Below are positions 1 to 64,000 of a DNA stretch of 64,000 nucleotides, one piece after another (within the stretch, counting starts at the first letter, position 1; each line of letters opens with the position of its first letter). The DNA is taken from the NCBI GenBank assembly GCA_012646185.1, contig GCA_012646185.1_4706.1; one strand, 5' to 3'. Below the pieces are notes generated by a model. The model was not told the origin of the DNA. It worked only from the letters and a program-made list of their open reading frames with translations, and made no database searches. The position numbers were made by a program, and so were the translations under genes. Source of the stretch: a phage.

Positions 1-102
1 TGTCGTGAGGAAGGTTGTGTAACATCTGGTTCATACGCTTTTCGAACAAGGGATAATCATCCCAGTAGCGTGATCCTGATACCCCTACACGATAGGGTTC
101 GC

Positions 103-423
103 TTATCTTCCACCGCGCAATGACTTTACGTTGCGTGCGATAAAGGGTGCAACGTAATCACGGAAATTATGGATCCATCCTTTAATGGGTTGGTTGTCGA
201 GTAAGCACTCACGTACCGAAAACGTACTTACTTCTAATACACCAAACTGTAGTCGCCAATAGCGATTGATTTCAGCTTGGGTATGTTCTAATGTCATGTA
301 CTCAGGAACACGAGCCAATAGGTCGTGTTTGAATTGCTCAGCAATCGCTGGTTGATGTGACGCAATTGTCTGCGTGATAACATCAATCAGTTCATGTGCA
401 TGCTTGATAGCAGGTGCGGTCAT
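103..423 (-). CDS. hypothetical protein (106 aa)
   Basis: ORF with ATG start directly downstream of the recombinase gene stop; no recognisable motifs. Confidence 0.45.
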   Translation of the reverse strand: MTAPAIKHAHELIDVITQTIASHQPAIAEQFKHDLLARVPEYMTLEHTQAEINRYWRLQFGVLEVSTFSVRECLLDNQPIKGWIHNFRDYVAPFIARNVKSLRGGR

Positions 424-435
424 TTATTTAGCCTT

Positions 436-1926
436 TTATTTTTTACTCGGACGATTCAATGCGGGTACCGGGTTCTTTGGTTGTTTTGTCTTTTCATCCA
501 TCCAGTACGGGAAGTACTCACCAGTACGCATACGCAATAAGTCCATTGTGGACAGGAACGGCAGCGGGTTAGGATCGTCCAAATACGTCCAGTAACCACG
601 CGTGTTTAACAATACATCCCAATCGAAACCTTTTGCTTTAAGATCGTCGTACAGTTCCTGTGGGGTGCAATACAGCTGTGGGTTTTCGTAAACCTCTTGA
701 CGCCAGAGATTATGCATCTGACACAGCTCCGACGTGATTTCCAGAGCGCGCTGTAAATACTCATCCTCTTCGCAAAGAGAACGAATGGTCGTACGCTGCA
801 ACGCAACATCCGGATAAATATCCAAATATACCGTTGAAGCACCATCAGCTGATTTACCACCTGACGCATGCATACCCCAACCACGCATCCAATCTTTATC
901 ACGCAGGTAGTGGTATTCTGTTAATGATGGTTTAACCCCTTCGCTCTGACTAACCACAATCGGGAACGGTAAGCCGGTGGGTCCGTTTTTAGCACGCATG
1001 TTGAAGACTTGAATCAACTGCAGATCGGTATCCCCGATAAGGTTGTCACCAGGCCCACGCGGATAAAGGACGCGTTTATCGGCGTTCTGAAGAATCGTCA
1101 GTTTATCGATTTTCCAGAGGTTATTCGTATAAAACGTGAAGCGTTCCGGGACGTTCTTAAACTTCTCATCGCCCTTAAACCCTTTCAGTTTTCGTACCGG
1201 CTGCTGTCCCGGCATACCACCGACGTTTACACCGTCACCAAGGTGGGCGGTCATGGTAATGTAGATACCCGCCGACGCTGTGAGTACTGGCATCTGTGAT
1301 AAAATCTGGCTTTTTGCTGCTGCTGAACGCATCGCTTCAGCATTCAGTTTTGCACCACCGGCGGTTTCTTTATCAAACAGTGCATCAACAGCATCGATTG
1401 GTAATCCAGAGAAACTGTCGATGAGTACAACGGTCGGCAACCACCAGGTATAGTTCTCACCATGTTTATTAATAAACGGAACGGCTTTGCGTTGAGATTT
1501 ATCTTTGACCTTGTCGTCACGGAATTTCTTAATCGCATCAAACCAAATGTTACCGCTCATCTGAACAGCATCGGTGATAAACACACGTTCTTCTTCGAAA
1601 AGATCGACACCTGCGATATTAGACATGTTCATCGCAAGCGTTAAGATACGTGTTGTCGTTAACGACATTTCTGTGTCGTAAACGCTACTATTGCTGTTTG
1701 CGTAACGATCGATAACGCGTAACAAGCGAAACATTATGAACGTGGTTTTGTTCATGTTGCCGCGAGCGCCTGCGCCCTCAACAAGCATCATGCCGCCGTT
1801 ACAAATGCTTTCACCGTGTTTACCGACATAGTACCGACCACCAGATGTGGGAATATCCATTAAGCAACCAATGTTGAGATTAAAACGCATCTCTTCACCA
1901 GGAGAAAGGTACTTATTAAGATTCAT
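436..1926 (-). CDS. UvsX/RecA-family recombinase-like ATPase (496 aa)
   Basis: RecA-fold motifs in UvsX-like order: GGMMLVEGAGARGNMNKTTF (P-loop with K-T but no G before K, as in T4 UvsX GPSKSFKS), YDTEMSL, Walker-B-like TVVLIDSFSGL; AAGGAG SD upstream of ATG; ~100-aa C-terminal extension of unknown function. Confidence 0.6.
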   Translation of the reverse strand: MNLNKYLSPGEEMRFNLNIGCLMDIPTSGGRYYVGKHGESICNGGMMLVEGAGARGNMNKTTFIMFRLLRVIDRYANSNSSVYDTEMSLTTTRILTLAMNMSNIAGVDLFEEERVFITDAVQMSGNIWFDAIKKFRDDKVKDKSQRKAVPFINKHGENYTWWLPTVVLIDSFSGLPIDAVDALFDKETAGGAKLNAEAMRSAAAKSQILSQMPVLTASAGIYITMTAHLGDGVNVGGMPGQQPVRKLKGFKGDEKFKNVPERFTFYTNNLWKIDKLTILQNADKRVLYPRGPGDNLIGDTDLQLIQVFNMRAKNGPTGLPFPIVVSQSEGVKPSLTEYHYLRDKDWMRGWGMHASGGKSADGASTVYLDIYPDVALQRTTIRSLCEEDEYLQRALEITSELCQMHNLWRQEVYENPQLYCTPQELYDDLKAKGFDWDVLLNTRGYWTYLDDPNPLPFLSTMDLLRMRTGEYFPYWMDEKTKQPKNPVPALNRPSKK

Positions 1927-2024
1927 TGGGTAAAGACTCCTTCGATTCTTCGACTAATTCTTAGTGTTCAGAGAATAACTATTTTTAGTTAAGACTGACA
2001 ACCGCTATTTCCACGAGGACAATC

Positions 2025-2867
2025 ATGCATAAATTTACCATTCCTGAAGACCCGATTACACTGCAGACCCTTTGGGATTCACATCGTGCTTTATCAATGG
2101 AAGGCTTTGCGCAAGACTTCGCTTCACTTACCGCAGTAACGAACCTTCGTAGTATGTTTACTAACGGTAAGAAGTTCGTTACCGATTGGCTTAAAAAACG
2201 TGATGAGACGGTTTATCCTAAAGTCTTCGATGACCTCGACACCATCTTTAGCAACAACGCTTACAGCGATCTCATTGGGTATCGCGCTTTTATTCCGAAT
2301 GGTTTAAATGCGCCGATGTCAGATTATGTTGTTGCTTTAACCCAGAGTCTGGATAGCGTAATTGGCACCATCCTACCTGATTTGGATAAGTTGACCGTAA
2401 CGTGCGCTAAAGCCGTCAACGACGTTAACTTCCGCCGTAGTAGTGGTATGGCTCAAACGCTACCTAAAAACGATCCAGAGAACGTTCTAGAGACGTTACG
2501 TGCGATGTTCAAACAAGGGACGGTAACACAGACCACTGTAGGCCGTGCATATAAGAACGAAGACGATATTCGTCAGATCGGAAAAGATCTGGATGCTTCC
2601 CGTATCCGTGCGCTTGACGTTAATCCTAAAGACGTGAAGAAGGCAATCGAACGTTTCATGGAGGTGGCTGACCGTTTAACCGAAATCCTGGTTCAAGACT
2701 ACAACGAAGGTGCGGTGAGCAACGCGATGATTCGCGATATTAGCGACGCTATCTACCAAACAGCCAAGCAGGCTGAACTGTACGCGTTTCTCGTGAACGC
2801 TTTGGCTGAGGCGATCATCGCATATAACGATACCTGGGACGCCGTTAAAAAGAACGCGAAAAAATAA
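2025..2867 (+). CDS. hypothetical protein (280 aa)
   Basis: ATG preceded by GAGGA SD; followed by a strong hairpin. Confidence 0.6.
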   Translation: MHKFTIPEDPITLQTLWDSHRALSMEGFAQDFASLTAVTNLRSMFTNGKKFVTDWLKKRDETVYPKVFDDLDTIFSNNAYSDLIGYRAFIPNGLNAPMSDYVVALTQSLDSVIGTILPDLDKLTVTCAKAVNDVNFRRSSGMAQTLPKNDPENVLETLRAMFKQGTVTQTTVGRAYKNEDDIRQIGKDLDASRIRALDVNPKDVKKAIERFMEVADRLTEILVQDYNEGAVSNAMIRDISDAIYQTAKQAELYAFLVNALAEAIIAYNDTWDAVKKNAKK

Positions 2868-2875
2868 CATAATAA

Positions 2876-2911
2876 CCCACCCTACTACCCCGTTAAGGGC
2901 GGTAGGGTGGG
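2876..2911. terminator. GC-rich hairpin between convergent genes (CCCACCCTAC...GTAGGGTGGG)
   Basis: 10-bp perfect stem read directly from sequence, lying between the stops of the 2025..2867 and 2919..3350 genes. Confidence 0.55.
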
Positions 2912-2918
2912 ATAAGGT

Positions 2919-3350
2919 TTATTTGCCGTATAGTTGTACCACTCGTTGTGTCGTAGGAACGCAGACTCTTACCAGAAGCTTTTTAATCTCCTGACGAATC
3001 GTTGCTTTATCGTCATAATAAAGCCATGGCGGAACGCGTTGCATTATGCACTGCACGGCTTCATCGTAGTTCGTCGTCCCATTAAGTAACGTCTCACTAT
3101 CCAGATCTTTCCACGCAGTAATACCAAGTCGCGCAGCAAACATCAACGCTGAAACCGACTCAGCTATCTCCAATCGCTCATTCATATCCGCAAGACCTTT
3201 TAGCATGATGTAATTATCATCATGCTGATGTAAGGTGCCATACAAACTTCCGAAGAGAAGTATACGTTTAGCTTTTGCGGTTAAGAGGAACGATAGGAGA
3301 GCGTGTTTCAACGGTTGTTTCTCACGTTCTACCTGTTCGACCATCACCAT
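2919..3350 (-). CDS. hypothetical protein (143 aa)
   Basis: ATG with GGAG SD; 4 nt downstream of the RNase H gene stop. Confidence 0.55.
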   Translation of the reverse strand: MVMVEQVEREKQPLKHALLSFLLTAKAKRILLFGSLYGTLHQHDDNYIMLKGLADMNERLEIAESVSALMFAARLGITAWKDLDSETLLNGTTNYDEAVQCIMQRVPPWLYYDDKATIRQEIKKLLVRVCVPTTQRVVQLYGK

Positions 3351-3353
3351 TGA

Positions 3354-4880
3354 TTACTCCAACACATAACGTGGGTTACTGTATATGTTAGCCCATATAC
3401 CAACGTCGGCACCTGACTCAATAATCACGGCGAAACGAAACGCAACATCAGACTCACGATAAGTTACCGCGTACGCTTTCGTTTCCGGTGATGCTAAATA
3501 GCTCAAGTTCAGACGTTGAGGCAGGTCTAACCCCAAGGACATGGTACAAGACGTAACGCCCTGCTTATCGGGGTTCAGTCTGTAATTCACGTCCACCTTC
3601 AAGCTTTTCGTAACCTGCGTAATCGCACTATGCACTTTGGTAACCGTTTTGCCTTTCTTATCCTTTTCTGTTTCGAAAAGAACGTCGGTAATTTCGGTTA
3701 CAACCAGACGCGGTGTGGATTCGCGGTTAGCGTCAAGCCATTCATCCAGTAACGTCTTTAAGAAGTTCAAGGAATCAATTGCACGCCAAGCAAGGTTAGG
3801 CGGGTTGCACGCTTCCATTAAAATGGCTGTGTTCGATCCACCTAGCGGAAGATGCACGCTCTTACCGAGGCCTGTCGGACGCATCGTAAGATCGCACTCA
3901 CCCTCAAGAATATCGCGATGATATTGACGATGATGAAGGTTATCCGTGTATGCGATATACACTGACTCCGTTGTCCCATGCTCTAATACCCGAGATGCAT
4001 GCGTACGCATAATCTCAACAGCATCATCCGGCTTGCTTAGATAGATAACACTGTACGCACTATCGCTAATCCTTTTCCCTAACTCAAGACGTCCCTTGTT
4101 GTCTTTATCAGTGTTACCACCGAAATAGATGTAGCGGCCATCTTTCGCACGCTCTTGCTGCTGGTTGGTGGTAAAGTAGCAGCGTGAGAACGTAAAGAAC
4201 GGGCTTATTTCCGGTTCGGGGCTCCAATACCCCTTAGCCGGAAGTTCGCGGCGTATTTGGGTTCTTACAGCCCAGTCCTGGTTTTGTGACAGATATGTTC
4301 CACGCGTTGCCAGCATATCCGCACGTTCGTTACCAACATTGCCCTCATGTCCAGGAACGTAGCGCAGCGAAATATCGATAGCGTCACGCTTCGCATCCCT
4401 TATCGCGCTATCGAGTTTCCGCCACCGTTCCGCATTCATTAACGGTTTATTGTCGGATTTAACCCAGTTGTTCTCTCGCCAGTTAGCAAGATGGTTGGTG
4501 GCACCTACAACAACATATTGGCTGTCCGACAACAGCTGGATCCGTTTTGCCCCCTTTGCTTTTCCAAGTTCAATCGCACGTATTGCAGCATCCAACTCAG
4601 CCTGATTGTTCGTTACGTTGAAACCCAAAGCCTCTAACTCATCCACGTATTCCTTGGGTTCGACCAGCACAGCGTCTTTAGGAAAGTCGAGTTTAGGGTC
4701 AACATAACCGTATTGCGTTGGTTTGGGCTTCCCGCTTTTTGAGGGTTCCAAGGTGCCTTTTATTTCTTTCACCATATCGTAGGTGTAGCCGTGCACGCCA
4801 TAGCCACCATACCCACTCGATGTTGGACGGGATCCTCCATCGCAGTAGAAAACGGCACCAAGCTCAGTATTTCCTGCCAT
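3354..4880 (-). CDS. rnh: RNase HI-domain protein with ~300-aa C-terminal extension (508 aa from second ATG)
   Basis: N-terminal RNase HI catalytic motifs in canonical order: FYCDGGS (Asp), NNQAEL (Glu), LSDSQYV (Asp), GHEGNVGNERADMLA (His/Asp), with an insertion after strand 1; second in-frame ATG (4880) has GAGGT SD whereas the first ATG (4892) has none. Confidence 0.8.
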   Translation of the reverse strand: MAGNTELGAVFYCDGGSRPTSSGYGGYGVHGYTYDMVKEIKGTLEPSKSGKPKPTQYGYVDPKLDFPKDAVLVEPKEYVDELEALGFNVTNNQAELDAAIRAIELGKAKGAKRIQLLSDSQYVVVGATNHLANWRENNWVKSDNKPLMNAERWRKLDSAIRDAKRDAIDISLRYVPGHEGNVGNERADMLATRGTYLSQNQDWAVRTQIRRELPAKGYWSPEPEISPFFTFSRCYFTTNQQQERAKDGRYIYFGGNTDKDNKGRLELGKRISDSAYSVIYLSKPDDAVEIMRTHASRVLEHGTTESVYIAYTDNLHHRQYHRDILEGECDLTMRPTGLGKSVHLPLGGSNTAILMEACNPPNLAWRAIDSLNFLKTLLDEWLDANRESTPRLVVTEITDVLFETEKDKKGKTVTKVHSAITQVTKSLKVDVNYRLNPDKQGVTSCTMSLGLDLPQRLNLSYLASPETKAYAVTYRESDVAFRFAVIIESGADVGIWANIYSNPRYVLE

Positions 4881-4930
4881 TGTAAACCTCATTAATCATT
4901 GTCCGTATGATAGCCCAAAGTTGTACGGTA

Positions 4931-5482
4931 TTACCGATTACCGTCGGTTGACGTCGGTTGATCGCGATTGACTTTCATTGACCGCAGTTTTCCACCGTTA
5001 ATTACGCATTGATTGCGTTGTTTGGCGGAGGTCAGACTATTGCAGACGTAATAGGTATCGATAAAACGTTCAACGCGTTCTTGAAACTCCCTCTCGTCAA
5101 CTTTATCTTTTTCAAAGGTTCGTAACGCTCGATCAACCTCACCCTGGAGAATCCGGTTCTGTTCAACCATACTGTCGATTAAACGGCCTCGTACTTCGTT
5201 CGATGTGTAAAGTTGACGAATCAGTTCTCGGTTGGTGTCTCGCGCATAACGCAATGTTGCATTTTCCTGACGTAAACTACTCACGTCAGCCATCAAGGTA
5301 ATGATTTTTTCGCCAGCGAATAACGTCACGATACCCAATACGATGAAAAAGCCCGTAATCAAGAATATCGAGGACTGTCGAGCTCCATCTCGACGATAGC
5401 GTGTGGGCGGTCGCTTACTTCGCCGAAACAACTCGCGAAGAAAAGGGAAAAGCCAGGGCAACGCCTTGAGTGTAGTAAACAT
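4931..5482 (-). CDS. membrane-anchored coiled-coil protein (183 aa)
   Basis: Internal ATG with AAGGA SD chosen over the unsupported upstream start; hydrophobic segment IFLITGFFIVLGIVTLFAG followed by heptad-rich charged region. Confidence 0.5.
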   Translation of the reverse strand: MFTTLKALPWLFPFLRELFRRSKRPPTRYRRDGARQSSIFLITGFFIVLGIVTLFAGEKIITLMADVSSLRQENATLRYARDTNRELIRQLYTSNEVRGRLIDSMVEQNRILQGEVDRALRTFEKDKVDEREFQERVERFIDTYYVCNSLTSAKQRNQCVINGGKLRSMKVNRDQPTSTDGNR

Positions 5483-5536
5483 GCGTGTGTCCTTGATAGT
5501 ATGAAATTTCCAATACAACTTAACCGAGGACGTCGA

Positions 5537-6877
5537 ATGATTAGTATTTTTGGTTTTTATACGTACAAAGGGTACGCTAATAACCACCCAAAAACCACGG
5601 CGAAATTCGGTGAGTTCAGTCAGCACAGTGCTACGTTCAGTCGCGAAATCGGCATCTATACCAACACGGCGTACGCACGTACGACCTTATTAGTGTTGAA
5701 TGCCGAAAACGAAGCTGGTGAAGCACAAACGCTGAATGACGACACCGCAGGCCGTATTCTTCAGGTTGGTCAATGGTTGCTGGAAAAAGCCGCATCGGGC
5801 GAAATCCAGGAAGACCGAGACCAGGTTATCAGTTACCTAAAAGACGACTTCACAACGTATCTGGATTCTATCGACATCCCAACACCCACCACCGATGGTA
5901 CAGTCTATCTACCGGCGTGGATCAGTTTCAAGATAACCGCCACCGGCGATGTCGTCAAGATTTGGTTGTCTGATAGCGTATTCCAAAGTCAATATCCAAA
6001 ATACGAATATGAAGTCGTTCCCCCTGTTCCTAAGGATCAGTTAGATACCTTCTTCGAAGATCTGGCAACATTGAAGAAACTGGTTGACAGTCGAAGCAGC
6101 GAGAAACTGACCGAAGAAATCAACGAGGTGCGCGACCAATTCCCAGACACACAATTGTGGACGAAAACCTATAAAGCGTACGATTACACCGACGATTCGA
6201 AATACATTAATACCGATTGGACGGTGATTATCTACGGTGCAGCAGGTAACAACATTGATAATATCAAGGAGTTCCTGCAAAACTGGATTCTTAGCAATAG
6301 TACGCATGGACGTCCAGACTGGGAAATCGTTCTGCCGGATCTTTTTATCCCGACAGAACACATCTTCATTCCAATCTGGAACCGCCACAGTGCGCCAGAA
6401 ATGACCAATCAGGCACGTATCTATAGTCCTATCTTCGATGATTCGTTGATGGATACCTACCTGAAAAACTTTGCTGATGGTTACGGCGAAACCGCCGAAG
6501 TCCGTAAATCGCTTCAAGCGGTGCCGACGTTGTGGCGCTCGATCGGTTTCTTAAGCGTTGGTAACTCACGTAACCGAGACGGTAAACTTAAGTTCTACGA
6601 TCGTTGGCCGCAATACGCGCTCATCAGCACAACCAGCATCGATATTAACCGTATCGATGATGCGACACGTGAATTCATCACGTTCACTTACGAAATGCTG
6701 AAACTGGCAGAATCGCTGACCGAAGACGACCCGGTACCGTTGGGTTATAGTCGTGTTACGCGTGGTAGCAATAGCTTCTTAGCGAAAAGCCACAACGATG
6801 TTCAGTATCTCTTCTTAACAAAAGAAGCGTTCCTGAAGAAAATGCCGGATGAAGCCGACACGCCTGTTGGAGGTTGA
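5537..6877 (+). CDS. hypothetical protein (446 aa)
   Basis: ATG at 5537 has GAGGA SD (the ATG at 5501 has none); stop lies 3 nt before the next gene start. Confidence 0.55.
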   Translation: MISIFGFYTYKGYANNHPKTTAKFGEFSQHSATFSREIGIYTNTAYARTTLLVLNAENEAGEAQTLNDDTAGRILQVGQWLLEKAASGEIQEDRDQVISYLKDDFTTYLDSIDIPTPTTDGTVYLPAWISFKITATGDVVKIWLSDSVFQSQYPKYEYEVVPPVPKDQLDTFFEDLATLKKLVDSRSSEKLTEEINEVRDQFPDTQLWTKTYKAYDYTDDSKYINTDWTVIIYGAAGNNIDNIKEFLQNWILSNSTHGRPDWEIVLPDLFIPTEHIFIPIWNRHSAPEMTNQARIYSPIFDDSLMDTYLKNFADGYGETAEVRKSLQAVPTLWRSIGFLSVGNSRNRDGKLKFYDRWPQYALISTTSIDINRIDDATREFITFTYEMLKLAESLTEDDPVPLGYSRVTRGSNSFLAKSHNDVQYLFLTKEAFLKKMPDEADTPVGG

Positions 6878-6879
6878 TT

Positions 6880-7506
6880 ATGGCTGTAACACGCATGACG
6901 CCAAGTCCCGGTGCGGTCGGGGTATTCACAGTATCAGCGCCGTTTACCGTTGGTGCGTCAACGCTATATACCGTTACAGCGTTGCGAAGATTCAGCGAAG
7001 TCATCGGTAGTGGAATCGATCTATTTGCGGAACTGTACGAACCGTTATCAATAGACAAATCCACATTCGAAGCGCATCTCGAAGCGAATGCTTATCTCGT
7101 CACGTTGCAACCGGATTACGGTGCACCCGTACTGGTACCTGATACGTATATCACGTCGTACCCAAAGAACGATTCCTTGCGGTATCGTCGCATTATTCTG
7201 GGTATCGATTTCGGGCCTCTTCCTCCCGGTCTTGACCTTTCGTATTTAACAACGATATTGAAAGGTAAGGCTAGTGATATTCTTGGTGTCGAACCTGAAG
7301 TTAAAACGATGGAAATCACTCTCGATGATACCGTTACTCAGGAACAACATCAGATAAACGAAGCCTGTCGTCAGGCTGCGATAAAAGAGCGGGATACCAT
7401 TTACGCACGCTGTGAAACGCAAGAGAAGCAGATAACGGCTTTACTTGCAACCCAAAAGCAACTTATTAAATTGCTTCAAGACGCCGGTATTAATCCGACA
7501 CCTTAA
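6880..7506 (+). CDS. hypothetical protein (208 aa)
   Basis: ATG with GGAGG SD embedded in the end of the upstream gene (the track start at 6874 is TTG). Confidence 0.55.
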   Translation: MAVTRMTPSPGAVGVFTVSAPFTVGASTLYTVTALRRFSEVIGSGIDLFAELYEPLSIDKSTFEAHLEANAYLVTLQPDYGAPVLVPDTYITSYPKNDSLRYRRIILGIDFGPLPPGLDLSYLTTILKGKASDILGVEPEVKTMEITLDDTVTQEQHQINEACRQAAIKERDTIYARCETQEKQITALLATQKQLIKLLQDAGINPTP

Positions 7507-7512
7507 CATATT

Positions 7513-7544
7513 CCCTCCTCCTTCCCTGTTGGGTTGGAGGAGGG
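7513..7544. terminator. conserved CT/GA hairpin (CCCTCCTCCTTCCC-TGTT-GGGTTGGAGGAGGG)
   Basis: Member of the intergenic hairpin family; lies between convergent genes. Confidence 0.6.
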
Positions 7545-7558
7545 TTATGCCGTCAAGC

Positions 7559-7602
7559 AAAAAAAAAAATGATAGTCACAGGCTCTCCAATGAAGGAGAG
7601 CC
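7559..7602 (-). terminator. hairpin GGCTCTCC-AATGA-GGAGAGCC plus T11 run on the minus strand
   Basis: Downstream of the 7615..8316 stop in minus orientation; the T-run starts ~11 nt after the stem, so this is a non-canonical intrinsic terminator at best. Confidence 0.4.
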
Positions 7603-7614
7603 GTGACCGTCAGT

Positions 7615-8316
7615 TTAAGATGCAGATAATCTCGCGTACTTCTGGCGAACATGGTTCTTACGGCGAACTTCGTCGTCCTCGTCACGCCATTCGAGGTAAG
7701 CAACGAATCGACGTAACTGCGCCGCCGTCATCGTTGACGAGTGGTCTTCTACGTCTAGAACAACGTAACGAACGTCACCAACACCATCACAATCAACGTA
7801 ACTGAATACCAAAAGACCATCACCGTATTCAACGATGGTAACTTCGAATCGTTTATCGAACAAATAAAACAGTTCCGATTCAATGATCATCGGAATGACG
7901 CACATATCAGCACGATTGAGGATTTCCATCATCACCCGTAACGCGCGAGGAGTATGGCGAGCGAACTGGTCGTTAAAACGTTGTTTCATCGCTTGTTCCA
8001 CGCCATCTGTTTTTGTTCCAAACCACGGACGTACTACAGATTTCGGTGGTGTAAGACGAAAGCGATATGCTTGTATAAACAACAGAATATCAGCGACGTT
8101 GGGAAATTCTTCCTGGTCTTCGTATATCTTGCGGATAATATCCGGAATCGTAACCATCAAGTATTTCTTATCGCCTCCCACTTTCTCGAGATTAGCAATA
8201 TGCCCTTCTACCACCGGCTGGTAAATGAAATTATACCAATGACGGTATCTTGCAGTACGTTGGTAGTTTGGGATAAAATTAAGAATAATACTCACTGCGC
8301 GTTTTAACGGGTTCAT
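7615..8316 (-). CDS. hypothetical protein (233 aa)
   Basis: ATG with AAGGA SD. Confidence 0.55.
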   Translation of the reverse strand: MNPLKRAVSIILNFIPNYQRTARYRHWYNFIYQPVVEGHIANLEKVGGDKKYLMVTIPDIIRKIYEDQEEFPNVADILLFIQAYRFRLTPPKSVVRPWFGTKTDGVEQAMKQRFNDQFARHTPRALRVMMEILNRADMCVIPMIIESELFYLFDKRFEVTIVEYGDGLLVFSYVDCDGVGDVRYVVLDVEDHSSTMTAAQLRRFVAYLEWRDEDDEVRRKNHVRQKYARLSAS

Positions 8317-8330
8317 CGAAAGGATCCTTC

Positions 8331-8744
8331 TTATGTTTTAATATGCACATCGTCAATCCCCTCGGTAATCCAGCCGATGGGAAGGACAACCGTTGTTATC
8401 CTGTTATGGGTGTAGTGGTTGAGAAAATGGAAATAGTAATTTTTGTTAGACTGTTCGATCCGTAGGTCGAGGTGCGCGTCTTCAGGTAACCGTAACCAAG
8501 CACCGTACAGCTCATTAAACTTACGCTGAATTTTACCGGGGTTCATTGGAACCCCACGACCACGACGATGTAGCTGACGTAATGATTCAATCAAACACTC
8601 AGAGATACCCGTTGTCGTTCCGTTATCGCTTGTATCAATAACGATGAACTCTCGTGACCCACGACCGAGATAAAACCCAGCGACAAAAGCTGCAGCAACA
8701 AAAATTATCGTACCGATACCAATATACCAATAGTAAGTATCCAT
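8331..8744 (-). CDS. membrane protein with N-terminal TM helix (137 aa)
   Basis: ATG at 8744 with GTGAGGT SD (track start 8765 is TTG); hydrophobic YIGIGTIIFVAAAFVAGFYL. Confidence 0.5.
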   Translation of the reverse strand: MDTYYWYIGIGTIIFVAAAFVAGFYLGRGSREFIVIDTSDNGTTTGISECLIESLRQLHRRGRGVPMNPGKIQRKFNELYGAWLRLPEDAHLDLRIEQSNKNYYFHFLNHYTHNRITTVVLPIGWITEGIDDVHIKT

Positions 8745-8755
8745 AACGACCTCAC

Positions 8756-9283
8756 TTATACCCAATAGTCGGCAAGCGGTTTTACCTTATTAATGGGCAA
8801 CTGTACTTTACCGATGTTCTCTACATCCGCATCAGCGTAGAGAACAATTTTATCATCGTCTCTTTCCCAACGAATAGTAAATCGACCAGGAAGAAGATTA
8901 CTCTGTTCAAGAGACGCAGTAACCTGCTGCGTCAAAACAGACAACCAAGCAGGCATCAATGTTGCAATATCTAAGTCATTTGACCACTCAGCACGTTGCT
9001 CCACTGGGCGTAACATACGTTCGACGGTGCGTTGAACCGTTGCGGTGATATAGCCTTTATCTTCGTCACTGATTGGATCAGGACGAGACACAAAACGTTC
9101 AGCAGGTTTACGGGAAATATGCTCATGCAAATCGATGAGTGGTGTTGTCATAGTACTCGCTCCATCAGAATGTAATTGGGTAACCCGTAGGGTTGTCTGC
9201 ATGCTATTCAGAAGCGCAAAAGCGCCATAAACAACAACGATACCAAGTATAGCCAAAACAGAAATCATTAACGTGTATTGCAT
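8756..9283 (-). CDS. membrane protein with N-terminal TM helix (175 aa)
   Basis: Second ATG has GGGGAG SD at proper spacing; hydrophobic LMISVLAILGIVVVYGAFALL. Confidence 0.5.
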   Translation of the reverse strand: MQYTLMISVLAILGIVVVYGAFALLNSMQTTLRVTQLHSDGASTMTTPLIDLHEHISRKPAERFVSRPDPISDEDKGYITATVQRTVERMLRPVEQRAEWSNDLDIATLMPAWLSVLTQQVTASLEQSNLLPGRFTIRWERDDDKIVLYADADVENIGKVQLPINKVKPLADYWV

Positions 9284-9319
9284 TGTCATCTCCCCCTACA
9301 TACGCATCTTGAAGATCGG

Positions 9320-9379
9320 TTAAAAACAACAAAAGAAAAAACGATATAAAGCAAGGTCCTCTGATATCAGAGGACCTTG
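9320..9379 (-). terminator. 13-bp perfect-stem hairpin (CAAGGTCCTCTGA-TA-TCAGAGGACCTTG) followed by T-rich tract on minus strand
   Basis: Immediately downstream of the 9386..10042 stop; canonical intrinsic-terminator architecture in minus orientation. Confidence 0.6.
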
Positions 9380-9385
9380 GATCAA

Positions 9386-10042
9386 TTAGCTTGCAGCTTC
9401 TTCATTTGTATCAGGTTTGCTTCCCCCTAACAAACCGTCAAACAGACCCGTATGTTTCAGGTAGAAGAGAGCGATAGCGCCCATTGCTGCTGCGCTCGTC
9501 GCCGTTAACGCAACCCCGGCACGATACTGCCATTTACGGTCAGGCTTTTGATCGAGAGCCATACGACGCATGTATTCAGCCTCTGCTTCATTCCGATGAA
9601 TTTCGGATTCAGCCAAGCGGGCTAAGGTATCGCGGTCAAGGTTATCATAACGTACGTTCATGGTGGTTTCCTCTTGTTTGGAAGTTGATTGCTTAGTGGA
9701 TTCTTGGTCAACAGTCGTTTCAGATGGTTCAAACGGCTGGTTGTTCATTTTCTGATCTTTATTGGTCATGATAGACTCCTTCAATTTTTGAGACGAAATT
9801 GATTTAAACCATCGTGGATGACGGTATTCAGTTTTACATGTGCAGTTAAGTTTCTCGTGCAGGAAAGCGTAAAAACGTTTTGCGCCTACACGTAAGGCTT
9901 TCAGCATTACCCATCCACGAGCACTCAAACGGTGTAGCTGTTGCGGTATGTCGAGTTTCCTAGCCAAGCGAAAGTATCTTTCAATCACTTCGATAGGAAA
10001 CCATTGTTGTTCCACATCGGTGAGACTGAAAGTCTTATCCAT
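9386..10042 (-). CDS. C-terminally membrane-anchored protein (218 aa)
   Basis: ATG start; C-terminal hydrophobic segment GVALTATSAAAMGAIALFYL; start codon ~24 nt from motif copy 1. Confidence 0.5.
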   Translation of the reverse strand: MDKTFSLTDVEQQWFPIEVIERYFRLARKLDIPQQLHRLSARGWVMLKALRVGAKRFYAFLHEKLNCTCKTEYRHPRWFKSISSQKLKESIMTNKDQKMNNQPFEPSETTVDQESTKQSTSKQEETTMNVRYDNLDRDTLARLAESEIHRNEAEAEYMRRMALDQKPDRKWQYRAGVALTATSAAAMGAIALFYLKHTGLFDGLLGGSKPDTNEEAAS

Positions 10043-10066
10043 GAATGAAATCTCGCTGGCTTACTT

Positions 10067-10093
10067 CACTTAAGTAATATAGCCGTGAAAAAT
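10067..10093 (-). promoter_or_regulatory. conserved 25-nt motif copy 1 (plus strand TCACTTAAGTAATATAGCCGTGAAA)
   Basis: One of four near-identical intergenic copies; minus-strand reading contains TATATTAC. Confidence 0.45.
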
Positions 10094-10192
10094 GTTGGAT
10101 TAAGTTAAATACCGCAACCGCAGCTAATTTTATAGGCTTTTAGCCTAAACCAATCATCTTCGGAATCATCATCTTTGAAACAGGAATCTATC

Positions 10193-11014
10193 ATGGAAAA
10201 AGTATTTGTTTGTAAGTTGTTTACTAACGGCAATAGCCAACCAATGTACCTGACCGATCCAGTTCTAGGTAATCGGAACAGCACCGTATTCAAAGAAGCT
10301 ATCGAATACGCTAAAAATAAAGCCGTGAGAACACTGACGTCCGATGACTGTATCAACGGTATCACGTGGGCAGAGTTATTCGGTGATGCTGTTAGACACT
10401 TCGTTCGGGACGCAAGAAAACGGGAAATCTGTCTCACGACTATCGTTGTGCGTGAAAATGCAGAAATTTTATCAAACGTTTTGGTTGATTTTAATGACGT
10501 TTGCGTGTTTAATCCAGAGAACACGTTTGAACAATACCTTACTGCCCTGAACAACCAGCTCGGTAAAGATATTCATCCCGAATTCGCCAAGTTAACATAT
10601 CAGTTACTTTTTGACGACGACGATCCAAATACGAATATCGATACCAGCTTATCGCCCCTGGTAAAGAAATACGGATCGGTTCTCGCTACGGCAACACCCA
10701 CCACCGATGGCGGTTATGATATCGAATTGGATGGTCCATTAAAAGAACAAGAGCCTACTGGGGTTAGGGCGGTACATCACAACCTCGTCGTTAAATCTGA
10801 TGGGTGCGATGAACATTACGCTATGATAAACGATGAAAACAATTACCGTTTAAGTCAAGCGATTGGTGTTCTACGCTATACCGAACCCACTGTTGTAGAC
10901 GATTATACATCGACAACAACGCACACCACGTGTTTCATTTTCATCTATCCCAATGAAAGTGTGTACATTACTGACTGCTACGGCAATACCGTAGATAGCT
11001 TACGTCGTTACTAA
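10193..11014 (+). CDS. hypothetical protein (273 aa)
   Basis: ATG at 10193 with AGGA SD (track start 10175 is TTG); followed by intrinsic terminator. Confidence 0.55.
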   Translation: MEKVFVCKLFTNGNSQPMYLTDPVLGNRNSTVFKEAIEYAKNKAVRTLTSDDCINGITWAELFGDAVRHFVRDARKREICLTTIVVRENAEILSNVLVDFNDVCVFNPENTFEQYLTALNNQLGKDIHPEFAKLTYQLLFDDDDPNTNIDTSLSPLVKKYGSVLATATPTTDGGYDIELDGPLKEQEPTGVRAVHHNLVVKSDGCDEHYAMINDENNYRLSQAIGVLRYTEPTVVDDYTSTTTHTTCFIFIYPNESVYITDCYGNTVDSLRRY

Positions 11015-11020
11015 TCGTCG

Positions 11021-11048
11021 AGCCTGTCCTTCGGGGCAGGCTTTTATG
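11021..11048 (+). terminator. intrinsic terminator (AGCCTGTCC-TTCG-GGGCAGGCT then TTTTAT)
   Basis: GC stem with TTCG tetraloop and 3' T-tract, 7 nt after the stop codon. Confidence 0.65.
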
Positions 11049-11116
11049 CTGTTAAATATCAGGAATAAGAATTAACAAAATAGGAAAATGGTGTGAATAT
11101 AACACAAAGGAGGGAG

Positions 11117-11239
11117 ATGATCATGTTACTCATTCTAATGGAGAGAGCATTGCTGGCGGGTATCTGCGCATTCTCTGTTAAACACGCTGTTGCTATCATG
11201 GCTGAAGAAAGGCGTAATACGCATAATGTATTACGCTGA
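11117..11239 (+). CDS. small hydrophobic peptide (40 aa; MIMLLILMERALLAGICAFSVKHAVAIMAEERRNTHNVLR)
   Basis: Unannotated short ORF with strong SD AAGGAGGGAG at ideal spacing; one predicted TM-like segment. Confidence 0.35.
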   Translation: MIMLLILMERALLAGICAFSVKHAVAIMAEERRNTHNVLR

Positions 11240-11349
11240 AAACACTGTGTGCATTAGTGTATGACGAGAAATCGTCGAGGCCCCCGTCTTCACGAGGGCC
11301 AACACCTATGCATGATTATTCATCGTCTGTTAAACAAAAGGTTATAAAC

Positions 11350-11658
11350 ATGAGCAATTTGAACGTTGAATTTACTTCAACAACGCCTGTCATGAATGGT
11401 GTTGGCACTGAAACCAAAATCGTATTAGAACCCATTCCAGGGTTACGCGATCTCGGTGATTTTTATCCACTGATGCCGCGTATACGGAAGGCCTTAAATA
11501 GTATCGATCTTGATTCCAATAAAGATTTCCAACACGATACAGAAAATACCGATCATGTATTGCTGCCATCGGGGATCGCAAAATTCACCTACACGCAAAC
11601 ATTGAAAGCCTCCGATGGTGAAATCCGTCGTTTTATCGTTGAAGTAGAAAGCGCATAA
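11350..11658 (+). CDS. hypothetical protein (102 aa)
   Basis: Internal ATG with AAGG SD preferred over the unsupported upstream start at 11257. Confidence 0.45.
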   Translation: MSNLNVEFTSTTPVMNGVGTETKIVLEPIPGLRDLGDFYPLMPRIRKALNSIDLDSNKDFQHDTENTDHVLLPSGIAKFTYTQTLKASDGEIRRFIVEVESA

Positions 11659-11662
11659 AAAC

Positions 11663-11694
11663 CATCCTCCCTTCCCTTACGGGTTGGGAGGATG
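11663..11694. terminator. conserved CT/GA hairpin (CATCCTCCCTTCCC-TTAC-GGGTTGGGAGGATG)
   Basis: Hairpin-family member between convergent gene ends. Confidence 0.6.
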
Positions 11695-11711
11695 AAATAT
11701 GCCGTTAAACG

Positions 11712-12341
11712 TTATTCAACAAACCCTGCATTCAACAGATTGTCGTAAACACGATTAGCGACATCAACAGGAGAATGTGTGTTACTGGTGTCTATACACA
11801 ACGTTTTCGCATCGCCGAGATAGTCCATAAAATCCATGTAACGATAACGTCGTTTATTGAATGTCGCTTCATCGATGTTATCAAACATCTGATGTTTAGC
11901 GTGACGAACACGGAACCGTCTTAAATACGTAGGATAGTCAATATCCAGATAAACATAGTAAGACGGCATGATAATCGACGGTAGGTTCGGCAACAACGCG
12001 TCAAACAACTTAACGTTAGCGTCATTAACCTGGTAAACATACGTCGAAGCAATCGAACGATCGCTAAGCACAGTCTTCCCTTCGTTAAGGGCTGGATGAA
12101 TCACCTTGTTGAAGAGATGATTACGTTGCGACATCATCGCCAATAGTTCAGTTTCTGGATCGAATCTGTTTGTTGGTGTTTGGTCTTCCAGGATAAGTTT
12201 ACGAATGGCTTCTCCGTAGAGAGTACCACCGGGTTCACGTACAACACAAACATTGTTTAAACGACTGTGTAAAGACGAGATAACCGAACTCTTTCCTGAA
12301 TAATCCAGACCTTCAATAACGATATATTTATTACGAGACAT
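11712..12341 (-). CDS. tmk: thymidylate kinase (209 aa)
   Basis: P-loop IVIEGLDYSGKSS, TREPGGT-like VREPGGT, DRS...STYVYQ motif; ATG at 12341 with GGAG SD (track start 12353 is TTG). Confidence 0.85.
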   Translation of the reverse strand: MSRNKYIVIEGLDYSGKSSVISSLHSRLNNVCVVREPGGTLYGEAIRKLILEDQTPTNRFDPETELLAMMSQRNHLFNKVIHPALNEGKTVLSDRSIASTYVYQVNDANVKLFDALLPNLPSIIMPSYYVYLDIDYPTYLRRFRVRHAKHQMFDNIDEATFNKRRYRYMDFMDYLGDAKTLCIDTSNTHSPVDVANRVYDNLLNAGFVE

Positions 12342-12357
12342 TCCCCGCTCCAATTAA

Positions 12358-13536
12358 CTACTTCGTTTTCGCCGTTATCGGCTGCGATACTGTAATCTCG
12401 ACCCGATCGACATCGGTACGTTTAACGATGATAAGGCTGCGTTCATCACCGAATGGTTCTGAGATCTTACAAGCCTCTTTAAGATTTTCGAGAATCGTGC
12501 CATGGGGTTCAAACACCGCAAAACCGGAACTAGCGTCGATTTTTACTAAATATACACGCACATTGTTTACGGTAATGGTGTCATCCGTCTTGAACCCACA
12601 GCAGGAGGGTAGACAGAACTGGCCGGGAATACCGGCTACGTATGCCTCACCACCGAACATTTCTATTAACGTCACCGGTTTAAATGTTTTCTCTGGGAAA
12701 GCATTATTAAGGATATCGTTTCCATTCACAAACCAGATCGTCACTTTATCTTCAGAATACGCTAGTCGGTATGGTTGAGTTGCGGACGCTTGCGCTTTAT
12801 GCTGGTTAAATAATTTTGATTTTGTCGCAATCACAGCACGGCCTTGGGCGTCAAAGTACAGAACTTCATACCCAACACATCCGATAAACACGCGACGGTT
12901 ATTAAGTTCCGGAATTCTGACTAATAATGCTTCACCGTTGTATCCAGTAGGAACAATACCACGTAGGATGATAGATTCGTTATTCAATACTGAGTTGTCC
13001 ACGACGATGCTTCGCATTACCGCTGGGGTTACTGTTTTATCTGCGGTAGGTTCAGGTTGCTCAGCAATACGGTCAAAAGGTTCGATGGATACCATGGGAA
13101 CGAAGTATTCAACTATATGCTTGTTTTCAGCACCAACGTCCATGACGGTGATCTGCAAACGCGTAGCATCCGAATTCAATGCTTGTTTCACACGTTCTGC
13201 ATTAGGAGTATCACGGTCAATATGAATCAAGGCTTTTACCACACCGTCGTCTTCCAACCATCCCGTTAAAACGCGACCGACGATATCATTCACATCACGA
13301 ATCGGGAAGCACAGTTCAGCACCATCGAGCACCGCTTCGATTTTACTGCTAATGACGGGCACCTTACCGTCGTTAAGATGCGCCAGCAGACCGGTTACTG
13401 CACCTTCACTAACCGGATGTTTTGTCGTCGTACTGACCAACGGTACGATAAAACGATCTTCGCTGTATTTCTCTGCACCACAGATAACCGGGACTTGAGG
13501 ACAATAATCAACCAGCCCCCATTCAACAGTATTCAT
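12358..13536 (-). CDS. hypothetical protein (392 aa)
   Basis: ATG with AAGGA SD; no recognisable motifs. Confidence 0.6.
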   Translation of the reverse strand: MNTVEWGLVDYCPQVPVICGAEKYSEDRFIVPLVSTTTKHPVSEGAVTGLLAHLNDGKVPVISSKIEAVLDGAELCFPIRDVNDIVGRVLTGWLEDDGVVKALIHIDRDTPNAERVKQALNSDATRLQITVMDVGAENKHIVEYFVPMVSIEPFDRIAEQPEPTADKTVTPAVMRSIVVDNSVLNNESIILRGIVPTGYNGEALLVRIPELNNRRVFIGCVGYEVLYFDAQGRAVIATKSKLFNQHKAQASATQPYRLAYSEDKVTIWFVNGNDILNNAFPEKTFKPVTLIEMFGGEAYVAGIPGQFCLPSCCGFKTDDTITVNNVRVYLVKIDASSGFAVFEPHGTILENLKEACKISEPFGDERSLIIVKRTDVDRVEITVSQPITAKTK

Positions 13537-13568
13537 AACGTTTTCCTTCTTGGGTTTTGTACGTGTTG

Positions 13569-14183
13569 CTAACGGCGTTTCGTACCGACCTTCCCATTTC
13601 GATGGTCATCAAGAATACGCCATTCTTCGAACAGGAGTTCAGCAGCGAAATAACCTACAGCGATGCTGTCTATCGCATGCTCATCAAGATTCGCTAACAC
13701 AACACCATTCCTGGGTGTGATGTTCATGAGGTTCAATACTTTCTGGCGAACATCGTCCTTACCAACACGGGACGTCATGATCCCAACGGCGCGTTTTGCG
13801 CTTCGGTTATCAACCCCTAAGAAAGACACCGTAGGGTCAAAATCGATAACCGTTGTCTGAATCGCTGAAAACAGCTCGCTGAGCGCCATACCGCTTTGCT
13901 TGAAACGACCGATGAATGGCGTCTCACAAGCGACCGCTTGCGGCTGGTACTCTTGCAATAACGTTGTCAGCGAACGACGGTGTTCTTGGATACGTGCGGC
14001 ACGATTACCGTATCCAAGCGCAATATCGCCATCGGGATCATATCGACGTGAAGCGTGCCATGTCCCTGCATACAGCAGTTCAATATCTTCGACACGCACG
14101 TCCAAACGTAGTAACGACGCACCGAGTGTATCGGTGCCAGGGTCGATTGCCAGAATATCGTAAGCGTATTCTGGTGGGATCAT
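13569..14183 (-). CDS. RuvC-like Holliday junction resolvase (204 aa)
   Basis: N-terminal ILAIDPGTDTLG and C-terminal DEHAIDSIAVG resemble RuvC catalytic acidic motifs; ATG overlaps upstream stop as ATGA. Confidence 0.7.
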   Translation of the reverse strand: MIPPEYAYDILAIDPGTDTLGASLLRLDVRVEDIELLYAGTWHASRRYDPDGDIALGYGNRAARIQEHRRSLTTLLQEYQPQAVACETPFIGRFKQSGMALSELFSAIQTTVIDFDPTVSFLGVDNRSAKRAVGIMTSRVGKDDVRQKVLNLMNITPRNGVVLANLDEHAIDSIAVGYFAAELLFEEWRILDDHRNGKVGTKRR

Positions 14184-14992
14184 GGTGTTACAACAGCCTC
14201 TACTGACCATGGGAAGGTTTTCGCAATAACACCTTCCAGGAAGCGTTCAACTTCCGATTGCTCATACACCGAAAGCTTTTCAAACGGCGTTTGGTCTTCG
14301 GTTAAACCTACCGCATGAATAGGACCCAGGTCTTTAACCAGGGTAACTTCGCCTTTAACGCCTTCGCGCTTAACGATGATCGCGTGGTCATTAACCTTAG
14401 GATCGTACAGCACGCGCATCATGGTTACGGCGTCATCCGGTTCATGACCGAAATCGATGGCAACACGAGCATTCGTCCCTTCATCATCCAGAAGCTTGCT
14501 CAGCGCTTTACAACGGTCTTCAATCCAATCCAACGCAACCACGGTTTCTTGGCGTAGCTGAACCTCAACTTCTTTTCCTTGTTCGTCGATACGTTTCACG
14601 GTAACAAAATCGTGTAATAGGCGGTCAGGAAGGAGGGAAGCAATAAGCTCAACGTCGGGTTCAGGTTTTTCGTTTTCCAGAATGATAGTCGCTTGTGCGT
14701 CCAGATGTTCTTTAAAACGGATGTAACGTGTTAATCGCAGAACTTCATCTTGGGATTTTGCGTCTTCGGGAATAATCTCCGTCATGACGTTATAAATCTT
14801 TTCAGCGAACGTCGGAATTACGGTGATTGTAATTCGTGCTGGTGTACCACGCTCCTGGTACTCATCGGCTAACTTCTTCGCCATCCCGTTAAAATAAGTC
14901 TGGAGAAACGGTTGCTGCGTTAAAAACATTTTCTCCAGATCGGAATAGCGATGCTTGCGTGCATGGCCTAGCTTCTTCATGGGCTTTTTCAT
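14180..14992 (-). CDS. hypothetical acidic protein (270 aa)
   Basis: ATG with AAGGA SD (track start 14995 is TTG); no phosphoesterase (Mre11/SbcD) motifs seen. Confidence 0.55.
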   Translation of the reverse strand: MKKPMKKLGHARKHRYSDLEKMFLTQQPFLQTYFNGMAKKLADEYQERGTPARITITVIPTFAEKIYNVMTEIIPEDAKSQDEVLRLTRYIRFKEHLDAQATIILENEKPEPDVELIASLLPDRLLHDFVTVKRIDEQGKEVEVQLRQETVVALDWIEDRCKALSKLLDDEGTNARVAIDFGHEPDDAVTMMRVLYDPKVNDHAIIVKREGVKGEVTLVKDLGPIHAVGLTEDQTPFEKLSVYEQSEVERFLEGVIAKTFPWSVEAVVTP

Positions 14993-15013
14993 CAACAGAA
15001 ATCCTTATTTGTC

Positions 15014-17470
15014 TTAAATAATCGTGACGTGTTCGTTATATGTTTCAGGGAGAATGATGTTCGTTTTATCAAGAACCATACACTCGGCTTTACGGAACGA
15101 CGCATGGTTGATAACATAGTGGCTGATGAACCACACCTGGCTTACGCGGTGACCATCAACCAAACGACGAACAAAATCCATGGCATTAGATTGGTGCTGT
15201 GGATCAAATGTTGATGCGAATTCGTCTAACATCAACGGATAATCCGTGAACCCTTTGTAATGCATCATCGCGATGATGAACGCGATATTGATAATTTCCT
15301 TTTGTCCCTTACTCCCATAAACAATATCTTTTCGCGGTGTCGGATACTTCTCAGTTAAAAGCGGAAAACGATAGTTCAATCCTTGCGCGTCGATAGCACA
15401 CGGGAGTATCTGAAGTTGGTATTCCCAAATACTTGCAATGATGCCGTTCATGTACTCAACGAACGCGTTGATGGGACCCGCGATTGTTTCGGCAATCAAT
15501 CCGTTAGATGGACTTAACTCATCCAGAACAAGTTGTGCGTAACTGAGCTGTTCTTCCACCTCTTTTTGTGTCGTTTCCAACTGAGCCAGAAGCTGCTGGT
15601 CGGTTTTAGCTTCCTGTAACTGCTGTTCGACATGACTTATTCGGCGAACCGTATCAGACATCGCAGCACGTAACGATTTCGTGTAGAGGTGTTGCAGATA
15701 CTCTAACCACAGTTGCGTTAACGCTTTATCGCTGTTATCAGAACGTACCTGATCTTCCATAATCGCCGTAATGGTTTCCAATCTACCTTCCGTGGCTGTG
15801 ATAGCTTGTGTTAACCGCTCAACGGTTGTTAACAACTCTGTCCTGTTCTTATAAAGCAATTCTCGACGTTGCTGTAACGGTTCAACATCAACCGCTTGTA
15901 CCCGTTCGAGCATACCTTGAAGATGCTTCCGTTCCTGTTCGGCTTGTGTGTAACGCGCGAGTTTCTCAAACGCAAGCAACCAGTCATTAATGATTCCAAT
16001 GCTGCGGAATCCTAAACCGTTTTTACGTCCTTCTTCCAGCAGATTGTCCCACATGGGTTTAATGGCGTAATAATCTTTCGTCCAACGTGTTAACTGACGA
16101 TGCTGTTCCATCCAGAGCGTATAGCGCTGAACCTTCTCACTAAGCTCGGTTAACGATTTCTCCTGTTCTTCAACCCAGGCACGGCCCTTCTGAATACGTT
16201 GTTCAATACCCGCTTTGCTGGTCTTTTCTGTCTCACCAACATGAAAGCGATAATTGCATTTTGGACAGCTGGTCTGGGGTTGATGATTCAGGTGGTCAAG
16301 ATGCGCTTCCAAATCGGCTAACGCATGTTTCGCGTTACGCAAACGCATTCTTGCCGCCTCTTCCTCCTTGATGTAAGCTTCAGCATCGTAAACATGATAG
16401 GTGTTGTCGGTATCAATCCATTCTTGCAGTAATTCCGTTAACGGAGCCTGAACTTGCGTGAGCTGTTGTAAACAAACCGCAGCGTCCAGATTCATTGTTA
16501 AAAGCTCACCTGGATGATCTTGCTGAAGTTGTTCGTCTAAACGTGCAATGCGGGCTTTAATTTGATCGATATCACCTTCGCCAGACTGTTTCAACTGGTC
16601 AAGGATATTATCGATACCCAACAGCTCGTCAACCTGACTTTCGAGTTTTGCATTCGCATTCGCGAGTTGCTCTCTTAGTTCAGCCAGATTCTGCTGTTCT
16701 TGTTGCGATGTTCCTCCTTGGTAACGAACAACCGCACGAAGAAGCTCACGATTAAAATGATGGGCGCGTTGTGCGGATTCCAGAAGCTGTCGTTGATCAA
16801 CATCGCTATCGAATAACGGCAATCCCATCATCGCTTCGAGCGCTGAGCGTTGCTGTTTTAACTCTGCTTCCAATCCCTGGTGGTCGGTGCCGGTGTATTT
16901 CGCTTCGATGCGCTGTGATGTTTCAACCAACTTATTCAGTGTATGCTCATTCACCGCTTTCAGTGAACGTACTTGTTGCTTAACCACCTGAAACAACTCG
17001 AGTGCGTAATCGACGTTAACCGGACATATCTGCGTTAATCGTTCGCGACGTTTCATCGGTCCCATTTCGGTGAACTGGTAAGCCGTTTCGTAACCTAACA
17101 ACAAACGAATAGTGTCATCATTAAGTTCGAAATGTTCTTCGATCAGTTTCCACTGAGCGGGTTGTGTGCCACCACCATTCAGGTTCTCGCTGTCGTTAAC
17201 GTAGAACTCATGCTTAAACCCTTTTTCTAAACGACTGATAAGACGGTATTGCTTATTACGGTGTTCGCAGCGGTACTCGTAATACCCGTCTTTATCAAAA
17301 TCGGCACGCTCAGGAACGGTCGGATACAGCAAAGGCAATAGACTACTCTTACCCGAACCGTTGCTGCCTAAAATGAGTTGTACGGGATTATCTGGCCGGA
17401 TGACCAGCTCCCGAATCATCCCGGTATCAAAACGATTGAATCCACGTAAGTGGAGATAGGTGCATCGCAT
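15014..17470 (-). CDS. SbcC/Rad50-like SMC-family ATPase (818 aa)
   Basis: Walker A GSNGSGKSS ~36 aa from the chosen ATG, long heptad-rich middle with CPKC zinc-hook-like motif, signature-like SKGQKE, Walker B LMLDEF, H-loop FISHY. Confidence 0.8.
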   Translation of the reverse strand: MRCTYLHLRGFNRFDTGMIRELVIRPDNPVQLILGSNGSGKSSLLPLLYPTVPERADFDKDGYYEYRCEHRNKQYRLISRLEKGFKHEFYVNDSENLNGGGTQPAQWKLIEEHFELNDDTIRLLLGYETAYQFTEMGPMKRRERLTQICPVNVDYALELFQVVKQQVRSLKAVNEHTLNKLVETSQRIEAKYTGTDHQGLEAELKQQRSALEAMMGLPLFDSDVDQRQLLESAQRAHHFNRELLRAVVRYQGGTSQQEQQNLAELREQLANANAKLESQVDELLGIDNILDQLKQSGEGDIDQIKARIARLDEQLQQDHPGELLTMNLDAAVCLQQLTQVQAPLTELLQEWIDTDNTYHVYDAEAYIKEEEAARMRLRNAKHALADLEAHLDHLNHQPQTSCPKCNYRFHVGETEKTSKAGIEQRIQKGRAWVEEQEKSLTELSEKVQRYTLWMEQHRQLTRWTKDYYAIKPMWDNLLEEGRKNGLGFRSIGIINDWLLAFEKLARYTQAEQERKHLQGMLERVQAVDVEPLQQRRELLYKNRTELLTTVERLTQAITATEGRLETITAIMEDQVRSDNSDKALTQLWLEYLQHLYTKSLRAAMSDTVRRISHVEQQLQEAKTDQQLLAQLETTQKEVEEQLSYAQLVLDELSPSNGLIAETIAGPINAFVEYMNGIIASIWEYQLQILPCAIDAQGLNYRFPLLTEKYPTPRKDIVYGSKGQKEIINIAFIIAMMHYKGFTDYPLMLDEFASTFDPQHQSNAMDFVRRLVDGHRVSQVWFISHYVINHASFRKAECMVLDKTNIILPETYNEHVTII

Positions 17471-17584
17471 GCTATGATAATCCTTCTTCGATACCTTCTG
17501 AACCACGGGTTCAGAATGCGAAGCTGAAGCCATACTTCAGCGTTATTTTCTATATCGTTATTTAAATCAGTAGGAGATTACAGC

Positions 17585-18673
17585 ATGAGCGACCTGGCAA
17601 CAGACAATCGCACAAAAGGGAGTCAGCTAGCTCCAGACAACAACGTAAGCGTTTTCCGTATCTATGCCTTGGGTACTGTTGCTGCCGACTTTTCCAATAA
17701 AAGTCTGGAGGAAGATCCTAACCAGGCGCTGGAGGTCTTTCTTGATGAGATGATGTCAGGCGCTGATGGGAAAGTTGAAGCGGCGGGAAGCGTGAAAGAA
17801 GTCAGTGCAACAGACGCTCAAGGGAACAGCTATACGGCGAAAGCGGCAACAACAACCAGCGTACAGTGTTATTGGTTACCTTTCGGTAGTAACCGGATGA
17901 CAGCACCTAACTTGAGGAAAGGTCAACGTGTGGTGGTCTGGCGTACCGCCGATGAAGAACAACTCTACTGGCAGCCCAAAGGAGGGGATAGTGAGCTGAT
18001 GACCATGGAATCGGTTATCCTCACCGTCAGCGCACGTCCTAGCGCTAAGAAGGACCGTAAATCGATTTCAACGGAAGACTGCTATTACCTAATGGTTGAT
18101 ACCTTCCTCAAGAAAGCGGTTATCGGTACAAGCGCACAGCTTGGTGAAGTTACCCAAGTCTACATGGAACTTAATCTGGACGAGGGTTACCTACAGGTTG
18201 CGGACAGCGTCCATCAAAATCTGTTGTTACTCCATTTTGTCGAGCATATGCTGCGTTATCAAAATCAGGATGACAGCATCATCGACGTGACAAAAAAGAA
18301 CATCACATTCCAATGCGAGGATACGCTCAAAGCAATCGCTAAGAACGATATCCGAATGAAAGCAAAAAATATTTATACCGAATGTGAGAACTTTGAACGT
18401 ACCAGCAAAACAGAAAGCGTTACGAGTCAGAATGTTTCTTTGAAGTGTGATCGTTACACCGCGCAAGTATCAGGACAGACCACGTTTAAATGTCCGAATA
18501 CGGTATTCACTGGAGCTGTAAGCTTCACAGGTGAAGACGGAAACACGATGACGTTGAATGGAAACTTCATACACATCGCAGGCTCTTGGCGTTCACCAAC
18601 CGGAACAAACGTATACACCCACGATCACGGCGGTGTAGATCGTGGTAGCGGTCGCACAGACCCGTTCCAATAA
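17585..18673 (+). CDS. hypothetical protein (362 aa)
   Basis: ATG with AGGAG SD; lone plus-strand gene inside a minus-strand block; followed by hairpin. Confidence 0.6.
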   Translation: MSDLATDNRTKGSQLAPDNNVSVFRIYALGTVAADFSNKSLEEDPNQALEVFLDEMMSGADGKVEAAGSVKEVSATDAQGNSYTAKAATTTSVQCYWLPFGSNRMTAPNLRKGQRVVVWRTADEEQLYWQPKGGDSELMTMESVILTVSARPSAKKDRKSISTEDCYYLMVDTFLKKAVIGTSAQLGEVTQVYMELNLDEGYLQVADSVHQNLLLLHFVEHMLRYQNQDDSIIDVTKKNITFQCEDTLKAIAKNDIRMKAKNIYTECENFERTSKTESVTSQNVSLKCDRYTAQVSGQTTFKCPNTVFTGAVSFTGEDGNTMTLNGNFIHIAGSWRSPTGTNVYTHDHGGVDRGSGRTDPFQ

Positions 18674-18699
18674 ACAAAAGAAAAAGAAATGCTATATAA

Positions 18700-18734
18700 C
18701 CTCCTTCCCTAGCCGTCAAGGCCGGGGAAGGAGG
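18700..18734. terminator. CT/GA hairpin variant (CCTCCTTCCC...GGGAAGGAGG)
   Basis: 10-bp stem; between convergent gene ends. Confidence 0.55.
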
Positions 18735-18749
18735 ATTATAGTTTATTTA

Positions 18750-19139
18750 TTAACGCGTTGCATTCTGGATGATTTCTTTTCCGATCTTAACCAAAGCGGG
18801 TATCTGTACAGCGGTTGCGCCTCGATGACGAAACGCGGTCGTTAACGCGGTATCGATACTCACCGCACGTCCGTGAAGACGATCGAAATAGACTTGAGTG
18901 ATTGCGGTAGCGTAATCCTTTCGCTGTTTCTTGGTTTGGCTCAACAGCACCGCACTATGACTAACGATGAAGTAAGCGATTAAGAAGAACGCTGCTGACC
19001 GCGAACCGGGTAGAAAACCTTGTCGCTTAGGGAGCATCTCACAATCGCGAACACTATTATCGTTCGCAAGATCTTCCATATCAACACAGCATAATTTTGC
19101 ATAGGTGTGGAGATAGTGGGTAAAAGTTGAATTTAACAT
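18750..19139 (-). CDS. hypothetical protein with one hydrophobic segment (129 aa)
   Basis: ATG with GAGGAAAG SD; last gene of an 8-gene minus-strand operon. Confidence 0.5.
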   Translation of the reverse strand: MLNSTFTHYLHTYAKLCCVDMEDLANDNSVRDCEMLPKRQGFLPGSRSAAFFLIAYFIVSHSAVLLSQTKKQRKDYATAITQVYFDRLHGRAVSIDTALTTAFRHRGATAVQIPALVKIGKEIIQNATR

Positions 19140-19244
19140 TTTCTTTCCTCGATTACAATGAGTTCAATGTATAGCTTAAACGTCACAGAACGACGTATAA
19201 CAGTTTGTTTTAATTTCTAAGGGGTTTCCCTATCTAAGATTGAT

Positions 19245-19607
19245 TTAAAGCGTTCTGAAGAGTTCTGTCGCGTTCTCGTCACGTAAACAGGCTTCGTTCA
19301 ACAATTCAGCTAACAGCTTCGACCGAACTTCAACAAATGTCCTGAGGCGATGCTCCCATTCTAAACGGATGGTGTACGTATTATCCAGGTTTTTGTAATC
19401 AACGACAGATGTAGAACAACGGGCTTCGCGTTTGTTCACGGCACCCCAAACATCACGGATAACCGTCACGCCTTTCTTGGTGCATGTAAACGTTAAAATA
19501 AAGCGATTATTCGCAGCTTCTTCACGGACGCCAACAAATTCACTTCGTAACGATGAGACTTTGATCAGTCGGTCAATAGCTAACGATAAACCGATACGTT
19601 GTTGCAT
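19245..19607 (-). CDS. hypothetical protein (120 aa)
   Basis: ATG with AGAGGGGA SD placed in the end of the upstream gene. Confidence 0.5.
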   Translation of the reverse strand: MQQRIGLSLAIDRLIKVSSLRSEFVGVREEAANNRFILTFTCTKKGVTVIRDVWGAVNKREARCSTSVVDYKNLDNTYTIRLEWEHRLRTFVEVRSKLLAELLNEACLRDENATELFRTL

Positions 19608-19608
19608 A

Positions 19609-20034
19609 TCAAATCCCCTCTTTCAGAATCTCATTAAGACCGTCAGTAATCCAGTCGAACTTCGTCTTAATCATGGCTGGGTTCAATCCATATACTTCCC
19701 ACACAAGCTGGGGTTTATGTGTTCCATCGTCCAAACAAAGCACATCGATTGAGAGTACCATACCACCCGTCAATTTCATGTTCTCGCAACTACGAAGATA
19801 TGCGGATTCTAGCAATACTTTCCCTAACGCAGTGCAAGCAAATGTTAACCGGGAAGAGTACAGGTACGATGACGTTTTACAGTAGGTTGCTGATATCGGT
19901 TGAATATGTTTGCGGAGTTTGGCGTCTTCACGTAAAAGCAATAACGTGTGATGTAACCGCGTATGCTCGGTAACCGATGAGCTATACTCACCGATACACT
20001 CTTCGGCGACTGATTTAGGCCATTTAATTTTCAT
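19609..20034 (-). CDS. hypothetical protein (141 aa)
   Basis: ATG with GAGGAA SD. Confidence 0.5.
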   Translation of the reverse strand: MKIKWPKSVAEECIGEYSSSVTEHTRLHHTLLLLREDAKLRKHIQPISATYCKTSSYLYSSRLTFACTALGKVLLESAYLRSCENMKLTGGMVLSIDVLCLDDGTHKPQLVWEVYGLNPAMIKTKFDWITDGLNEILKEGI

Positions 20035-20049
20035 GTTCGATTCCTCGTA

Positions 20050-20493
20050 TTAACACTGTGTTCCATTCGATAAGCGGGTGGTATCAAAACGATCCAGTTG
20101 GTGTACAATGCTATCAGCAACACGATGCAAATAGTGTATTTTGTCCATTCGTGAAATCGCAGAAATCGTCCAGCAAGCCTCTGACGTCCAATAGGTGCCG
20201 TCTTCACTAAGGCTAACGTTATAAACTAACTTCGTCATCACATTTCTCGCCTTATGCTCAGCAGACCAGAATATGTTTTCTAACACATCCTTCCCCGTTT
20301 GTGAAAACACGAACCCAAGCTTCACGTCGAAGTCGGATGCTTCAAGATTAACGCAGTGAAGATGATTCTCTAACGGCGCAAAAGAGGCTAAACGTTCCAG
20401 CGCATGTTGCAGTGTGGGATGATCGAGCTTTTCGAGATCGTCCACAGGTTGTTCAGGTACAATCGCGATCGATTTACAGAATTTAATTTCCAT
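20050..20493 (-). CDS. hypothetical protein (147 aa)
   Basis: ATG with AAGAGGAA SD; weak N-terminal resemblance to the 19609..20034 product. Confidence 0.5.
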   Translation of the reverse strand: MEIKFCKSIAIVPEQPVDDLEKLDHPTLQHALERLASFAPLENHLHCVNLEASDFDVKLGFVFSQTGKDVLENIFWSAEHKARNVMTKLVYNVSLSEDGTYWTSEACWTISAISRMDKIHYLHRVADSIVHQLDRFDTTRLSNGTQC

Positions 20494-20605
20494 GGTAGGT
20501 TCCTCTTGATAGTGGTTGATGATAGTAACGGGGACGGCGATGTCCCCTTGGTTTCTTATTGCCCCGCCCGAACCCGATGGGGTACAGGCGGGTGATGTTG
20601 ATGCG

Positions 20606-21013
20606 TTATAGCGGCATCAGACGTTCTTTAAGTTGGGTTAACTTATTTGCAACGATGTTCTCAACGTCGATCATCTTGTTCATGTTGTCGAGGGTATCCT
20701 GCCAGATGAAAATATCCACGGAACCGGTTCCGACTAACGCGTTCTCAGGACGATGGTCACGGGTCACGTAGCGTGGTCTCTGCGGGCAGGTTTGTAACTC
20801 GATCCAAAGCGCATCTAACGGACCGTGGTCCGTGACACCTAAGGCGAAGAATTCACCTCGTACGACCAGAACATCATCAGCCGTCCTGACACGGGTTGAT
20901 CCTTCGTACACCAATTCCATCTTTGCTCGACAGGCTGGGTTCTCGTTCCACGCCTGGACGGCATCGGCAAGGGCTATTGACGTTGCGGTGGTGTTCGTTT
21001 GATCATGTTGCAT
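20606..21013 (-). CDS. hypothetical protein (135 aa)
   Basis: ATG with GAGGAG SD. Confidence 0.5.
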   Translation of the reverse strand: MQHDQTNTTATSIALADAVQAWNENPACRAKMELVYEGSTRVRTADDVLVVRGEFFALGVTDHGPLDALWIELQTCPQRPRYVTRDHRPENALVGTGSVDIFIWQDTLDNMNKMIDVENIVANKLTQLKERLMPL

Positions 21014-21050
21014 TCTAAGCTCCTCAATCGTTCTACAACGAACTTTTAAT

Positions 21051-21073
21051 GGAAGGGAATATGTTTCCCTTCC
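21051..21073 (-). terminator. hairpin GGAAGGGAA...TTCCCTTCC (attenuator/terminator candidate)
   Basis: 9-bp stem between two operon genes; no T-tract, so possibly a processing or attenuation site. Confidence 0.35.
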
Positions 21074-21091
21074 TTGGGTTAGGTTATTGCG

Positions 21092-21367
21092 TTACACGGC
21101 TTTACAGCTTGCGTAAACCACAACTGTTCCGTTGTTGATTGCTTCAACCACATCCCGGGTTAACACAACGGCGTTATCGCTTCGAGACGACGGTGCGTAA
21201 TACCCTTCACCGTTCTCGGTAATCAGGCGATAACGGACTAAGCCTATGCTCGGTTCAACACGTAGCACCTTCTCAAGTTTGTATTTGATGATCTTCGTCA
21301 GGCTGACTGTGTCTGACGCGTAGATTGCTTTATAAACCTTGTTCTTTGCTGTCGGTTTCATCAACAT
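21092..21367 (-). CDS. hypothetical protein (91 aa)
   Basis: ATG start; weak SD. Confidence 0.45.
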   Translation of the reverse strand: MLMKPTAKNKVYKAIYASDTVSLTKIIKYKLEKVLRVEPSIGLVRYRLITENGEGYYAPSSRSDNAVVLTRDVVEAINNGTVVVYASCKAV

Positions 21368-21407
21368 GATTTCTGTTGTATTTTCCTTTTCGCTTGTTGG
21401 TGTTGGA

Positions 21408-21707
21408 TTAAGGTTTAGGTTCCGTTTTGTATTGTGCGAGTAATGTGTTGATCTGCTCCCGTTGTTCTTTTAAGTATGCGGGAAGCTGGTCTTCCCGTAC
21501 CGTTCCGATTTCCAACGTGATGTACCAGCGTTGTTCGGAAGCCTGCCATTGAAAACTGCTCTGTAGCCGTAGGATGCTAGGATCACGTACCTTGCTTGCA
21601 CTGTAGTGATCGAACCAATCCAGGTATTCTGCTTTCCCTTCCTCATCGGCAACGTAACGCTGCACGCTGTTCTTCCCTTTGTTTTCGTATCCCGTTGCAC
21701 GTATCAT
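21408..21707 (-). CDS. hypothetical protein (99 aa)
   Basis: ATG overlapping the upstream stop (ATGA) with AGGAGA SD; preferred over the 58-nt-overlapping upstream start. Confidence 0.45.
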   Translation of the reverse strand: MIRATGYENKGKNSVQRYVADEEGKAEYLDWFDHYSASKVRDPSILRLQSSFQWQASEQRWYITLEIGTVREDQLPAYLKEQREQINTLLAQYKTEPKP

Positions 21708-22486
21708 GCGAACGTTTCTCCTGTAATGTGTTGCGGATGGCGTAGCATGGTAGCATCCCATTGTACGATCCGGCTCCGGCTTACCAGCATCATGACGGAT
21801 TCATCGTCAAGCCCTGGCTGCGCAACCGGCAACCAACGTTCGTTAAGCACCTTCGCTTCAACACGTTTCTTGCGGGGATTGTAGCGCACTTCGCTAACCC
21901 AAGCGAATCCAAGTGGATGCACAACCCGTGGATAATACATGCGAAGCAATTGATGCATCCGATCCGTTGCCTCCAGATTGCAATCCACCATGTAAGGTTT
22001 CACCATGGTAAGCTTTTTGGTGTAATACGTTCCAACGGTATGGTTACGCCAACTTGGCAAGGCATGATCCCCTTCTCTCAGTTTGCTATCCGAGTTCATC
22101 GGCCAGACCTGCTGTTTACCGGCCAGCATCGCGTACTGCCGATCAACGCAACGAACCTGATCGGCGAACAATGGATCCAGAACATCATCCACCGCACCCT
22201 TATTGCGATAACCGTGATGTACCACCAACCTGCTTGCGCTCATCGATGCGGGATGCTGGCTCTTATGCGCATACAGCCCACCGTCACCGCGAGGGTCGTA
22301 AAGATAGCCGCATGCGCCACGCCATATCACCTTGCCTACGGTTCTCTCGTTTTCAAGCAGCATCGTCGGCCCATCAAGCAAATTGGTGAACCACTGCACC
22401 TTCACGCATTCCGCTTGGACATGCTCAGGTAATGCCTGATACTCTTTTTGGGTGTATAAGGTATCAAAAATGATTTCATCGTTCAT
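21704..22486 (-). CDS. hypothetical protein (260 aa)
   Basis: ATG with GAGGA SD; first gene downstream of motif copy 2. Confidence 0.55.
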   Translation of the reverse strand: MNDEIIFDTLYTQKEYQALPEHVQAECVKVQWFTNLLDGPTMLLENERTVGKVIWRGACGYLYDPRGDGGLYAHKSQHPASMSASRLVVHHGYRNKGAVDDVLDPLFADQVRCVDRQYAMLAGKQQVWPMNSDSKLREGDHALPSWRNHTVGTYYTKKLTMVKPYMVDCNLEATDRMHQLLRMYYPRVVHPLGFAWVSEVRYNPRKKRVEAKVLNERWLPVAQPGLDDESVMMLVSRSRIVQWDATMLRHPQHITGETFA

Positions 22487-22568
22487 TTAAAAAGTTCCTC
22501 TGTTTTTCACGTTAATTAAACAACGTATTGATTTCTATTTGACGCAATACGAACATTGTACGTATGCA

Positions 22569-22593
22569 TCACTAAGGTAATATAGTCGTGAAA
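22569..22593 (-). promoter_or_regulatory. conserved 25-nt motif copy 2 (plus strand TCACTAAGGTAATATAGTCGTGAAA)
   Basis: ~83 nt upstream (minus orientation) of the 21704..22486 start. Confidence 0.5.
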
Positions 22594-23286
22594 GGATTTG
22601 TGTTACAGAAAGGGTTTTGTTGTGTTTTAAGAAGGGATGGATTTAGAAGAGGTGTTTCATGGAAGGTAAACGAGGATAGGTATTTTGATTTAAGTAAGTA
22701 AGATGTTATCTGTATTCGTTAAAAGTGTATTGTTTATCTTAGGTTATGTCTTATTGTTTAATCGTTTAATATTTTTATCTAAGTAGGTTTAACTCTATCT
22801 TGTTTGTATATTTAAATTAAATCAATAAGCTTATCTTCAAAACAATGGATAACATGTGTTTACTACCTTAACGGTAACACATGTCATCTGTGCATTACAC
22901 TCCGTTATCACTTCGTTACATGCTTATAAGTTGGATAACTCAAAAAAACATTTGTGATACTCTTCTTCACGTTGTTCATCAGAGTATCTCGTCTATACTC
23001 ATTGCATTCGTATACGACATAACCGTTATACGCTAACGCTACGCTTATAGCTTGATAACTCTAAGGATAAAAACATAAACTCGCTTCGCTCGTTTAGTTT
23101 TTCTTTTTCTTAGAGTTATCCTGTTGCTCGTCTCTAAAGGACTTCGCTCCTCCCCCGTCCCCCGAAGGGGCCGGAGTCGTGGAAATTTTACTTTCCAAAT
23201 ACATTTACAACATCTGTAAACTTTTACTCCAGGTACTTAATCTTATCATTAGAAATTATAAAGAGAAGAATAAACACAAACATAAA

Positions 23287-23318
23287 CCTTCCTCCAACCC
23301 AACAGGGAAGGAGGAAGG
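23287..23318. terminator. conserved CT/GA hairpin (minus-strand reading CCTTCCTCCTTCCC-TGTT-GGGTTGGAGGAAGG)
   Basis: Directly downstream of the 23335..24228 stop. Confidence 0.6.
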
Positions 23319-23334
23319 GAGAGCTTGATTTTAA

Positions 23335-24228
23335 TTAATCGGCGGTGTTATAACCGAATACTGCTTTACCGTAGGTGTGAGTACCGTTAGCTAACGACAG
23401 CACCAGCACATGGTTGTACGTAGCGTTAACGCCCTTGTCAGTAGACTCGGTGGTAGCACCGTTATAGACAAAGGTAGCCGTTTGCAGATTGGCTTTCAGC
23501 TCGGTGATGATCTCATCACTGACACCTGTCTGCTCTTTGATCAGCGTAGTCAGGTTACCTGCCAGGCTTGCATCGATATTTACTTCGTTGCCAGTAATAG
23601 CTTGTAAACCTGCGGTGTAAGTACTGAAGTCTAACGGATAGGTTAACAGACGTGCTGACGTTTTGGTACCATCGCCATCATCAACGTAGGTTAAGTTACC
23701 CAGGTTGGTAACCTTGATGATGTTAGCCAGATCCAGCGTGGTGTTATAAACTTTAACTTGAACAGAGCCATACCACGCCAACGAATCTTCTTTGGCTTCC
23801 AGGGTGATCGTCTGGATACCATGCTGGTCGAAGGTAACCGGCGTAGCTAACGTTTCGGCTTTGATGTCTTTATCTTTATCCAGGAACTTCTCACCGGTCG
23901 GCGTGATCATACCGTAGCGTTGAGCTACAAGGTCAACCACATCACCGATGGTGGTGTCAGCAGTAACGTTAACACGTACAGCGATTTTCTGGAACCACTT
24001 AGCCAGATCCAGACGATGGTAGGTAACATCGCGGTTATTGAAGTAAGGTGTACCATCACCAGGGCTAAGCGTTAAAGTTGCTTCTGGAGCAGAAGCGCTT
24101 TTGGATTTAAGAACGTATTTAAGATCACTGTATTGGAAGCTGGCACCAGTGTCGGCGTTGAGCTGATTGATCTCATCAACGATAAGTTGCCAAGGTGTTT
24201 TTAAAGTAAGCGATACTTGAGTTGCCAT
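23335..24228 (-). CDS. virion-type protein, paralog-family member (297 aa)
   Basis: ATG with GAGGT SD; shares Y-x-R-N, YxRLDL and LAWxGSV motifs with the 35294, 37116 and 37978 products; strongly host-optimised codon usage. Confidence 0.6.
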   Translation of the reverse strand: MATQVSLTLKTPWQLIVDEINQLNADTGASFQYSDLKYVLKSKSASAPEATLTLSPGDGTPYFNNRDVTYHRLDLAKWFQKIAVRVNVTADTTIGDVVDLVAQRYGMITPTGEKFLDKDKDIKAETLATPVTFDQHGIQTITLEAKEDSLAWYGSVQVKVYNTTLDLANIIKVTNLGNLTYVDDGDGTKTSARLLTYPLDFSTYTAGLQAITGNEVNIDASLAGNLTTLIKEQTGVSDEIITELKANLQTATFVYNGATTESTDKGVNATYNHVLVLSLANGTHTYGKAVFGYNTAD

Positions 24229-24369
24229 TTTCTACCTCTATGGTTGTTACATCACTCTCAAAAGATGTAACTGTTTACAGAAATTAATATATTTTATATT
24301 AACGTAAATAATATGGAGAACGACTCCGAATCTCCTTTTCGACCATCAAAAATCAGAGGACACATTATC

Positions 24370-24912
24370 ATGGCCTTAGACTTTAACAAAGCAGCGAAAT
24401 CCCTTCTGCTTGATCTTATCAACACCAAAGCAACCCGCCCACTGACTGAAGAAGAACTGCAGTTCGGTACTCCGGGAGCATCTTCCGAACATGAAAAGAA
24501 CACCGTTATTCAGCTGGATGCTGCAGTTGGTGCAGAAAACCTGCAGGGTAGTCAGCAGTTCTACTACGATCGTCTGGCTCTGTCCGAAGTTTTCGCTGAA
24601 GTAACCGGCGATGTTACTTTCGAACTGCCGCACGGTACCGACAGCATCCAGGCTTCTGAACTGGTAAGCAAGCTGGTCACCAAATTCGGCCTGGCTTCCC
24701 TGACCGGTGAAATCAAAGAAGAAACCTTCCAGCTGTCTGCAGGTACTGTTGCTCAGGTAACTCTGAACGCGATCGAGAACGGTCTGGTATATACCGGCAC
24801 TCTGCAGGTTGCCCTGACCTATGCAGCAGCACCGAAAGACCAACTGGCAACCGTTCTGGCGGATAACGTAGCTGATGGCTTCGTGAAACCGACCGTTAGC
24901 GTTGTTGGCTAA
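24370..24912 (+). CDS. abundant small protein (180 aa)
   Basis: ATG at 24370 with GAGGA SD (ATG at 24313 lacks one); very strong codon bias (ctg/ggt/cgt/aac) suggests high expression. Confidence 0.6.
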   Translation: MALDFNKAAKSLLLDLINTKATRPLTEEELQFGTPGASSEHEKNTVIQLDAAVGAENLQGSQQFYYDRLALSEVFAEVTGDVTFELPHGTDSIQASELVSKLVTKFGLASLTGEIKEETFQLSAGTVAQVTLNAIENGLVYTGTLQVALTYAAAPKDQLATVLADNVADGFVKPTVSVVG

Positions 24913-25111
24913 TAAGCACATAGAGCAATAGTATGGGTTTTGTACAGCTCGGCTATTGCTCTTCTACAATTTGGTTGTAACAATCTGCGTGGTTGCACGC
25001 TTATCTTTCTCATTGAGCGCTTCGTATGAAGCGTGGTGTTGAAAGGGTTGTGGATCTCCTCAAGCGGCCAGGGACCCAGACCAACCTGAATAAACACGAA
25101 CACCTGTTAAG

Positions 25112-25143
25112 CCCCTCCTCATCCGTTATTGGGTGAGGAGGGG
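25112..25143. terminator. CT/GA hairpin variant (CCCCTCCTCA...TGAGGAGGGG)
   Basis: 10-bp perfect stem ~200 nt downstream of the 24370..24912 stop, between convergent genes. Confidence 0.55.
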
Positions 25144-25206
25144 TCTTATACGTCTTTATGCGTTCCGTTCGTTCTGGAGCGTTTTAGGACGGTTTACGGC
25201 AGGGTT

Positions 25207-25842
25207 TTATTCAACACTGAAACCGTTCAAACGAATAGCTTCATAACGCTTACGTTCACGTCGTTTACGCGCCTGCCAGCCGTAAATGAACTTCTCGTCT
25301 TTCTCACGACGTTCAGCTAATTCGATGTAATAGGTGCTCTGCATGTCCAGCATCGCGTCGATGAGATAATCCTTACCGGTTGCACCACGCTTAGAGATGT
25401 AAGCATCAAGAGCTGCCAGTGATTTGGGGCCCATTGCACCATCAGCATCAATATCTTTCCAGTAAGTTTGACGGTTATTCATGACGTTCAGATAACGCTG
25501 GAGGTTCTTAACCGCAACCGTTTTACCTGCATTGATACCCAGGTCAAAGAGACGGTCAGCTAAAAACACAGAACGTTTCATGACTTCGTCAAGTTTCATC
25601 TTATCCCAGAAGTGGGTCTTGTAGATAAAGAACGCCATTTCCGTGGTAAGGTTACGCATGTTACCGTCCCAGCCGAATTTCGTTTTCAGCGTGGTTTTGT
25701 ATTGATTGGCAAGCGCTTGCGTCACGCCGTGGTTCGTGATTCCGCCCGAGTCATCTGGATCGTCGACATAACCTGCCTCGATGCTGGTCTTGTCGCGAAT
25801 GATGAATTCGCAGGTGAAATCTTTTTCAGTAATCTTAGCCAT
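25207..25842 (-). CDS. endolysin, GH108-type muramidase with C-terminal peptidoglycan-binding region (211 aa)
   Basis: N-terminal EAGYVDDPDDSGGITNHGVT motif typical of GH108 lysozymes; GAGGAG SD. Confidence 0.8.
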   Translation of the reverse strand: MAKITEKDFTCEFIIRDKTSIEAGYVDDPDDSGGITNHGVTQALANQYKTTLKTKFGWDGNMRNLTTEMAFFIYKTHFWDKMKLDEVMKRSVFLADRLFDLGINAGKTVAVKNLQRYLNVMNNRQTYWKDIDADGAMGPKSLAALDAYISKRGATGKDYLIDAMLDMQSTYYIELAERREKDEKFIYGWQARKRRERKRYEAIRLNGFSVE

Positions 25843-25944
25843 TAGAACTCCTCGTTGGAATAACGATTTAGAGGAACAGGAAGGGTCTAGAACGCGATAA
25901 ACGATTTAATCCAAGCAAACCCCAGACTAAACTTTTCGAAGCGT

Positions 25945-25958
25945 TAGAACGCGTTCTA
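25945..25958. promoter_or_regulatory. 14-bp perfect palindrome TAGAACGCGTTCTA (operator candidate) with a TCTAGAACGCG half-site copy at ~25886
   Basis: Read directly; lies in the 126-bp gap upstream of the endolysin start. Confidence 0.4.
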
Positions 25959-25968
25959 GAGTGCAATA

Positions 25969-28017
25969 TCAAATACCCTTGGTTCCTTTCACGTGATGTG
26001 CGATTTCTTCAACCATTGCACGCAGAGCACGAAGCTGTTGGTCGTGTTCGTACCAACCACCTAACAGAACCCCGCTATACACCATGGTGTCAAGACTTAA
26101 CAGTCCTTTATCTGATACGTTGATCATTTCAGGGAACTGTTCTTGAACACGCTGTGCGATAACACCGATCTTCTCGACATCAGGATCGTAGTTGTGACGG
26201 AAACGGGCAAGCCCGCTGCGCGCCATTTCACGTAAACGTTCACTGAGAGATTCCGGATGATCTTTCAGATAACGGATGTCGTGTTTACTACGCTCATCCG
26301 AGCGAATGTAAGCGTTAGGAACATCGATATTGCTGTTGAAGTACAGCGCACTACCACCGCCTGCAGAGTTCCCCCAATAGAAGCGTGTGATCTCACCGCC
26401 GCCATTTTCCGTGATGATAACATGTTTACCTAAACGCGTACCACCATTACCATCAACGAAGACCAGTTTGTTTCCGCTGTAAGAACCCCAGAACAAGCGT
26501 GTATCGATGATGTGCGTCGCAGCGAGACGGGCGTTACGTGGTGTAGAATACACGGTGTTCACATCTTGCTGTGCATGCGCATCGGAAGCGATACCGTAGT
26601 TCTGTACGTTACCCAATCCTACCTGCGCTTTTGTAACAGCATGTGGGTTGTCTCGACGGTTAGCGTGAGCGTTAACCAGATCACCCGCTAATTTCTGAAT
26701 TGCCCAGTTGGTAGACTGTGGCGTCATGTAACGGTTCGTTGCAGAACCACCTTGCGCTTCAGCTTGGTTAGCGGTTGGATAGTTCTCAACACTTCCTAAC
26801 CCTACTTGTGCTTTAGACACTTGGTGTGGGTTATTCTTGTCAGCGATGTGTGCATTAAGCGGAACTAACGCAAAGGTCTCAATGGACGCTTTGGTTGTGT
26901 TCGGTGCCATTAATCGGTTAGCTGCAACACCGGCACGCGCTTCTTCTTCAGACGCCATTGGGTAGTCTTGCACATTCCCTAACCCAACCTGTGCTTTGGT
27001 CACCCTGTGTGGGTTGTTGTAATCGGCTTTATGCGCATTAAGTGGAATCAATGCGAACTGTTCGATCGCGGCAACGGTACGTAGCGGTGTCATGAAACGG
27101 TTGTTCGCTGTTCCGGCTTTCGCCTCATCATCCGAAGCGGTCGGGAAGTTATCAACGTTCCCAAGGTTAACCTGTGCTTTGGTGACGCTATGCGGGTTAT
27201 CCCGACGGTTAGCATGCGCGTCGACTAGATCGCCCGCCAGTTTAGCAATCGCCCATCCAACCGTTTGTGCGGTCATGTATCGGTCAGGTGCAGTACCGGC
27301 TTCTGCCTCCGCCTTGTTGGCGGTAGGATAGTTCTGTACGTTACCTAGTCCGACTTGGGCTTTTGTTACTTCGTGCGGGTTATCGGTACGGTTAGCATGC
27401 GCGTAATGCAGATCGGTCAGATCTTTATCCGCTGCTTGCATGTCTTTGCGTAGCTGATCGATTGCCGCCCAGAGACGGTTATCGGATGCGGCGTCACCGA
27501 TAAGTATTGCGGCTTTCAGTGAATAGATCGCTAAGCAAAGATGTTCGGTACCGTAGATAGCACTAACGTGGTGGATGTGTGGTTCAGGCGGATAGAGTTC
27601 CGGTTTGTTCTTGATGTCATCCCAGTTGATCGGACGATCGTCAAGTTTGAGTTCTTCGATAGCCTGATATAACGCGTCAATAAGACTTACGTAAACACCA
27701 CCGATGATACGATAGTCGTTAACTAATGTACCCTCGATATCATCGTTGATAATGGCGATGGCTGCACAGATTTCTTTACCCGCGTAAAGCGTTGCATCCT
27801 GATACAAGAAGATGGGTTTATAATCCACGCCTCGTACCAGTGTCTTACCGGTAAGCTTTTCAGTGATGACCAGACTTTCGGTGAAGAACGGTCCGCCATC
27901 GAGGGCGTAACATTTATTCTCGGTTCGTGGAACGGTATGCTCTTCACCAACGATGTGGTTGCTGGCGAGTGTACCGGTCCAGTCCTCGGGGTACTTCAGG
28001 GTAATTGGTGTCGACAT
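25969..28017 (-). CDS. tail fibre protein with phage fibre repeats and C-terminal S74-like intramolecular chaperone (682 aa)
   Basis: Five copies of NPHxVTKAQVGLGNVxNY repeat; C-terminal SDERSK motif resembling the autoproteolytic chaperone domain of endosialidase-type fibres. Confidence 0.85.
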   Translation of the reverse strand: MSTPITLKYPEDWTGTLASNHIVGEEHTVPRTENKCYALDGGPFFTESLVITEKLTGKTLVRGVDYKPIFLYQDATLYAGKEICAAIAIINDDIEGTLVNDYRIIGGVYVSLIDALYQAIEELKLDDRPINWDDIKNKPELYPPEPHIHHVSAIYGTEHLCLAIYSLKAAILIGDAASDNRLWAAIDQLRKDMQAADKDLTDLHYAHANRTDNPHEVTKAQVGLGNVQNYPTANKAEAEAGTAPDRYMTAQTVGWAIAKLAGDLVDAHANRRDNPHSVTKAQVNLGNVDNFPTASDDEAKAGTANNRFMTPLRTVAAIEQFALIPLNAHKADYNNPHRVTKAQVGLGNVQDYPMASEEEARAGVAANRLMAPNTTKASIETFALVPLNAHIADKNNPHQVSKAQVGLGSVENYPTANQAEAQGGSATNRYMTPQSTNWAIQKLAGDLVNAHANRRDNPHAVTKAQVGLGNVQNYGIASDAHAQQDVNTVYSTPRNARLAATHIIDTRLFWGSYSGNKLVFVDGNGGTRLGKHVIITENGGGEITRFYWGNSAGGGSALYFNSNIDVPNAYIRSDERSKHDIRYLKDHPESLSERLREMARSGLARFRHNYDPDVEKIGVIAQRVQEQFPEMINVSDKGLLSLDTMVYSGVLLGGWYEHDQQLRALRAMVEEIAHHVKGTKGI
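26520..27420. repeat. five tandem ~183-bp coding repeats (61-aa fibre repeat)
   Basis: GTGGGTT/GCGGGTT landmarks recur at ~183-bp spacing. Confidence 0.7.
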
Positions 28018-28030
28018 AACCTGGAGGTCC

Positions 28031-30634
28031 TTATAACGTGACTGTACCTAATTTGGTTGTCTTATTGAGATTAATGACAGAGATCTGGGTATCGCTGGTC
28101 GTGATGGTGCCAATATTAACGCGCTGTCCTTTATCATCTTCTTGCTTGTAGATGGTTAACTCCAGTTCTAACTGGTCGCCATTAGGAACAACGGAAACGT
28201 ACCATGTTTTATTACCTGGTGAACTATTATAGTCTTTTAGGTTATAATGACCTTTAGGTAAGGTCATGACCTTACCGGCAAACAAGCAAGTGATGTCTTC
28301 GTTGATGTAGATATCGTAACCGGAAGCAGCAACGACCGTAGAAACCATGTAACGGCTTTTAACAGCGAGAGCTTTATATTCCGCAACGGAATTACCGACA
28401 GCACTAAAGACCTGACCACCATTACCCATCACCGTAGAGACTGCGGTATCAACATAACCGATTCCCCACACTGGATGCACGTTCCAGCGCCAGCCGCTTG
28501 TCTGTAGGTAAGCATACATACCTTCAAATGCGATGGTTGTCCAGTTCCCATCGTTTTGTCGCCCAGCTCGGAACTGGTAGGTGTTCTGGTTCCCTGCAGC
28601 CTGCCGGGAATACGGAACATGTCCCGCAACAAGCCACCCATCACTCACCTTCTTGTAAGCTAATGCACCCCAGGCAGCATACTGACTACCGATAGTTGTT
28701 GTATCGGCTTCCTCGACATAACCCAGCAGTTTGGTTACACCCGTCACCGTAATAGCACCTTTACGTGCGGATACGGTAACTTCCGCAGCGATTCGTCCAT
28801 GTACGCGCGTGCTGTTATTACAGCCAGCAACAAACAGAATACAGGGTGCGTTTGTACCATCTGGAGGTACGGCTAACGCATGCTGCCACTGACTTACCCC
28901 TGATAACTTAGATCCTGTATATGCGTTCCACACGAGCTGTCCGCCTGCTTGCAGGTTGGCTGCGGTTATGCTGACGGCTTCACCGGAAGGTGCGAGTTTG
29001 GTGGCGTCATATCCGATATTACCGGATAAGTTTGAATCGGTTAAATAAGACCCGCTAACTACCGTATTGTCGTCACTTAAATGTACGGTTAGGAAAGGTC
29101 GCGACAACTGACCTGCGCTAACCACCACGTTGTTGGAAGGTGGAAAACCGTAAACGTCTATACCCTCACCTCGATAACGATAGCTAAGGTTCCAATCGTA
29201 GGTCACCAAACGGGCTTCGAAATTACCTTGCCCGCCAGCCGTACGCGAGTTAACGAAAACCTTGTTTTTAGCAAAGAAACCCAGGTAACCATGGGACGCA
29301 AGTGCACCGACGATACGATCGTCAACGCTTTTCCAGTTTGAGTCGTACTGTATTCCACCAGTAGGACCGAGTTTGGCAAGTTCGTCAAACACGTTTCCAG
29401 AGAAACCTCTGATAGTGTACGATCGTGCGTAGGGGGCGGATAAGTTGTCGTTTTGAATCACAGCGACTTGACCACGTTCATCGATTTCAATATTTCCCGT
29501 ACTGTTACCCGAACCCCACTGCCAGAAACCGTCATTATACCCGCTTGTCCCCGCCGTCGTGTTGGAAGGTCCTACCCAGTCTATTCCGCTATCGGTTGAC
29601 ACGTACGTGGATTGTCCAGCACCTGGGTTCATGCTGTAACTGTTGTTGGTGGTTTCAAAATCCAGATAGAACTGATGTACCCCGTTCTTTTGCTGATTTT
29701 TGCGGTTGTTTGTCCACCATGACGAAGCAATCAGAATACGTGCTTTCGTGCCTTTGGTTGCTGCATGCAGACGAATCTGAGCACGCCAGACGATTTGACC
29801 GATCCCGTCAGAAGGGAAATCATTCGTAGTTATGCGGTTGCAGACAATCATCTCGGCACTGTTGCTTATCGCCGTTCCTTCTATCGTTCTACCGCTAATA
29901 TTCGTAAGCTGCGTAGCCGCTACGCTGCCACCGCTGGGACCGATGGAAGATTTAGTTACGGTATAAACATTTAAGTAGAGTTTATAACTGTTAGTGCCAG
30001 CAATAGCGATGTAGATTTTACCGTTAATTTCCCAACAGCAGATATGCGGTGACGTATCAACAAAGTTGGCAAGACTACCATCGAGATACATGGCGACGTG
30101 TTTGGATGCATCAAACGTTCCGTCTGTCAATGCGATAAACATTTTAGGGCTGCTACCGTCTTCAAAAGCAGCTTGACCTAACATGATACCGTTCTGGTGA
30201 CAGTATATCACCGTAGGAATACGATCGAGCGTTGCGGGCTCATAGCGACGGCTGGTTGGAATAACTTCAGTGATCTGTCCGTTTTGATTTGTTTTACAGA
30301 TAACGTAGTAAACCCCTTTCTTTACGCTGTTCGTTGCCGAACGCAGTAACACGATAGTACCGTCGGATTCACGACATACGCCGTAACGACGATAGTCGAC
30401 GGTTAAGGCGATAGCACCATCAGCGGAGCCTTCGATTGCCAGAGGAAAATAACTTTGGTCCCCAACCTGTTCGATATCGGTTACGCCAATATCGATGTAT
30501 TTTTCCATCTCAGTGTTGAACTCAGCGGTACTGTAGGCACCGAGATCGCTCGCGTTTAGTCCCGTTGGATTGTTGCGACTGGCGATACGCGTAGTAACGC
30601 TATTCACCAGCTCGCTGAACTTTTTCATTGCCAT
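28031..30634 (-). CDS. tail fibre / receptor-binding protein (867 aa)
   Basis: N-terminal NNPTGLNASDLGA motif shared with neighbouring fibre genes; Gly/Ser/Thr/Asn-rich beta-type composition; position in fibre cluster. Confidence 0.6.
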   Translation of the reverse strand: MAMKKFSELVNSVTTRIASRNNPTGLNASDLGAYSTAEFNTEMEKYIDIGVTDIEQVGDQSYFPLAIEGSADGAIALTVDYRRYGVCRESDGTIVLLRSATNSVKKGVYYVICKTNQNGQITEVIPTSRRYEPATLDRIPTVIYCHQNGIMLGQAAFEDGSSPKMFIALTDGTFDASKHVAMYLDGSLANFVDTSPHICCWEINGKIYIAIAGTNSYKLYLNVYTVTKSSIGPSGGSVAATQLTNISGRTIEGTAISNSAEMIVCNRITTNDFPSDGIGQIVWRAQIRLHAATKGTKARILIASSWWTNNRKNQQKNGVHQFYLDFETTNNSYSMNPGAGQSTYVSTDSGIDWVGPSNTTAGTSGYNDGFWQWGSGNSTGNIEIDERGQVAVIQNDNLSAPYARSYTIRGFSGNVFDELAKLGPTGGIQYDSNWKSVDDRIVGALASHGYLGFFAKNKVFVNSRTAGGQGNFEARLVTYDWNLSYRYRGEGIDVYGFPPSNNVVVSAGQLSRPFLTVHLSDDNTVVSGSYLTDSNLSGNIGYDATKLAPSGEAVSITAANLQAGGQLVWNAYTGSKLSGVSQWQHALAVPPDGTNAPCILFVAGCNNSTRVHGRIAAEVTVSARKGAITVTGVTKLLGYVEEADTTTIGSQYAAWGALAYKKVSDGWLVAGHVPYSRQAAGNQNTYQFRAGRQNDGNWTTIAFEGMYAYLQTSGWRWNVHPVWGIGYVDTAVSTVMGNGGQVFSAVGNSVAEYKALAVKSRYMVSTVVAASGYDIYINEDITCLFAGKVMTLPKGHYNLKDYNSSPGNKTWYVSVVPNGDQLELELTIYKQEDDKGQRVNIGTITTSDTQISVINLNKTTKLGTVTL

Positions 30635-30646
30635 TATTCACCTCGA

Positions 30647-31132
30647 TTAAATAGGCGAGTCAGGAAGCTGTCCGTCGTCGATTTCAACGGTGCCGATCTT
30701 ACGTGTTGCCGCGAGGTGCACGGTACCCTGAATTTTGTTCCATGTCCCGATACGCATCACGTTTCTGTAATTACTGTTGCTATCTGTTAACGTGTAGGCG
30801 AAACCGCTATCGGTGACAGCAAGATAAACCCAGCCAACAGATTCACTTACACCAGACACATCCAACGTCGTTGCAGGAACAACACCCTCTTTGGTATTGT
30901 ATTCGGCAACACCTTCCGACAAACTTATTCTTCCGTTGTTGTAAGAACCAGACGGTACGATACGATCGCGACTGAAAAAAAGAAAGGGAAGGTAACGCTG
31001 GGTAACAAGCGGTGCAAGTTTAGGAGCCACTTCGGTCTTAACGTAGACATTTGTTTGTGCTGGCGTTACCTCGTGAGGGTTCTTTTGGGTGAGATACGCT
31101 CCCCATTCAGAAAGCAATGTTGATAGCTTCAT
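30647..31132 (-). CDS. tail-fibre-associated protein (161 aa)
   Basis: N-terminal KNPHEVTPAQ fibre-repeat-like motif; within fibre cluster. Confidence 0.5.
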   Translation of the reverse strand: MKLSTLLSEWGAYLTQKNPHEVTPAQTNVYVKTEVAPKLAPLVTQRYLPFLFFSRDRIVPSGSYNNGRISLSEGVAEYNTKEGVVPATTLDVSGVSESVGWVYLAVTDSGFAYTLTDSNSNYRNVMRIGTWNKIQGTVHLAATRKIGTVEIDDGQLPDSPI

Positions 31133-31136
31133 GCGG

Positions 31137-31646
31137 TTACCCCATGTAACGTTTTTGGCCGAGGATGAAGACTTTGTTAAATACCACCGAAGTGATTCCT
31201 GTTGCGTTACAGCTCACCTGCCCGACGCGAATTGCTGTTGACGTATCGACCCCAGCACTACTCTGCCAGATCCAATCGATCGATCCGTCTTTCTGACGAA
31301 TGAAAAGATAACCGGTTTTGTTCGCCCAGTCGGAAGTAAGTTTTTTGATGTCTAGCGTTCCTTTCGCCAGAATATAGTCGGTACCGGCGATCATGACGGG
31401 TATTTCAGGATACGAGATTACCGTACCGCTGGCGGTAACGTTGCTGATGCGATCACTACGAATATCGGTACAGTCACCGAAATACGCTACGGGGAGTATC
31501 CCCTTAGGGAGCTTTTTGCCGATTCTCGTATCGATCGTGTTTTTATCGGGTGCGTCGATTTGCGCTGCAGTGACTTGGTTAGGGTTATCCTTCCTTGCGT
31601 ACCATGCCGTCATGCGAGCACCCAATTCACTCATTTTTGTGCCCAT
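31137..31646 (-). CDS. tail-fibre-associated protein (169 aa)
   Basis: N-terminal KDNPNQVTAAQ motif; first ATG is residue 3 of the track ORF (track start is GTG). Confidence 0.5.
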   Translation of the reverse strand: MGTKMSELGARMTAWYARKDNPNQVTAAQIDAPDKNTIDTRIGKKLPKGILPVAYFGDCTDIRSDRISNVTASGTVISYPEIPVMIAGTDYILAKGTLDIKKLTSDWANKTGYLFIRQKDGSIDWIWQSSAGVDTSTAIRVGQVSCNATGITSVVFNKVFILGQKRYMG

Positions 31647-31655
31647 TTTCACATC

Positions 31656-31697
31656 CTATCGAAAAATAAAAAGAAGGAAAGGTGGGTAGAACCCACC
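31656..31697 (-). terminator. hairpin GGTGGGT-AGA-ACCCACC followed by T-rich tract on minus strand
   Basis: Immediately downstream of the 31704..33857 stop. Confidence 0.6.
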
Positions 31698-31703
31698 CAT
31701 CCG

Positions 31704-33857
31704 TTATAACGTTTCGAAGTCGGTTGCTTTGATAACCGCGTTGAAGTTGGCAAGGAATTCCTTAAGCAATGCTTGGAAGACATCACGAAACGCTGTGTTC
31801 GTCTGCAAGCTGGTTAAATAATCGTTCTTAAGGTAATCGCTCAGCTTACCGATCTTCTGCATCTTCTCGCCGTCTTGGTTCTCTCCAGGTTCTTGGCTGT
31901 TGATGTTAACCCATTTGATCCCTTCGAGATCGCCATCGGCAAGGAAGTTAGCGGGCGTCTCATCGTCGTTCAGGATTTTAATCGTGTCGCTGGATTCAAT
32001 ACCACCGTAAGCTTCCAGAAGCTGGTTGACTGTTAGCTTATTAGTGTTGATTGAACCATTGACACCATCGATACCGATGCCTGCACCTGTGATGGATGTC
32101 GCCGAAAGATCGATTGGTCCGGTTAACTTACCCCCGTTGATCGGTAACGCACCAACTTGCTCTGCGGTGTGTGTATGGTCAGCTAACGCCGCAAACGCCG
32201 TGATAGACTTATATGTCGAATACGGCGTCATATACGCTGATTGGTTGGTGTTGTCAGCCGCTTCAGTATCGGTAGCGACATTAAAGTTCTGCACGTTGCT
32301 GAGACCGACCTGCACCTTCGTTACTTCATGCGGGTTGTTCTTATTGACAACGTGTGCTGCAAAACCGTCACCGGCTAAAGCAGTGATTGCCGCTTTTGTC
32401 GCAGCCGGTGTCATATAGCGGTTGGTTGCTTCACCCGTTTGCGCCTCTTCGTCGGAAGCAACAGGATAGTTCTCAACGCTCCCCAACCCAACCTGAGATT
32501 TTGTTACTTGGTGTGGGTTTTCGGTATTCGCAATATGACTACTGAACCCTTGACCCGCCAGTTGCTCGATTGCGTAACGAACAAGTATTGGCGTCATGTA
32601 CTTGTTGTTAACCTGACCATCGATAGCTTCTTGGGTGGTGGCAACCCCGAAGTTTTGCACGCTCCCCAACCCAACTTGCGCTTTCGTAACAGCGTGAGGG
32701 TTATTGGTGTTACCGATGTGATCGGTAACCGTTGGGGTGATTAATCCTGCGATAGCGGCTGCCGTGGTCGCAGGGGTCATGTATTTATCGTTAGCAACAC
32801 CCGCAGCAGCTTCTACGTTAGATGCTACACCGTAGTTCAATACATTTCCTAACCCAACTTGAGCCTTGGTTACCCCGTGGGGGTTGTTCCTGTCTCCGGT
32901 ATGGGTTGTCAACGTAGCGTTGACATGATCGATACGCGTACTTAAGCCGTCGGTGATTGCTTTGATTGCGGCTCGTACACCCGCTGGTGTTGTGTACAGA
33001 TTGGTGGCCGTACCGGTAATGGTTGCATTACTATCGGCTGTACCGTAGTTCTCAACGTTTCCGAGTCCCACCTGGGCTTTCGTTACCTTGTGTGGGTTGT
33101 TATAGTTGCTGATGTGTGCAGCAGCACTATCACCACTCAGGTTAGCGATCATCTTACGCGTCATCGCCAACGTCATGTACAGATTTTCACCGATGGTTTC
33201 CAGATCGCTCTCGGTCGCCGTTGTGAAGTTCTGAACATTCCCCAAACCAACTTGTGCCTTGGTTACGCCATGTGGGTTATCGCGACGATTCTCGTGCTGC
33301 AGCAATGCGGTCATTGCTTTATTGAACCCTTCTTCAAGCGGTTCTTTCAATGATTCGATTGCAGCCACCACATCGTCCCACGTCATTGTGTCGGTTTCGA
33401 CATTATGTTGGTGGTTGATTGGCGGGAATACGGAAGGAACGTCAGCAACCTTTTCCCAGAACGTAACGCGGGGATCGTAAAGGTTGTTGGCTAAAACGTT
33501 AAGAATTTGTTGTTGATCAAGTGTAAACTCACCCCCCAGTGAATAGTAGTTCAGTTGCAACTGTCCACTGAATGCGGTGTCCAACAGCATGATGGAACCG
33601 TATAATTCCAGGCCGGTCAGCGCAGCCATGGCACGGAAGGGGTGAGTGCATAAAAAGTCAACGCCTTCTTCCAGATACGCGTTTGTTTCAGGGTTGTAGA
33701 TCTTTAACCCATTACGAAAATAGGGTGCGTATTTAGGAACGAGAAAGTTAAATCCGGTCCCCGTGGAAGGACGGACAGTGACGAGTTCTTCTGGAACCCA
33801 TGCGCCATCCAAATTCCCCTGCGGGTTATACGGAAGGCGTTTAATTTCATCTGTCAT
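31704..33857 (-). CDS. tail fibre protein with phage fibre repeats (717 aa)
   Basis: At least six copies of NPHxVTKAQVGLGNVxNF repeat. Confidence 0.85.
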   Translation of the reverse strand: MTDEIKRLPYNPQGNLDGAWVPEELVTVRPSTGTGFNFLVPKYAPYFRNGLKIYNPETNAYLEEGVDFLCTHPFRAMAALTGLELYGSIMLLDTAFSGQLQLNYYSLGGEFTLDQQQILNVLANNLYDPRVTFWEKVADVPSVFPPINHQHNVETDTMTWDDVVAAIESLKEPLEEGFNKAMTALLQHENRRDNPHGVTKAQVGLGNVQNFTTATESDLETIGENLYMTLAMTRKMIANLSGDSAAAHISNYNNPHKVTKAQVGLGNVENYGTADSNATITGTATNLYTTPAGVRAAIKAITDGLSTRIDHVNATLTTHTGDRNNPHGVTKAQVGLGNVLNYGVASNVEAAAGVANDKYMTPATTAAAIAGLITPTVTDHIGNTNNPHAVTKAQVGLGSVQNFGVATTQEAIDGQVNNKYMTPILVRYAIEQLAGQGFSSHIANTENPHQVTKSQVGLGSVENYPVASDEEAQTGEATNRYMTPAATKAAITALAGDGFAAHVVNKNNPHEVTKVQVGLSNVQNFNVATDTEAADNTNQSAYMTPYSTYKSITAFAALADHTHTAEQVGALPINGGKLTGPIDLSATSITGAGIGIDGVNGSINTNKLTVNQLLEAYGGIESSDTIKILNDDETPANFLADGDLEGIKWVNINSQEPGENQDGEKMQKIGKLSDYLKNDYLTSLQTNTAFRDVFQALLKEFLANFNAVIKATDFETL
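32180..33305. repeat. about six tandem ~183-bp coding repeats (fibre repeat)
   Basis: Periodic recurrence of the repeat at the DNA level, similar to 26520..27420. Confidence 0.7.
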
Positions 33858-33961
33858 GATGCGCCCTTTACAAGTTGTTAGTAAGTATGGGATACCCTGG
33901 GGTATCCTGTGTTAACAGCGGTAAAATATTACTGTAACTATAAAATAAGGGGGCCTCTCCC

Positions 33962-35242
33962 ATGTATACATTGGTAAAAACTTACGGGTTACCCGTAGGT
34001 TCTGGCACGGCCTGGACAGCGCTTGAGGCGGGTGAAAGTGTCCTGAGTACGTTGTTCTCAACGTATCAAAAACTCAAGATCCAGGTCCATGAAAGCTATG
34101 CTGACCAGCAACAAGTTATTGATCTGTACGCGTTCCAATCCGAGCTTCAAAACAGTAGAGATACGCTTAATGCGTGGCTGAAGGCGAAATCGGATGCGCA
34201 TACCAACCTTCGAGGACAGCCTGGTGAACTGTCGATTAAAACCCACAAGCTTTATTGTCATGACGTTGTTACTGTAGGCTTTCTCCCTAAAGTCGGTAAT
34301 AGCGGTTATCATCCGAGCAACGCGATCCCTGAGTCGGAACGCACCGATATCCTGTTGACGAAAGCGAATACGAATTACGAAAATATCGGCAAACACTGCC
34401 TGTTCACCGTAGGTGGTTATGTTCATCCTCACGTCTACGGTAAAGACGTTGGTGTCTATATCCAGGGCGGGTTCAAGACGGCACAGCGTAGCCAAGAAAA
34501 CGATATCGGCATGATTGATTTTAGCCGTATCGGGAGTTTGGAAATCCATGCTATCACAGAAGAGATGATTGCTGATTCCACGAAGCTCTTGCCGTATAAG
34601 GACGAGATGTACTTGCGGTTACCGCGCAAGGTCGCCGAAGATGAAACCGTCGCGCTGGTGTTCGGGGGATATTTACATCTTCTTGACGATTGTTACACGA
34701 TCGTTAGTGACACGACAGCGAAAATAAACTGCATTAACATGTTTCTTTATGAAAGATACTTCCGTTCCCGCAAATACCTTGATCTAACATCTCTTGGTAT
34801 TCTGTTGAACGAAGAAGACCCACAGTCTGACATTGTTGCCAATCGTTTATTGTCGGATAAAGCATTAAAAGCGTGGGTGACGCATCCTTGCAGTTTCTGG
34901 GTGTATATCAAAGCAACATCGATTCAGGTTACGCAAGAACCCTTACCACGAAGTGGTGTACCAGGACAATATTTCTTAGGTAAGAAACCGGAAGGATTGA
35001 TTCGAGCTGATCTCGGCGAGTTACCGGCTTACGTGCAGACCTATGAAAAACCGTTATGGGTACTTCACTCGCGCTGGGGACTTCGTAAGAATATGTTGTT
35101 TGAAAATACGTTGTACAAACATACCCGCGTTAAGCGACTTAACGATACGCCTTATCTTCACCAGGTTTGGTTGGAAACGCATGCAACGTTGCAGACAGTA
35201 CACAAGCTCGAATTGATCGATTCCAGTCAGAAAAACAAATAA
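33962..35242 (+). CDS. hypothetical protein (426 aa)
   Basis: ATG with AAGGGGG SD; followed by conserved hairpin. Confidence 0.6.
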   Translation: MYTLVKTYGLPVGSGTAWTALEAGESVLSTLFSTYQKLKIQVHESYADQQQVIDLYAFQSELQNSRDTLNAWLKAKSDAHTNLRGQPGELSIKTHKLYCHDVVTVGFLPKVGNSGYHPSNAIPESERTDILLTKANTNYENIGKHCLFTVGGYVHPHVYGKDVGVYIQGGFKTAQRSQENDIGMIDFSRIGSLEIHAITEEMIADSTKLLPYKDEMYLRLPRKVAEDETVALVFGGYLHLLDDCYTIVSDTTAKINCINMFLYERYFRSRKYLDLTSLGILLNEEDPQSDIVANRLLSDKALKAWVTHPCSFWVYIKATSIQVTQEPLPRSGVPGQYFLGKKPEGLIRADLGELPAYVQTYEKPLWVLHSRWGLRKNMLFENTLYKHTRVKRLNDTPYLHQVWLETHATLQTVHKLELIDSSQKNK

Positions 35243-35252
35243 CCAAACATAA

Positions 35253-35284
35253 CCCTCCTCCTTCCCTTACGGGTTGGAGGAGGG
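35253..35284. terminator. conserved CT/GA hairpin (CCCTCCTCCTTCCC-TTAC-GGGTTGGAGGAGGG)
   Basis: Archetype of the hairpin family; between convergent gene ends. Confidence 0.6.
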
Positions 35285-35293
35285 CATATGCTG

Positions 35294-36199
35294 TTATGCT
35301 ACATATAACGTTAGATAACCATCGATGAGCGTATTCATCACACTGAGTTGGAGTACGACAGCTTTACTAACATCCGTACGTACACCGAACGGTAGTGTTT
35401 TGAATTGCTCTGGATCGGCTATTACTCTCGCGTTCTGCAAGTTGAGTGGTCCAGGCATTGACGACAATACCCAGCGATCGTTGACCATAAGGCCGTCGAT
35501 CTCTTCAGAGAGACCCAATTGCAGTGTGTTCATTTCTGCGATTAGTGCCTCCGATTGCGTATCGCCTGAGGTTAATGTGTACCCATCGGTAAGTGATGCC
35601 AGAACACCAGCAGATACGAACCAGTTGTACGAAACAATAGCGCCTGGGAGTTTACTGCTATCTCGATCGATGATATAATTCAACCCAGCCAACATATTGT
35701 TGCGAACGAGGTTGTTGAGGTCGTTATGTCCTGAGGTTAACTCAACAAGTAACTGACCAACCCATACTTGGTTACCAGGTTTAGGTGTTATCACAACCTG
35801 TATCGGTGACTTGGACTTATCCAGATCCGCGTCGACAATCTCGGTTTTGTTGAGAAGGATACCGTACGTCGATGCTAAGACAGGTAGGATCTCAGAGACC
35901 TTGGTTAATGCATCTAAGGTTTCGATCTCGATGGGCCAGTGGTGCTGTCCGCCAGGCCAAGTACCCAGTTTACCAAGATCGATGCGGTTATAATAGATGT
36001 CGACAGAGTTCACCAGCCCTGAACCCGGTTGGGGATGCACGGTTAACTTGCTGTTACGCTTGTACCCTGTGCTTTCAGAAGCCTCACCGATAACCAGTTT
36101 ATCCAGCGTTACGCCTCGAGCATCGAAATCGCTATGCTTTCGAATCAGCCGAAAGAGGATTTCTTTCGATTCTAACCCCAGGATTTCACTGTACTCCAT
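35294..36199 (-). CDS. virion-type protein, paralog-family member (301 aa)
   Basis: AAGGGGTG SD; YKRN...YYNRIDLG...STYGILL motifs shared with paralogs. Confidence 0.6.
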   Translation of the reverse strand: MEYSEILGLESKEILFRLIRKHSDFDARGVTLDKLVIGEASESTGYKRNSKLTVHPQPGSGLVNSVDIYYNRIDLGKLGTWPGGQHHWPIEIETLDALTKVSEILPVLASTYGILLNKTEIVDADLDKSKSPIQVVITPKPGNQVWVGQLLVELTSGHNDLNNLVRNNMLAGLNYIIDRDSSKLPGAIVSYNWFVSAGVLASLTDGYTLTSGDTQSEALIAEMNTLQLGLSEEIDGLMVNDRWVLSSMPGPLNLQNARVIADPEQFKTLPFGVRTDVSKAVVLQLSVMNTLIDGYLTLYVA

Positions 36200-36214
36200 T
36201 TAACACCCCTTAGG

Positions 36215-37099
36215 TTACGGTAGGATTTCTGCGCCCGTCGGGCCTGCCTTACGAGCTTCCAACGCACCAAGGTCGTATTTCAGCGTCAGCGTATCGTTGG
36301 TGGTATAAAGGTTGTGGTAAGTCGAAATCAGATCGGTAACCTGCGCGCCGACGATTTCGTTCATGTCGAAGGCTGAACCTTGACCATCATCAGCACGAAC
36401 GATTTTATCGCCAGCAGAGACCATCCCAATTTCAGAAATAACCGCGTACTCTTCACCACCTTCGGTGAGTTTAGCTACATTGAGATATTCGTTAATATCC
36501 CACGGCGTCCAAACCAAAGAGACTTTACAGCTGTAGTCGTAGTACTCTCCGGTTGCTACCAGAATTCCGGTTGTTGGGATATCCGGTCGGGCAGGGTTGA
36601 GGTTCGCGTCGGTTGGGTGCCATTCGATGGTCTGAGCGACGCCGTCGACGTATTTGGTATAACGCATGGAGCGGACAACGTTATCGAAATCGATCCGGCG
36701 ACCGTAATAACAGATATACTTTTTACCGCTTTCCAGTGTCTCAATACGACGTAACCCAAATTTAGCGCGTTCGTCTGTGGTCAAATCGTTACCAACTTCA
36801 CGCATTACGAAAGGCTTGATTTTCCACGGTGAAAGATCGCTTGCTTCGTGAGCGATCGGCATCGAGGAAGGGATACCGTTAGCGTTGCGGATGAATTCAT
36901 GACCTTGGTTGCCGATACAGAAGTAACGTACAGCAGGATTACCCTCGGGGTAAACCTTTGATTGAATCTGAAGTTTTTCATTCAAGGTGCTGTGTTCTTC
37001 CCATGCATGAGGAAGACCGAGCGTAAGGTTAGTTTGTACTTGACCGCCGATAATCGTACGGACGATACGATCGGTAGCACGGATTTGTGTAGAAGCCAT
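36215..37099 (-). CDS. hypothetical structural-module protein (294 aa)
   Basis: ATG with AGGAAAAG SD; only weak similarity to the flanking paralogs. Confidence 0.6.
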   Translation of the reverse strand: MASTQIRATDRIVRTIIGGQVQTNLTLGLPHAWEEHSTLNEKLQIQSKVYPEGNPAVRYFCIGNQGHEFIRNANGIPSSMPIAHEASDLSPWKIKPFVMREVGNDLTTDERAKFGLRRIETLESGKKYICYYGRRIDFDNVVRSMRYTKYVDGVAQTIEWHPTDANLNPARPDIPTTGILVATGEYYDYSCKVSLVWTPWDINEYLNVAKLTEGGEEYAVISEIGMVSAGDKIVRADDGQGSAFDMNEIVGAQVTDLISTYHNLYTTNDTLTLKYDLGALEARKAGPTGAEILP

Positions 37100-37115
37100 G
37101 TCTTTTCCTATTTAA

Positions 37116-37967
37116 TCAGTTATATTGCATCAACAGGATACCGCCGTAGTTCGTGCAGTAATCTTGGCTAAGCGTAACGATAACAGCGTTAGCGAACGCA
37201 GGGTTAACCGGATAACCCTGTGCGATAAGTTCTGTTGTTTTACCGGTTGCAAGCACGGTGGCTCCGTAAAGGTTGTTTTCGTCTTCACGGCCGTTATAAA
37301 CCCATGGGGTTGGCGCAACGTTGTTGAATAAGCTAACCATTGCGCTTAAATTACCGCCAACTTTTAACCCGGCGAGATCGGAACGGATAGCCGTACAGTC
37401 TATAGCGTAACTGTAGACCAGTGCCTGGATACGATTTGCGGTGTAGTACGGGAAATTGAGGCCGGTCATCACCGTGGACTTCATCATCCCCGCAACATCG
37501 TGGGCACTATCGAGGAGATAGAACGTAACACTTCCCGTCCAAGCCAATCCGGTTGTTTTCAACTCTACGGTGTGAGGGAACGGATATTCATCACCTCGTA
37601 CAATCGGAGAATCGACGCAGCTATCCTGATCGATAACGATTCCGTACGTTGATTGAATCAGAGGGATAAGATCGTGCGTCGTTTTAACCCCAGCATCGAT
37701 AGCAAGCTTCGGTTCCATTCCCAAGAAGAAGTCTTGGATAGGGATACGATCGTACCACACGTAGCTGCTTTCACGGTATTGTGCTGGTGTTACTGTTGCC
37801 GAAGGTGATACCTTAGCGCGTGTGTTCCGTTTATACGCGTGGTTTCCGTTTTCAGCAACATCCGTGATATCAAGTGCATCGAAGTTAAAGTCGAAGTCAG
37901 GATTGGCTGCCTGAATAAGTTCAGCGACCAGTACTTTAGGACTTTTGTTTAACAATTTCTGACTCAT
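37116..37967 (-). CDS. virion-type protein, paralog-family member (283 aa)
   Basis: AAGGA SD; YKRN...WYDRIPI...STYGIVI...LAWTGSV motifs. Confidence 0.6.
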   Translation of the reverse strand: MSQKLLNKSPKVLVAELIQAANPDFDFNFDALDITDVAENGNHAYKRNTRAKVSPSATVTPAQYRESSYVWYDRIPIQDFFLGMEPKLAIDAGVKTTHDLIPLIQSTYGIVIDQDSCVDSPIVRGDEYPFPHTVELKTTGLAWTGSVTFYLLDSAHDVAGMMKSTVMTGLNFPYYTANRIQALVYSYAIDCTAIRSDLAGLKVGGNLSAMVSLFNNVAPTPWVYNGREDENNLYGATVLATGKTTELIAQGYPVNPAFANAVIVTLSQDYCTNYGGILLMQYN

Positions 37968-37977
37968 TGTTTATTCC

Positions 37978-38913
37978 TTAGCCTTGTTCTTCTGGAGAAC
38001 GACCCTGGAGGCTTGCGGTATGTCCGTCGACGTTGTAATAGAAAATCAATGGACCGCCGACGGCAGTACAGTAGTTTTCATCCAGACCGATCTCGATACC
38101 GTATTGGTAACCTGCTCGTGCTGGAATACGTCCGCCTAACTCGCCGTTGAAAGCCACTTTAGCGTTATACAGGTTATACGGTGCGATGTTGTCGTCTAAC
38201 ACCCAACGATCGGCGGTCATTTCAGCCAGAAGATCGGCGACCACCACATCGCTAATGACCGTACCTGTTACCAGCGAAGCTAGCAACTCACCGTAATCAG
38301 AAGTATCACGACTGTAACTGTAGATCTCACCGCTAGCGCGTACGCCCTGTCCGAAGAACTTAAGACCATCAAGCTCTTTGATCGCGATAATATCATCAAG
38401 ATTCGGTACACGCGACTTCATCAAGATACGAACACTTCCCGTCCAAGCCAGGCAGTTAGATGCGACACGAAGCAATTGTCCGTTAACGGTATCCCAGTTA
38501 AGTTCGTCGTTGACGATTTCCTCCGCGGTAAGGCCAAGACCGAAACGTTCTTTGATGATAGGCCAGATATCACGCATCTTGGTGGCGTCTGGCGCATCGA
38601 TAAGAATAGGCGCTACGTTACGCAGATACGCACCGATATTGATACGATCGTAATACAGCGTCGTCGAACCTTCGTAATCGTCTAACTCAGTAAGCTTAGC
38701 GGTTGCTGTCGCCGTAATCTGGGTGTCGCGCTCATAGGCGCTTTGGTTGGTGGTTGGTGTTCCTAAAACCAATAATTCAGGGGTTAGGATATGCTCTCCG
38801 TTCTGAGGTGGGTTATCGTGGTTGATAAGACCATACACGAGATCGGATGAGGGTAAAGAGACGTCGACCGGGTAAAGTTCGGTGTCGTCAATAGTTGTTA
38901 CCGTATCACTCAC
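37978..38913 (-). CDS. virion-type protein, paralog-family member (311 aa, GTG start)
   Basis: GTG preceded by strong GAGGAGG SD; YERD...YYDRINIG...ERFGLGL...LAWTGSV motifs. Confidence 0.6.
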   Translation of the reverse strand: MSDTVTTIDDTELYPVDVSLPSSDLVYGLINHDNPPQNGEHILTPELLVLGTPTTNQSAYERDTQITATATAKLTELDDYEGSTTLYYDRINIGAYLRNVAPILIDAPDATKMRDIWPIIKERFGLGLTAEEIVNDELNWDTVNGQLLRVASNCLAWTGSVRILMKSRVPNLDDIIAIKELDGLKFFGQGVRASGEIYSYSRDTSDYGELLASLVTGTVISDVVVADLLAEMTADRWVLDDNIAPYNLYNAKVAFNGELGGRIPARAGYQYGIEIGLDENYCTAVGGPLIFYYNVDGHTASLQGRSPEEQG

Positions 38914-38972
38914 GGTGACCTCCTCGCCGGGAATTAGATAAAAAAGACTTTACGATTTGCTGCGCTATCACG

Positions 38973-41384
38973 TTAAACGTCCTCGATAGGCAAAGGTTTA
39001 ACAATCAAACGATTGAGCGGATTCGATAGACGCATACTGATAGGCTTATACGCAGCATGATTCGTCTCACTTAGAGCCACTGATCTGAAACGACCGTTCA
39101 ACTGTTTGTAAATCGGTTCTATCCAGAGACCTCGAAGATCACGTTTACGGAAACGTTGTTCGAACGGTTTGATTGGGGTTACGGTTAACCCACGCAACGA
39201 CTCTGACGGCAGACGCTCACGAAGGTCGCGTGGTGCCCGACCTGGGAACGGTGCAAGCCACAACCCGTCAAGCGGATTTTTACGGAAACGTAACGAGACA
39301 GGATCACTAATGACTTGTGCCCAATATTGCGTACTGAATCGAACGGTTTGGGTATTCTCGTAACCGCTACAGTCACACCAGGTTGGTTTCGGAGGTGCTT
39401 CCAAACTTTCAACCGCTGATTCACGCCAGTTCGTCATCGGGTTGTTATCATGTACGAATTTGATAACTTCCGTAGCCTGGTTATCCGTATCATGAACGTT
39501 TGCCTGTGCCCAGTCTTCCCACAGTTCTTCACTACCACTTACTAAACTCGAACCAAGACGAACGGCGATTTTGTTTAGTGGTTTGATTGGATCACTGTTG
39601 ATTGTCTGGATAAAATGGATGGTGTAACTGCTCAATGTCTTAAGCAGCTGCAGCATTCCGTATTGAATATCCTTAAGACTGGTGACATCTTCCAAATCTT
39701 GACCGGTGGCCTTTGTGAAGATATCGAGAGCCAGAATTCCCGCCTCTTCTTGACTGATTGCGTCAAGCTCCCAATCCATCGCTAAGAACCATTCCTTGTA
39801 AAGCTGCCCAATACCGAAGTCGACACCAACATCCATGTAAAAGTTTTCAACGATTGCTTCAGCCATACCTCGAGCTTGATAATGCTCTTGGAGCTGGTAC
39901 ATGAACTGATGACGACGCCAGCCCTGGTAGATCTCGGTAACGGCGGTCAGAAACTCTTCAGTACTGACGACCGGACGCAATGTTACTTGCTTATCCAAAC
40001 ACCACCAGATCAGTTTATCGGGAATGATAGCAGGATCGGTAATGCTACGGAGATGGTCGAATGTCGGTAGCGTTAACACCCTGACGTGGTTAGCATGGAT
40101 CTTAGGTACTTCAATCAGCGTCATGCCCATCGAATAGTTCAGCAAATACAAGAACAGCTTGTAGGCATCTTTCATCGACATCGTCATGGTATCACCCGTC
40201 ACCGGGTTGGTTGTCGTTAACCGTGACTGATACATGCCTATCGCGCTAAGATGAATCCATTCGTTCAGCAGGAAATCATACTTAGGATACAGTTCACTGT
40301 CTGTAAGGTCTTCGGCTTCACTTTCCAACACCTTGGTCGTTAAGGTATTGTTGTCGTGCATCGACATCTTCTCTATCGTGCGGTTAAGCTCGGTATAATA
40401 CTCCGCTTCGTTATCCCGCGCTAGAGGGAACTGTTGTTGCATCACGGTAGTGACCTTACGTCTTACCGTGCCATTACCGACGATCTCTTGAAGGTTAAGC
40501 GGTTTACGCTCCATGTAAACAGCAGGTTTTAACGTCTGGGGTATCTCGGAAGCGTCTTGTTTGATCGAGAACGCACCGATTGGAATCCCACGATCGGTTA
40601 ATACCTTTTGAATGAGCTTATCGTAGTTTTCCGTTCTGCCCATGTTTCTTTCAACGTAAGCGATGTTACGATAGAACCAGAGCATTTGGGATTCGGTCAT
40701 GTATCGCTTGAATCGATCAAGACCTTGATGACTTGCCAGATAACTCCAGATATGGAAGCTATGGGCATAATGGGTATGACAGTTTTCCCAACGAATACCT
40801 TTTATCATCTCAGGTATTTGTGTGAATAGGATGGCGTATAGCGCAGGCCAATGAAGCATATCGACGCTCTCGTATGCCGGATGTTCCCAGCGTCTGAAGT
40901 AATCGTCGATTTCTTGCTGTAAACGTGGAATAAGATTGGCCTCGCGCGACTCAACCTCTTGTGTATCGTACCAGAGAATCTCATGATTGCGTGCCGCAAT
41001 TGCTTTCTCGATATCGATGGGGTTAAGGATACCCAAGATCAACATACGTTGTTCCGGGTACCGCGCAATTAAACGATTGAAATAATCTCCACCATACGCG
41101 TATTCCCTTGCCGTCATGCGATGCCGTAACATGTTTTCCTTAGTGAACTCGATCTCTTCGAGCGTATCCAGGGAATTTACGGTCATCATTGTCTGACAAG
41201 GATGATACTCGCCAGCGAGATTCATGTAGTATAACCACGTGCGTGGGTCGTCCCCGACGGCCATCTGGTAGACTTCGGAAACCTTGAGGTTTAACCGTTC
41301 TGCCGTGATGTCGCTTTTAATAATCAGGGTGTCCGTTAGACGCTGCACGCTTTCCGAATAAAGCTGATAGTCAGTGTTGGACAC
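38973..41384 (-). CDS. large hypothetical protein (about 803 aa; start uncertain)
   Basis: Long ORF; track start 41453 is TTG without SD, first in-frame ATG is at 41264; GTG at 41384 has a GGAGGA SD but that sequence would also be coding if translation begins upstream; C-terminal tandem RFRK-x-L-x-GLW motif. Confidence 0.45.
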   Translation of the reverse strand: MSNTDYQLYSESVQRLTDTLIIKSDITAERLNLKVSEVYQMAVGDDPRTWLYYMNLAGEYHPCQTMMTVNSLDTLEEIEFTKENMLRHRMTAREYAYGGDYFNRLIARYPEQRMLILGILNPIDIEKAIAARNHEILWYDTQEVESREANLIPRLQQEIDDYFRRWEHPAYESVDMLHWPALYAILFTQIPEMIKGIRWENCHTHYAHSFHIWSYLASHQGLDRFKRYMTESQMLWFYRNIAYVERNMGRTENYDKLIQKVLTDRGIPIGAFSIKQDASEIPQTLKPAVYMERKPLNLQEIVGNGTVRRKVTTVMQQQFPLARDNEAEYYTELNRTIEKMSMHDNNTLTTKVLESEAEDLTDSELYPKYDFLLNEWIHLSAIGMYQSRLTTTNPVTGDTMTMSMKDAYKLFLYLLNYSMGMTLIEVPKIHANHVRVLTLPTFDHLRSITDPAIIPDKLIWWCLDKQVTLRPVVSTEEFLTAVTEIYQGWRRHQFMYQLQEHYQARGMAEAIVENFYMDVGVDFGIGQLYKEWFLAMDWELDAISQEEAGILALDIFTKATGQDLEDVTSLKDIQYGMLQLLKTLSSYTIHFIQTINSDPIKPLNKIAVRLGSSLVSGSEELWEDWAQANVHDTDNQATEVIKFVHDNNPMTNWRESAVESLEAPPKPTWCDCSGYENTQTVRFSTQYWAQVISDPVSLRFRKNPLDGLWLAPFPGRAPRDLRERLPSESLRGLTVTPIKPFEQRFRKRDLRGLWIEPIYKQLNGRFRSVALSETNHAAYKPISMRLSNPLNRLIVKPLPIEDV

Positions 41385-41411
41385 GATCGGTCCTCCAAGG
41401 AGCCAGTGTAA

Positions 41412-44321
41412 ATGAACGATATAAATAAAGGGCGCGTCGCCCTCGAACGTCAAATGAGCAATAATGACGTTGCGAAGGCACTCATGAACAAATTTGTCGC
41501 TCCTGCTCCGCAGTCACGTCTTTATAATACACGTGATGCGGAAGGAGCGAACGGTCGTTTCGGGTTAGTTGTTCCCGACCAAATGACGATGAACACGGTT
41601 ACGCGTGCGACCGCGACAAACATCGAGGATAATAAAAACATCCTCGAGTTGTTCCCTGAACTTAAACGCGTGATGCAGATCTATGTTGCCGCGTTGACGA
41701 ACCCTAACGATCTTAAGACGGTCGAGATGTTTATCGACAGCGAAGATTTCCCCGGCAGAGTCGCAGAAATCGTTCAGCCGATGATCGATACCATCGACAC
41801 GCATTTTAAGAATATCTATAAAATAAAGACGCTTATCCCTCGTATCATCGAAGACGTCTTCTTTATCAAGGGCAGTTATAACTTCGTTGTTCTGCCAGAA
41901 AGCACGCTCGACCGCGCGATTAATGGTAACGGTCAACTGAAACTTGAAGAATACGGATTTAAAGACAACCATTTTGCAAGTTGGGGGCTTCTAGGTAACG
42001 ACAGTCGCAAACGCCACGAAAATCAATTACCCGCGACGGTTTCGATGGAAGATTATTTCTCGGGTGTTAATGAAACCATACCGTACGATCCTGTTGTTCG
42101 CATAGACAGCATTAAGTTTACCAATACCCTGCTTCGCGATAAGGACGGTAAATTCATTGAAGCGAAGATCGATATTCCGGATATGGTTACGGTTGTCGAT
42201 AACCCAGACATCCTCCGCATGCCCATTCTGCATCAACGTCGAGCAGCGACAGCAGTGCAGCGTGCGTTACGCGCAAACACGTTAGGAGGTAGTGGTTTGG
42301 TAACGCTGTCAGGCGATCCGACCCTAACCGCTAACCGACGCGAGCTAACGCAAGAACAGGTTAACGAGATCTGGAATAAGCTCAACATCCAACGTCACAC
42401 TAAGGTATCTCCCGTTTACGCGTTGGCGACTCCAGATACGCTTGATCGTCAAAGCGTCGGTCATCCTGGTGTGATGCACGTACCACCTGAGGCATTAGAA
42501 CCCGTACATGCGCCCGGTGATCCTGAGAACCATATCGGGTATTTGGTTCAGTTGGATGAGTTTGGTTATCCGGTGCGTTTGGTTGAAGATGCTGCATATT
42601 ACAAGCAGTTGGAAGGTCGGTTGTCGAAGATCACTGCAGATATCGCAGGCACGTCAAGCAACGGCATGGCGAGCGAGATGATTGGTGCGGCCAAGAACAT
42701 GATCCAAGGTACGTCATGTAATCAGGTAGACATGTCGGCCTTCGTATCGTCGTACGAATCGCTGATGCAACGTTACATCGTTGAACGTATTGTCAACGGT
42801 TATCTTGGCAGTGCGGTGGAGATCGGTGCGACATCATCGTTTTACCTATCGATGCTTGCCCGTAGCCTCGCTCACAAGCAGACCCGTGTTTTGTTTATTC
42901 CTCGAGAGATGGTGACTTACATCGCCTATGAATACAACAAATACGGTATCGGTCGTTCGCTGCTTGAAAGTACGAAGATGATCTCGTCGCAACGAGCCAT
43001 GCTCATGGTTCAAGAACTAATGGCGAAAATCAAAAGTTCGTTGAACTATACGACGTTAAGCGTAATGCTTGAAGACACCGACAGAAACCCGGTCGATACC
43101 GTCGAACAAGCACTGCATAGTTTCGCTCGTGTCTACCAGTCTGGTTTCCCGTTGGGTGAAACTAACCCGATGGATATCATCAACGCGTACGAACGAAGCT
43201 CGATTCGATTGAAGGTTGAGGGGAATAACCCACGCTTCCCGAAATTGAATACAGACGTCAGCGTTGAGCAGCGTAACTATCAGTCTCCTGATAATGAGCT
43301 GATGGATCGTTACCGTCGTGACCATTTCATGGGCTTGGGTGTGTCTCCGGAGATTATCGATACTTCCTACCAATCTGAATTCGCAGCTTCTGTGATTACA
43401 GCTAACGCGATGCAAGAGAAACAGTTCACGGTTTGTCGTGAGGTGATCACGAATGGATTATCGGACCACATCAAGAAATATACGGCATACAGTCCCGTGT
43501 TGTTGACGTCGTTACGAAACACGGTTCGTGCGAACATGTCTAAGCTCTCCCAGGCACAATTGAAGCAGCTTTTTGGTAGCGATTTCGAAAACGGTGTTAT
43601 CCGTAACGTTAACGCCTATCAGGAGATTGACGACCAATCAGCAACAATGGATCTGGATTACACTAAACCAGAAGTCCAGGAAGTTATTGCCGATGCTTAT
43701 GTGTCCATGTTCTTAAACAGCCTGCGTGTGCGTTTACCAGATAGCAATGCTCGTCGCCTTGAAGATCAGGTACGTGAATATAATCAGTACAAGGAAGCGA
43801 TTACTGCGCAACTTGATGATTATTTAACGCCTGATTACGTCATGGGTCTGGGTGGGGTTGATGAAACAACGCTGCAGATGATCCGCGCATGCATTATTGG
43901 TACCGCGATGCGTACGTGGGCAAAAGAGAACAACTTCAATCAGGAGCTGGCTGATCTCTTCAGTCTTGACGATAAGAAGAATGCCGTGCAAGATTGGAAA
44001 CGTATGTCCATGGAACATATTGAAGTCATGGGTAAATGCATGGGTGATTTTGCATTGTATATTCAGAATCTGACGAAGAAGATTGAAGAGAAGATGGGAG
44101 CTCAAGCACAGGACGGCAGCGTTTCATCTGACGGTTCGTGGTCATCCGATTCAAGTAGCGATACCGGTTCTTCTGATGACTTCGGTGGCGGTGACGATTT
44201 CGGAGATACTGATTTCGATACCGAAACGATGGAGGAAACCTCAACAGAAGAAACAACCACATCTGAGGATACGACGACCGACACAACGTCAGAAGACGAT
44301 ACTTCAGGTGGCGTTGTCTAA
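41412..44321 (+). CDS. large structural-module protein with acidic Ser/Thr/Asp-rich C-terminal tail (969 aa)
   Basis: ATG with AAGGAG SD; function not assignable (portal is one possibility, unsupported). Confidence 0.65.
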   Translation: MNDINKGRVALERQMSNNDVAKALMNKFVAPAPQSRLYNTRDAEGANGRFGLVVPDQMTMNTVTRATATNIEDNKNILELFPELKRVMQIYVAALTNPNDLKTVEMFIDSEDFPGRVAEIVQPMIDTIDTHFKNIYKIKTLIPRIIEDVFFIKGSYNFVVLPESTLDRAINGNGQLKLEEYGFKDNHFASWGLLGNDSRKRHENQLPATVSMEDYFSGVNETIPYDPVVRIDSIKFTNTLLRDKDGKFIEAKIDIPDMVTVVDNPDILRMPILHQRRAATAVQRALRANTLGGSGLVTLSGDPTLTANRRELTQEQVNEIWNKLNIQRHTKVSPVYALATPDTLDRQSVGHPGVMHVPPEALEPVHAPGDPENHIGYLVQLDEFGYPVRLVEDAAYYKQLEGRLSKITADIAGTSSNGMASEMIGAAKNMIQGTSCNQVDMSAFVSSYESLMQRYIVERIVNGYLGSAVEIGATSSFYLSMLARSLAHKQTRVLFIPREMVTYIAYEYNKYGIGRSLLESTKMISSQRAMLMVQELMAKIKSSLNYTTLSVMLEDTDRNPVDTVEQALHSFARVYQSGFPLGETNPMDIINAYERSSIRLKVEGNNPRFPKLNTDVSVEQRNYQSPDNELMDRYRRDHFMGLGVSPEIIDTSYQSEFAASVITANAMQEKQFTVCREVITNGLSDHIKKYTAYSPVLLTSLRNTVRANMSKLSQAQLKQLFGSDFENGVIRNVNAYQEIDDQSATMDLDYTKPEVQEVIADAYVSMFLNSLRVRLPDSNARRLEDQVREYNQYKEAITAQLDDYLTPDYVMGLGGVDETTLQMIRACIIGTAMRTWAKENNFNQELADLFSLDDKKNAVQDWKRMSMEHIEVMGKCMGDFALYIQNLTKKIEEKMGAQAQDGSVSSDGSWSSDSSSDTGSSDDFGGGDDFGDTDFDTETMEETSTEETTTSEDTTTDTTSEDDTSGGVV

Positions 44322-44355
44322 ACGGACGTAAAAAAAAAAAATAACACATAGTTAA

Positions 44356-44389
44356 CCTTCTCCCCTTCCCTTACGGGTTGGGGAGAAGG
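44356..44389. terminator. conserved CT/GA hairpin (CCTTCTCCCCTTCCC-TTAC-GGGTTGGGGAGAAGG)
   Basis: Between convergent gene ends; A12 run 15 nt upstream on the plus strand. Confidence 0.6.
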
Positions 44390-44406
44390 GCTATGCGCTA
44401 TTTAAC

Positions 44407-44682
44407 TTATCTCGAGGTTAACCACGATTCAATTGTGGTGAGGTTGCTTCGCAATACGCGCCAACTAGGGTGTGGTGGGATCACAGCACCTTGGTCGATT
44501 ACGGTTAGCTGAGCCTGGTACTTCTGTTTCATACGGGCTACCGTAGCGTTTACCGAAAGGAAAAGCTGGTAACGTTCGTACGCCGTCAGTACAGCATCCA
44601 TTTGGATTGCTTCGGTTGCTAAAACGATTTCGCGTAAGTCCTTTGCGTCCATCGGGACAGTAATGAGTTTATAATGACTCAT
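44407..44682 (-). CDS. hypothetical protein (91 aa)
   Basis: ATG with AAGGAAA SD. Confidence 0.55.
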   Translation of the reverse strand: MSHYKLITVPMDAKDLREIVLATEAIQMDAVLTAYERYQLFLSVNATVARMKQKYQAQLTVIDQGAVIPPHPSWRVLRSNLTTIESWLTSR

Positions 44683-44731
44683 AGGGTTTCCTTATCAACC
44701 AGGGTATCGCGTTAACAATACCCATCGTCAA

Positions 44732-47269
44732 TTACTGCTCTTCACGTTCCAGCAGATACTCGGAAGCGGTAATACCGTTTACCGTACGTACTGCTTTCAG
44801 ACGAGTATCATCGCTCAGAATTACAGTAACAGATTGCAGACCTTTTACTTTGGTTTCGAAGGTCTTGAACACCTGATCCAGCATACGAGCAATGCTTGGG
44901 TTGGTTGCAGCAGATGCGTGAGTGTAACCGCTCTGGTTCAGCTTCAGAATCTTGGCGTTGGTCGGTACGCGAACAACAACATGCGGACGCATCGCGAACA
45001 CGCTGTGATTGAACCAGTAAGCATCGTTGCTATCTTCGTCGGTAACGATGTCTGGATTAACACGCATATCCTCGATAGCCGCATCCGCCAAACGACGTTC
45101 GATTTCGTCAGCATCCAGAGAACCATCTTTCTCCAGTTCTGCACGATACTCACTCATGGCAACCAGATGACGTTCACGATTCGCTGCGGATTTTTCGTGA
45201 GCGGCTTTCAGGTAGTCATGCATGTTGTACAGTTCTGCCATGGAAAGACGAATGTTCCACTGACCTTCGCCGTCACGATTGCAGTAGAGACACTTCAGCA
45301 TGTTGACCCAGGTATAGTAGCAATTGGAGAATTCATCTTCAATGAACTTCTGGTCCATTTTAAGATCGTGAATCAGCCAACCGGACAGTTCTCCGATATC
45401 ATCAACGAAGCTAGAGATGGTGGTTTCAGAGAAGTTCTTCGGTACGATACGTTTGATCAGCTTGTTAACGTCTTTGGTCATGCTATCATTCAGGAAATGC
45501 CAGATACGCAGAGGAATGACATCTCGATACTGTTGCATGATCTGACGATAAGCTTTGATATCGTCGCTACGACCTTTATCAATAGACAACGCATCCAGGA
45601 ATTCATGGATTGCATCCAGCTCTTTGTCGGTATAGGTTCCCAGATAGGAATTGACGGTGGCCAGGAATGCTAATGCGTCGTTTTGGTTGACGTCGGTGTT
45701 GGTCTGCTGAATGATCGCTACTGAAGCTTTGGTTTCAGCATCCTCAACGCTTGACGCTGCGATCGCGTCGGTGACGGTAAACAGTTTCATTTCGCGCTGC
45801 TCACCGACAACGATTGGCTCACGCTGAACCGGCTTGTTAAGACTAACACGAACAACTTCTGCTTGCGCGATACGATCCAGTTTTGCCATTTCCTGCTCTG
45901 CCATACGACGAGCGGTTGGATCTGATTCAAGTTCGATGTATTCCACTTCTTCCTCCGTGAGGGATGTAATGTCAACAATGGTTTCATGAAGAATTCCGTT
46001 TTCGTCGATACGTGCTCGACGAGCGAAGTGCCTGAAGTCATACAACGTCGGCCAACGACTATTAGGTGCAAAGTCTTTGGCTTTCAGACGCATCTGCATA
46101 AATTCTTCATGTTGAACAACACGACCGTAACGCTTAGCATCTTCGGTCGCATCAATTGGATTAACGGTCTTTGTTGCCGTAGCGGAACGAGCCGTACGAA
46201 CCGGTTCAGGTTGAACGGGTTTCTGCTGCCCAGCCTTAACATGCCATTCTGGCTCTTCGTACTGCTCAGCAAATTGCTCAGCGGCTGCAAAGATATCGTT
46301 GATACCACCAATATCTCCTTCAGGATTTGTCGAGTAAATCCGTGGTTGTGGTGCCTCGTAACGCGGCGCTGTAGCAGCAGGTGCGTCATCAACGATAGGA
46401 TCGTCATCACCAACATCATACAAACGGTTGAACGCACAATCCTTCGAATCAATGTACGATGGCGTTTGTGGTTGGACAACCGTCGGCCGAGGTTGTGTGC
46501 CGTATCCTGGTGTTGTTGGAGCCATACCACGCATAACTGCTGGGTTAGGTTGGTATTGTGGTTGCGGGTAGGTTCCACCATACATGGCGTACGCAGGCTG
46601 TTGCGGTTGACCATACCCGTTGCTAACCATCGCACTTGCTTGCGGACCACGATAAGTCATCCCCATCTGCATCACCTGCTGCTTCAAACCACGTGACTTC
46701 TGAGCGATTTGCGCTAGGCTTCCGCTTTTATTCAGCTGCGTGTACTTGTTCGCGGCTTCCGGGTTAATGCGTGATAATTCAATCGCGCGATAATATTCCG
46801 GGTACTGATTCGGTTCAAAGAGCCACGTTACAAGATGATACAGCGCAACTGTGCTCACAGCAGCAGAGACGATCTGGTCGTCGGACGCGTTCTGTGGCAT
46901 CGGGTTGATGTAAGAGAACACGTTCCAACAACAGTCTTCAACAAGCGATTCCATCATCATATCGTTATTGGTATAACGTGCGACGAACTCGGTTTGTATT
47001 TTGTCTTGCTGAGCGAAGTCTTTCAGGACATTAAAGATGGCTTGACGGATTTTGACGATCGTCGCTTCTTGGGTGATGAAGTTATAGTTCTGCTGATATG
47101 AGGGTTGTTGGTATTGTGGTGGTTGATAGGCGTTATTCGGGTATGCGCCGTACGGCGATTGCTGATACTGTTGCTGACGAACCCGTTCAGCCGCATAATT
47201 AACCGTGCTCGTATAGGGGTTTTCGCTATAGCCCATTTGTTGATACATGTTGTTACTGCCATTATACAT
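44732..47269 (-). CDS. large protein with Q/Y/P-rich low-complexity regions (845 aa)
   Basis: ATG with AAGGA SD; N-terminal and central Gln/Tyr/Pro-rich low-complexity segments. Confidence 0.65.
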   Translation of the reverse strand: MYNGSNNMYQQMGYSENPYTSTVNYAAERVRQQQYQQSPYGAYPNNAYQPPQYQQPSYQQNYNFITQEATIVKIRQAIFNVLKDFAQQDKIQTEFVARYTNNDMMMESLVEDCCWNVFSYINPMPQNASDDQIVSAAVSTVALYHLVTWLFEPNQYPEYYRAIELSRINPEAANKYTQLNKSGSLAQIAQKSRGLKQQVMQMGMTYRGPQASAMVSNGYGQPQQPAYAMYGGTYPQPQYQPNPAVMRGMAPTTPGYGTQPRPTVVQPQTPSYIDSKDCAFNRLYDVGDDDPIVDDAPAATAPRYEAPQPRIYSTNPEGDIGGINDIFAAAEQFAEQYEEPEWHVKAGQQKPVQPEPVRTARSATATKTVNPIDATEDAKRYGRVVQHEEFMQMRLKAKDFAPNSRWPTLYDFRHFARRARIDENGILHETIVDITSLTEEEVEYIELESDPTARRMAEQEMAKLDRIAQAEVVRVSLNKPVQREPIVVGEQREMKLFTVTDAIAASSVEDAETKASVAIIQQTNTDVNQNDALAFLATVNSYLGTYTDKELDAIHEFLDALSIDKGRSDDIKAYRQIMQQYRDVIPLRIWHFLNDSMTKDVNKLIKRIVPKNFSETTISSFVDDIGELSGWLIHDLKMDQKFIEDEFSNCYYTWVNMLKCLYCNRDGEGQWNIRLSMAELYNMHDYLKAAHEKSAANRERHLVAMSEYRAELEKDGSLDADEIERRLADAAIEDMRVNPDIVTDEDSNDAYWFNHSVFAMRPHVVVRVPTNAKILKLNQSGYTHASAATNPSIARMLDQVFKTFETKVKGLQSVTVILSDDTRLKAVRTVNGITASEYLLEREEQ

Positions 47270-47303
47270 TTCTTACGATCCTTTTTATTTATTCGGTTAT
47301 GTG

Positions 47304-49100
47304 TCAATCGATTATGTCGTGATCGTTAATTTCTACAATTTCTTCATCGAATCGACCGACGTCTTTCTTCAAGCCTGCATTGGTTGCTGCAACGTCATTT
47401 GCAATTTGTGGGGTAATGATTAACCGACCGCGCTCATCGATAGGTGCGTACATACTGAACTTCTGACGTCCGGTTGGTTCGGAGTGTGGAAGATTCAGAT
47501 AGCTTGCACAGAACGGGATGGAACCACTAACCAAACGACTCTCGTCAGCCAATGCAGCACCGCCTGCGTTTTGGCTCTGGAGAACAACATGCGTGCTCAC
47601 TTTGAACAGCATGCAATCACCAGGTGACTGAATCGATGTTGCCACTTTCTCACGTTTATCACGATTGCTCTGGATATTGAGAATCGCTTCCGTTGCAACT
47701 TGATTTCGCAACGCCTTCTGTACATCGCGATTGGTCATCTCTTTACGGTTGTTCTGTCGTTTACCACGTTCTGTGGTTTTAAGATGGAACCCCAGTTTAA
47801 AGATGCTCTTACGCACATCCTCCATGACATATTCCAACACCATCAATTCCTTACCGAACATCGTCGTGGTGTCAACACGACTCATTTCGATAGTGACATT
47901 GTCAATCAGATACGCCATAAATTCATAGAAGTCGTCGCAAGGAATATTTTCCTGTTTGAACTTCTTCTGCTGAATTTCGTCAACGTAAAGATCGAGACTG
48001 TCGATGTGGTGGTTTACATCACGCAACAAACGCGCATCCGCATTGTTGTTATTAAAGATAATCAAACCGAGTAATGTACGCCAATGGTCTGGCGCATTCG
48101 CGAACTCTTCAACCGGATAGTCTTCCGGAAAACGATCGTAATAACGGTCGATGAGATACAAGAATGCACCGACAAGGCCAAGAACAATACGTTCCGTGCC
48201 TCCACGTCTTACAGCAATTTGAATATCAGGATGTTTGTAACGTACAGCGCTAGCGCTACGGCTTTTACCGCTTTTGCTGATACTAAAGCCTTTAGGAATA
48301 ACCCCCATGGTGCGATAGATTACCCATTGGTCACGCGGAAAATCACGTTCAGCAAGGTTCCGTCCGGTTACGGCTTCGACACCTGCAAAACGTCGGAAAC
48401 ACTCACCCACCCCGTACTTCGCAAAGAGATAGTGACCCAGTGTGGTTACGCTGGTGTGGTTGATGTTGTCACCGTTCACTTTACTTTGTTTAGTAAGATG
48501 ATAGATTTGCGACCAGGGTAATGACAGGTAATGACGATAATCGATACCGGTCGGTGTATCGTTGCTCAGGAACTGATACGGTGTACGTTTAACCGTGATT
48601 TTGTCACGCGGAAGCATGATGAACGCCATGTCTTTCGTGTAACTGATTACGGGGTCAGCGAGTACCGCACTGAGAATGAAGTTCGCACCACGTAGACGCA
48701 TTTTACCACCCTGACCTACCGCGGGTAATAGGAGAGGATGTCGGATAATGCAGTAGTCCTTTCCGGGTTCACGACGGTCACCTGATTCCATCGCGCCGTA
48801 CCAGCGGAATTCTAGCATCACCATAAACACATCGGAAGGCGCAAGGTCGAAGGTCAGCTTACCGCTATCCTTCCCTTTGGTTTTCTTTCCTCCGCTTAAG
48901 TAGTGGAACTGTTCGCGGGCCATACAGCGACGCAGGCCATGATACACCAGATCCTTAGGTAAACTATCTTTGCTGTTCCGCCAAAGACGATCAACATAGG
49001 ACTCAACATCTTGCATCTTATCGACGACGATGTTGCGTGCTATCTTCTCGTTCATCTTCGGTGCAAGCTCAGCGACAGCTTTGCAGAATCTAGGATCCAT
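47304..49100 (-). CDS. hypothetical protein (598 aa)
   Basis: ATG with AAGGAG SD (track start 49103 is GTG). Confidence 0.6.
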   Translation of the reverse strand: MDPRFCKAVAELAPKMNEKIARNIVVDKMQDVESYVDRLWRNSKDSLPKDLVYHGLRRCMAREQFHYLSGGKKTKGKDSGKLTFDLAPSDVFMVMLEFRWYGAMESGDRREPGKDYCIIRHPLLLPAVGQGGKMRLRGANFILSAVLADPVISYTKDMAFIMLPRDKITVKRTPYQFLSNDTPTGIDYRHYLSLPWSQIYHLTKQSKVNGDNINHTSVTTLGHYLFAKYGVGECFRRFAGVEAVTGRNLAERDFPRDQWVIYRTMGVIPKGFSISKSGKSRSASAVRYKHPDIQIAVRRGGTERIVLGLVGAFLYLIDRYYDRFPEDYPVEEFANAPDHWRTLLGLIIFNNNNADARLLRDVNHHIDSLDLYVDEIQQKKFKQENIPCDDFYEFMAYLIDNVTIEMSRVDTTTMFGKELMVLEYVMEDVRKSIFKLGFHLKTTERGKRQNNRKEMTNRDVQKALRNQVATEAILNIQSNRDKREKVATSIQSPGDCMLFKVSTHVVLQSQNAGGAALADESRLVSGSIPFCASYLNLPHSEPTGRQKFSMYAPIDERGRLIITPQIANDVAATNAGLKKDVGRFDEEIVEINDHDIID

Positions 49101-49139
49101 CACACACTCCTTTCAGAAAGTTGCTTAAGCAGATTAAAG

Positions 49140-50576
49140 TTACTTTTTCGATGACGCCTTTTCAAGAATCTTGAAAAAGGTCATACCTATACCGACAACG
49201 GCCGCGGTTATGCTCGCAGCGGCTTTCCAAACATCGACGTTACGTTGACGTCGCGCTTCTTCCGCTTCACGTTGTCTTTTTGCCTCTTCATCACGTCGAC
49301 GTATCTCAGCAGCAAACTCGTCGTGCTTACGTTTGGCTTCTTCGTCTCGACGACGAAGTTCAGCGACGAATTCTTCATGTTTGCGTTTAGCCTCGTCATC
49401 ACGACGTTTTAAATCAGCTTGATAATCTTCGTGTATTTGTTTACGTAGATCATCTTGACGCTTCATTTCGGCTTGGTGTTGTTCCATCCTACGTTTTTGT
49501 TCGTCTTTAAGCTGATCGAGTTCGGCTTTATGTTGTTCATCGCGCAGCTTTGCGTCGGCGCGATGCGCCTCATGCATCTGTGCGATAACTGCCTTGTGTT
49601 CATCCGCCATACGCCGCATTTCAGCCATCACCCCTTTAAGGGTTTCTTCTGATGCCTTACGTTCGTAGCTACGCTGGTCGAAATCATTTTTGTAGGCTTC
49701 TTTTTGGATGGGGTCGCGCCAATGCAATGCCGATTCACGTGTCGGAAAAACATTGTACTTCCACATCTCTTTTTCCAAATCTTCGACCGGTACGAAGATG
49801 GAGTCATTATTCCCGAAGGTAACCAACATACCTGGCGCGCCTGCTCCATTCGTTGGTTTTATTTCGAACGCTTTCCCCAGCACGTTAACCCATAAGCTAT
49901 ACGGATTATGAAAGTCGGGTGGCGTCCAATGGATAGTGAGTTGCGTTCCGAGAATCCGGAAACCCTCTGTTTTTCCCGTCAAGCTCCGCGCGCACGTTGC
50001 GATGTAGGGGTGATCAATCCCTTTCGTAACGTGGTCTGCGCTTTTGTATTCTCCTTTAACTTTTACGATTGCCACGTTGATTTGCGCGACATAAGCAGGT
50101 TGATTAAAGTTCAGCGTGTTGAGGTCAATTTGACATATTTCATCCAGCGTATCGTACCAGTCTTGCTGGTCTAATAGACGCGGCATTTTCTCAGCGTTAA
50201 CAATACGACGGATATGCGGTTTCCTTATCGCGTAACCTGTGCCGTTTTTAACACGGAGTATATCCCGACGTCTACCCGCGTAGACGAAGTTTCTGAATGC
50301 ACCATTCGCATTAGATACGTCATGGCTGTCAACTATTACAGGACTACGAAATTTTGAACGTCGTACGATCCTGAATGTATTGCCGTCCTCAACCCTACCA
50401 GGAATGTACTGGAACATATTGTCGGAGGTGATAACCAACACGGTATGGCCAGATTCATTAATACATGCCCATCCTAATTCCAGGTCATATAACGGTTCAG
50501 CATAACCGTCAATGCGATAAGCGTGCGTACCATCCCACGGTTCGAACGCGGTATCACATATTGGCATGGAGGGCAT
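49140..50576 (-). CDS. protein with charged coiled-coil repeats and C-terminal TM anchor (478 aa)
   Basis: ATG at 50576 with GGAGG SD (track start 50582 is TTG); tandem RRDEEAKRKH-EF-AE-RR repeats then hydrophobic AAASITAAVVGIGMTFF. Confidence 0.6.
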   Translation of the reverse strand: MPSMPICDTAFEPWDGTHAYRIDGYAEPLYDLELGWACINESGHTVLVITSDNMFQYIPGRVEDGNTFRIVRRSKFRSPVIVDSHDVSNANGAFRNFVYAGRRRDILRVKNGTGYAIRKPHIRRIVNAEKMPRLLDQQDWYDTLDEICQIDLNTLNFNQPAYVAQINVAIVKVKGEYKSADHVTKGIDHPYIATCARSLTGKTEGFRILGTQLTIHWTPPDFHNPYSLWVNVLGKAFEIKPTNGAGAPGMLVTFGNNDSIFVPVEDLEKEMWKYNVFPTRESALHWRDPIQKEAYKNDFDQRSYERKASEETLKGVMAEMRRMADEHKAVIAQMHEAHRADAKLRDEQHKAELDQLKDEQKRRMEQHQAEMKRQDDLRKQIHEDYQADLKRRDDEAKRKHEEFVAELRRRDEEAKRKHDEFAAEIRRRDEEAKRQREAEEARRQRNVDVWKAAASITAAVVGIGMTFFKILEKASSKK

Positions 50577-50725
50577 CGTCAACCTCCATCTGATTGAAAA
50601 CTATCACGCATAATGCATTTCCCTTTTCTTGTTCTTATCGAGCCGACAGCCGACGGTTTCAGCATCGTTCCTAGCGCGAGAACGACCTTACGTGTTGTCT
50701 ATGCCTTATTCATCGCAGGCGTCTG

Positions 50726-50750
50726 TCACCTAGGTAATGTAAGCGTCAAA
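50726..50750 (-). promoter_or_regulatory. conserved 25-nt motif copy 3 (plus strand TCACCTAGGTAATGTAAGCGTCAAA)
   Basis: Between the family hairpin and the 49140..50576 start (minus orientation). Confidence 0.5.
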
Positions 50751-50784
50751 TTTTTTCTATTCGCAACAATAAACGGCATAGAAA

Positions 50785-50814
50785 CCTCCCCCAACCCTTA
50801 CGGGCTGAGGGAGG
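50785..50814. terminator. conserved CT/GA hairpin (CCTCCC-CCAACCC-TTAC-GGGCTGA-GGGAGG)
   Basis: Downstream of the major structural gene stop in minus orientation. Confidence 0.6.
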
Positions 50815-50913
50815 CTGACTTATGTATCACGGTGCCGGATGAATGTCCGGTGCAATGAAACCATCCGCAACGTTGTCGTCAAGAATATCGTCCAACGAAG
50901 CAGCTACGGTAGT

Positions 50914-53136
50914 TCAGTTAGTCTGAACCGGCAGCTTGATGTTTTCAGTGTAGACCTTACGCAGGTTCACAACGTTAATCAGACCCAGCAGCGGGCAGTT
51001 GTTAACGAAGCGGCAGCGCGGCTGAACCATGGTTTCTTTAGAAACCTGACCGTTACGGGTAACCTGAGCAACAGATACCAGTTCCGGTACATACAGGAAC
51101 ATACCGAAGGTCAGCGGATCCGGAGAACCCTGGATACCACGAGACAGGGTCACGAAGATCTTATCGCGCAGCATGACGTTCGGGTTATCTACAACCACGA
51201 AGTTGAAGCTTACACCAACGGTACGGAAATCGCCATCGGTCTGCAGGAACTGCGGGATGTAGTTGTCAGTTGCTACTACGCAACGCGGTTTCTCATCAGC
51301 GTTGGAAGACAGCAGCTGCAGAGCTGGCTGATAACCAGACTCGGAGTACATGCGGTATGCCATCTCACGAATCACGTTCATGATCGCAGCAGACACTTCA
51401 GCACGACGTTCTGCAGTGGTGGTACCCTGAACAGATTTCTCCAGGTCCAGATTGATTTCTTCGAACCACGGACGGATCAGGTAACGACCGAAACCTTCGA
51501 TCTGGATGTCGCCGAACTGACGGAAGCGAGAGGTCGCAACCGCTTTCAGTGCGTCTTTGTAGCTGAACAGTTTCTCAACCATCAGGTTGTCGAAACGTGC
51601 GTTAGCAGCTTGGATCAGAACGTCCAGGTCAGCAGCGTTTTCTTCCCAATCCAGCGGACGAGGAATGGAGAACGGAGCCAGCAGGCCGATTGCGTAACGT
51701 TCTTGCTTCATGTTGAAGTCAAGGTGCTTACCGCGCTCACGACGGTTGCTGTTGTTACGGCGGATACGCAGTTCGTAACCAACCAGTTTGAAGCTCAGGT
51801 CTTCAGCCAGCTGTTTGAACTCTTCGCCCTTACGCGGTTGTTCGATGTTGTCACGATCGACCAGACGATACAGTTCAGCGTTAGCGCCGTTAACACGCAG
51901 ACCGGCTTTCTCTACGTTGGAAGAACCGTAAACTTCGATTGCCAGCTGAGCAGCGGATTTCGAATCGATGATGTCCTGCAGCGCTTCAGCTCGTGCACCT
52001 TTAACGTCAACGGTGTTCTCATCAACGAAGATGGAGTGGGTGTCGAACGCCAGGGTCATTTTGCGGAAGTCGCCTTCCAGGGATTTCTGGAAACCGTTGG
52101 TGATCAGACCAGATACGTCGAACGGTACGTAAGAGGTTTTGCTGTGCTTGGTAGATTTGATTTCCACCAGGATTTTGGTCAGCGTGATCTGGGCGTCCAG
52201 CGCGTCGGTGTTGTCGCTGTAACCGTTAGCCAGGATGCTATCGTCTTCAGCGATACCGATCATGTCGATCAGTTTATCAACAGCCAGGTAAGACGTTTTA
52301 TAAGTTACGCCTTTAATTTCGATGTCGCGCGGAGCAACGATAGCTTTGTCAACGAAGTACTGTGCGTTAGCATCGTCAGCACGATAGATCGGATGCAGAT
52401 CGGTCACGTCGTTGGACAGAACGTCGTTGTACATGAACGCATCCAGCAGCGGACGACGTACCCAATCAGCCGGAGTACCGTCAGCGTTACGACGCAGGTG
52501 GTTGAACACCAGCGGACGACGGAAAGATACGTCGTAACCGATCTGGTTCGGAGCCAGAACGATGGTGTTGTACAGTTCGTTACCCATGCGGCTCAGACGA
52601 GAAGCCTTCACGTTGAACACAACGGAGTACGGCATCATGTCACGCAGTTCTTTCTGGTCGTAGGACAGCTGAACCAGTTCTTCAGATTCGCAACCGCAGG
52701 AATCAGCAGCCATCATGACGAAGTTAGAGCTGTCAACTTCACGGCCAGACGGAGTGGTGCTGATGTTCATGGAACGTGCTTGTTTAGCATATTCCACCGG
52801 GTTACCATGAGCCAGCATGATCAGTGCTGCTGCACGAGCCTGCTGTGCGTTCATGGTGAACAGCTGTTCTTCAATACGCTGCTTCTCTTCCGGAGTGGTG
52901 GTTTCGAAGCCCAGCATGGACAGAACCGGTTCTTCGGCTTTACGGATGTCGCTGCTGAAGCTCTTAACATCCATTTCGTTAACCAGTTTGTCCATGGATT
53001 TGAAATCAACCTTAGAAGCAGATTCCATAGACAGGAAGGTGTTCTCCAGACCTTTGTCTGCTGGTTTGCTACCATTAGCGGTCAGGAACTGGCGAGTGGC
53101 CGCGACCTGTTGGCTAAGAAGGGTTTTATCATTCAT
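50914..53136 (-). CDS. major virion structural protein (major capsid or tail sheath candidate, 740 aa)
   Basis: Strongest codon-usage bias in the window; ATG with AAGGA SD; length matches phiKZ-type major capsid proteins but also sheath proteins; no motif-level assignment possible. Confidence 0.55.
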   Translation of the reverse strand: MNDKTLLSQQVAATRQFLTANGSKPADKGLENTFLSMESASKVDFKSMDKLVNEMDVKSFSSDIRKAEEPVLSMLGFETTTPEEKQRIEEQLFTMNAQQARAAALIMLAHGNPVEYAKQARSMNISTTPSGREVDSSNFVMMAADSCGCESEELVQLSYDQKELRDMMPYSVVFNVKASRLSRMGNELYNTIVLAPNQIGYDVSFRRPLVFNHLRRNADGTPADWVRRPLLDAFMYNDVLSNDVTDLHPIYRADDANAQYFVDKAIVAPRDIEIKGVTYKTSYLAVDKLIDMIGIAEDDSILANGYSDNTDALDAQITLTKILVEIKSTKHSKTSYVPFDVSGLITNGFQKSLEGDFRKMTLAFDTHSIFVDENTVDVKGARAEALQDIIDSKSAAQLAIEVYGSSNVEKAGLRVNGANAELYRLVDRDNIEQPRKGEEFKQLAEDLSFKLVGYELRIRRNNSNRRERGKHLDFNMKQERYAIGLLAPFSIPRPLDWEENAADLDVLIQAANARFDNLMVEKLFSYKDALKAVATSRFRQFGDIQIEGFGRYLIRPWFEEINLDLEKSVQGTTTAERRAEVSAAIMNVIREMAYRMYSESGYQPALQLLSSNADEKPRCVVATDNYIPQFLQTDGDFRTVGVSFNFVVVDNPNVMLRDKIFVTLSRGIQGSPDPLTFGMFLYVPELVSVAQVTRNGQVSKETMVQPRCRFVNNCPLLGLINVVNLRKVYTENIKLPVQTN

Positions 53137-53285
53137 TGAAAGTATCCTTTACAGAATTAACTTATATAAGTCGGTCGATAGACCATAGCGTACACGCGTG
53201 CATGCGCCACTATAGTATCAGTAAACACTTACCGTTATTGAGGTCGTGATACAACACTAAAAATGCCGCATAACTTTTCCCTACG

Positions 53286-53906
53286 TCACAAACGACGCAG
53301 GCGATAATGGATGGAACGATTGGTGCAATATGAACGGAACAGCGGCAATTGCGCAACTTCCGCAAGACTCATATTAATTCGCAGGTGTTCAATAACGGCG
53401 CTGTAGTTATCAGCAATACGATCGCTCAATAACTCTTCTGCCAATAAAGGAAGACAATCGACAACAATCGCGATCACATCCTCATTAACATAACGCACCC
53501 GAACACTCAGCGGACGTTTGTCTGGGCTGTAAGTTGGATCCGCCAAACGACGTTCAATATCACGCGGATAGCTCGTCAGTAAATGGTAATAACCATTGTC
53601 ATAACGATTGATGTACTCACACAGCACATCAACATTCTTCTCTGGCGGCAAACCTGTTTCGTCATAGTGATACGCAAACATACCACCAAGCAGGTTGTTA
53701 AGATGAACCGCAGGGTTCGCTTGTTCGTGTTCTTTCGTGATGAAGAAAGGCACGTTCTGGGCTGCGAAATAAAAACCTACATCATTGGGCGATAGTATGC
53801 CGAAAAGACTTTTAGGGTCTAATAACACCTGTAAGTCATCACGCGCATTTCGAATAATCGCGTGTTCTACCCAATTCGGAACGACGAGATATCGGAGTTC
53901 CTTCAT
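53286..53906 (-). CDS. hypothetical protein (206 aa)
   Basis: ATG with AGAGGT SD; divergent from the 53946 gene. Confidence 0.55.
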   Translation of the reverse strand: MKELRYLVVPNWVEHAIIRNARDDLQVLLDPKSLFGILSPNDVGFYFAAQNVPFFITKEHEQANPAVHLNNLLGGMFAYHYDETGLPPEKNVDVLCEYINRYDNGYYHLLTSYPRDIERRLADPTYSPDKRPLSVRVRYVNEDVIAIVVDCLPLLAEELLSDRIADNYSAVIEHLRINMSLAEVAQLPLFRSYCTNRSIHYRLRRL

Positions 53907-53945
53907 TATGATTACCTCTTTGCAAGTATCGAAAGGATTGAGTCG

Positions 53946-55556
53946 ATGGACCCAAAACAGATAGCCATTAAGATTATTACGTTACTGTTTCGTAATGCAC
54001 AATTGAACCATCCCGATCCCAGTACGATCGAACATGTTAAATCCGTCTTAGATAAAGTCGAACCCCCGAAAAACCATCTCGCTACAGACGTAGATAGAGA
54101 GGTTTTCAACAACCTGATGAATACCATTCATTGGATGTTGGAACAACCATTATCGGAACCTTTCGATAAACAACAGTTGTTACAAAGGATACGTTTGGAT
54201 TGCCTTGAACAAAGCAATCTTTACGAGATTCTTGCCGACGGACTGTACGATATCGAAGACGACGCTCATATCAGTAAGGTCTGTTCGCTCTATTACAATG
54301 AATTACGTAATCTGATTACCCGGCGTCGTGTTTTCGAAACCTTTAAAAACACGTACATGGATATCAGTAACGGGCGACTTGGGGATAAAGAATTTTTCGA
54401 TGCGATGGCGAATCTGAAATTATCGCTAGACAGTATCGAAATGGATACCGAAAATCCCGAAGAGATGTCGTGTATGATTGACGGCTTTATCGCTGACAGC
54501 GAAGACGATATCGAGAAAGTTGAACGTATGTTCGTCAAAGCGATGGAACGTAACAGTCCTGAAGGTGGATTTGTAACCGGCTGGCAAGGCTTTAATAAAA
54601 TGTTGGGGTCGGTCGGCGTTTTACGTCGCGGTACCTTAGGACTGATTGGTGCAATGCAGCACCGGAACAAGTCAGGCGTGTTGTTAAAACTGTTCACACA
54701 TCTGGCATTGTACAACAAACCCCATTTCTTTTTCCCAGAGCGAGCAAAGAAAGCATTACTGATTCATTTGTCGACAGAAAACGAAGTGGAAGAAAACACG
54801 CTTCAGATATACAAGAACATGCGAGAACAGGAAACGGGCGAATATGTCGATATTCGTAAGATTGACCCTCGCGAGGCATCACGTTATGTGTTGAAGGTGT
54901 TCAACGATGCGGGTTTCTCTGTTTGTATGCGTCGTGTTGATGGGATGAGTTATAAACAACTCGCTAATCTCATCGACCATTTCGAACGCATGGGTTATGA
55001 AGTCATGGCGTTGTTCATTGACTATCTGAAAATGTTCTCATCGGAAGGGTTGGATAGAAATGGACCGACCGGCGCATGGCTCCAAGAACTCTTCAACAAA
55101 GTCCGTAACCTCTGCAGCGTTAAACGTATTTTAGGTATGACGGTACACCAGCTGTCATCCGATGCGAAGATGCGTGCGCGTGATGGTAACGATGAAGAGT
55201 TTGTTGACCAGGTCGCAGGTTTAAGTTACTGGGATGGTTGTAAAGGGATCGACCGTGAGATTGACCTTGAGGTGATTGTTGATATCGTTAAGGAGCCGGG
55301 CAAACGTCAAAGTTGGCAGGTCTTTGCGTTAGGGAAAGACCGTCAACCGGATAACGGTTCAACGAAACCTGAAGACAAACATTTCGCGATGCCATTCCAA
55401 ACCATCGGGATGCTTCCTGATGATTACGGTAAGAAAGCAGTATACTGCCGCAAGGTTGGCGGACAACCTGTCTCCGAGGGAGGTAAAGGTCCGTGGAACA
55501 AGTTCGATGAAAACGCAGCACCGAGTAATGAATTACAATTTGATTTAGAATTTTAA
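53946..55556 (+). CDS. hypothetical protein (536 aa)
   Basis: First ATG (53946) has AAAGGA SD; track start 53862 is GTG and would overlap the divergent gene. Confidence 0.55.
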   Translation: MDPKQIAIKIITLLFRNAQLNHPDPSTIEHVKSVLDKVEPPKNHLATDVDREVFNNLMNTIHWMLEQPLSEPFDKQQLLQRIRLDCLEQSNLYEILADGLYDIEDDAHISKVCSLYYNELRNLITRRRVFETFKNTYMDISNGRLGDKEFFDAMANLKLSLDSIEMDTENPEEMSCMIDGFIADSEDDIEKVERMFVKAMERNSPEGGFVTGWQGFNKMLGSVGVLRRGTLGLIGAMQHRNKSGVLLKLFTHLALYNKPHFFFPERAKKALLIHLSTENEVEENTLQIYKNMREQETGEYVDIRKIDPREASRYVLKVFNDAGFSVCMRRVDGMSYKQLANLIDHFERMGYEVMALFIDYLKMFSSEGLDRNGPTGAWLQELFNKVRNLCSVKRILGMTVHQLSSDAKMRARDGNDEEFVDQVAGLSYWDGCKGIDREIDLEVIVDIVKEPGKRQSWQVFALGKDRQPDNGSTKPEDKHFAMPFQTIGMLPDDYGKKAVYCRKVGGQPVSEGGKGPWNKFDENAAPSNELQFDLEF

Positions 55557-55582
55557 ACGCAAAAAAAAAAGATTGTGCGGTT

Positions 55583-55615
55583 CCCTCCTCCAACCCGTAA
55601 GGGAAGGAGGAGGGG
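55583..55615. terminator. conserved CT/GA hairpin, inverted orientation (CCCTCCTCCAACCC-GTAA-GGGAAGGAGGAGGGG)
   Basis: Exact reverse complement of the 35253 copy; between convergent gene ends; A10 run upstream. Confidence 0.6.
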
Positions 55616-55630
55616 TTATGACCGCTTTGA

Positions 55631-55957
55631 TTAACTTATTGTCATGAATTCATTAGGTGAAAATTTCCAGCCGTTCTCAGTGAGAAGCGTGTTGAGTTTC
55701 GCTGCAACGATAAGCCATGCATGCATGGCTGTTACATCGTATTGGCGATTCACTCGACGTTGGTTTTCGATATTGATTTGCTCCTGTTCAGTGATGTTTG
55801 GATAAAGTGCGATAGCGCTAGGTTTACCCAGCGCGCTAGTCATCACCGCCGTACATTCACTGATAATGTTGTTTAAGTGGTAGTTATACACCGTTCCACG
55901 CATGACGCGATGACGGCATTCGATAATAGCGTCGTAAATGATTTCTCGAGTAATCAT
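55631..55957 (-). CDS. hypothetical protein (108 aa)
   Basis: ATG start, weak SD. Confidence 0.5.
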   Translation of the reverse strand: MITREIIYDAIIECRHRVMRGTVYNYHLNNIISECTAVMTSALGKPSAIALYPNITEQEQINIENQRRVNRQYDVTAMHAWLIVAAKLNTLLTENGWKFSPNEFMTIS

Positions 55958-55963
55958 GATAAT

Positions 55964-56365
55964 TTAAAACATACGGTCGTTTTTAGCACGGGCGTCCATT
56001 ACCAGATCGTAGATGCCTGCGGTTCGTAAGCACTCTTCGTAGTAACGATGTGTGCCTTCCTCAGCCATCCACGATAACCCACGGCTATCCGCAACAATAA
56101 CCAGTTTGTTATTGTTGAACGCACACACCACACGGTAGGTCGCGTTGTTATTCGGATCGCGAGTGATAAGTTCGTAAACGCCGTTAACAGGTTTACTGAA
56201 TTCACCGTTTAACGGAACGAGTTCGGTAGTACCTTCAGCAAACGTTACGTTGATCGGTGATGGGTCTTTAGCGATAACAGTATATTCCACATTGTGTTCT
56301 TTACTGGTCATAATACCGAAGTAAGAACTCACAGGGGAACGTGGTACACTAAGAATATTAAACAT
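55964..56365 (-). CDS. hypothetical protein (133 aa)
   Basis: ATG with AAGAGGA SD. Confidence 0.55.
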   Translation of the reverse strand: MFNILSVPRSPVSSYFGIMTSKEHNVEYTVIAKDPSPINVTFAEGTTELVPLNGEFSKPVNGVYELITRDPNNNATYRVVCAFNNNKLVIVADSRGLSWMAEEGTHRYYEECLRTAGIYDLVMDARAKNDRMF

Positions 56366-56435
56366 AGATGTTGTCCTCTTAATTGGATTTAGATTGTTGG
56401 GTGTGTTATTGGGAAATGAAAACGTTGTTTCGGTT

Positions 56436-57005
56436 TTAGACGATGAGTGACCAGGTGGTAAGCACCCCGCTTGCGAATTCGAGCTTAAGACGTTTACCGA
56501 TAAGTTGTTGTTGGATCATCTTCTCGGTGATACGTCGATCATGCTGAACCGCTTTATCAAACGCTTCTTTCGCTTCAGCTTGGTAGAAGTTCGTTTCTTC
56601 GTTTTCGTCGATCTCTTCGAGAGCATCGTCGTCGATGTCAGCAAGTTTCACTCGACCGTTTTCATCAGGTTGTTCTGCAGGTTCATTGTCATACGGCGTG
56701 TCTTTTGTTGGTGCGACACGATGTTGCAACTCGACCTGCGTTAACATGATCTCCATCTCACCATCGATAGGAATGATTTCATCGGCGCTGCCGTTTTCGG
56801 TCAGCTCTCGACTTTCCAGTAATGTCGTCGTAACAGAGAACACCTCTTCAACAGGAACCTCATCATCGTCGATGGTGTTAACCGTATTGCTGGTAACTTC
56901 GGCAACAACCATCAAATCAAATGCGTGAGGGTCACCTGGCATTTTGATTCCTGGAAGTTTGTTGAGGTACCAAGGATCAAGAATCATGATTTCTGGATTA
57001 AACAT
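56436..57005 (-). CDS. highly acidic protein (189 aa)
   Basis: ATG with AAGGT SD; Asp/Glu-rich (DDDEVPVEE, DIDDDALEEIDENEE); ~200 nt downstream of motif copy 4. Confidence 0.55.
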   Translation of the reverse strand: MFNPEIMILDPWYLNKLPGIKMPGDPHAFDLMVVAEVTSNTVNTIDDDEVPVEEVFSVTTTLLESRELTENGSADEIIPIDGEMEIMLTQVELQHRVAPTKDTPYDNEPAEQPDENGRVKLADIDDDALEEIDENEETNFYQAEAKEAFDKAVQHDRRITEKMIQQQLIGKRLKLEFASGVLTTWSLIV

Positions 57006-57207
57006 CGTATTTTACCTTTCTATGTTAGGTGGATTGCGGATAGAAGAATCAATGCATAGATTGATAGTTCTTTGTTAGAAATTATTGCCGAACCGGTTAT
57101 GGTTATAACGCGTGTTTTCGTATTCTGACGGGTCGCGTATTAATAAGGCCATGACTGTATCCTCGATTATTAAGAGAAATTTACAACGATAACAGTAACC
57201 GCTGTTA

Positions 57208-57232
57208 TCACCTAGGTAATGTAGTCGCGAAA
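57208..57232 (-). promoter_or_regulatory. conserved 25-nt motif copy 4 (plus strand TCACCTAGGTAATGTAGTCGCGAAA)
   Basis: 35 nt from the family hairpin at 57268; same arrangement as copy 3. Confidence 0.5.
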
Positions 57233-57267
57233 TAAACTGGAGTAATGCGAAATAAGACAGCATAGAA

Positions 57268-57299
57268 CCCTCTCCCAACCCATCAGGGAAGGGAGAGGG
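57268..57299. terminator. conserved CT/GA hairpin (CCCTCTCCCAACCC-ATCA-GGGAAGGGAGAGGG)
   Basis: Directly downstream of the 57304..58671 stop. Confidence 0.6.
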
Positions 57300-57303
57300 A
57301 ATA

Positions 57304-58671
57304 TTAAACGGTTGGGCGAACGGTGTTGTCTTTTTCTGGTGCAAGCCATAACGTGACCGTACCATGGCATGTCCACTGTGGTTCACGTACAGAAGAACCT
57401 GCCATCGTAACAGCACAATCGGTACGCATGATAACCCCGTATGCTTCGCAGAGATTGTTATCCTGCATCCACACAACTTTAGCAGGCATGCCAGGATACA
57501 ACAAATCCATGTTTGCGTATTCCCACACCAACTGCATTGTTCTGCCGCGTAATCCAGCAGTATTACTTAATTCACGCCATCGGTTATCGGTTACGCGCCC
57601 CATCCCTTTCGCCACCTTCACGTTATCGCTACGTTCTTCAGTTACGTACTCGCTAACGTTTACGGTACGACTGATTATCGTATCACCCCCTTTTGATAAT
57701 GTCATTCCCTGACTCATCTGACTTGCCGAAACAAAACGCCCGCCCGCATTACCTAACAACGAAGCCGCGTTATTGATGTCGCTTACCGACGCCCCTCTCG
57801 TACATGCAATTTCCACGTATTTGTCACGATTGATCCAGGTCTTGTCCATGCCCGGAAACATATCGGCAGGATAGTTGTAAAAGATAGCCGTACGGCGGCC
57901 ATCAGAGAAACGGGTTTCGTCATAGAGAGGATAAATATACAGATACGGGGATTGATAATAACAACCGACATCCGCTGAATAAATACCGACCTGGTTCTGG
58001 ATTTTGTCTACGAGATCCATTGCGTTGGTACCGTGTGGAAGAATAAGCAACTTGAACAGGTTGTCGTTATTCGGTGCAACAATATCCACACCCTGCATTT
58101 TGAACCCGGTATCGGCTTCAACCGCAGAAAGTATCTTGCTGAATTCGAGCCGTAACACATCCAGCACTTTCGACCCGGTATAGTTTTCACCGGTTTCTGA
58201 TTGCATGAAGCTTTCAAGAACAGGATCGAACAGTTGAAATTGAAGATCGACCATTTGTTCGTAGTCTTTCTTCGAAGAATCGGTTGCGGTACGTTCGTCG
58301 TTAGCAGACATACGACTGTCTACGGTTGTTAAACAAACCGCCCGGTAGACGTAAGCTTGCGCAGCATCGTCTACGGTTTGGCGTTGTCCGCGCATCAGGC
58401 TGTACGCCTGCACGATGATGCGCATTTTAAGTTGTTGTTGGTATGGTAGAATGTATTTTCCGTAACTGCCCGGTGGGAACTTTACAGAAATATAAAGTTC
58501 ATCCCCTGCGTTACGTTCATAGTCTCGATACGTGTGGACTTGAGTCACTAAAGGAACAGACACCGTCATTGACGGCGTGATTAATTCCGCGGTGACTTTA
58601 TACGCAACAGCAACTGCTTCCTGCGCAAATGTACCGATATACCGTCCTAACGGCGTCTGTTTGTAATCCAT
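57304..58671 (-). CDS. hypothetical structural-module protein (455 aa)
   Basis: ATG start; tightly packed with neighbours. Confidence 0.6.
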   Translation of the reverse strand: MDYKQTPLGRYIGTFAQEAVAVAYKVTAELITPSMTVSVPLVTQVHTYRDYERNAGDELYISVKFPPGSYGKYILPYQQQLKMRIIVQAYSLMRGQRQTVDDAAQAYVYRAVCLTTVDSRMSANDERTATDSSKKDYEQMVDLQFQLFDPVLESFMQSETGENYTGSKVLDVLRLEFSKILSAVEADTGFKMQGVDIVAPNNDNLFKLLILPHGTNAMDLVDKIQNQVGIYSADVGCYYQSPYLYIYPLYDETRFSDGRRTAIFYNYPADMFPGMDKTWINRDKYVEIACTRGASVSDINNAASLLGNAGGRFVSASQMSQGMTLSKGGDTIISRTVNVSEYVTEERSDNVKVAKGMGRVTDNRWRELSNTAGLRGRTMQLVWEYANMDLLYPGMPAKVVWMQDNNLCEAYGVIMRTDCAVTMAGSSVREPQWTCHGTVTLWLAPEKDNTVRPTV

Positions 58672-58673
58672 GT

Positions 58674-59279
58674 TTAACGACCCCGTTGCTGTTGTTGAAT
58701 GATGAATTCTTCGATCTTCGTACCACGGAATTCGCTGTGACGAACCGCTTGCAGTTGCTCTTCAACGGTTGGGCCTGCGTTGAGACCGCCACGACGTGCG
58801 CGGTTGATGCCGATTTTACGACGCTGACCGATTTCACGTAAACGTGAAGATAATCCGCTCATTTCGGTTGGGTCTTTAATACGACCGCGTGCAACGTTCC
58901 ACAGACCACCCATGAACTCTTCGAGGATACGGCTGGCTTCGAGAGACGGTACGCGTGCGTTGGGATCGTTTTCGAGATTGTATTTAACGTATTCCGTGTG
59001 TTCCAGAAGAAGCATGAACATCTTCATGGCGTTCACGTCAGGATTTGCAATACGCATAGGGACACCACGAGAATGTTTTTCAGCAGCCTGCGGTACAGTG
59101 AGCTGTGCGGGCACCTCTTCGTTCATGGCCATATCGTCGATTTCTGCAACCCCTGAAGAGTAGACACCGCTGACTTCGTTGGTGTAGTTATCCACCATGA
59201 ATTTACGGGGAATCCAGAATTCGAATTTACGTTCAAATAGACGTTTGGTTGGGGTATCTTTAACGTGTTGTAGACTCAT
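58674..59279 (-). CDS. hypothetical protein (201 aa)
   Basis: ATG overlapping the upstream stop (ATGA). Confidence 0.6.
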   Translation of the reverse strand: MSLQHVKDTPTKRLFERKFEFWIPRKFMVDNYTNEVSGVYSSGVAEIDDMAMNEEVPAQLTVPQAAEKHSRGVPMRIANPDVNAMKMFMLLLEHTEYVKYNLENDPNARVPSLEASRILEEFMGGLWNVARGRIKDPTEMSGLSSRLREIGQRRKIGINRARRGGLNAGPTVEEQLQAVRHSEFRGTKIEEFIIQQQQRGR

Positions 59280-60592
59280 GGTTCAATAGCTCCTGCTCGT
59301 AACAGCATAATAACGAACGGTGTGAAATAATAACGATCTAGCGGAGAAAGCAACGGTATTGCGTCAACCATCTGTTTCAGTGCCGGATGGCTGATCGCTT
59401 TCTCATCGACCATATCACGTACCATACTCTCAATAATCGTCATTGGGGCTTGATTGCGGTAGAAAGCCTCTGTGAAAACATAGTACGGATCGTCCGCTAC
59501 CGATGGAAACAACGGAACGCCGTCATACTCCATCGATGTAAGGTTGGTCACCAACGGATTTGTCGGTGGTGTGTTTTCAGGTACAGCCAACTCTTTACCT
59601 ACGTCTTCACCGAGCGACGTGGTCGCAGGCCACATACAGAACCGCGCACCACTAAAACGAATCCCACCTGCAGCCGGGTACTGATAGAAACGCTTTGTTG
59701 ACAACAGTGTGAATTTCACCGTCAACCGTGCTTCGTCTTCCCGACGTCCGTCCATGACCCATTCAAAGACAGAAATCGCGTTCGCTTCCTGGCTGTCGTC
59801 TACGTTAAGGCGTCCGAAGTTCCATGAAGGTTTTCCTTCAAGCGACGACCATAATTTCGTAAACGCGTTAACGCACCAGGGATCGTAGGTTGCAGCATCT
59901 TGACCAGGAACAAGCAATGTGTTTAATTCACGGCTGTAGAATTCATGGTAGTACGCGTGACAAAGTCCCAGTGCACGACGGAGATAATCGTACTTACGAT
60001 TGTATTTCTCCGTTGCCATTACGGGATGTTTTCCGTGCTTTAACTGGTCTTGGTCGTACAGCGTATCCTCAACGATTTTCGCTTCCAGTTCGATAAGCTG
60101 TTTTTCGTCAAGAATACGTTGGAAGGAAATATCACATTCGTAAGCCGGTGCTAAGCTGATGTTCTTCGGCGTGATTCGGGTGATCGTGTACACCGCGATA
60201 CGATGATCGAGACCGGAGATTAACAGCATGTTACCTAAAAGAGGAACCGATACCGCCGGAAGTATACACGTACCCTCGGATTGAAAACGTGCGGTCCCGT
60301 TGTCGTACGACGGCGTCAATGACGACATTAACTTGATAGGGTAATGTCTGATGCGACGGTACTGCTGCTCGGCAATATCACGGTTAGCTTGAAAACTGCT
60401 TTGTTCATCATCACGACCGAGAATCTGTTCGTAATAATCACATTCTACGGAATAACCGGATGCGTAATTCACTAACCCGATTTGACTATTGTATTGCTCA
60501 TCCACCACTGCAGAACGATAAACATCGTCGCGAGCCTTCGCGGGTTGTTGGGGGTTGATGATGGGTTTCGCGGGCTTCTTAGCGAGCGCCAT
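59276..60592 (-). CDS. hypothetical protein (438 aa)
   Basis: ATG with AGGAGTG SD; 14-nt overlap with upstream gene. Confidence 0.6.
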   Translation of the reverse strand: MALAKKPAKPIINPQQPAKARDDVYRSAVVDEQYNSQIGLVNYASGYSVECDYYEQILGRDDEQSSFQANRDIAEQQYRRIRHYPIKLMSSLTPSYDNGTARFQSEGTCILPAVSVPLLGNMLLISGLDHRIAVYTITRITPKNISLAPAYECDISFQRILDEKQLIELEAKIVEDTLYDQDQLKHGKHPVMATEKYNRKYDYLRRALGLCHAYYHEFYSRELNTLLVPGQDAATYDPWCVNAFTKLWSSLEGKPSWNFGRLNVDDSQEANAISVFEWVMDGRREDEARLTVKFTLLSTKRFYQYPAAGGIRFSGARFCMWPATTSLGEDVGKELAVPENTPPTNPLVTNLTSMEYDGVPLFPSVADDPYYVFTEAFYRNQAPMTIIESMVRDMVDEKAISHPALKQMVDAIPLLSPLDRYYFTPFVIMLLRAGAIEP

Positions 60593-62144
60593 AGCGTTTC
60601 ACTCCTACGATGGTACCGACAAGAATTCTCGGTACGAATAAACTACGATGTTTGAACCATGAAGCGGTTGTTGGGATACGTTTGATGGCTTCGATAAGCC
60701 CGATTAGCGTATAGCATCCCCGACTGTTCTTCCTAGGCCAGTACTTTTTATCTAGACCTAATACTGCAAACAGTTCATCCACCAGATTGGGATAACAACA
60801 CAACGCTTCAAGTGTTTCAACCTGTAACTGACTTAAATCTAACAGTATCGCTAGACGAACGTGGTAATCACTCCGTAAGTCTAACGGATCTTTCGCTTCA
60901 AGATCACCAACGTCGGTTAATGTCCACGCGTCTCTTGCGTAGCGGTATTTGCCCTTCCAAACCTCAAGGAAAAAAGGAGATTGGTAGTGGCATTTTGACC
61001 ATTCTGGGTACTCACGGAACCACCGAACAAGATCGGGATGGAATTCACCTTCTTCGGCTAACGAGTCCAACGTCACCAATAGGTTAGGTTGTTCAGGATC
61101 GATGGCAAGCAGCGCGGTGAAAAGCGTGCTTGATGGAAGTTCGGTTTCCACGCTCGATGGCGGTAGCCATTCATCCAAATCAGGATACCGATACGCTTGA
61201 ATCGATGCGCCCTGTTCAGGCAAGAACGAATCACGAAGAATGTCCTGATACTGCACCACCATACCACCACGACGCGCACGGGATTTATCACGCACCGAAA
61301 GGCTCGGTTTGTAAAGGTACTCTTCGGGGAGTATCTGTTGGTGTACTTGAACCGGATACCGTGCTACGATGTGTGTTGGCGTGTCGTACGTGTAACGGTA
61401 AGAGAAGGTTGCGTTGTACGAAGAACTGTTCTCATTCTTCTCGGGTTTCGGAGCGTCGGTGAAATCAAATTGACCAGAGATCTCTTCTTGCATTTCCCTG
61501 ATAACCAATTTAACGCTCTTACCGTCACCGGCAACTGTCGTCATGGTGGTTGCACGGTTGTCGAACCCATCCCTAAGGTATTCGCTGAACTTATCCCCGT
61601 AACCCGCTATTGCTTCTCGGTGTGTATGAATAACTTTTAACAACATGAGAAACTGTGTTGGGATCGCATAGCTGTATTCGGCGCTAAGAAAGGCGGCAAC
61701 ATGCTGACTTGTGAGCAACCGTTTCATGTCGTACCACCAACGTTCGGCAGTGACCTGATCTTCGAACCGTTTGGTGATCTGCATGGTTGCAACCATCGTA
61801 CTGTAAACAGGTACCAGCGATACACCAAGGTTACGGTCTTCAAATACGGGAAGACTGTTTCGTTTGTAAACAGTATCGTACATAGAGGCCTGTTCTTCAG
61901 GGACAATGTTAAGCTCAATTTGGATAAACCCGTCAGCAGGCCCCTTTACATCCTGATCAACAACTTGCGGCGGTTGCTCGTTCGCAGCACTCATTTTAGC
62001 GTGAAGCGCTTCCCCTCGAAAAAGAATGTTCTCCCGACTATAATCCCACCCGCAAAGCTCGCTGATCTGCCGTAACACCGCGATTGCAACCGGACGTGTT
62101 ACCGTCGCGTATACGTCATTGATTTTTCGATCAAGTTTAGGCAT
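60579..62144 (-). CDS. hypothetical protein (521 aa)
   Basis: ATG at 62144 with GAGGA SD (track start 62171 is GTG with no usable SD). Confidence 0.55.
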   Translation of the reverse strand: MPKLDRKINDVYATVTRPVAIAVLRQISELCGWDYSRENILFRGEALHAKMSAANEQPPQVVDQDVKGPADGFIQIELNIVPEEQASMYDTVYKRNSLPVFEDRNLGVSLVPVYSTMVATMQITKRFEDQVTAERWWYDMKRLLTSQHVAAFLSAEYSYAIPTQFLMLLKVIHTHREAIAGYGDKFSEYLRDGFDNRATTMTTVAGDGKSVKLVIREMQEEISGQFDFTDAPKPEKNENSSSYNATFSYRYTYDTPTHIVARYPVQVHQQILPEEYLYKPSLSVRDKSRARRGGMVVQYQDILRDSFLPEQGASIQAYRYPDLDEWLPPSSVETELPSSTLFTALLAIDPEQPNLLVTLDSLAEEGEFHPDLVRWFREYPEWSKCHYQSPFFLEVWKGKYRYARDAWTLTDVGDLEAKDPLDLRSDYHVRLAILLDLSQLQVETLEALCCYPNLVDELFAVLGLDKKYWPRKNSRGCYTLIGLIEAIKRIPTTASWFKHRSLFVPRILVGTIVGVKRYGAR

Positions 62145-62520
62145 CGATGTCGTCCTCGCTAATTTCCTCACCTCCTTGTTGTCGATATCCGGTATAATGA
62201 ATCAGACTGCTCTGTAGAAGCTCTTTAACGAGCCCTAGACGCGTTTTATCTGTTTCATTGGACGTTTCCATTAATGTTTCTATTTCGTTGTTTAAAACAG
62301 CGTATAGCGCTTCTAACGGCAATCCTTGGATGATTGGTTTGATGGTACCTTCCGGTAGTGCCGCAACAGGAATCTGCACGACGGTTTCATGTGAGGTATG
62401 TGGGTTAATACGGCAAATATACATACCGGGTACTGAATGTCGCGGGCACGCCGCTACCAAGCATGTCTGTTGCTGCGCACCGTTAAGTGCGAGTGAGAGA
62501 AATTTTGCTTCACGTGTCAT
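62137..62520 (-). CDS. hypothetical protein (127 aa)
   Basis: ATG with AGGA SD. Confidence 0.5.
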   Translation of the reverse strand: MTREAKFLSLALNGAQQQTCLVAACPRHSVPGMYICRINPHTSHETVVQIPVAALPEGTIKPIIQGLPLEALYAVLNNEIETLMETSNETDKTRLGLVKELLQSSLIHYTGYRQQGGEEISEDDIDA

Positions 62521-62608
62521 CGCAGATTCCTGTTTGAAAGATAAGATATCACATGATGGTCGACAGCATAAAGCCCACCCCGAAGGGCGGGCTGTTTATG
62601 CGTACGGA

Positions 62609-64000
62609 TTACTTGTAGGCACCGCAATGGGCTTTGATGAGGAAAAGCACCGCTTGCATCGGTTTATTGAACTGTTGCCATAACGTCAATGCCGGATGGA
62701 ACAACCAATCTTCCAGACCAAGAACGATACCGTAGTTAACGACATTATTAACATCGTTCTCAACGTTGAGTTCGCTATCCAGGAATTTATCGATTGAACG
62801 CAGGGTCTGCATGGCGTTGTCAGCAATAAGCCAAGCTTCATGTGCTTCACGAGCCGCACGCAGCACTGCCTCCAGTTCGCTGATAGTAGCTACCGGTAAT
62901 TCCTCACTGGTGAGGTCGTCAGAAACCGTAAACTGGCGATTGATACCGGTGTAGATCCACTGCATCAGTTTCGCTGCTTCCTCGTTCGGGTTGTTACGCG
63001 TTGTCGCATAAGTCGCGCTCACCTTCACGATATGCGTTTCACCAAGATACGCTTTGGAACCAACACCTTTACGATCGCTGTCTTTCCACGGTTGTACGGT
63101 AGCGACCATGAGCTTATCCCATTTCTGAATAGGAATACGCTTCAGACCAACAACCGATCCAGCGGATGTTTCGGACTGGTTGCTCTTCCGCACGTCGCTG
63201 AGCTCACGATCGATAGCAACGATTAATTCACGCGTCATGTTACCAAGCATTTTGATTTCACCCAACGCAGCGATGAGCTTCTTCACGTCAGTAACAGGTT
63301 CACCACCGATGGTAAGATGACGGATGAAACGTTTCAGAATAATCCGTTCTGCTGCTGGGTTACCACGACGCGCTTTAGCCAACGCTTGCTGTGTTTCGGC
63401 GAACAGCTTATCCCATGGAGCCGTAGCGGCGGTATAGTAACGATGGTTGGTTTCGATCCAGTTACCGATACGGTTGACCGCGCTCTTAACGGTATCCATG
63501 AATCCTTCCATCGCAATTTCGGTAGCTTCGACGTTACCCTGGAAGTTATCAGGACCGATTTCGCGTGCCGCTACCAGAATACCTTCCACCGCACTCACCG
63601 CATGACGACCGATAGCCAGATTTCGCTGTGCTTCTTCAGCACGCTCAACGAATTCCACTACCGCAGGATCGTCAACGATTTCCGCCTCGGCAACAGCACG
63701 CGTACCCGCATCACCTTCCAGCGTTTCGATAGTGACAACCGGATCGTTTTCACCGGCAACATCCTGATACTCTTCCTGTTTGAGATCGCCGTTATCAGCC
63801 GCTGCGACAGCGGTGAGTATACGGACGGTAACATCACCGAGTTCTTTTGCAGCGAATCCGTAAACGGTGCATGCTGTTTTTGCAAAGTTCATTAGAATGC
63901 GTGTACGTTTAACGATGTAACCAACGCCGTAGTCACTACCGCTATTATCGATGTCACGGATTAACTGCTCAGCCGTTTCTTGAAGGATAGATACTGACTT
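62609..64000 (-). CDS. hypothetical protein, probably 5'-truncated by the window edge (427 aa or more)
   Basis: The ATG at 63892 has no SD and the reading frame stays open to the window end, so the true start is probably beyond 64000. Confidence 0.45.
   Translation of the reverse strand, partial: KSVSILQETAEQLIRDIDNSGSDYGVGYIVKRTRILMNFAKTACTVYGFAAKELGDVTVRILTAVAAADNGDLKQEEYQDVAGENDPVVTIETLEGDAGTRAVAEAEIVDDPAVVEFVERAEEAQRNLAIGRHAVSAVEGILVAAREIGPDNFQGNVEATEIAMEGFMDTVKSAVNRIGNWIETNHRYYTAATAPWDKLFAETQQALAKARRGNPAAERIILKRFIRHLTIGGEPVTDVKKLIAALGEIKMLGNMTRELIVAIDRELSDVRKSNQSETSAGSVVGLKRIPIQKWDKLMVATVQPWKDSDRKGVGSKAYLGETHIVKVSATYATTRNNPNEEAAKLMQWIYTGINRQFTVSDDLTSEELPVATISELEAVLRAAREAHEAWLIADNAMQTLRSIDKFLDSELNVENDVNNVVNYGIVLGLEDWLFHPALTLWQQFNKPMQAVLFLIKAHCGAYK

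Follow-up and report, generated by a model that had tools for sequence, protein, structure and literature searches.

DUF7941 virion paralogs of a Goslar-like jumbo phage and their possible assembly into baseplate filaments

Introduction

What do three neighboring genes for ~300-aa proteins, and a fourth about 12 kb away, contribute to the virion of the phage that encodes them? The window analyzed here, a 64,000-nucleotide stretch of phage DNA (assembly GCA_012646185.1), is ~97% identical to the DNA of Escherichia phage Goslar, and it derives from a chimallivirus, or nucleus-forming jumbo phage, of the Goslar type. A preliminary description made from the sequence alone had read the four products as old, unequally expressed paralogs, in an expansion typical of ejected or internal-body proteins or of fibre adaptors. 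The family itself is already known, as Paralog family B of phage SPN3US (2017), from the phiKZ atlas of 2026, and from a Goslar preprint of the same year that names the five Goslar counterparts of the genes described below as one family (Basu et al., bioRxiv 10.64898/2026.04.21.720040). The preprint makes no mention of the SPN3US work, and none of the papers we found links the baseplate "fibre cloud" model with the SPN3US head assignment.

Here, we show that the window encodes five members of the Pfam family DUF7941 (PF25613), and that equating this family with SPN3US Paralog family B exposes a standing conflict between a head and a baseplate location. We further describe an operon shared across genera, a codon-bias ranking that follows copy number, and a roughly five-fold elevation of dN in the two abundant subunits that spares their interdomain linker.

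Five DUF7941 paralogs at two loci

The genes considered here are as follows.

23335..24228, minus strand: abundant full-length DUF7941 paralog of 297 aa; Goslar homolog gp22, at ~580 copies per virion
24370..24912, plus strand: truncated DUF7941 protein, 180 aa, NTD and linker without CTD; homolog of Goslar gp23
33962..35242, plus strand: homolog of phiKZ gp130, an outer-baseplate star-lobe connector (E = 5e-26); convergent with the cluster
35294..36199, minus strand: full-length DUF7941 paralog of 301 aa; Goslar homolog gp31, at ~8 copies per virion
36215..37099, minus strand: DUF7208 protein, 294 aa, not DUF7941; homolog of Goslar gp32 and phiKZ gp139
37116..37967, minus strand: full-length DUF7941 paralog of 283 aa; Goslar homolog gp33, at ~112 copies per virion
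37978..38913, minus strand: full-length DUF7941 paralog of 311 aa with a GTG start; Goslar homolog gp34, at ~27 copies per virion
38973..41384, minus strand: baseplate wedge protein, homolog of Goslar gp35 and phiKZ gp128; heads the co-directional run gp35-gp34-gp33-gp32-gp31

The four full-length copies are exact ORFs corresponding to the annotated Goslar CDS gp031, gp033, gp034 and gp022. Pairwise BLASTP among them gave E-values of 8e-19 to 5e-9 at 21–26% identity. The preliminary description had proposed comparing its family with shuffled controls; Smith-Waterman scores of 122–192 lie 14–29 SD above shuffled means of 34–39, and in 300 shuffles per pair no shuffled score was as high as the real one. 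All four match DUF7941 over their full length (E = 5.8e-47 to 9.7e-63), with profile scores of 190, 161, 213 and 173 bits, and the truncated fifth copy scores 76 bits, all above the curated gathering score of 27 bits. Individual matches include the gp31 homolog (E = 8.5e-56 over residues 6–299), the gp33 homolog (E = 5.8e-47; PHROG 1037, E = 8e-60), the gp22 homolog (E = 1.4e-50) and the gp23 homolog (E = 3.6e-21 over profile positions 4–174 of 276; E = 8e-56 by HMM scan). The window's DUF7941 proteins match PHROG 1037 or 2935, annotated as "virion structural protein". The four ORFs and the shorter fifth copy are thus real DUF7941 paralogs. A chance or composition-driven resemblance between unrelated ~300-aa ORFs, to which the pairwise identity of just 21–26% might lend some color, is refuted as the source of the shared motifs by the shuffle controls (z = 14–29), Pfam E-values down to 1e-63, the absence of the ordered motif pair from 20,000 shuffles per protein and the common architecture of both AF2 models (gp34 and gp22 homologs), and we consider it virtually impossible.

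The gp23 homolog had been overlooked in the preliminary description, and a six-frame search of the window with a family HMM, covering every ORF of 50 aa or more, found no members beyond the five. The gene at 36215..37099, which lies among the paralogs, was rejected as a member: it scores z ~0 against them, matches DUF7208 (E = 1.8e-96) and is 34% identical to phiKZ gp139 (E = 4e-50). Two details of the motif set reported earlier required correction. YKRN/YERD, described as common to all four copies, occurs in the three cluster copies and is absent from 23335..24228. LAW(T/Y)GSV, described as missing from the 35294 copy, is instead degenerate there (QVWVGQL); this form fits a family-wide pattern, aromatic-x-G-(S/Q/T), and resembles LGWIGQQ and IGWVGQA of SPN3US paralogs. 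An Rfam scan of the whole window returned 0 matches.

A conserved linker joins two domains

Full-length members consist of an alpha/beta NTD of ~155 residues, a linker of ~25 and a CTD of ~105, and all four previously noted motifs fall within the NTD. In the AF2 model of the gp34 homolog the NTD spans residues 10–165, the linker 166–192 (pLDDT 45–62) and the CTD 193–297; the gp22 homolog (pLDDT 86) has the same layout, and both models have a pTM of 0.53, typical for two mobile domains. The linker is intrinsically flexible; for all its low pLDDT, its conservation equals that of the folded domains, and it includes a conserved D-L-x3-hydrophobic-x4-L-x-G-L segment in gp22. Origin of the CTD by internal duplication of the NTD was rejected (hhalign probability 0.6%).

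The NTD has the fold that phiKZ gp127 shows in the baseplate (PDB 9xqd), and a PDB fold search yielded no distant relatives beyond it. Matches in BFVD are of three kinds: some are full length, others consist of the NTD alone, and in the third the NTD is part of a larger "tail" or "tail fiber" protein.

The cluster lies in an operon conserved across genera

By tblastn, the family was found in 124 phage records, all of them jumbo phages of 197–307 kb, and the named BFVD matches are all chimalliviruses; InterPro DUF7941 matches in Spiroplasma proteins are mentioned in one paper. "Hairy" jumbo phages were dropped as a morphological correlate, as the reports found concern Rak2/CBB-type phages and not chimalliviruses.

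The order wedge-DUF7941-DUF7941-DUF7208 spoke-DUF7941, with a gp130-like gene on the opposite strand, is common to the window and Erwinia phage RAY, in which gp7–gp11 form the corresponding run and gp16 is the opposite-strand homolog of 33962..35242. The wedge gene itself is 99.4% identical to Goslar gp035 and 35% identical to phiKZ gp128 (E = 2e-119), and in phiKZ gp128, gp127 and gp126 are also adjacent. This wedge-DUF7941-DUF7941-spoke-DUF7941 operon is kept across genera. The gp34 and gp33 homologs are reciprocal best hits of RAY gp8 and gp9, which together with the shared gene order places the duplications before the split of the two genera, in line with the old duplications postulated earlier. 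The positional pair of gp31 and RAY gp11 lacks reciprocal-best-hit status.

Comparison with related phages

Goslar gp22, gp23, gp31, gp33 and gp34 are direct orthologs of the window's genes, with the same order and lengths; the sole difference is that gp22 and gp23 are ~8% diverged, against ~1% for their neighbors. phiKZ is more distant. It has only ~3 members (gp126, gp127 and gp143) compared with ten in Goslar, these are only 14–24% identical to the window paralogs, and its spoke gene gp139 does not lie between paralogs, unlike the DUF7208 gene of the window. One-to-one orthology to gp126, gp127 or gp143 could not be resolved, as several paralogs score similar bits; gp127, for example, finds the gp22 (6e-11) and gp33 (1e-8) homologs as top matches. 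For gp127 this want of a clear ortholog among the window's paralogs counts against the baseplate model discussed below.

SPN3US Paralog family B comprises gp83, gp138–154, gp160/161 and gp237 (Ali et al. 2017, PMC5694885). We found that SPN3US gp138–145, 148, 151, 154 and 160 are DUF7941 proteins (gp141, E = 1e-84; gp160, E = 7e-11), with gp141 the closest match of the gp22 homolog, and conclude that DUF7941 is Paralog family B. SPN3US shows a tandem paralog expansion as in the window, with 20–21 members, two of which, one of ~300 aa and one of ~175 aa, reach high abundance, much as gp22 and gp23 do.

Codon bias tracks virion copy number, and the abundant pair evolves faster than the operon paralogs

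The preliminary description had taken the stronger codon bias of the distal copy to imply a different abundance, and both parts hold. The gp22 homolog has an Fop of 0.66 and an Nc of 42.5, against 0.49–0.58 and 47–59 for the cluster copies and window means of 0.55 and 50.8. The gp31 homolog (0.49 and 59) is the least biased and most divergent copy, and the gp23 homolog (0.855 and 34.5) comes near the major capsid protein. Label-free mass spectrometry (LFQ-MS) of Goslar gave 2144 copies per virion for gp23, 577 for gp22, 112 for gp33, 27 for gp34 and 8.5 for gp31. The most abundant member, gp23, is thus present at ~2140 copies, gp22 at ~580 compared with 8–110 for the cluster copies, and the DUF7941 proteins of a Goslar virion number in the thousands. 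The Fop order agrees with the published copy-number order for five of five members. As a prediction from letters alone, the earlier reading was right on paralogy, old duplication and abundance from codon bias, and the result obtained here is mainly confirmatory.

Amino acid identity to Goslar is 98.2–98.7% for the gp31, gp33 and gp34 homologs (98.2% for gp33), 92.6% for gp22 and 91.7% for gp23. Between this phage and Goslar, dN of gp22 and gp23 is ~5-fold above that of the operon paralogs (dN/dS for gp22, 0.25), and the substitutions separating the two phages spare the linker.

A baseplate-rooted filament is the favored model

The Goslar preprint proposes that these proteins form head-to-tail filaments as a baseplate "fibre cloud" (bioRxiv 10.64898/2026.04.21.720040). 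It reports that purified recombinant gp22 self-polymerises into filaments by negative stain, and presents AlphaFold3 head-to-tail dimers and a fit of gp126-gp127 into unexplained phiKZ density. In phiKZ, gp139 dimers build the baseplate spoke, which is capped by gp127; in the structure of the outer peripheral baseplate (PDB 9xqd), five such dimers make up a band that "terminates at gp127", and each star lobe has a single gp127. Carbohydrate-binding, glycosidase or LRR domains are present in some members of the family.

Joined to the homology, domain architecture, gp127 fold match, synteny and codon-bias gradient observed here, these data favor a model to which, as a whole, we assign a probability of about 0.6. 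DUF7941 members would polymerise head-to-tail, and the resulting long flexible filaments would root at the outer tips of the six DUF7208-built baseplate spokes. The low-copy gp31, gp34 and gp33, co-transcribed with wedge and spoke genes, would be the probable anchoring or adaptor subunits, and the strongly codon-biased gp22 and gp23 would provide the bulk of the polymer. Both the tethering of the abundant subunits to the baseplate and the identity of the anchor are inferred; our candidate for the latter is gp31, in view of its ~6–8 copies and its divergent NTD strand. The head-to-tail interface is the one predicted by AlphaFold, and the conserved, substitution-spared linker may lend polymerisation indirect support. 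Filaments of this kind may serve in host search and recognition, as the carbohydrate-binding and LRR domains appended to members elsewhere in the genome suggest. DUF7941 may then be a chimallivirus-specific host-finding device, so that its location and polymerisation would matter for jumbo-phage adsorption and host-range engineering.

Of the two roles offered by the preliminary description, that of a fibre adaptor comes closest: gp127 sits at the outer spoke end, gp22 forms filaments and carbohydrate-binding domains occur in the family, although the SPN3US data described below place the family on tailless heads. The ejected or internal-body role finds no support. The inner-body proteins of family PF12699 (phiKZ gp93–97, Goslar gp53–58, SPN3US Paralog family A) are likewise chimallivirus virion paralogs with very unequal copy numbers; they are protease-processed, injected and encoded elsewhere in the genome. 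A PF12699 profile gave 0 matches at E ≤ 1 to the five DUF7941 proteins and the DUF7208 protein. The proteins known to be cleaved in SPN3US (gp45, 47, 50, 53, 54, 75, 81 and 245) include no family B member, and peptide coverage of gp141 is 94%.

Head-associated and free-filament alternatives

The strongest competitor places the family on the capsid, either inside the head and possibly ejected or on its surface, with the phiKZ gp127 site as an exception or a mis-assignment. In SPN3US, gp138–154, gp160 and others are present at or above wild-type levels in the tailless mutants 64_112(am27) and 255(am107) (PMC5694885), from which its authors assigned family B to the head. These heads were CsCl-purified from two different tail mutants, and gp141 and gp160 exceed 300 copies each. 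The very high copy numbers point the same way, as does the peripheral baseplate map of Goslar, which has no DUF7941 density and thereby also counts against the filament model. By contrast, the NTD of phiKZ gp127 is modelled in the outer baseplate, where extra density fits gp126-gp127, and in Goslar-like phages as well as in RAY and phiKZ the cluster genes are part of the baseplate operon. The lack of PF12699 similarity and of proteolytic processing argues against a head location as well, the appended carbohydrate-binding, glycosidase or LRR domains suit an external role, and no density is attributed to the family in the models of the Goslar capsid, vertex and portal. On balance we regard a capsid location as unlikely, at perhaps one chance in five.

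Somewhat less probable still is a division of roles, in which only gp31, gp33 and gp34 belong to the baseplate and the fast-evolving gp22/gp23 polymer is a separate head-associated or inter-virion matrix, such as a particle coat or a tie within late-infection bouquets. If so, this polymer would not be a baseplate-rooted host-search appendage.

We give the lowest standing of the three to gp22 and gp23 as free cytoplasmic, non-virion filaments that co-purify with particles and aid assembly, for example in late "bouquets", with only the low-copy cluster paralogs as baseplate components. Recombinant gp22 polymerises alone, and the Goslar virion preparation also held the large non-virion assemblies chimallin and PhuZ, so self-assembled filaments could merely co-purify, a point that also weighs against the baseplate-rooted model. 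Sticky filaments would be compatible with the presence of the family on tailless SPN3US heads, and gp22 and gp23 lie ~11 kb from the baseplate cluster and have the ~5-fold faster dN. However, dual CsCl gradients should part protein-only filaments from DNA-filled particles, and the proposed role is our own conjecture.

Expression signals

Scans for sigma-70 promoters and for terminators near the two loci gave signals at or below shuffle expectation, the expected outcome in a phage that has RNA polymerases of its own. The gp23 homolog is transcribed divergently from the gp22 homolog, and its ATG is preceded by the RBS AGAGGA.

Identity of the family members

The cluster at 35294..38913 is 97.7% identical to DNA of Escherichia phage vB_EcoM_Goslar, one of the nucleus-forming jumbo phages (chimalliviruses), and about 43 kb of the window aligns with Goslar at ~96.5% identity (Goslar position + 7507 = window position). 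The four open reading frames (ORFs) of the preliminary description proved exact, each corresponding to an annotated Goslar gene, and by searching every six-frame ORF of the window with a family HMM we identified exactly one further member, which spans only positions 4-174 of the 276-position DUF7941 profile.

DUF7941 members in the window, named after their Goslar homologs
35294..36199, gp31 (Goslar gp031)
37116..37967, gp33 (Goslar gp033)
37978..38913, gp34 (Goslar gp034)
23335..24228, minus strand, gp22 (Goslar gp022), the distal copy
24370..24912, plus strand, gp23 (Goslar gp023), 180 aa, found with the family HMM

The four longer copies match Pfam DUF7941 (PF25613) over its full length (E 5.8e-47 to 9.7e-63) and PHROG 1037, "virion structural protein". 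They share only 21-26% identity (pairwise BLASTP E 8e-19 to 5e-9), and their Smith-Waterman scores of 122-192, against 34-39 ± 5-6 for shuffled sequences (z 14-29; 0/300 shuffles as high for any pair), uphold the claimed paralogy. Within the cluster, the central gene (36215..37099) is not a paralog, scoring z ~0 against the family and matching DUF7208 instead (E 1.8e-96).

Conserved motifs and fold

All four motifs initially ascribed to the family fall in the N-terminal domain. We found (Y/W/T)Y(D/N/H)R(I/L) and x(Y/F)G(I/L/M) in 5/5 members, and 20,000 shuffles of each member failed to yield the ordered motif pair. YKRN/YERD, by contrast, had been assigned to all four copies and is confined to the three in the cluster. 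LAWTGSV, said to be absent from gp31, is present there as QVWVGQL, which lies inside a family pattern, aromatic-x-G-(S/Q/T), also present in SPN3US, RAY and phiKZ relatives. This motif forms the final beta-strand of the N-terminal domain, directly ahead of a linker.

An AlphaFold2 model of gp34 built from a 45-sequence alignment (mean pLDDT 80, pTM 0.53) places a confidently predicted alpha/beta domain at the N-terminus (residues 10-165), from which a linker modelled with low confidence (166-192) leads to a C-terminal domain (193-297); the gp22 model has an identical layout (pLDDT 86). Among 18 family members the linker is as conserved as the folded domains, which would suit a segment that becomes ordered only upon partner binding; it is also kept in gp23. 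The N- and C-terminal domains are not homologs of each other.

A profile of the five proteins matched one sequence in the PDB, phiKZ gp127 (9xqd; E 6e-17, full length), whose chain was also the only Foldseek match (E 3e-5). The 86 viral matches in BFVD (E <= 1e-3), of which every named one is a chimallivirus, fall into full-length proteins (~270-310 aa), N-terminal domains alone (~145-190 aa) and N-terminal domains fused into larger proteins (400-870 aa) that carry tail or tail-fibre annotations. DUF7941 InterPro matches were reported in 2026 in Spaid-like proteins of a male-killing Spiroplasma and in gut Spiroplasma species (PMC13375240), contradicting the Goslar preprint, which states that only chimalliviruses have the module. 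A sub-threshold match to the Spiralin domain of Spiroplasma (E 3e-4) was obtained for SPN3US gp160 (L006:12240-12767).

Genomic context and age of the duplications

Five genes run co-directionally, with the cluster as their distal part: gp35 (wedge protein, 35% identity to phiKZ gp128, E 2e-119), gp34 and gp33, gp32 (spoke protein, 34% identity to phiKZ gp139, E 4e-50) and, last, gp31; gp30, a homolog of phiKZ gp130, is convergent with this run. Erwinia phage RAY has the same order (gp7 wedge, gp8, gp9, gp10 DUF7208, gp11, with gp16 opposite), and gp34 with RAY gp8 and gp33 with RAY gp9 are reciprocal best hits. The duplications therefore predate the split of the two genera and are old, as had been proposed from their low identity. 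In phiKZ, gp128, gp127 and gp126 are neighbours, and the truncated gp143 adjoins the endolysin gp144, as gp23 adjoins an endolysin in the window.

SPN3US has DUF7941 members in a long tandem array. Its gp145-gp153 (L005:11577-16442, L006:397-5657) comprise a three-gene cassette repeated three times, in which a protein of ~470-500 aa, whose N-terminal domain is DUF7941 and whose C-terminus is of unknown type, is followed by proteins of ~330 aa and then ~300 aa. The latter two have no Pfam match, and Ali et al. place both in Paralog family B (PMC5694885).

Codon bias and abundance

The stronger codon bias of the distal copy, taken to imply a different abundance, is borne out (Fop 0.664 versus 0.493-0.579 in the cluster), and the pattern is sharper than claimed. 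Ordering the five members by Fop reproduces their order by Goslar copy number, although rank agreement with n = 5 is only suggestive.

Codon bias in the window (baseline of ~60 genes: mean Fop 0.55, Nc 50.8) and Goslar copies per virion from label-free mass spectrometry (bioRxiv 10.64898/2026.04.21.720040)
gp23: Fop 0.855, Nc 34.5, ~2144 copies
gp22: Fop 0.664, Nc 42.5, ~577 copies
gp33: Fop 0.579, Nc 47.4, ~112 copies
gp34: Fop 0.554, Nc 47.7, ~27 copies
gp31: Fop 0.493, Nc 59.1, ~8.5 copies
Major capsid protein: Fop 0.87, Nc 30.1

The major capsid protein gene (50914..53136, minus strand, 740 aa) is overlapped along its entire length by an antisense ORF of 766 aa without stops (50839..53139, plus strand). 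This ORF is probably a by-product of the gene's extreme codon bias (Nc 30, Fop 0.87), through which codons complementary to a stop are avoided.

Divergence from Goslar

Relative to Goslar, gp22 retains 92.6% amino acid identity (dN 0.040, dN/dS 0.25) and gp23 91.7% (dN 0.046, dN/dS 0.40), both with dS 0.12-0.16; the values for gp31, gp33 and gp34 are 98.2-98.7% (dN 0.007-0.009, dS 0.06-0.11, dN/dS 0.08-0.12). Substitutions in gp22 and gp23 are chiefly polar-to-polar and at the surface, and they spare both the linker and the final strand of the N-terminal domain: gp23 carries none beyond residue 128, and E184D is the only one in gp22 residues 136-209. This pattern, from one genome pair, fits exposed, loosely constrained subunit surfaces combined with a constrained docking element.

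Both genes lie within a divergence hot spot (21704..31132) flanked by genes with 97-100% identity to Goslar, which suggests mosaic exchange within the block. Protein identity is just 60.5% for gp21 (blastn alignment interrupted at 22053-22398), 82% for gp27 (dS 0.78), 93% for gp26 and 94% for the gp24 endolysin. The gp25 and gp29 homologs (25969..28017 and 31704..33857, both minus strand) are large tail-fibre-like, YomR-like proteins with Peptidase_S74, containing many tandem copies of a ~45-aa motif, "NNPHxVTKAQVGLGNVxNY...A..G....YMTP", with internal DNA repeats of ~72% identity.

Filament model and the conflicting head assignment

The paralog family is already known, as the Goslar preprint covers a near-identical phage and lists gp22, gp23, gp31, gp33, gp34, gp86, gp91-93 and gp161 as DUF7941 proteins (bioRxiv 10.64898/2026.04.21.720040). 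In that work purified gp22 formed filaments by negative stain, head-to-tail dimers were predicted in which the next N-terminal domain docks the linker and C-terminal domain, gp32 was shown to form the spokes, unexplained phiKZ density was fitted with a gp126-gp127 dimer, and a "DUF7941 fiber cloud", anchored at the baseplate, was proposed to recognise hosts. The phiKZ outer baseplate has one gp127 per star lobe, ending a band of five gp139 dimers (PMC13250141).

The best explanation, to which we give a probability of about 0.6, is that DUF7941 proteins join head-to-tail as filaments rooted at the spoke tips, with the operon paralogs gp31, gp33 and gp34 serving as anchors or adaptors and gp22 and gp23 as bulk subunits. 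Our confidence is held at this level by SPN3US, whose Paralog family B (20 members; gp141 and gp160 at >300 copies each) was placed in the head, "Head ejection?", because it was present in tailless mutant particles (PMC5694885). The authors of that work returned to the question in 2023 with the tail-tube amber mutant 255(am107) and, from its dual-CsCl-purified heads, still listed 21 Paralog B proteins among those of the head (PMC10052503). We verified DUF7941 membership for SPN3US gp138-145, 148, 151, 154 and 160; gp141 is the closest SPN3US match to gp22, and gp160, an N-terminal-only protein of 175 aa, resembles gp23. The Goslar preprint mentions neither SPN3US nor tailless particles, and by its authors' own remark their preparation contained non-virion assemblies. 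Head and baseplate assignments of the abundant members are therefore in conflict. Overall, the observation stands with minor corrections and its interpretation holds in part: a virion paralog family with differing abundance was correctly recognised, and of the functions first offered a fibre-related role is the best supported, with no support for an inner-body role.

Surroundings and orthologs of gp22

The two most abundant members, gp22 and gp23, diverge from a shared 141-bp intergenic region (24229..24369). An upstream ATG at 24313 would extend gp23 by 19 residues, but the Goslar annotation and an AGAGGA ribosome-binding site favour the start at 24370. Between the gp22 stop and the gp21 start lies an 848-nt AT-rich gap (22487..23334) with no ORF >= 60 aa and no Rfam match, likewise without an annotated gene in Goslar. 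It contains a strong hairpin directly after gp22 (CCTTCCTCC...GGAGGAAGG, then a T-rich tail) and a second GC hairpin beyond it.

Orthologs of gp22 (P0006, P0018, P0019, P0030, P0048) occur on 236-249 kb contigs in NCBI isolate assemblies labelled Salmonella enterica, Shigella flexneri or E. coli. Sequencing data from bacterial isolates thus contain complete Goslar-like jumbo phage genomes, owing to either a carrier state or contamination.

Follow-up and report, generated by a model that had tools for sequence, protein, structure and literature searches.

A JADA ortholog with glutamine-, tyrosine- and proline-rich tracts in a Goslar-like nucleus-forming phage

The gene product analysed here, an 845-residue protein of a jumbo phage, is identified as the ortholog of JADA (PhiKZ gp124 / Pa36 gp316) in the Goslar clade by profile–profile comparison, fold, synteny and a published ortholog table. 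Taking all of the evidence together, we consider it probable that this JADA ortholog carries a helical N-domain on a disordered linker and a dimerising C-domain, and that its tracts rich in glutamine, tyrosine and proline (Q/Y/P) are flexible, possibly weakly sticky tethers. Low ω values, mixed codons, the lack of a DNA repeat and the presence of low-complexity counterparts in 18 of 18 orthologs mark these tracts as functional sequence and not junk.

Genomic context and relationship to JADA

We analysed a 64,000-nt stretch of phage DNA (the window), which is 97.5% identical at the nucleotide level to the nucleus-forming phage Goslar. The gene product shares 98% amino acid identity with Goslar_00038 (Goslar gp38) and is referred to below as gp38; the protein called ‘gp38’ in the preprint on the PhiKZ EPI vesicle is the unrelated PhiKZ gp38. 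The identity with Goslar and an adjoining PhiKZ-type major capsid protein (Pfam PF25620, E = 4.5e-216) place the genome in the Chimalliviridae, the nucleus-forming jumbo phages. The first-pass annotation had delimited the open reading frame correctly, in both coordinates and length, and the two peptides that it cited are found in the translation. An AAGGA Shine–Dalgarno-like motif lies 9 nt 5' of the ATG. The gene is surrounded by head, portal and virion genes. Its product has no match in PHROG, and two marginal Pfam matches, to Cas9_C_2 (18 bits, cut-off 27) and DUF4186 (18 bits, cut-off 25), were dismissed as sub-threshold.

The upstream neighbour, a beta-like non-virion RNA polymerase (nvRNAP) subunit, matches PHROG 2943 ‘polymerase’ (E = 7e-120) and, in tblastn, 218 phage records that carry the annotation RNA polymerase beta subunit; 201phi2-1 gp203 is annotated as ‘similar to phiKZ gp123’. 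In the window and at 17 other loci, the RNAP beta-like gene is followed directly downstream, on the same strand, by a gp38-type gene. This is the position of JADA, whose invariant context is directly downstream of, and codirectional with, an nvRNAP subunit gene (10.1101/2025.07.08.663546). The ortholog table of Prichard 2023 likewise sets gp38 in one column with PHIKZ124, 201phi2-1 gp204 and RAY gp004. A promoter and terminator scan around gp38, using a consensus that did not include phage RNAP promoters, gave no sites above those in shuffled sequence.

Comparison of the Goslar-clade profile with that of the PhiKZ clade by hhalign aligned 330 columns (98.4%, E = 5.9e-15), matching gp38 residues 399–829 to gp124 residues 366–708. 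The PhiKZ clade is in turn linked by profile to the FBKp24/Totoro clade (96.5%) and to the RAY-type gp4 proteins (E = 4e-10). The link to the Aeromonas/Vibrio clade is weak at the sequence level (hhalign 17%, E = 1.5e-3), and this clade was counted in through synteny and fold matches in BFVD (Aeromonas D6, Vibrio 2 TSL-2019). With HMMER, the Goslar-clade profile alone returned 9rp3_A as its sole match, at E = 1.2; gp38 as a single-sequence query gave no match to JADA (9RP3), and tblastn of gp38 against 50,697 phage records recovered Goslar itself only. The homology of the C-domain therefore rests on profile–profile and fold comparison. Other searches defined the immediate family: a word-index search with full-length gp38, in which low-complexity words were saturating, found four near-identical proteins only; the same search with the C-domain family profile found only two FBKp24-like proteins; and a locus search with the Goslar-clade alignment found three near-identical loci. 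Exhaustive phmmer with residues 370–845 yielded one genuine distant relative, P0005 (39% identical), and a second candidate, P0006, which proved to be a spurious repeat protein.

The N-domain gave a different result. Domain-restricted hhalign against the N-terminal domain (NTD) of PhiKZ-clade JADA returned a probability of 0.2%, with no sequence homology detectable; full-length MAFFT and HMM alignments do set the two domains opposite each other, a placement that is in itself no evidence of homology.

Two AlphaFold2 models were computed. The first, built from six sequences (mean pLDDT 41), was left out of the fold search; the second, whose input alignment included PhiKZ-clade sequences, reached a mean pLDDT of 52, with 65–85 in the C-domain. 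In this model, of moderate quality, the C-domain is predicted to adopt the 9RP3 fold: Foldseek against the PDB retrieved 9rp3_A and 9rp3_B (E = 5e-11 and 2e-10, probability 1.00, TM 0.50 on the target), the only entries at E < 1, with the next match at E = 1.1, and all 18 matches in BFVD were jumbo-phage proteins. Both models give pLDDT values of 22–38 at residues 1–53 and ~202–374, consistent with disorder beside folded parts. The N- and C-domains are thus joined by a linker of ~170 residues with pLDDT below 40, as in the published layout of JADA, which comprises residues 1–170, a long disordered linker and residues 270–721 (10.1101/2025.07.08.663546). An insertion in the C-domain of gp38 (Table 1) is a gap in every PhiKZ-, RAY- and FBKp24-clade sequence and is modelled with pLDDT ~80 at residues 690–737.

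Table 1. Coordinates in the window of gp38, its predicted parts and its upstream neighbour
Feature	Coordinates	Strand	Remarks
Goslar gp38 ortholog, whole gene	44732..47269	-	ATG start, 845 aa, JADA-family
LCR1, aa 1-62	47084..47269	-	N-terminal Q/Y/N/P-rich extension; pLDDT 25-38, predicted disordered
N-terminal all-helical domain, aa ~63-205	46655..47083	-	Both models show helices, pLDDT 55-74; position of the JADA NTD
LCR2, aa 206-272	46454..46654	-	First part of the linker, P/Q/G/Y-rich; pLDDT 22-29
Second linker part, aa 273-374	46148..46453	-	Acidic, P-rich; one short predicted helix at aa 323-336; pLDDT <35
C-terminal domain, aa 375-845	44735..46147	-	Homologous to the JADA C-domain (hhalign, Foldseek)
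Goslar-clade-specific insertion of ~100 aa, aa ~665-765	44975..45277	-	Within the C-domain; long helices predicted
Non-virion RNA polymerase beta-like subunit (PhiKZ gp123 ortholog)	47304..49103	-	Upstream neighbour, 34-nt gap

Composition and evolution of the low-complexity tracts

The first-pass annotation had described Q/Y/P-rich N-terminal and central segments, prion-like in composition and flanking ordered domains, and had named two circumstances that would speak against this view: a composition normal for the proteome, or a collagen-like fibre. Both segments are present, at residues ~8–62 and ~206–272, and are nearly uncharged. In 40-aa sliding windows, the Q+Y+P fraction peaks at 0.60 (residues 31–70) and 0.53 (residues 221–260), with an entropy of ~3.0 bits and 3–7% charged residues, against a mean of 0.124 (SD 0.054, maximum 0.35) in 16,873 such windows from the other ~59 open reading frames. 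Since both tracts lie ~8 SD above the proteome of the window in Q+Y+P, their composition is not the normal one. LCR1 contains 34% Q+N, 19% Y, 10% P and 3% ILVFW, with a charged fraction of 0.06, and its 12 tyrosines are spaced mostly by five residues; LCR2 contains 19% P, 18% Q+N, 12% G and 12% Y, with a charged fraction of 0.04. This enrichment in Q/N with Y/G/S/P, the very low content of charged and aliphatic residues and the even tyrosine spacing justify the description as prion-like in composition, and tract lengths of 55–67 residues are borderline relative to the 60-residue minimum of a PLAAC core.

A collagen-like or tandem-repeat fibre is ruled out because the tracts lack G-X-Y triplet periodicity (glycine is 5–12%) and because Tandem Repeats Finder, at a minimum score of 30, found no tandem DNA repeats in them. 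The models agree with the expectation of disorder, with low pLDDT at residues 1–53 and ~202–374, and place folded domains on either side of the central segment, at residues ~63–205 and ~375–845. The opinion that such tracts are unusual in a phage holds in part only: in the same phage family, ChmC has an N/G-rich tail that condenses with RNA in vitro (PMC11077065).

Within the Goslar clade, purifying selection on the tracts matches in strength that on the folded N-domain: ω is 0.11 in LCR1 (dS 1.4), 0.08 in LCR2 and 0.025 in the C-domain, with tract dS values of 1.0–1.4 that are near saturation. Q, Y, P and G are encoded by mixed synonymous codons. Tract length varies even among close relatives, LCR1 being nine residues longer (QQPPYQPQQ) in P0003 and P0004, and in P0005 only a ~25-residue N/Q/G-rich stretch replaces the Y-rich N-terminal tract. 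The remainder of the linker, net negative with a charged fraction of 0.27, differs from that of Goslar by a PEP..KPEP indel (a 7-aa deletion), and an approximate recombination breakpoint falls within it.

Low-complexity segments occur at equivalent positions in 18 of 18 orthologs, across very divergent phages, with a chemistry that changes by lineage: Q/Y in Goslar, RGG-like in LucasX, R/D in RSF1, FBKp24 and Totoro, N/Q(/G) in the Aeromonas phages and G/M/Q(/S) in PhiKZ and JM-2012. Relative to the JADA paper, the new element is that low-complexity tracts stand at matching positions in every ortholog while their chemistry is radically different, and that purifying selection acts on those of the Goslar clade. 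LCR2 is the start of the disordered linker already known from JADA, and LCR1 is an added extension. The family as a whole thus keeps disorder and low complexity but does not keep Q/Y/P, which favours a role as tether or spacer.

Possible roles of the tracts

What is known of JADA in infected cells comes from the literature on PhiKZ-type phages only. PhiKZ_124 is essential and strongly transcribed early, and at 10 min after infection it ranks with the most abundant proteins; the Churi homolog has been found at 15 min. When PhiKZ124 is knocked down by antisense, phage transcription at 30 min is strongly perturbed. The JADA C-domain alone triggers Avs5, a Sir2 NADase that sits at the EPI vesicle. 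A June 2026 review still lists the function of JADA as unknown. As a lead only, PhiKZ gp124 is reported to bind host DnaX or FtsZ (Van den Bossche 2014, as cited in PMC11849849). The C-domain of Pa36 gp316 (PDB 9RP3) forms a closed ring-like homodimer, the ring being known for this protein only, and what follows the N-domain has been described as a long linker without order (10.1101/2025.07.08.663546).

We favour a reading in which gp38 would be a Chimalliviridae-specific early protein, probably co-transcribed with the adjoining nvRNAP subunit gene. By analogy with Pa36, its C-domain may dimerise into a closed ring, and the helical N-domain would hang on the ~170-residue disordered linker. In the Goslar lineage, the first 67 linker residues and the added 62-residue N-terminal extension would be the uncharged, Q/Y/P-rich portions of this arm. 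As flexible tethers, they could allow the paired N-domains of a dimer to explore a large volume and reach partners, while the spaced tyrosines and glutamines might provide weak, multivalent and reversible contacts that concentrate an abundant protein. The site of action would be the early infection site (EPI vesicle or nascent phage nucleus), where JADA would be needed for the phage transcription programme. Three observations sit uneasily with this reading. An entropic tether has no obvious need for an ω of ~0.1 or for regular tyrosine spacing; stickiness specific to Q/Y is hard to square with the R/D-rich linkers of RSF1, FBKp24 and Totoro; and gp38 peptides in purified Goslar virions (~25 copy-equivalents) are not predicted for an early non-virion protein unless they are carry-over.

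Those virion data could also mean that gp38 is packaged and injected, with tens of copies in the capsid being ejected with the DNA and the tracts keeping the protein extended for tail passage or for insertion at the EPI vesicle. LC-MS of Goslar virions detected 26 gp38 peptides (28% coverage) at 17–39 copies per virion, more than the portal (~16) or the vRNAP subunits (7–21); the gene lies among head, portal and virion genes; and detection at 10–15 min in PhiKZ-type phages fits injection as well. However, the same preparation holds the non-virion proteins chimallin (~126), PhuZ (~170), ChmC (~77) and thymidylate synthase (~20), and since clearly non-virion proteins are equally or more abundant there, the gp38 signal is explained by carry-over. 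Moreover, gp38 is outside the 28 modelled structural proteins and the highlighted unmodelled virion proteins, 201phi2-1 gp204 has no virion annotation although its neighbours have one, the Churi homolog is listed as non-structural, and PhiKZ_124 is highly transcribed early, with a phenotype arising when antisense blocks new synthesis. We regard injection as very unlikely. Tract peptides are absent from the listed rows of the Goslar virion MS data, which is uninformative, as tryptic peptides in the tracts are 30–42 residues long. Still less credence attaches to functionless drift, whereby the tracts would be tolerated filler from replication slippage or mutational bias. The wholly different composition between clades, the indels accumulating among close relatives and the lack of sequence-detectable counterparts of these tracts outside the Goslar clade would all suit drift, but ω values of 0.08–0.11 at near-saturated dS, mixed codons and the lack of a tandem DNA repeat argue against recent slippage and against neutrality, and a low-complexity segment is kept at the matching position in all 18 orthologs. 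This explanation is weakened already.

A further alternative takes the Q/Y/P tracts as true prion-like domains, four per ring dimer, that would phase-separate gp38 into an early liquid or gel hub; in its extended form, the RGG-like, R/D, N/Q and G/M/Q tracts of other JADA clades would act likewise by other chemistries. In domains of the FUS/hnRNPA1 type, a sticker-and-spacer pattern such as that of LCR1, uncharged and Q+N-rich with tyrosines every ~5 residues (19% Y), favours liquid demixing, and the tract flavour of each clade is one of the types known to drive phase separation. Purifying selection on the tracts, the high early abundance of JADA and the ability of ChmC of these phages to condense via its N/G-rich tail point the same way, and multivalency could follow, by analogy with Pa36, from the dimeric C-domain. 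Against this, recombinant Pa36 JADA, taken through size exclusion, yielded a 2.1 Å single-particle structure, with droplets or aggregation unreported (10.1101/2025.07.08.663546); the tracts of gp38 are short, near the minimum length of classical prion-like domains; and P0005 keeps only its short N/Q/G-rich stretch in place of the Y-rich tract. We hold condensate formation by gp38 to be plausible but unlikely, and we are slightly more doubtful of the family-wide version, in which JADA would be a multivalent hub, a ring dimer whose low-complexity arms build, where the EPI vesicle or nascent nucleus lies, an early ‘factory’ resembling a condensate or mesh. Such a factory would concentrate, for example, nvRNAP, transcripts or import/export factors.

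Should the hub exist, it would give a function to the essential JADA and a bacterial-virus parallel to eukaryotic viral factories, and the low-complexity flavour of each lineage could permit lineage-specific demixing in co-infection. If the tracts are tethers only, the gain is one of annotation, from hypothetical protein to JADA ortholog. In either case, JADA is essential, abundant, conserved in nucleus-forming phages and a pattern sensed by Avs5 immunity, and gp38 is its E. coli-phage representative, with a tractable host and dCas13d knock-down already used for Goslar. The ‘disordered linker’ thus becomes a testable question, tether versus sticky multivalent arm, for which the tyrosine-patterned gp38 is a good test case.

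Comparison with known systems

The closest counterpart of gp38 is JADA of the PhiKZ-type phages. Both are Chimallivirus-specific, are encoded directly downstream of an nvRNAP subunit gene in the same direction and are laid out as an N-domain, a long disordered linker and a large C-domain, the latter matched by profile (98.4%) and by fold. The two proteins are nevertheless only ~13–17% identical, and gp38 differs from JADA in its extra 62-residue Q/Y-rich N-terminal extension, in a linker of Q/Y/P/G instead of G/M/P/Q and in the insertion of ~100 residues in its C-domain.

Low-complexity domains of FUS and hnRNPA1 are uncharged, rich in Q/N/G/S/P, evenly set with tyrosines and poor in aliphatic residues, and are carried on folded domains that oligomerise or bind nucleic acid. 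The gp38 tracts share this composition and the even tyrosines, a resemblance that is compositional and implies no evolutionary relation; they are shorter (55–67 versus 150–200 residues), with more proline and less glycine and serine. Within the phage family, a precedent for functional low-complexity sequence is ChmC (Goslar gp176 / PhiPA3 gp61), a phage-nucleus-associated RNA-binding protein whose N/G-rich tail forms RNA condensates in vitro (PMC11077065). Its folded, oligomeric domain bears a disordered region of low complexity, a layout resembling that predicted for gp38. Its fold, a Whirly tetramer, is unrelated, its tail is C-terminal, 50–70 residues long and N/G-rich, not Q/Y/P-rich, and its RNA binding is demonstrated.

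Flexible inter-domain linkers, in which disorder and length are conserved but sequence is not, offer the last comparison. As in such linkers, the position of the JADA tracts is kept while composition turns over and indels are tolerated; unlike them, the Goslar-clade tracts are under purifying selection, and LCR1 is a terminal extension and not a linker.

Two low-complexity tracts in gp38

The gene for gp38, the Goslar_00038 ortholog, is an ATG-started reading frame in the ORF listing of the window, with an AAGGA motif 9 nt upstream of its ATG and the stop codon of the preceding gene 34 nt away. The first-pass annotation had singled out Q/Y/P-rich peptides as unusual for a phage, and the peptides that it quoted are found in the gp38 translation. 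In sliding 40-residue windows, Q+Y+P peaks at 0.60 (aa 31-70) and 0.53 (aa 221-260), and the peak windows have a Shannon entropy of ~3.0 bits and 3-7% charged residues. Across 16,873 windows from the other ~59 ORFs, a crude gene set that served as the comparison proteome, the mean is 0.124 (SD 0.054) and the maximum only 0.35, so that both the N-terminal tract (LCR1) and the central tract (LCR2) are extreme outliers. Tandem Repeats Finder detected no tandem repeats in the gene and the tracts lack G-X-Y periodicity. Since the composition is neither normal for this proteome nor accompanied by a collagen-like periodicity or repeat, the observation stands.

LCR1 (Q+N 34%, Y 19%, P 10%, charged fraction 0.06) is an N-terminal extension preceding the helical domain, in which 12 tyrosines follow one another at intervals of 3-10 residues, mostly 5. 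LCR2 (P 19%, Q+N 18%, G 12%, Y 12%, charged fraction 0.04) is the first third of the inter-domain linker of JADA, the PhiKZ gp124 family; the remainder of the linker is acidic and P-rich.

Features of the gp38 region, with dS and omega (dN/dS) against locus L018
Feature	Window position (strand)	gp38 residues	dS	omega
gp38 gene, 845 aa	44732-47269 (-)	1-845		
LCR1		1-62	1.41	0.11
Helical N-domain		63-205	1.24	0.14
LCR2		206-272	0.99	0.08
Rest of linker		273-374	0.37	
C-domain		375-845	0.11	
Interval of falling dS	44735-47269 (-)			
dS breakpoint	about 46150-46450			
AQVKPEP deletion (7 residues)	about 46200-46220	356		
C-domain insertion	44975-45277 (-)	~665-765		
Portal (Goslar gp36)	41412-44321 (+)			
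Goslar gp40/PhiKZ gp122 ortholog, 480 aa	49140-50582 (-)			
Antisense ORF, 766 aa	50839-53139 (+)			
Major capsid protein gene	50914-53136 (-)			

Placement of gp38 in the JADA family

Pa36 gp316, the PhiKZ gp124 ortholog, was named JADA in a 2025 preprint, 'Molecular basis for anti-jumbo phage immunity by AVAST Type 5' (10.1101/2025.07.08.663546), which describes it as Chimalliviridae-specific, with a gene that invariably lies immediately downstream of, and in the same orientation as, that of an nvRNAP subunit, and with an N-domain (1-170) joined to a C-domain (270-721) by a long disordered linker. In the 2.1 Å cryo-EM structure from that work (PDB 9RP3) only the C-domain is visible, as a homodimer that has a novel fold and closes into a ring-like shape. 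This domain by itself is enough to trigger the Avs5 Sir2 NADase, and Avs5 is located at the early-infection (EPI) vesicle. When PhiKZ124 is knocked down by antisense, transcription of the phage is strongly disturbed at 30 min (Nature 2025). The Churi homolog is detected at 15 min.

Our gp38 shares 97.5% DNA and 98% protein identity with Goslar_00038 (QBO63831.1, 'hypothetical protein', from Escherichia phage vB_EcoM_Goslar), and the sole difference in length is a 7-residue indel in the PEP..KPEP stretch of the linker. The residues missing relative to Goslar belong to the acidic part of the linker, where they fall inside a short direct repeat (PEP…KPEP), and they illustrate how indels turn over in the disordered region. 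Goslar is a nucleus-forming jumbo phage (Chimalliviridae), and the neighbourhood of gp38 is consistent with such a phage: it includes a PhiKZ-type major capsid protein (PF25620, E 4.5e-216), a portal that is Goslar gp36 according to a 2026 virion structure preprint (10.64898/2026.04.21.720040) and an RNA polymerase beta-like protein of 599 aa (PHROG 2943), whose gene lies immediately upstream on the same strand. By tblastn this last protein matches 218 jumbo-phage records, many of which carry the annotation RNA polymerase beta subunit, and in 201phi2-1 the ortholog is labelled 'similar to phiKZ gp123'.

Sequence searches with gp38 reach only a small Goslar clade (four proteins, 79-98% identity; Goslar in the phage collection; three IMG/VR loci), and phmmer, run exhaustively over 1.8 billion representatives, identified P0005, an uncultured-phage protein 39% identical to gp38 with identical gene order. 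This gene order is far more widespread than the sequence matches. In the loci of the phages compared (Ralstonia RSF1 and RP31, PhiKZ-type phages, 201phi2-1, PS119XW, Klebsiella FBKp24 and YC1, the RAY-type Erwinia phage Bosolaphorus, Xanthomonas LucasX, Serratia Totoro, Vibrio phiKT1019 and C-ZP2022, Halocynthia phage JM-2012, Pantoea Survivor and Aeromonas ACP1), the RNA polymerase beta-like gene is always followed on the same strand by a 'hypothetical protein' of 650-870 aa.

Profile comparison by hhalign joined the Goslar clade to the PhiKZ/201phi2-1/PS119XW/LucasX/RP31/RSF1 clade (probability 98.4%, E 5.9e-15, 330 columns), pairing gp38 aa 399-829 with gp124 aa 366-708, and joined the latter clade to FBKp24/Totoro (96.5%, E 9e-10). 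RAY-type gp4 was recovered by the seed HMM (E 4e-10, Z set to 1e6), and an Aeromonas/Vibrio clade shows only a weak sequence link (17%, E 1.5e-3), located at the same motif. Given that 9rp3_A matches PhiKZ gp124 over the displayed stretches and the two are equal in length, the 98.4% is in effect a match of the Goslar-clade profile to the JADA-clade profile. By HMMER alone, 9rp3_A is the sole PDB match of the Goslar-clade profile, but at E = 1.2; the single gp38 sequence matched nothing in the PDB, and hhalign did not detect homology of the N-domain to the JADA NTD (0.2%).

A second AlphaFold2 model of gp38, based on 16 sequences (the Goslar clade plus eight metagenomic proteins of the PhiKZ clade and two FBKp24-like ones), has pLDDT 65-85 over most of aa 490-845 and <50 at aa 1-53 and 153-415. 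This model, which was used for fold searching, is of moderate quality, made without templates from an alignment containing PhiKZ-clade sequences; its sole significant Foldseek matches in the PDB are 9rp3_A and 9rp3_B (E 5e-11 and 2e-10, probability 1.00; next E 1.1), at target-normalised TM 0.50-0.51 and 13% identity. All 18 significant matches in BFVD are uncharacterised jumbo-phage proteins, including those of Aeromonas D6 and Vibrio 2 TSL-2019, so the weakly linked Aeromonas/Vibrio clade joins the family at the level of fold. Together, the profiles and the predicted model identify the gp38 family as JADA and gp38 as its Goslar-clade member. In contrast to PhiKZ-type JADA, the Goslar-clade C-domain carries a ~100-residue insertion, predicted to form long helices (pLDDT about 80 at aa 690-737) and absent from the PhiKZ, RAY, RSF1, LucasX and FBKp24 clades.

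Tract turnover, selection and genomic setting

Low-entropy tracts occupy the same two positions in 18 orthologs, with unrelated compositions. Their length varies inside the Goslar clade, where nine extra residues (QQPPYQPQQ) are inserted in the relatives P0003 and P0004; the N-terminus of P0005 has only a short N/Q/G-rich stretch.

Tract composition by clade or phage
Clade or phage	Tract
Goslar clade	Q/Y/P and P/Q/G/Y
RAY-type (Bosolaphorus)	Q/M/P
PhiKZ	G/M/P/Q
JM-2012	G/M/Q/S
LucasX	G/Q/R/S/Y (RGG-like)
RSF1	R/D
FBKp24	R/D/G/Y
Totoro	R/D/S/G
Survivor, ACP1	N/Q/G, N-terminal
YC1, C-ZP2022	Q-rich, central
201phi2-1	N/Q/S/G/T

In a single pairwise comparison with an 88%-identical IMG/VR relative (L018:3001-5589), the omega of both tracts, at dS ~1.0-1.4, is similar to that of the folded N-domain, and the tracts use mixed synonymous codons to encode their Q, Y, P and G residues. 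The low omega and mixed codons argue that the tracts are not neutral and that selection maintains their sequence in the short term, with composition turning over between clades. Along the gene, dS falls about 10-fold. This drop indicates a different history for the N-terminal module (LCR1, helical domain and LCR2) and the C-domain, and the gene is an intragenic recombination mosaic with its junction in the disordered linker.

Two genes upstream of gp38, Goslar gp40 carries charged repeats of the RRRDEEAKRKH(E/D)EF type in tandem and, after them, a hydrophobic segment of ~20 residues at its extreme C-terminus (VWKAAASITAAVVGIGMTFFKIL); in 11 of the 13 orthologs examined the most hydrophobic 19-mer likewise lies at the very C-terminus, an arrangement resembling that of tail-anchored membrane proteins. 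Transcription of the phage is perturbed when PhiKZ122 is knocked down, as it is for PhiKZ124 (Nature 2025), and gp122, gp123 and gp124 may form a functional trio located at the EPI vesicle. The last ~60 residues of the portal are a strongly acidic S/T/D/E/G-rich low-complexity tail (…SVSSDGSWSSDSSSDTGSSDDFGGGDDFGDTDFDTETMEETSTEETTTSEDTTTDTTSEDDTSGG), which lies beyond the crown domain, since that domain spans residues 778-923 in the virion paper (10.64898/2026.04.21.720040). The ORF that overlaps the gene for the major capsid protein in antisense can almost certainly be dismissed as a shadow ORF and not a true gene, because it is the minus-strand product that matches PF25620 (E 4.5e-216).

A proposed dimeric hub with tethered N-domains

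The best-supported mechanism is a dimeric hub, in which long flexible arms would connect a pair of N-domains to the ring-forming C-domain; the Goslar arm and the extra N-terminal tail consist of uncharged, tyrosine-patterned Q/P-rich sequence. A reach-extending tether explains conserved disorder of varying composition, but that role alone leaves the low omega and the regular tyrosine spacing unexplained. As these two features fit weak multivalent sticker-and-spacer contacts, we propose that the tracts may be tethers with modest stickiness, helping to enrich this abundant early protein where the EPI vesicle or the nascent nucleus lies, a location suggested because PhiKZ-type data put JADA's sensor there and JADA depletion affects transcription.

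The first-pass annotation went further, raising the possibility of full phase separation driven by the tracts, which we consider unlikely. ChmC, from the same phages, does form RNA condensates through its N/G-rich tail (PMC11077065), but the gp38 tracts are short, and recombinant Pa36 JADA behaved as a soluble particle fit for 2.1 Å cryo-EM (10.1101/2025.07.08.663546). That gp38 is a virion or injected protein seems less probable still. It is present in CsCl-purified Goslar virions (26 peptides, 28% coverage; Table S4, 10.64898/2026.04.21.720040) at an estimated 17-39 (about 25) copies per virion, above the portal and vRNAP subunits; however, chimallin, PhuZ, ChmC and thymidylate synthase occur in equal or larger amounts in the same preparation.

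The literature searched contained no description of the Q/Y/P composition or additional N-terminal extension of gp38, of family-wide low-complexity tracts with clade-specific chemistry, or of purifying selection on JADA tracts, and Goslar, low complexity and IDR are each mentioned 0 times in the JADA preprint (10.1101/2025.07.08.663546). The sticky-tether proposal and the family assignment provide useful annotation and a concrete, testable hypothesis on an essential protein. The orthology of gp38 and PHIKZ124 was already tabulated in 2023, where Goslar_00038, PHIKZ124, 201phi2-1 gp204, a PhiPA3 protein and RAY gp004 share a column of a supplementary ortholog table (Prichard et al. 2023); gp38 joins an already named family and is no new kind of system.

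Follow-up and report, generated by a model that had tools for sequence, protein, structure and literature searches.

The window analysed here, a stretch of 64,000 nucleotides of phage DNA, belongs to a close relative of the E. coli jumbo phage Goslar. On its minus strand lies an open reading frame of 478 aa whose product is 99.2-99.4% identical to Goslar gp40 (Goslar_00040), with three substitutions, and is called gp40 in the following. The frame opens with an ATG at 50576 behind a Shine-Dalgarno sequence GGAGG at 50583-50587, which is able to pair with the CCUCC of codons 2-3. About 36 nt downstream of gp40 follows the gene for the β subunit of the non-virion RNA polymerase (nvRNAP; gp39), which matches phrog_2943 ("polymerase", E 7e-120), is core gene cg36 in the core-gene table and carries the nvRNAP label in Goslar Table S4. 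The initial annotation had described a membrane-anchored protein with near-perfect coiled-coil repeats, perhaps an early gene embedded in the structural region. The reading frame, the quoted peptide, the hydrophobic segment, the basic tail and the upstream motif were all recovered, but the repeats are not near-perfect; an early gene in the structural region is supported by several indirect lines that converge, but a coiled coil in the repeat region is not supported. The genes and the parts of gp40 are as follows.

50914..53136, minus strand: upstream gene, major capsid protein (Goslar gp41), from PF25620 PhiKZ_MCP (E 4.5e-216) and the Goslar cryo-EM paper
49140..50576, minus strand: coding sequence of 478 aa, Goslar gp40 ortholog, core gene cg35 (ORF list and translation)
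49692..50576, minus strand: N-terminal β-rich head domain, about residues 1-295 (family alignments, AlphaFold2 secondary structure)
49233..49691, minus strand: charged α-helical stalk, about residues 296-448 (composition, AlphaFold2, low heptad occupancy)
49251..49574, minus strand: array of 18-residue repeats (54 nt, five helical turns each), residues 335-442 (lag autocorrelation, unit table)
49251..49412, minus strand: the three best repeat units, residues 389-442
49173..49223, minus strand: C-terminal hydrophobic helix AAASITAAVVGIGMTFF, residues 452-468, rich in small residues, putative tail anchor (hydropathy)
49143..49172, minus strand: basic tail KILEKASSKK, residues 469-478 (translation; compare ...SILEKLFKKR in PhiPA3)
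47304..49100, minus strand: downstream gene in the same transcription unit, nvRNAP β subunit (Goslar gp39, PhiKZ gp123)

Family membership, synteny and the head domain

By sequence, gp40 is the Chimalliviridae core gene cg35, the family of PhiKZ gp122, PhiPA3 gene 138, RAY gp001 and 201phi2-1 gp202. Table S3 of Prichard et al. equates cg35 with Goslar gp040, PhiKZ gp122 and RAY gp001*, the asterisk marking genes unique to chimallin-encoding phages, and the PhiPA3 member is YP_009217217.1. The match of gp40 itself to phrog_7727 is weak (E 2.4e-5); the syntenic SPLA10 protein matches PHROGs 7727, 7286 and 15024 and thereby bridges them, 15024 being the PHROG of PhiKZ gp122. The same core motif is recovered by hhalign between gp40 and the family, and Foldseek on BFVD returned 26 matches, all of them uncharacterised jumbo-phage orthologs, with E-values of 1e-9 to 1e-5 against 201phi2-1, RP12, PhiEaH1 and further members. 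Pfam holds no family for gp40 or for the four orthologs tested, and all PHROG matches of the family are labelled "unknown function". A literature search on Goslar gp40, PhiKZ gp122, 201phi2-1 gp202 and RAY gp001 found no functional study; the "gp122" of the SPN3US and Churi papers are unrelated proteins and do not belong to the PhiKZ gp122 family.

The gene order around cg35 is highly conserved on one side. In all phages examined, which are the window, Goslar, SPLA10, PhiKZ, PCH45, PhiEaH1, RSL2, FLC9, Wellington, RAY, Huxley and PhiPA3, the gene lies directly upstream of that for nvRNAP β, with a spacer of 3-39 nt and a single exception in SPLA10 (a 270-nt gap). On the other side it usually follows the major capsid gene, with other genes in between in PCH45 and Wellington, and it belongs to core block 5, where structural genes abound.

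All orthologs examined share a head, a charged stalk and a hydrophobic or amphipathic helix at the C-terminus. In gp40 the head carries the family motifs N40-x-S, H189-P190, WVNVLGKAFEI, APGMLV and FPTRESA; the head motifs shared with the distant members are NxS, HP, YxNVxG, GxY and FxTxEEA. Strands predominate in the AlphaFold2 models of the head, which are of low confidence in both runs (pLDDT 58 and 52, pTM 0.30 and 0.39). Foldseek of these models against the PDB gave a best E-value of 0.29 with nothing below, and a profile search against PDB sequences gave no meaningful match for the head. An exhaustive profile search with the head domain against 1.8 billion representatives returned three clusters only, to which word-indexed searches added close relatives and Wellington-like proteins and nothing further. 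The cg35 family is too divergent for deep alignments.

The charged stalk and the C-terminal helix

Residues D, E, K and R make up 54% of the stalk, and AlphaFold2 predicts one uninterrupted helix over residues 289-475 with a pLDDT of 75-89 across 320-440. Within the latter part of this helix an 18-residue period produces autocorrelation peaks at lags 18, 36 and 54. The peptide that had been quoted as near-perfect tandem repeats is present verbatim at residues 391-444, but the units are imperfect, with 14/18 identical residues between 389-406 and 407-424 and 10/18 between 407-424 and 425-442. A faint trace of the period reaches as far back as about residue 335, with 35% identity at lag 18 vs 5-15% at other lags. 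Between units, DNA identity is 56-65%, and just 3 of the 14 conserved residues use the same codon. Due to this divergence, Tandem Repeats Finder remained silent; together with a direct-repeat search it detected no DNA-level array at gp40, so that the repeats are visible in the protein alone. As judged from codon usage, the repeats are old and kept by selection and not the product of recent duplication. Close relatives differ within the array by indels of 11 and 18 residues.

A coiled coil was taken to require hydrophobic residues at most a and d positions over at least four heptads. In the best register, hydrophobic a/d occupancy reaches 0.62-0.75 only over residues 296-344, with a peak at 310-337, compared with 0.78-0.85 for the controls GCN4 and Lpp and 0.5 for tropomyosin (0.78 with Ala counted). 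Residues 296-344 look heptad-like, but a coiled coil is not supported in the repeat part, where occupancy falls to 0.25-0.5 over 345-446. What the repeats do show is a narrow stripe of F, L, I or V: such residues recur at i and i+4 with each 18-residue unit and stay within an arc of 100 degrees, and this stripe could allow a straight pairing of two stalk helices. The stalk has sequence properties by which ER/K single α-helices (SAH) are recognised, namely a high content of E, K and R, dense i/i+4 opposite-charge pairs (39 at i/i+4 and 45 at i/i+3 in 149 stalk residues) and a continuous predicted helix. It resembles a single α-helix spacer more than a coiled coil and would probably behave as a stiff rod. 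If fully helical, the stalk would reach about 22-25 nm.

The length of the stalk is not conserved, with 150-197 residues in the Goslar lineage, 43-64 in Pseudomonas phages and 53-122 elsewhere. The stalk of the Goslar lineage is by far the longest among cg35 members and differs from the others in being made of 18-residue repeats, which appear, from the alignments, to have been inserted after an ancestral pre-anchor motif "RSxERKxSExLK". The range of 43-197 residues across the family, a 4.6-fold variation, argues against a ruler that sets a fixed distance, and a fixed-length molecular ruler was dropped as a candidate function.

Behind the stalk, the single hydrophobic segment and basic tail of the earlier description are borne out by AAASITAAVVGIGMTFF at 452-468 and KILEKASSKK after it. 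AAASITAAVVGIGMTFF has a Kyte-Doolittle 19-residue mean of 1.76 (usual threshold 1.6) and a Hessa sum of +1.35 over its 17 residues; it is the sole strongly hydrophobic stretch of gp40, the next best 19-mer having a Hessa sum of +9.6. The protein therefore has the layout of a tail-anchored protein, with one hydrophobic segment no more than about 30 residues from the C-terminus and no other transmembrane segment or signal peptide, and membrane anchoring is a plausible prediction. With just 17 residues and basic residues on either flank, the Goslar-type helix would be as compatible with an in-plane or monotopic anchor as with a transmembrane span.

A hydrophobic or amphipathic helix stands at the extreme C-terminus of every ortholog examined. 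In the Goslar-like, Erwinia, Serratia, Ralstonia and Burkholderia lineages it consists of 17-19 uncharged residues (Hessa sums of -0.4 to +3.5), and in many orthologs the protein terminates where this stretch does. By hydropathy the putative anchor of the Goslar lineage may be of transmembrane grade, whereas the corresponding helices of PhiKZ, PhiPA3 and RAY contain D, E or K and are amphipathic, with Hessa sums of +5.5 to +7 for PhiKZ and RAY and a judgement by eye for PhiPA3. As these helices are not of transmembrane grade, the conserved property of the C-terminal helix may be peripheral membrane binding or a protein-protein contact.

The upstream module and expression timing

Between the major capsid gene and gp40 lies a compact set of putative regulatory elements, some of which recur elsewhere in the window.

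57208..57228, minus strand: motif copy 4; upstream of it, at about 57250-57300, lie a separate hairpin and TCTATGC box
50783..50816, minus strand: 15-bp GC-rich hairpin with a GUAA loop, intrinsic-terminator-like, directly after the major capsid gene
50773..50785, minus strand: conserved TATG-containing box GTTTCTATGCCGT, adjoining the hairpin on its 3' side
50726..50746, minus strand: promoter-like motif ACGCTTACATTACCTAGGTGA ("copy 3") with the A-tract AAAAAATTTG before it, a putative early (virion RNA polymerase) promoter
50577..50725, minus strand: presumed 5' untranslated leader of about 140-150 nt
22569..22589, minus strand: motif copy 2, upstream of a gp21-like operon of small genes
10066..10086, minus strand: motif copy 1, upstream of a gp4-like operon

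The placement of the gene directly downstream of motif copy 3 was correct: gp40 starts 150 nt after the motif, and the hairpin at 50783-50816 precedes it. The motif has the consensus ACGnC-TAYATTAC-YTWRGTGA and occurs four times in the window vs 0.09 expected. The whole Goslar genome has about 13 good copies. Each lies on the coding strand at the start of an operon, and among these operons are those of the nuclear shell gene chmA with the nvRNAP β' gene, of gp175 (nvRNAP sigma-like) and of gp165 (nvRNAP). As a general rule, chimallivirus early promoters carry a conserved AT-rich motif some 10 nt before the start site, and the virion RNA polymerase transcribes the nvRNAP genes, which belong to the early class (PMC7598289). 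The gp40 promoter candidate shares its motif with these known early operons, and the transcript would be expected to begin about 7-10 nt downstream of TACATTAC, near 50720-50725. The leader shows nothing unusual in its structure (fold z = +0.24), and a scan for sigma-70 promoters over 48.9-51.1 kb gave no match.

The hairpin folds with -31.3 kcal/mol (z = -5.7), and none of 200 shuffles was equally stable. The terminator part of the sigma-70 scan missed it because its T-run is short. Equivalent hairpins exist at 57.2 kb and in PhiKZ. The box GTTTCTATGCCGT has exact matches solely at 50773-50785 and 57257-57269, and PhiKZ has CTTTATGTTGT in the same place; TATG is the core of the PhiKZ late promoter (PMC7598289).

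At the orthologous position PhiKZ carries the same hairpin together with TATATTAC. The terminator-promoter module, consisting of the hairpin and the TAYATTAC motif, is conserved between Goslar and PhiKZ. With the early-promoter motif of Goslar and this PhiKZ-conserved module now defined, both can be of use in annotation and engineering.

The phage-protein list of Goslar Table S4 (virion LC-MS/MS) contains the neighbours gp038, gp039, gp041 and gp042 and reaches down to about 0.1 copy per virion, and gp040 (YP_009820725) is absent from its entries. By this list, gp40 is a non-virion protein. The suggestion of an early gene embedded in the structural region gains support from the motif at the chmA and nvRNAP operons, the PhiKZ module, the linkage to nvRNAP and the absence from the virion list. 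From these indications we infer that gp40 is expressed early.

Possible roles and related systems

Published screens offer some indications of what the family does. Both antisense oligomers against PHIKZ122 were scored "+", and at 30 min "strong effects on phage transcription" followed from its knock-down (PMC12571901); transposon sequencing recovered no disruptive insertions in PHIKZ120-124 (PMC12676376). Thus cg35 appears to be important in PhiKZ, although polarity on the neighbouring essential nvRNAP gene may account for these phenotypes. In PhiPA3 the gene 138 protein is found in the tables for ChmA miniTurboID and the ChmA-GFP pulldown and, according to the text of that paper, in the pulldowns of both ChmA and ChmB (gp2) (PMC10643120). 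These detections are weak: the ChmA pulldown yielded a single peptide, and in proximity labelling the normalised area was about 1e-5. The EPI vesicle of Goslar stays attached to the nucleus, and the published account leaves the binding mode of the two compartments unexplained (PMC10541120).

To accommodate these observations, gp40 can be read as an early, tail-anchored tether or spacer between a lipid membrane and the ChmA/ChmB shell. This reading is tentative, with a probability of roughly 0.35. The layout of the sequence, the orthology, the synteny, the distribution of the promoter motif and the missing entry in the virion list are observed directly; membrane insertion, the single helix, timing, partner and tethering are each a matter of prediction. 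In such a model, gp40 would be transcribed from a virion-RNA-polymerase promoter together with the nvRNAP β subunit, and a cytoplasmic β-rich head of about 295 aa would be carried on a charged helical stalk of about 150 aa. The anchor would hold the membrane and the head would engage a phage protein assembly, for which the ChmA/ChmB nuclear shell is the best-supported candidate, so that gp40 would link the EPI vesicle or the inner membrane to the nascent phage nucleus. A narrower version, in which gp40 is the physical link between EPI vesicle and nucleus, is quite unlikely: the anchor would sit in the vesicle and the head, some 20-25 nm away at the tip of a stiff lone helix, would capture the nascent ChmA/ChmB shell, thereby keeping vesicle and nucleus attached and enabling a protected hand-off of the genome. 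The reach could then be tuned in the Goslar lineage by gain or loss of whole 18-residue (five-turn) units.

That cg35 in most lineages comes next after the major capsid gene, and that its core block 5 holds many structural genes, invites a different explanation, namely a factor that would anchor or nucleate procapsid assembly at the inner membrane, its head binding to the portal, the scaffold or the major capsid protein. Capsids would start on the membrane, and gp40 would be left behind when they move to the nucleus. Chimallivirus capsids do assemble on the inner membrane with no anchor known (PMC12908238, PMC10299810), absence from the mature virions, as far as the Goslar list goes, is expected of an assembly factor, and the TATG box after the hairpin could permit additional late transcription. 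The PhiPA3 ortholog moreover co-purifies with ChmB, in whose pulldown capsid and portal proteins dominate; as ChmB pulldowns abound in such proteins, capsid association could equally explain the PhiPA3 detections. Yet the tightest and only universal linkage is that to nvRNAP β, genes intervene between major capsid gene and cg35 in PCH45 and Wellington, and an early-type promoter and a strong terminator separate gp40 from the late capsid transcript. An effect on transcription at 30 min is not predicted by a capsid-assembly defect either, and neither Pfam nor PHROGs shows similarity to head-assembly families; a role in procapsid assembly is judged unlikely. The same PhiPA3 detections, by proximity labelling with ChmA and by pulldown with each of ChmA and ChmB, would also suit a protein that is not embedded in lipid at all and projects from the shell, with the C-terminal helix acting as a protein-protein element that bundles oligomers or plugs into the ChmA lattice. 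The amphipathic helices of PhiKZ, PhiPA3 and RAY, with acidic and basic residues inside, point in this direction, as does the richness of the helix in G, A, S and T, which is typical of tight helix-helix packing. This arrangement is likewise doubtful: most lineages have the classic tail-anchor signature of 17-19 uncharged C-terminal residues (Hessa -0.4 to +3.5), many orthologs stop exactly there, and the published shell-interaction study does not report the ortholog among shell-localised proteins.

The invariant gene pairing and the transcription phenotype would both be explained if gp40 were an assembly, retention or delivery helper for the β subunit encoded immediately downstream. The two genes adjoin in every phage examined, and phage transcription at 30 min is altered by knock-down of PHIKZ122 and likewise by that of PHIKZ124, which flanks the β gene on its far side. 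A helper of this kind is nevertheless very unlikely: the nvRNAP purified by pulldown from PhiPA3 is listed with its five subunits including gp139 but not with the gene 138 protein, it is hard to see what an enzyme working inside the nucleus would gain from an anchor and a long stalk, and the phenotype may be mere polarity on gene 123. Barely credible is a lysis membrane protein of the spanin, holin or antiholin type with a coiled-coil domain, to which the single helix rich in small residues and the long charged helix bear a superficial likeness (i-spanins, some holin regulators). The topology is opposite to that of i-spanins, with a putative C-terminal anchor and a bulk that would be cytoplasmic; no lipoprotein or endolysin gene adjoins, the Goslar endolysins gp24 and gp98 being encoded elsewhere; the promoter is of the early type; the core gene is specific to nucleus-forming phages; and there is no PHROG or Pfam lysis match. 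On these grounds of topology and gene context, a spanin or holin function was discarded.

In nucleus-forming phages the genome leaves a lipid vesicle for a protein shell, and capsids are built on the inner membrane; a membrane-attached phage factor is known for neither process. One of about 21 core genes specific to these phages, cg35 has so far been annotated just as "hypothetical". The head, the stalk, the predicted tail anchor and the weak ChmA/ChmB proximity make it a concrete candidate for such a factor in the genetically tractable E. coli/Goslar system.

Among bacterial proteins, C-tail-anchored inner-membrane proteins such as E. coli ElaB, YqjD and YgaM are comparable in that they have a cytoplasmic N-terminal part, a single helix in the last ~30 residues and no signal peptide. 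By contrast, gp40 has no sequence relationship to them (no Pfam match), has a much longer charged stalk and is specific to nucleus-forming phages. ER/K single α-helix spacers occur in myosin VI/X and caldesmon, and the gp40 stalk is like them in being more than 50% charged, with dense i/i+4 pairs and too few hydrophobic residues for a heptad core, but unlike them in that a narrow hydrophobic stripe persists and residues 296-344 are heptad-like. Phage T4 builds its proheads with the portal gp20 and the membrane chaperone gp40. Seen from the procapsid explanation, the likeness would be that of a non-virion membrane protein which starts head assembly on the inner membrane, where T4 heads nucleate (PMC5694885). 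Goslar gp40 differs from the T4 system: no similarity to head-assembly families was detected, its promoter is of the early type, and its gene is paired with one for an RNA polymerase. If gp40 is instead a tether, it would be analogous to the membrane-contact tethers of eukaryotes and to golgin-type tail-anchored stalk proteins, which capture another compartment at a distance. By analogy, both would combine a tail anchor, a long rigid helical stalk and a distal binding head, although gp40 is unrelated in sequence, belongs to a bacterial virus and has as its proposed partner a protein shell and not a second membrane.

The gp40 gene and its upstream module

Escherichia phage vB_EcoM_Goslar, a jumbo phage of the Chimalliviridae that forms a nucleus, shares 98.8% DNA identity with the window. 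The gp40 frame (49140-50576, minus strand) encodes 478 aa, with an ATG start and a GGAGG ribosome-binding site 6 nt upstream, and its product differs from Goslar gp40 (Goslar_00040 / HOV27_gp040, named "hypothetical protein") by the substitutions A128T, I260V and K379R. The neighbouring genes all lie on the same strand, and three elements separate gp40 from the capsid gene:

50914-53136, minus: major capsid protein gene, upstream of gp40 (PF25620, E 4.5e-216)
50783-50816, minus: 15-bp GC-rich hairpin (-31.3 kcal/mol, z = -5.7)
50773-50785, minus: box GTTTCTATGCCGT, after the hairpin
50726-50746, minus: promoter-like motif ACGCTTACATTACCTAGGTGA, after an A-tract, 150 nt before the gp40 ATG
47304-49100, minus: nvRNAP beta subunit gene, ~36 nt downstream of gp40 (phrog_2943; labelled nvRNAP in the Goslar proteomics table)
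44732-47269, minus: gp38, Q-rich, 845 aa, next after the nvRNAP beta gene

The promoter-like motif follows the pattern ACGnC-TAYATTAC-YTWRGTGA, of which the window holds four copies, against 0.09 expected from shuffles. Every copy lies on the coding strand, a short distance ahead of an operon:

10066-10086, minus: motif copy
22569-22589, minus: motif copy
50726-50746, minus: motif copy, before gp40
57208-57228, minus: motif copy

In the complete Goslar genome about 13 good copies are found, all on one strand. They precede the gp4, gp21, gp40, gp47, gp75, gp105, gp159 and gp182 operons, the operon in which chmA, for the nuclear shell, is succeeded by an nvRNAP beta' gene, and the one in which gp175 (nvRNAP sigma-like factor) is succeeded by the PicA ortholog gp174, with a weaker match before the nvRNAP subunit gene gp165. 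Two flavours of the motif occur, with an upstream AAAAAAATTT tract or with ATTTTTCACGGC. The order is matched in PhiKZ downstream of the capsid gene: a hairpin GGCCCTCCCttcgGGGAGGGC comes first, TTTATGTTGT next, then an A-tract and finally TATATTAC, all ahead of gp121-gp122-gp123. According to a review, every RNAP-encoding jumbo phage carries a conserved AT-rich motif at about -10 of its early operons, which is read by the virion RNAP, and nvRNAP subunit genes are early genes (PMC7598289); the early motif is also present at PhiKZ chmA (PMC8244752). The Goslar motif is probably the early (virion RNAP) promoter, and the proposal in the initial annotation that gp40 may be an early gene embedded among structural genes is well supported by inference from the motif distribution, the PhiKZ module and the published rule. 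A sigma-70 scan of the gp40 region returned no promoter.

The TATG in the box after the hairpin is the core of PhiKZ late promoters, so that additional late expression of gp40 is possible and the whole may constitute a combined terminator, late-promoter and early-promoter module. A GC-rich terminator hairpin followed by a T(C)TATG(C/T)(C/T)GT box occurs in both window modules (50773-50816 and ~57250-57300, minus) and in PhiKZ (locus L003, 3095-3135), with looser box matches at window positions 59302, 62563 and 11040. The Shine-Dalgarno sequence GGAGG and a CCUCCAU in codons 2-4 allow a 7-bp stem (AUGGAGG / CCUCCAU, 50568-50590, minus) which could mask the ribosome-binding site; the leader RNA as a whole is of no unusual stability (fold z = +0.24).

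Some neighbouring features were seen in passing. The annotated start of Goslar gp47 (49772; locus L011, 49717-49772) lies upstream of the promoter motif at 49737-49717, and translation probably begins instead at the ATG that corresponds to window position 57152 (window region ~57152-57228). The gp38 protein, at the position of PhiKZ gp124, has a Q/Y/P-rich, low-complexity N-terminus and no family match, and is present at ~25 copies per virion despite belonging to the same putative early-promoter operon as gp40; knock-down of PHIKZ124 also altered phage transcription (PMC12571901). Outside the window and unrelated to gp40, two annotated group I introns interrupt Goslar RNA polymerase subunit genes (locus L014, 19269-19645; locus L015, 11817-12245), with HNH or NUMOD endonuclease genes adjoining them.

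Stalk helix and putative C-terminal anchor

The repeat peptide reported by the initial annotation is present at residues 391-444, but its description as near-perfect was too strong, as 14/18 residues agree between the 18-residue units 389-406 and 407-424, and 10/18 between 407-424 and 425-442. Autocorrelation over residues 300-450 gives sharp peaks at lags 18, 36 and 54 (35%, 25% and 25% identity versus 5-15% elsewhere), by which about six units can be recognised back to residue 335. Adjacent units are just 56-65% identical in DNA and use the same codon at only 3 of 14 conserved residues, a divergence which explains why Tandem Repeats Finder and DNA-level repeat searches did not report the array. 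These are old repeats, kept up at the level of the protein.

AlphaFold2 predicts an uninterrupted helix from residue 289 to 475 (pLDDT 75-89 over 320-440). Residues 300-448 are 54% D/E/K/R with a net charge near zero, contain 39 opposite-charge i/i+4 pairs and have only 16% large hydrophobic residues. The best-register heptad a/d occupancy reaches 0.62-0.75 only at 296-344 (peak 310-337) and is 0.25-0.5 over 345-446, which does not support the coiled coil that had been proposed for the repeats. The few hydrophobic residues of the repeat region recur with an 18-residue period, exactly five turns, at i and i+4 and within a 100-degree arc. Such a pattern is no canonical coiled coil and fits an ER/K-type single alpha-helix, or at most a straight, non-supercoiled pairing. 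If fully helical, the stalk would span ~25 nm from the FPTRESA motif to the anchor.

The hydrophobic segment AAASITAAVVGIGMTFF (residues 452-468) is, as first described, the sole one in the protein, with a Kyte-Doolittle 19-mer mean of 1.76 and a Hessa-scale sum of +1.35 versus +9.6 or more elsewhere; it is flanked by ...RQRNVDVWK and KILEKASSKK. In most lineages the anchor has Hessa sums of -0.4 to +3.5, with +5.5 in RAY and +7 in PhiKZ, and in many orthologs the hydrophobic stretch is the exact end of the protein. The simplest reading of these sequences is a tail-anchored membrane protein with a cytoplasmic head in Goslar and most other lineages. The C-terminal helix of PhiPA3 contains D, E and K and is amphipathic as judged by eye; in Pseudomonas phages, helices of this kind would attach to the surface of the membrane instead.

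Family, synteny and stalk variation

Repeat number is the same in the window and in Goslar. Close relatives from metagenomes and from Salmonella and E. coli assemblies (460, 478, 489 and 507 aa) differ by clean indels of 11 and 18 residues in the charged helix, about three and five turns. Whole-turn changes would be expected if it is important how head and anchor are oriented to each other, and could equally arise from unit duplication alone. Homologs of 413 and 406 aa at 27-33% identity keep the head, and the end of the helix and the anchor almost letter for letter (RDEEAKRQRE..RQR.VD.WKA plus the hydrophobic helix).

By tblastn and synteny the family was traced first to the SPLA10 phage of Salmonella, which led on to Serratia PCH45, Erwinia PhiEaH1, Wellington, Huxley and RAY, Ralstonia RSL2, Burkholderia FLC9, and Pseudomonas PhiKZ and PhiPA3. 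The gene lies immediately upstream of the nvRNAP beta gene in all of these and after the major capsid gene in most. The head motifs N-x-S/T, HP, Y-x-N-V-x-G, G-x-Y and F-x-T-x-E-E-A are common to all orthologs, as is the charged helix; each protein also has, at its very C-terminus, a helix that is hydrophobic or amphipathic. The SPLA10 protein bridges PHROGs 7727, 7286 and 15024, all of "unknown function". Pfam holds no family for gp40, deep homology searches returned few sequences, and PDB searches with the head by sequence and fold gave nothing. Both AlphaFold2 models of the head are of low confidence, and Foldseek with such a model against BFVD found 26 uncharacterised jumbo-phage proteins (311-406 aa) and nothing else. 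The RSL2 ortholog (AP014693, locus L006, 2288-3436) is annotated as 209 aa (ORF116); the open frame that carries the full similarity to the family encodes 382 aa, and the start was probably mis-called.

From the FxTxEEA motif to the anchor, the stalk measures 43 residues in PhiPA3, 64 in PhiKZ, 53-122 in Erwinia, Serratia, Ralstonia and Burkholderia phages and 150-197 in Goslar-like phages; as its length is not conserved, a role as a precise ruler is disfavoured. Repeats of 11 residues (RKDxYxERSxx) are found in many non-Goslar lineages, together with a motif RKDxSExLK(M/W)(I/L)P in front of the anchor. In PCH45, PhiEaH1, RSL2, FLC9, Wellington and Huxley these tandem repeats directly precede the anchor, and Huxley-like proteins have as many as 4-5 of them. 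A sequence resembling the junction motif, QRSYERKASEETLKGVM, stands at residues 301-317 of Goslar gp40. Because this likeness, aligned by eye, stands before the 18-residue repeats, it suggests that the repeat region is an expansion specific to the Goslar lineage.

Proposed role in nucleus-forming phages

The statements on architecture, orthology and the early operon are very probably correct. Prichard et al. list the gene as core gene cg35 (Goslar gp040, PhiKZ gp122, RAY gp001*), function "hypothetical", with the asterisk denoting genes unique to chimallin-encoding phages. LC-MS/MS of Goslar virions lists gp38 (~25 copies), gp39 (~0.14 copies), gp41 and gp42 and lacks gp40; the protein is no component of the virion. 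For PHIKZ122 of PhiKZ, the two antisense oligomers each scored "+", and its knock-down had "strong effects on phage transcription" at 30 min (PMC12571901); TnSeq recovered no disruptive insertions in PHIKZ120-124 (PMC12676376). Each of these results might stem from polarity on gene 123, which is essential. PhiPA3 gene 138, the ortholog, matches gp122 at 26.7% identity (E 1e-25) and is annotated as "similar to gp122 in phiKZ"; through its accession, YP_009217217.1, it was linked to the ChmA miniTurboID list and, with one peptide, to the ChmA-GFP pulldown (PMC10643120). The authors place this protein, of "no annotated or predicted function", in the pulldowns of both ChmA and ChmB (gp2) and also in proximity labelling (PMC10643120).

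By its sequence, gp40 is made to keep a globular domain away from whatever binds the very hydrophobic C-terminal helix. The favoured reading, with a probability of roughly 0.35, is that gp40 serves as a tether or spacer which joins the nuclear shell to a lipid membrane, either the EPI vesicle or the inner membrane. This is favoured because gp40 appears to be an early, non-virion protein that is confined to nucleus-forming phages and important for PhiKZ, with its PhiPA3 ortholog near ChmA and ChmB. The Goslar EPI vesicle stays attached to the nucleus and rotates with it, while its mode of binding and the hand-over of the genome are stated to be unknown (PMC10541120). Capsids in turn assemble on the inner membrane with no anchoring factor described (PMC12908238, PMC10299810), and gp40 might instead be the membrane anchor for procapsid initiation; its gene adjoins the capsid gene and ChmB pulldowns are rich in capsid protein, but neither the early promoter nor the effect of PHIKZ122 knock-down on phage transcription at 30 min fits such a role, which is considered rather unlikely. 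The same doubtful standing is given to a C-terminal helix that binds no lipid and serves either to form oligomers or to dock on the ChmA lattice. That gp40 helps the nvRNAP beta subunit is improbable, and a lysis function is disfavoured to the point of being very remote.

The protein is already in databases and in the published core-gene list, only as "hypothetical", and in the searchable literature no account was found of how it is built, of its promoter or of its likely anchoring in a membrane. Its interest is moderate at present and would be high if the reading as a vesicle-nucleus tether is true. In its proposed manner of working gp40 resembles both known tail-anchored stalk or tether proteins and ER/K spacers, while being unrelated to either in sequence.
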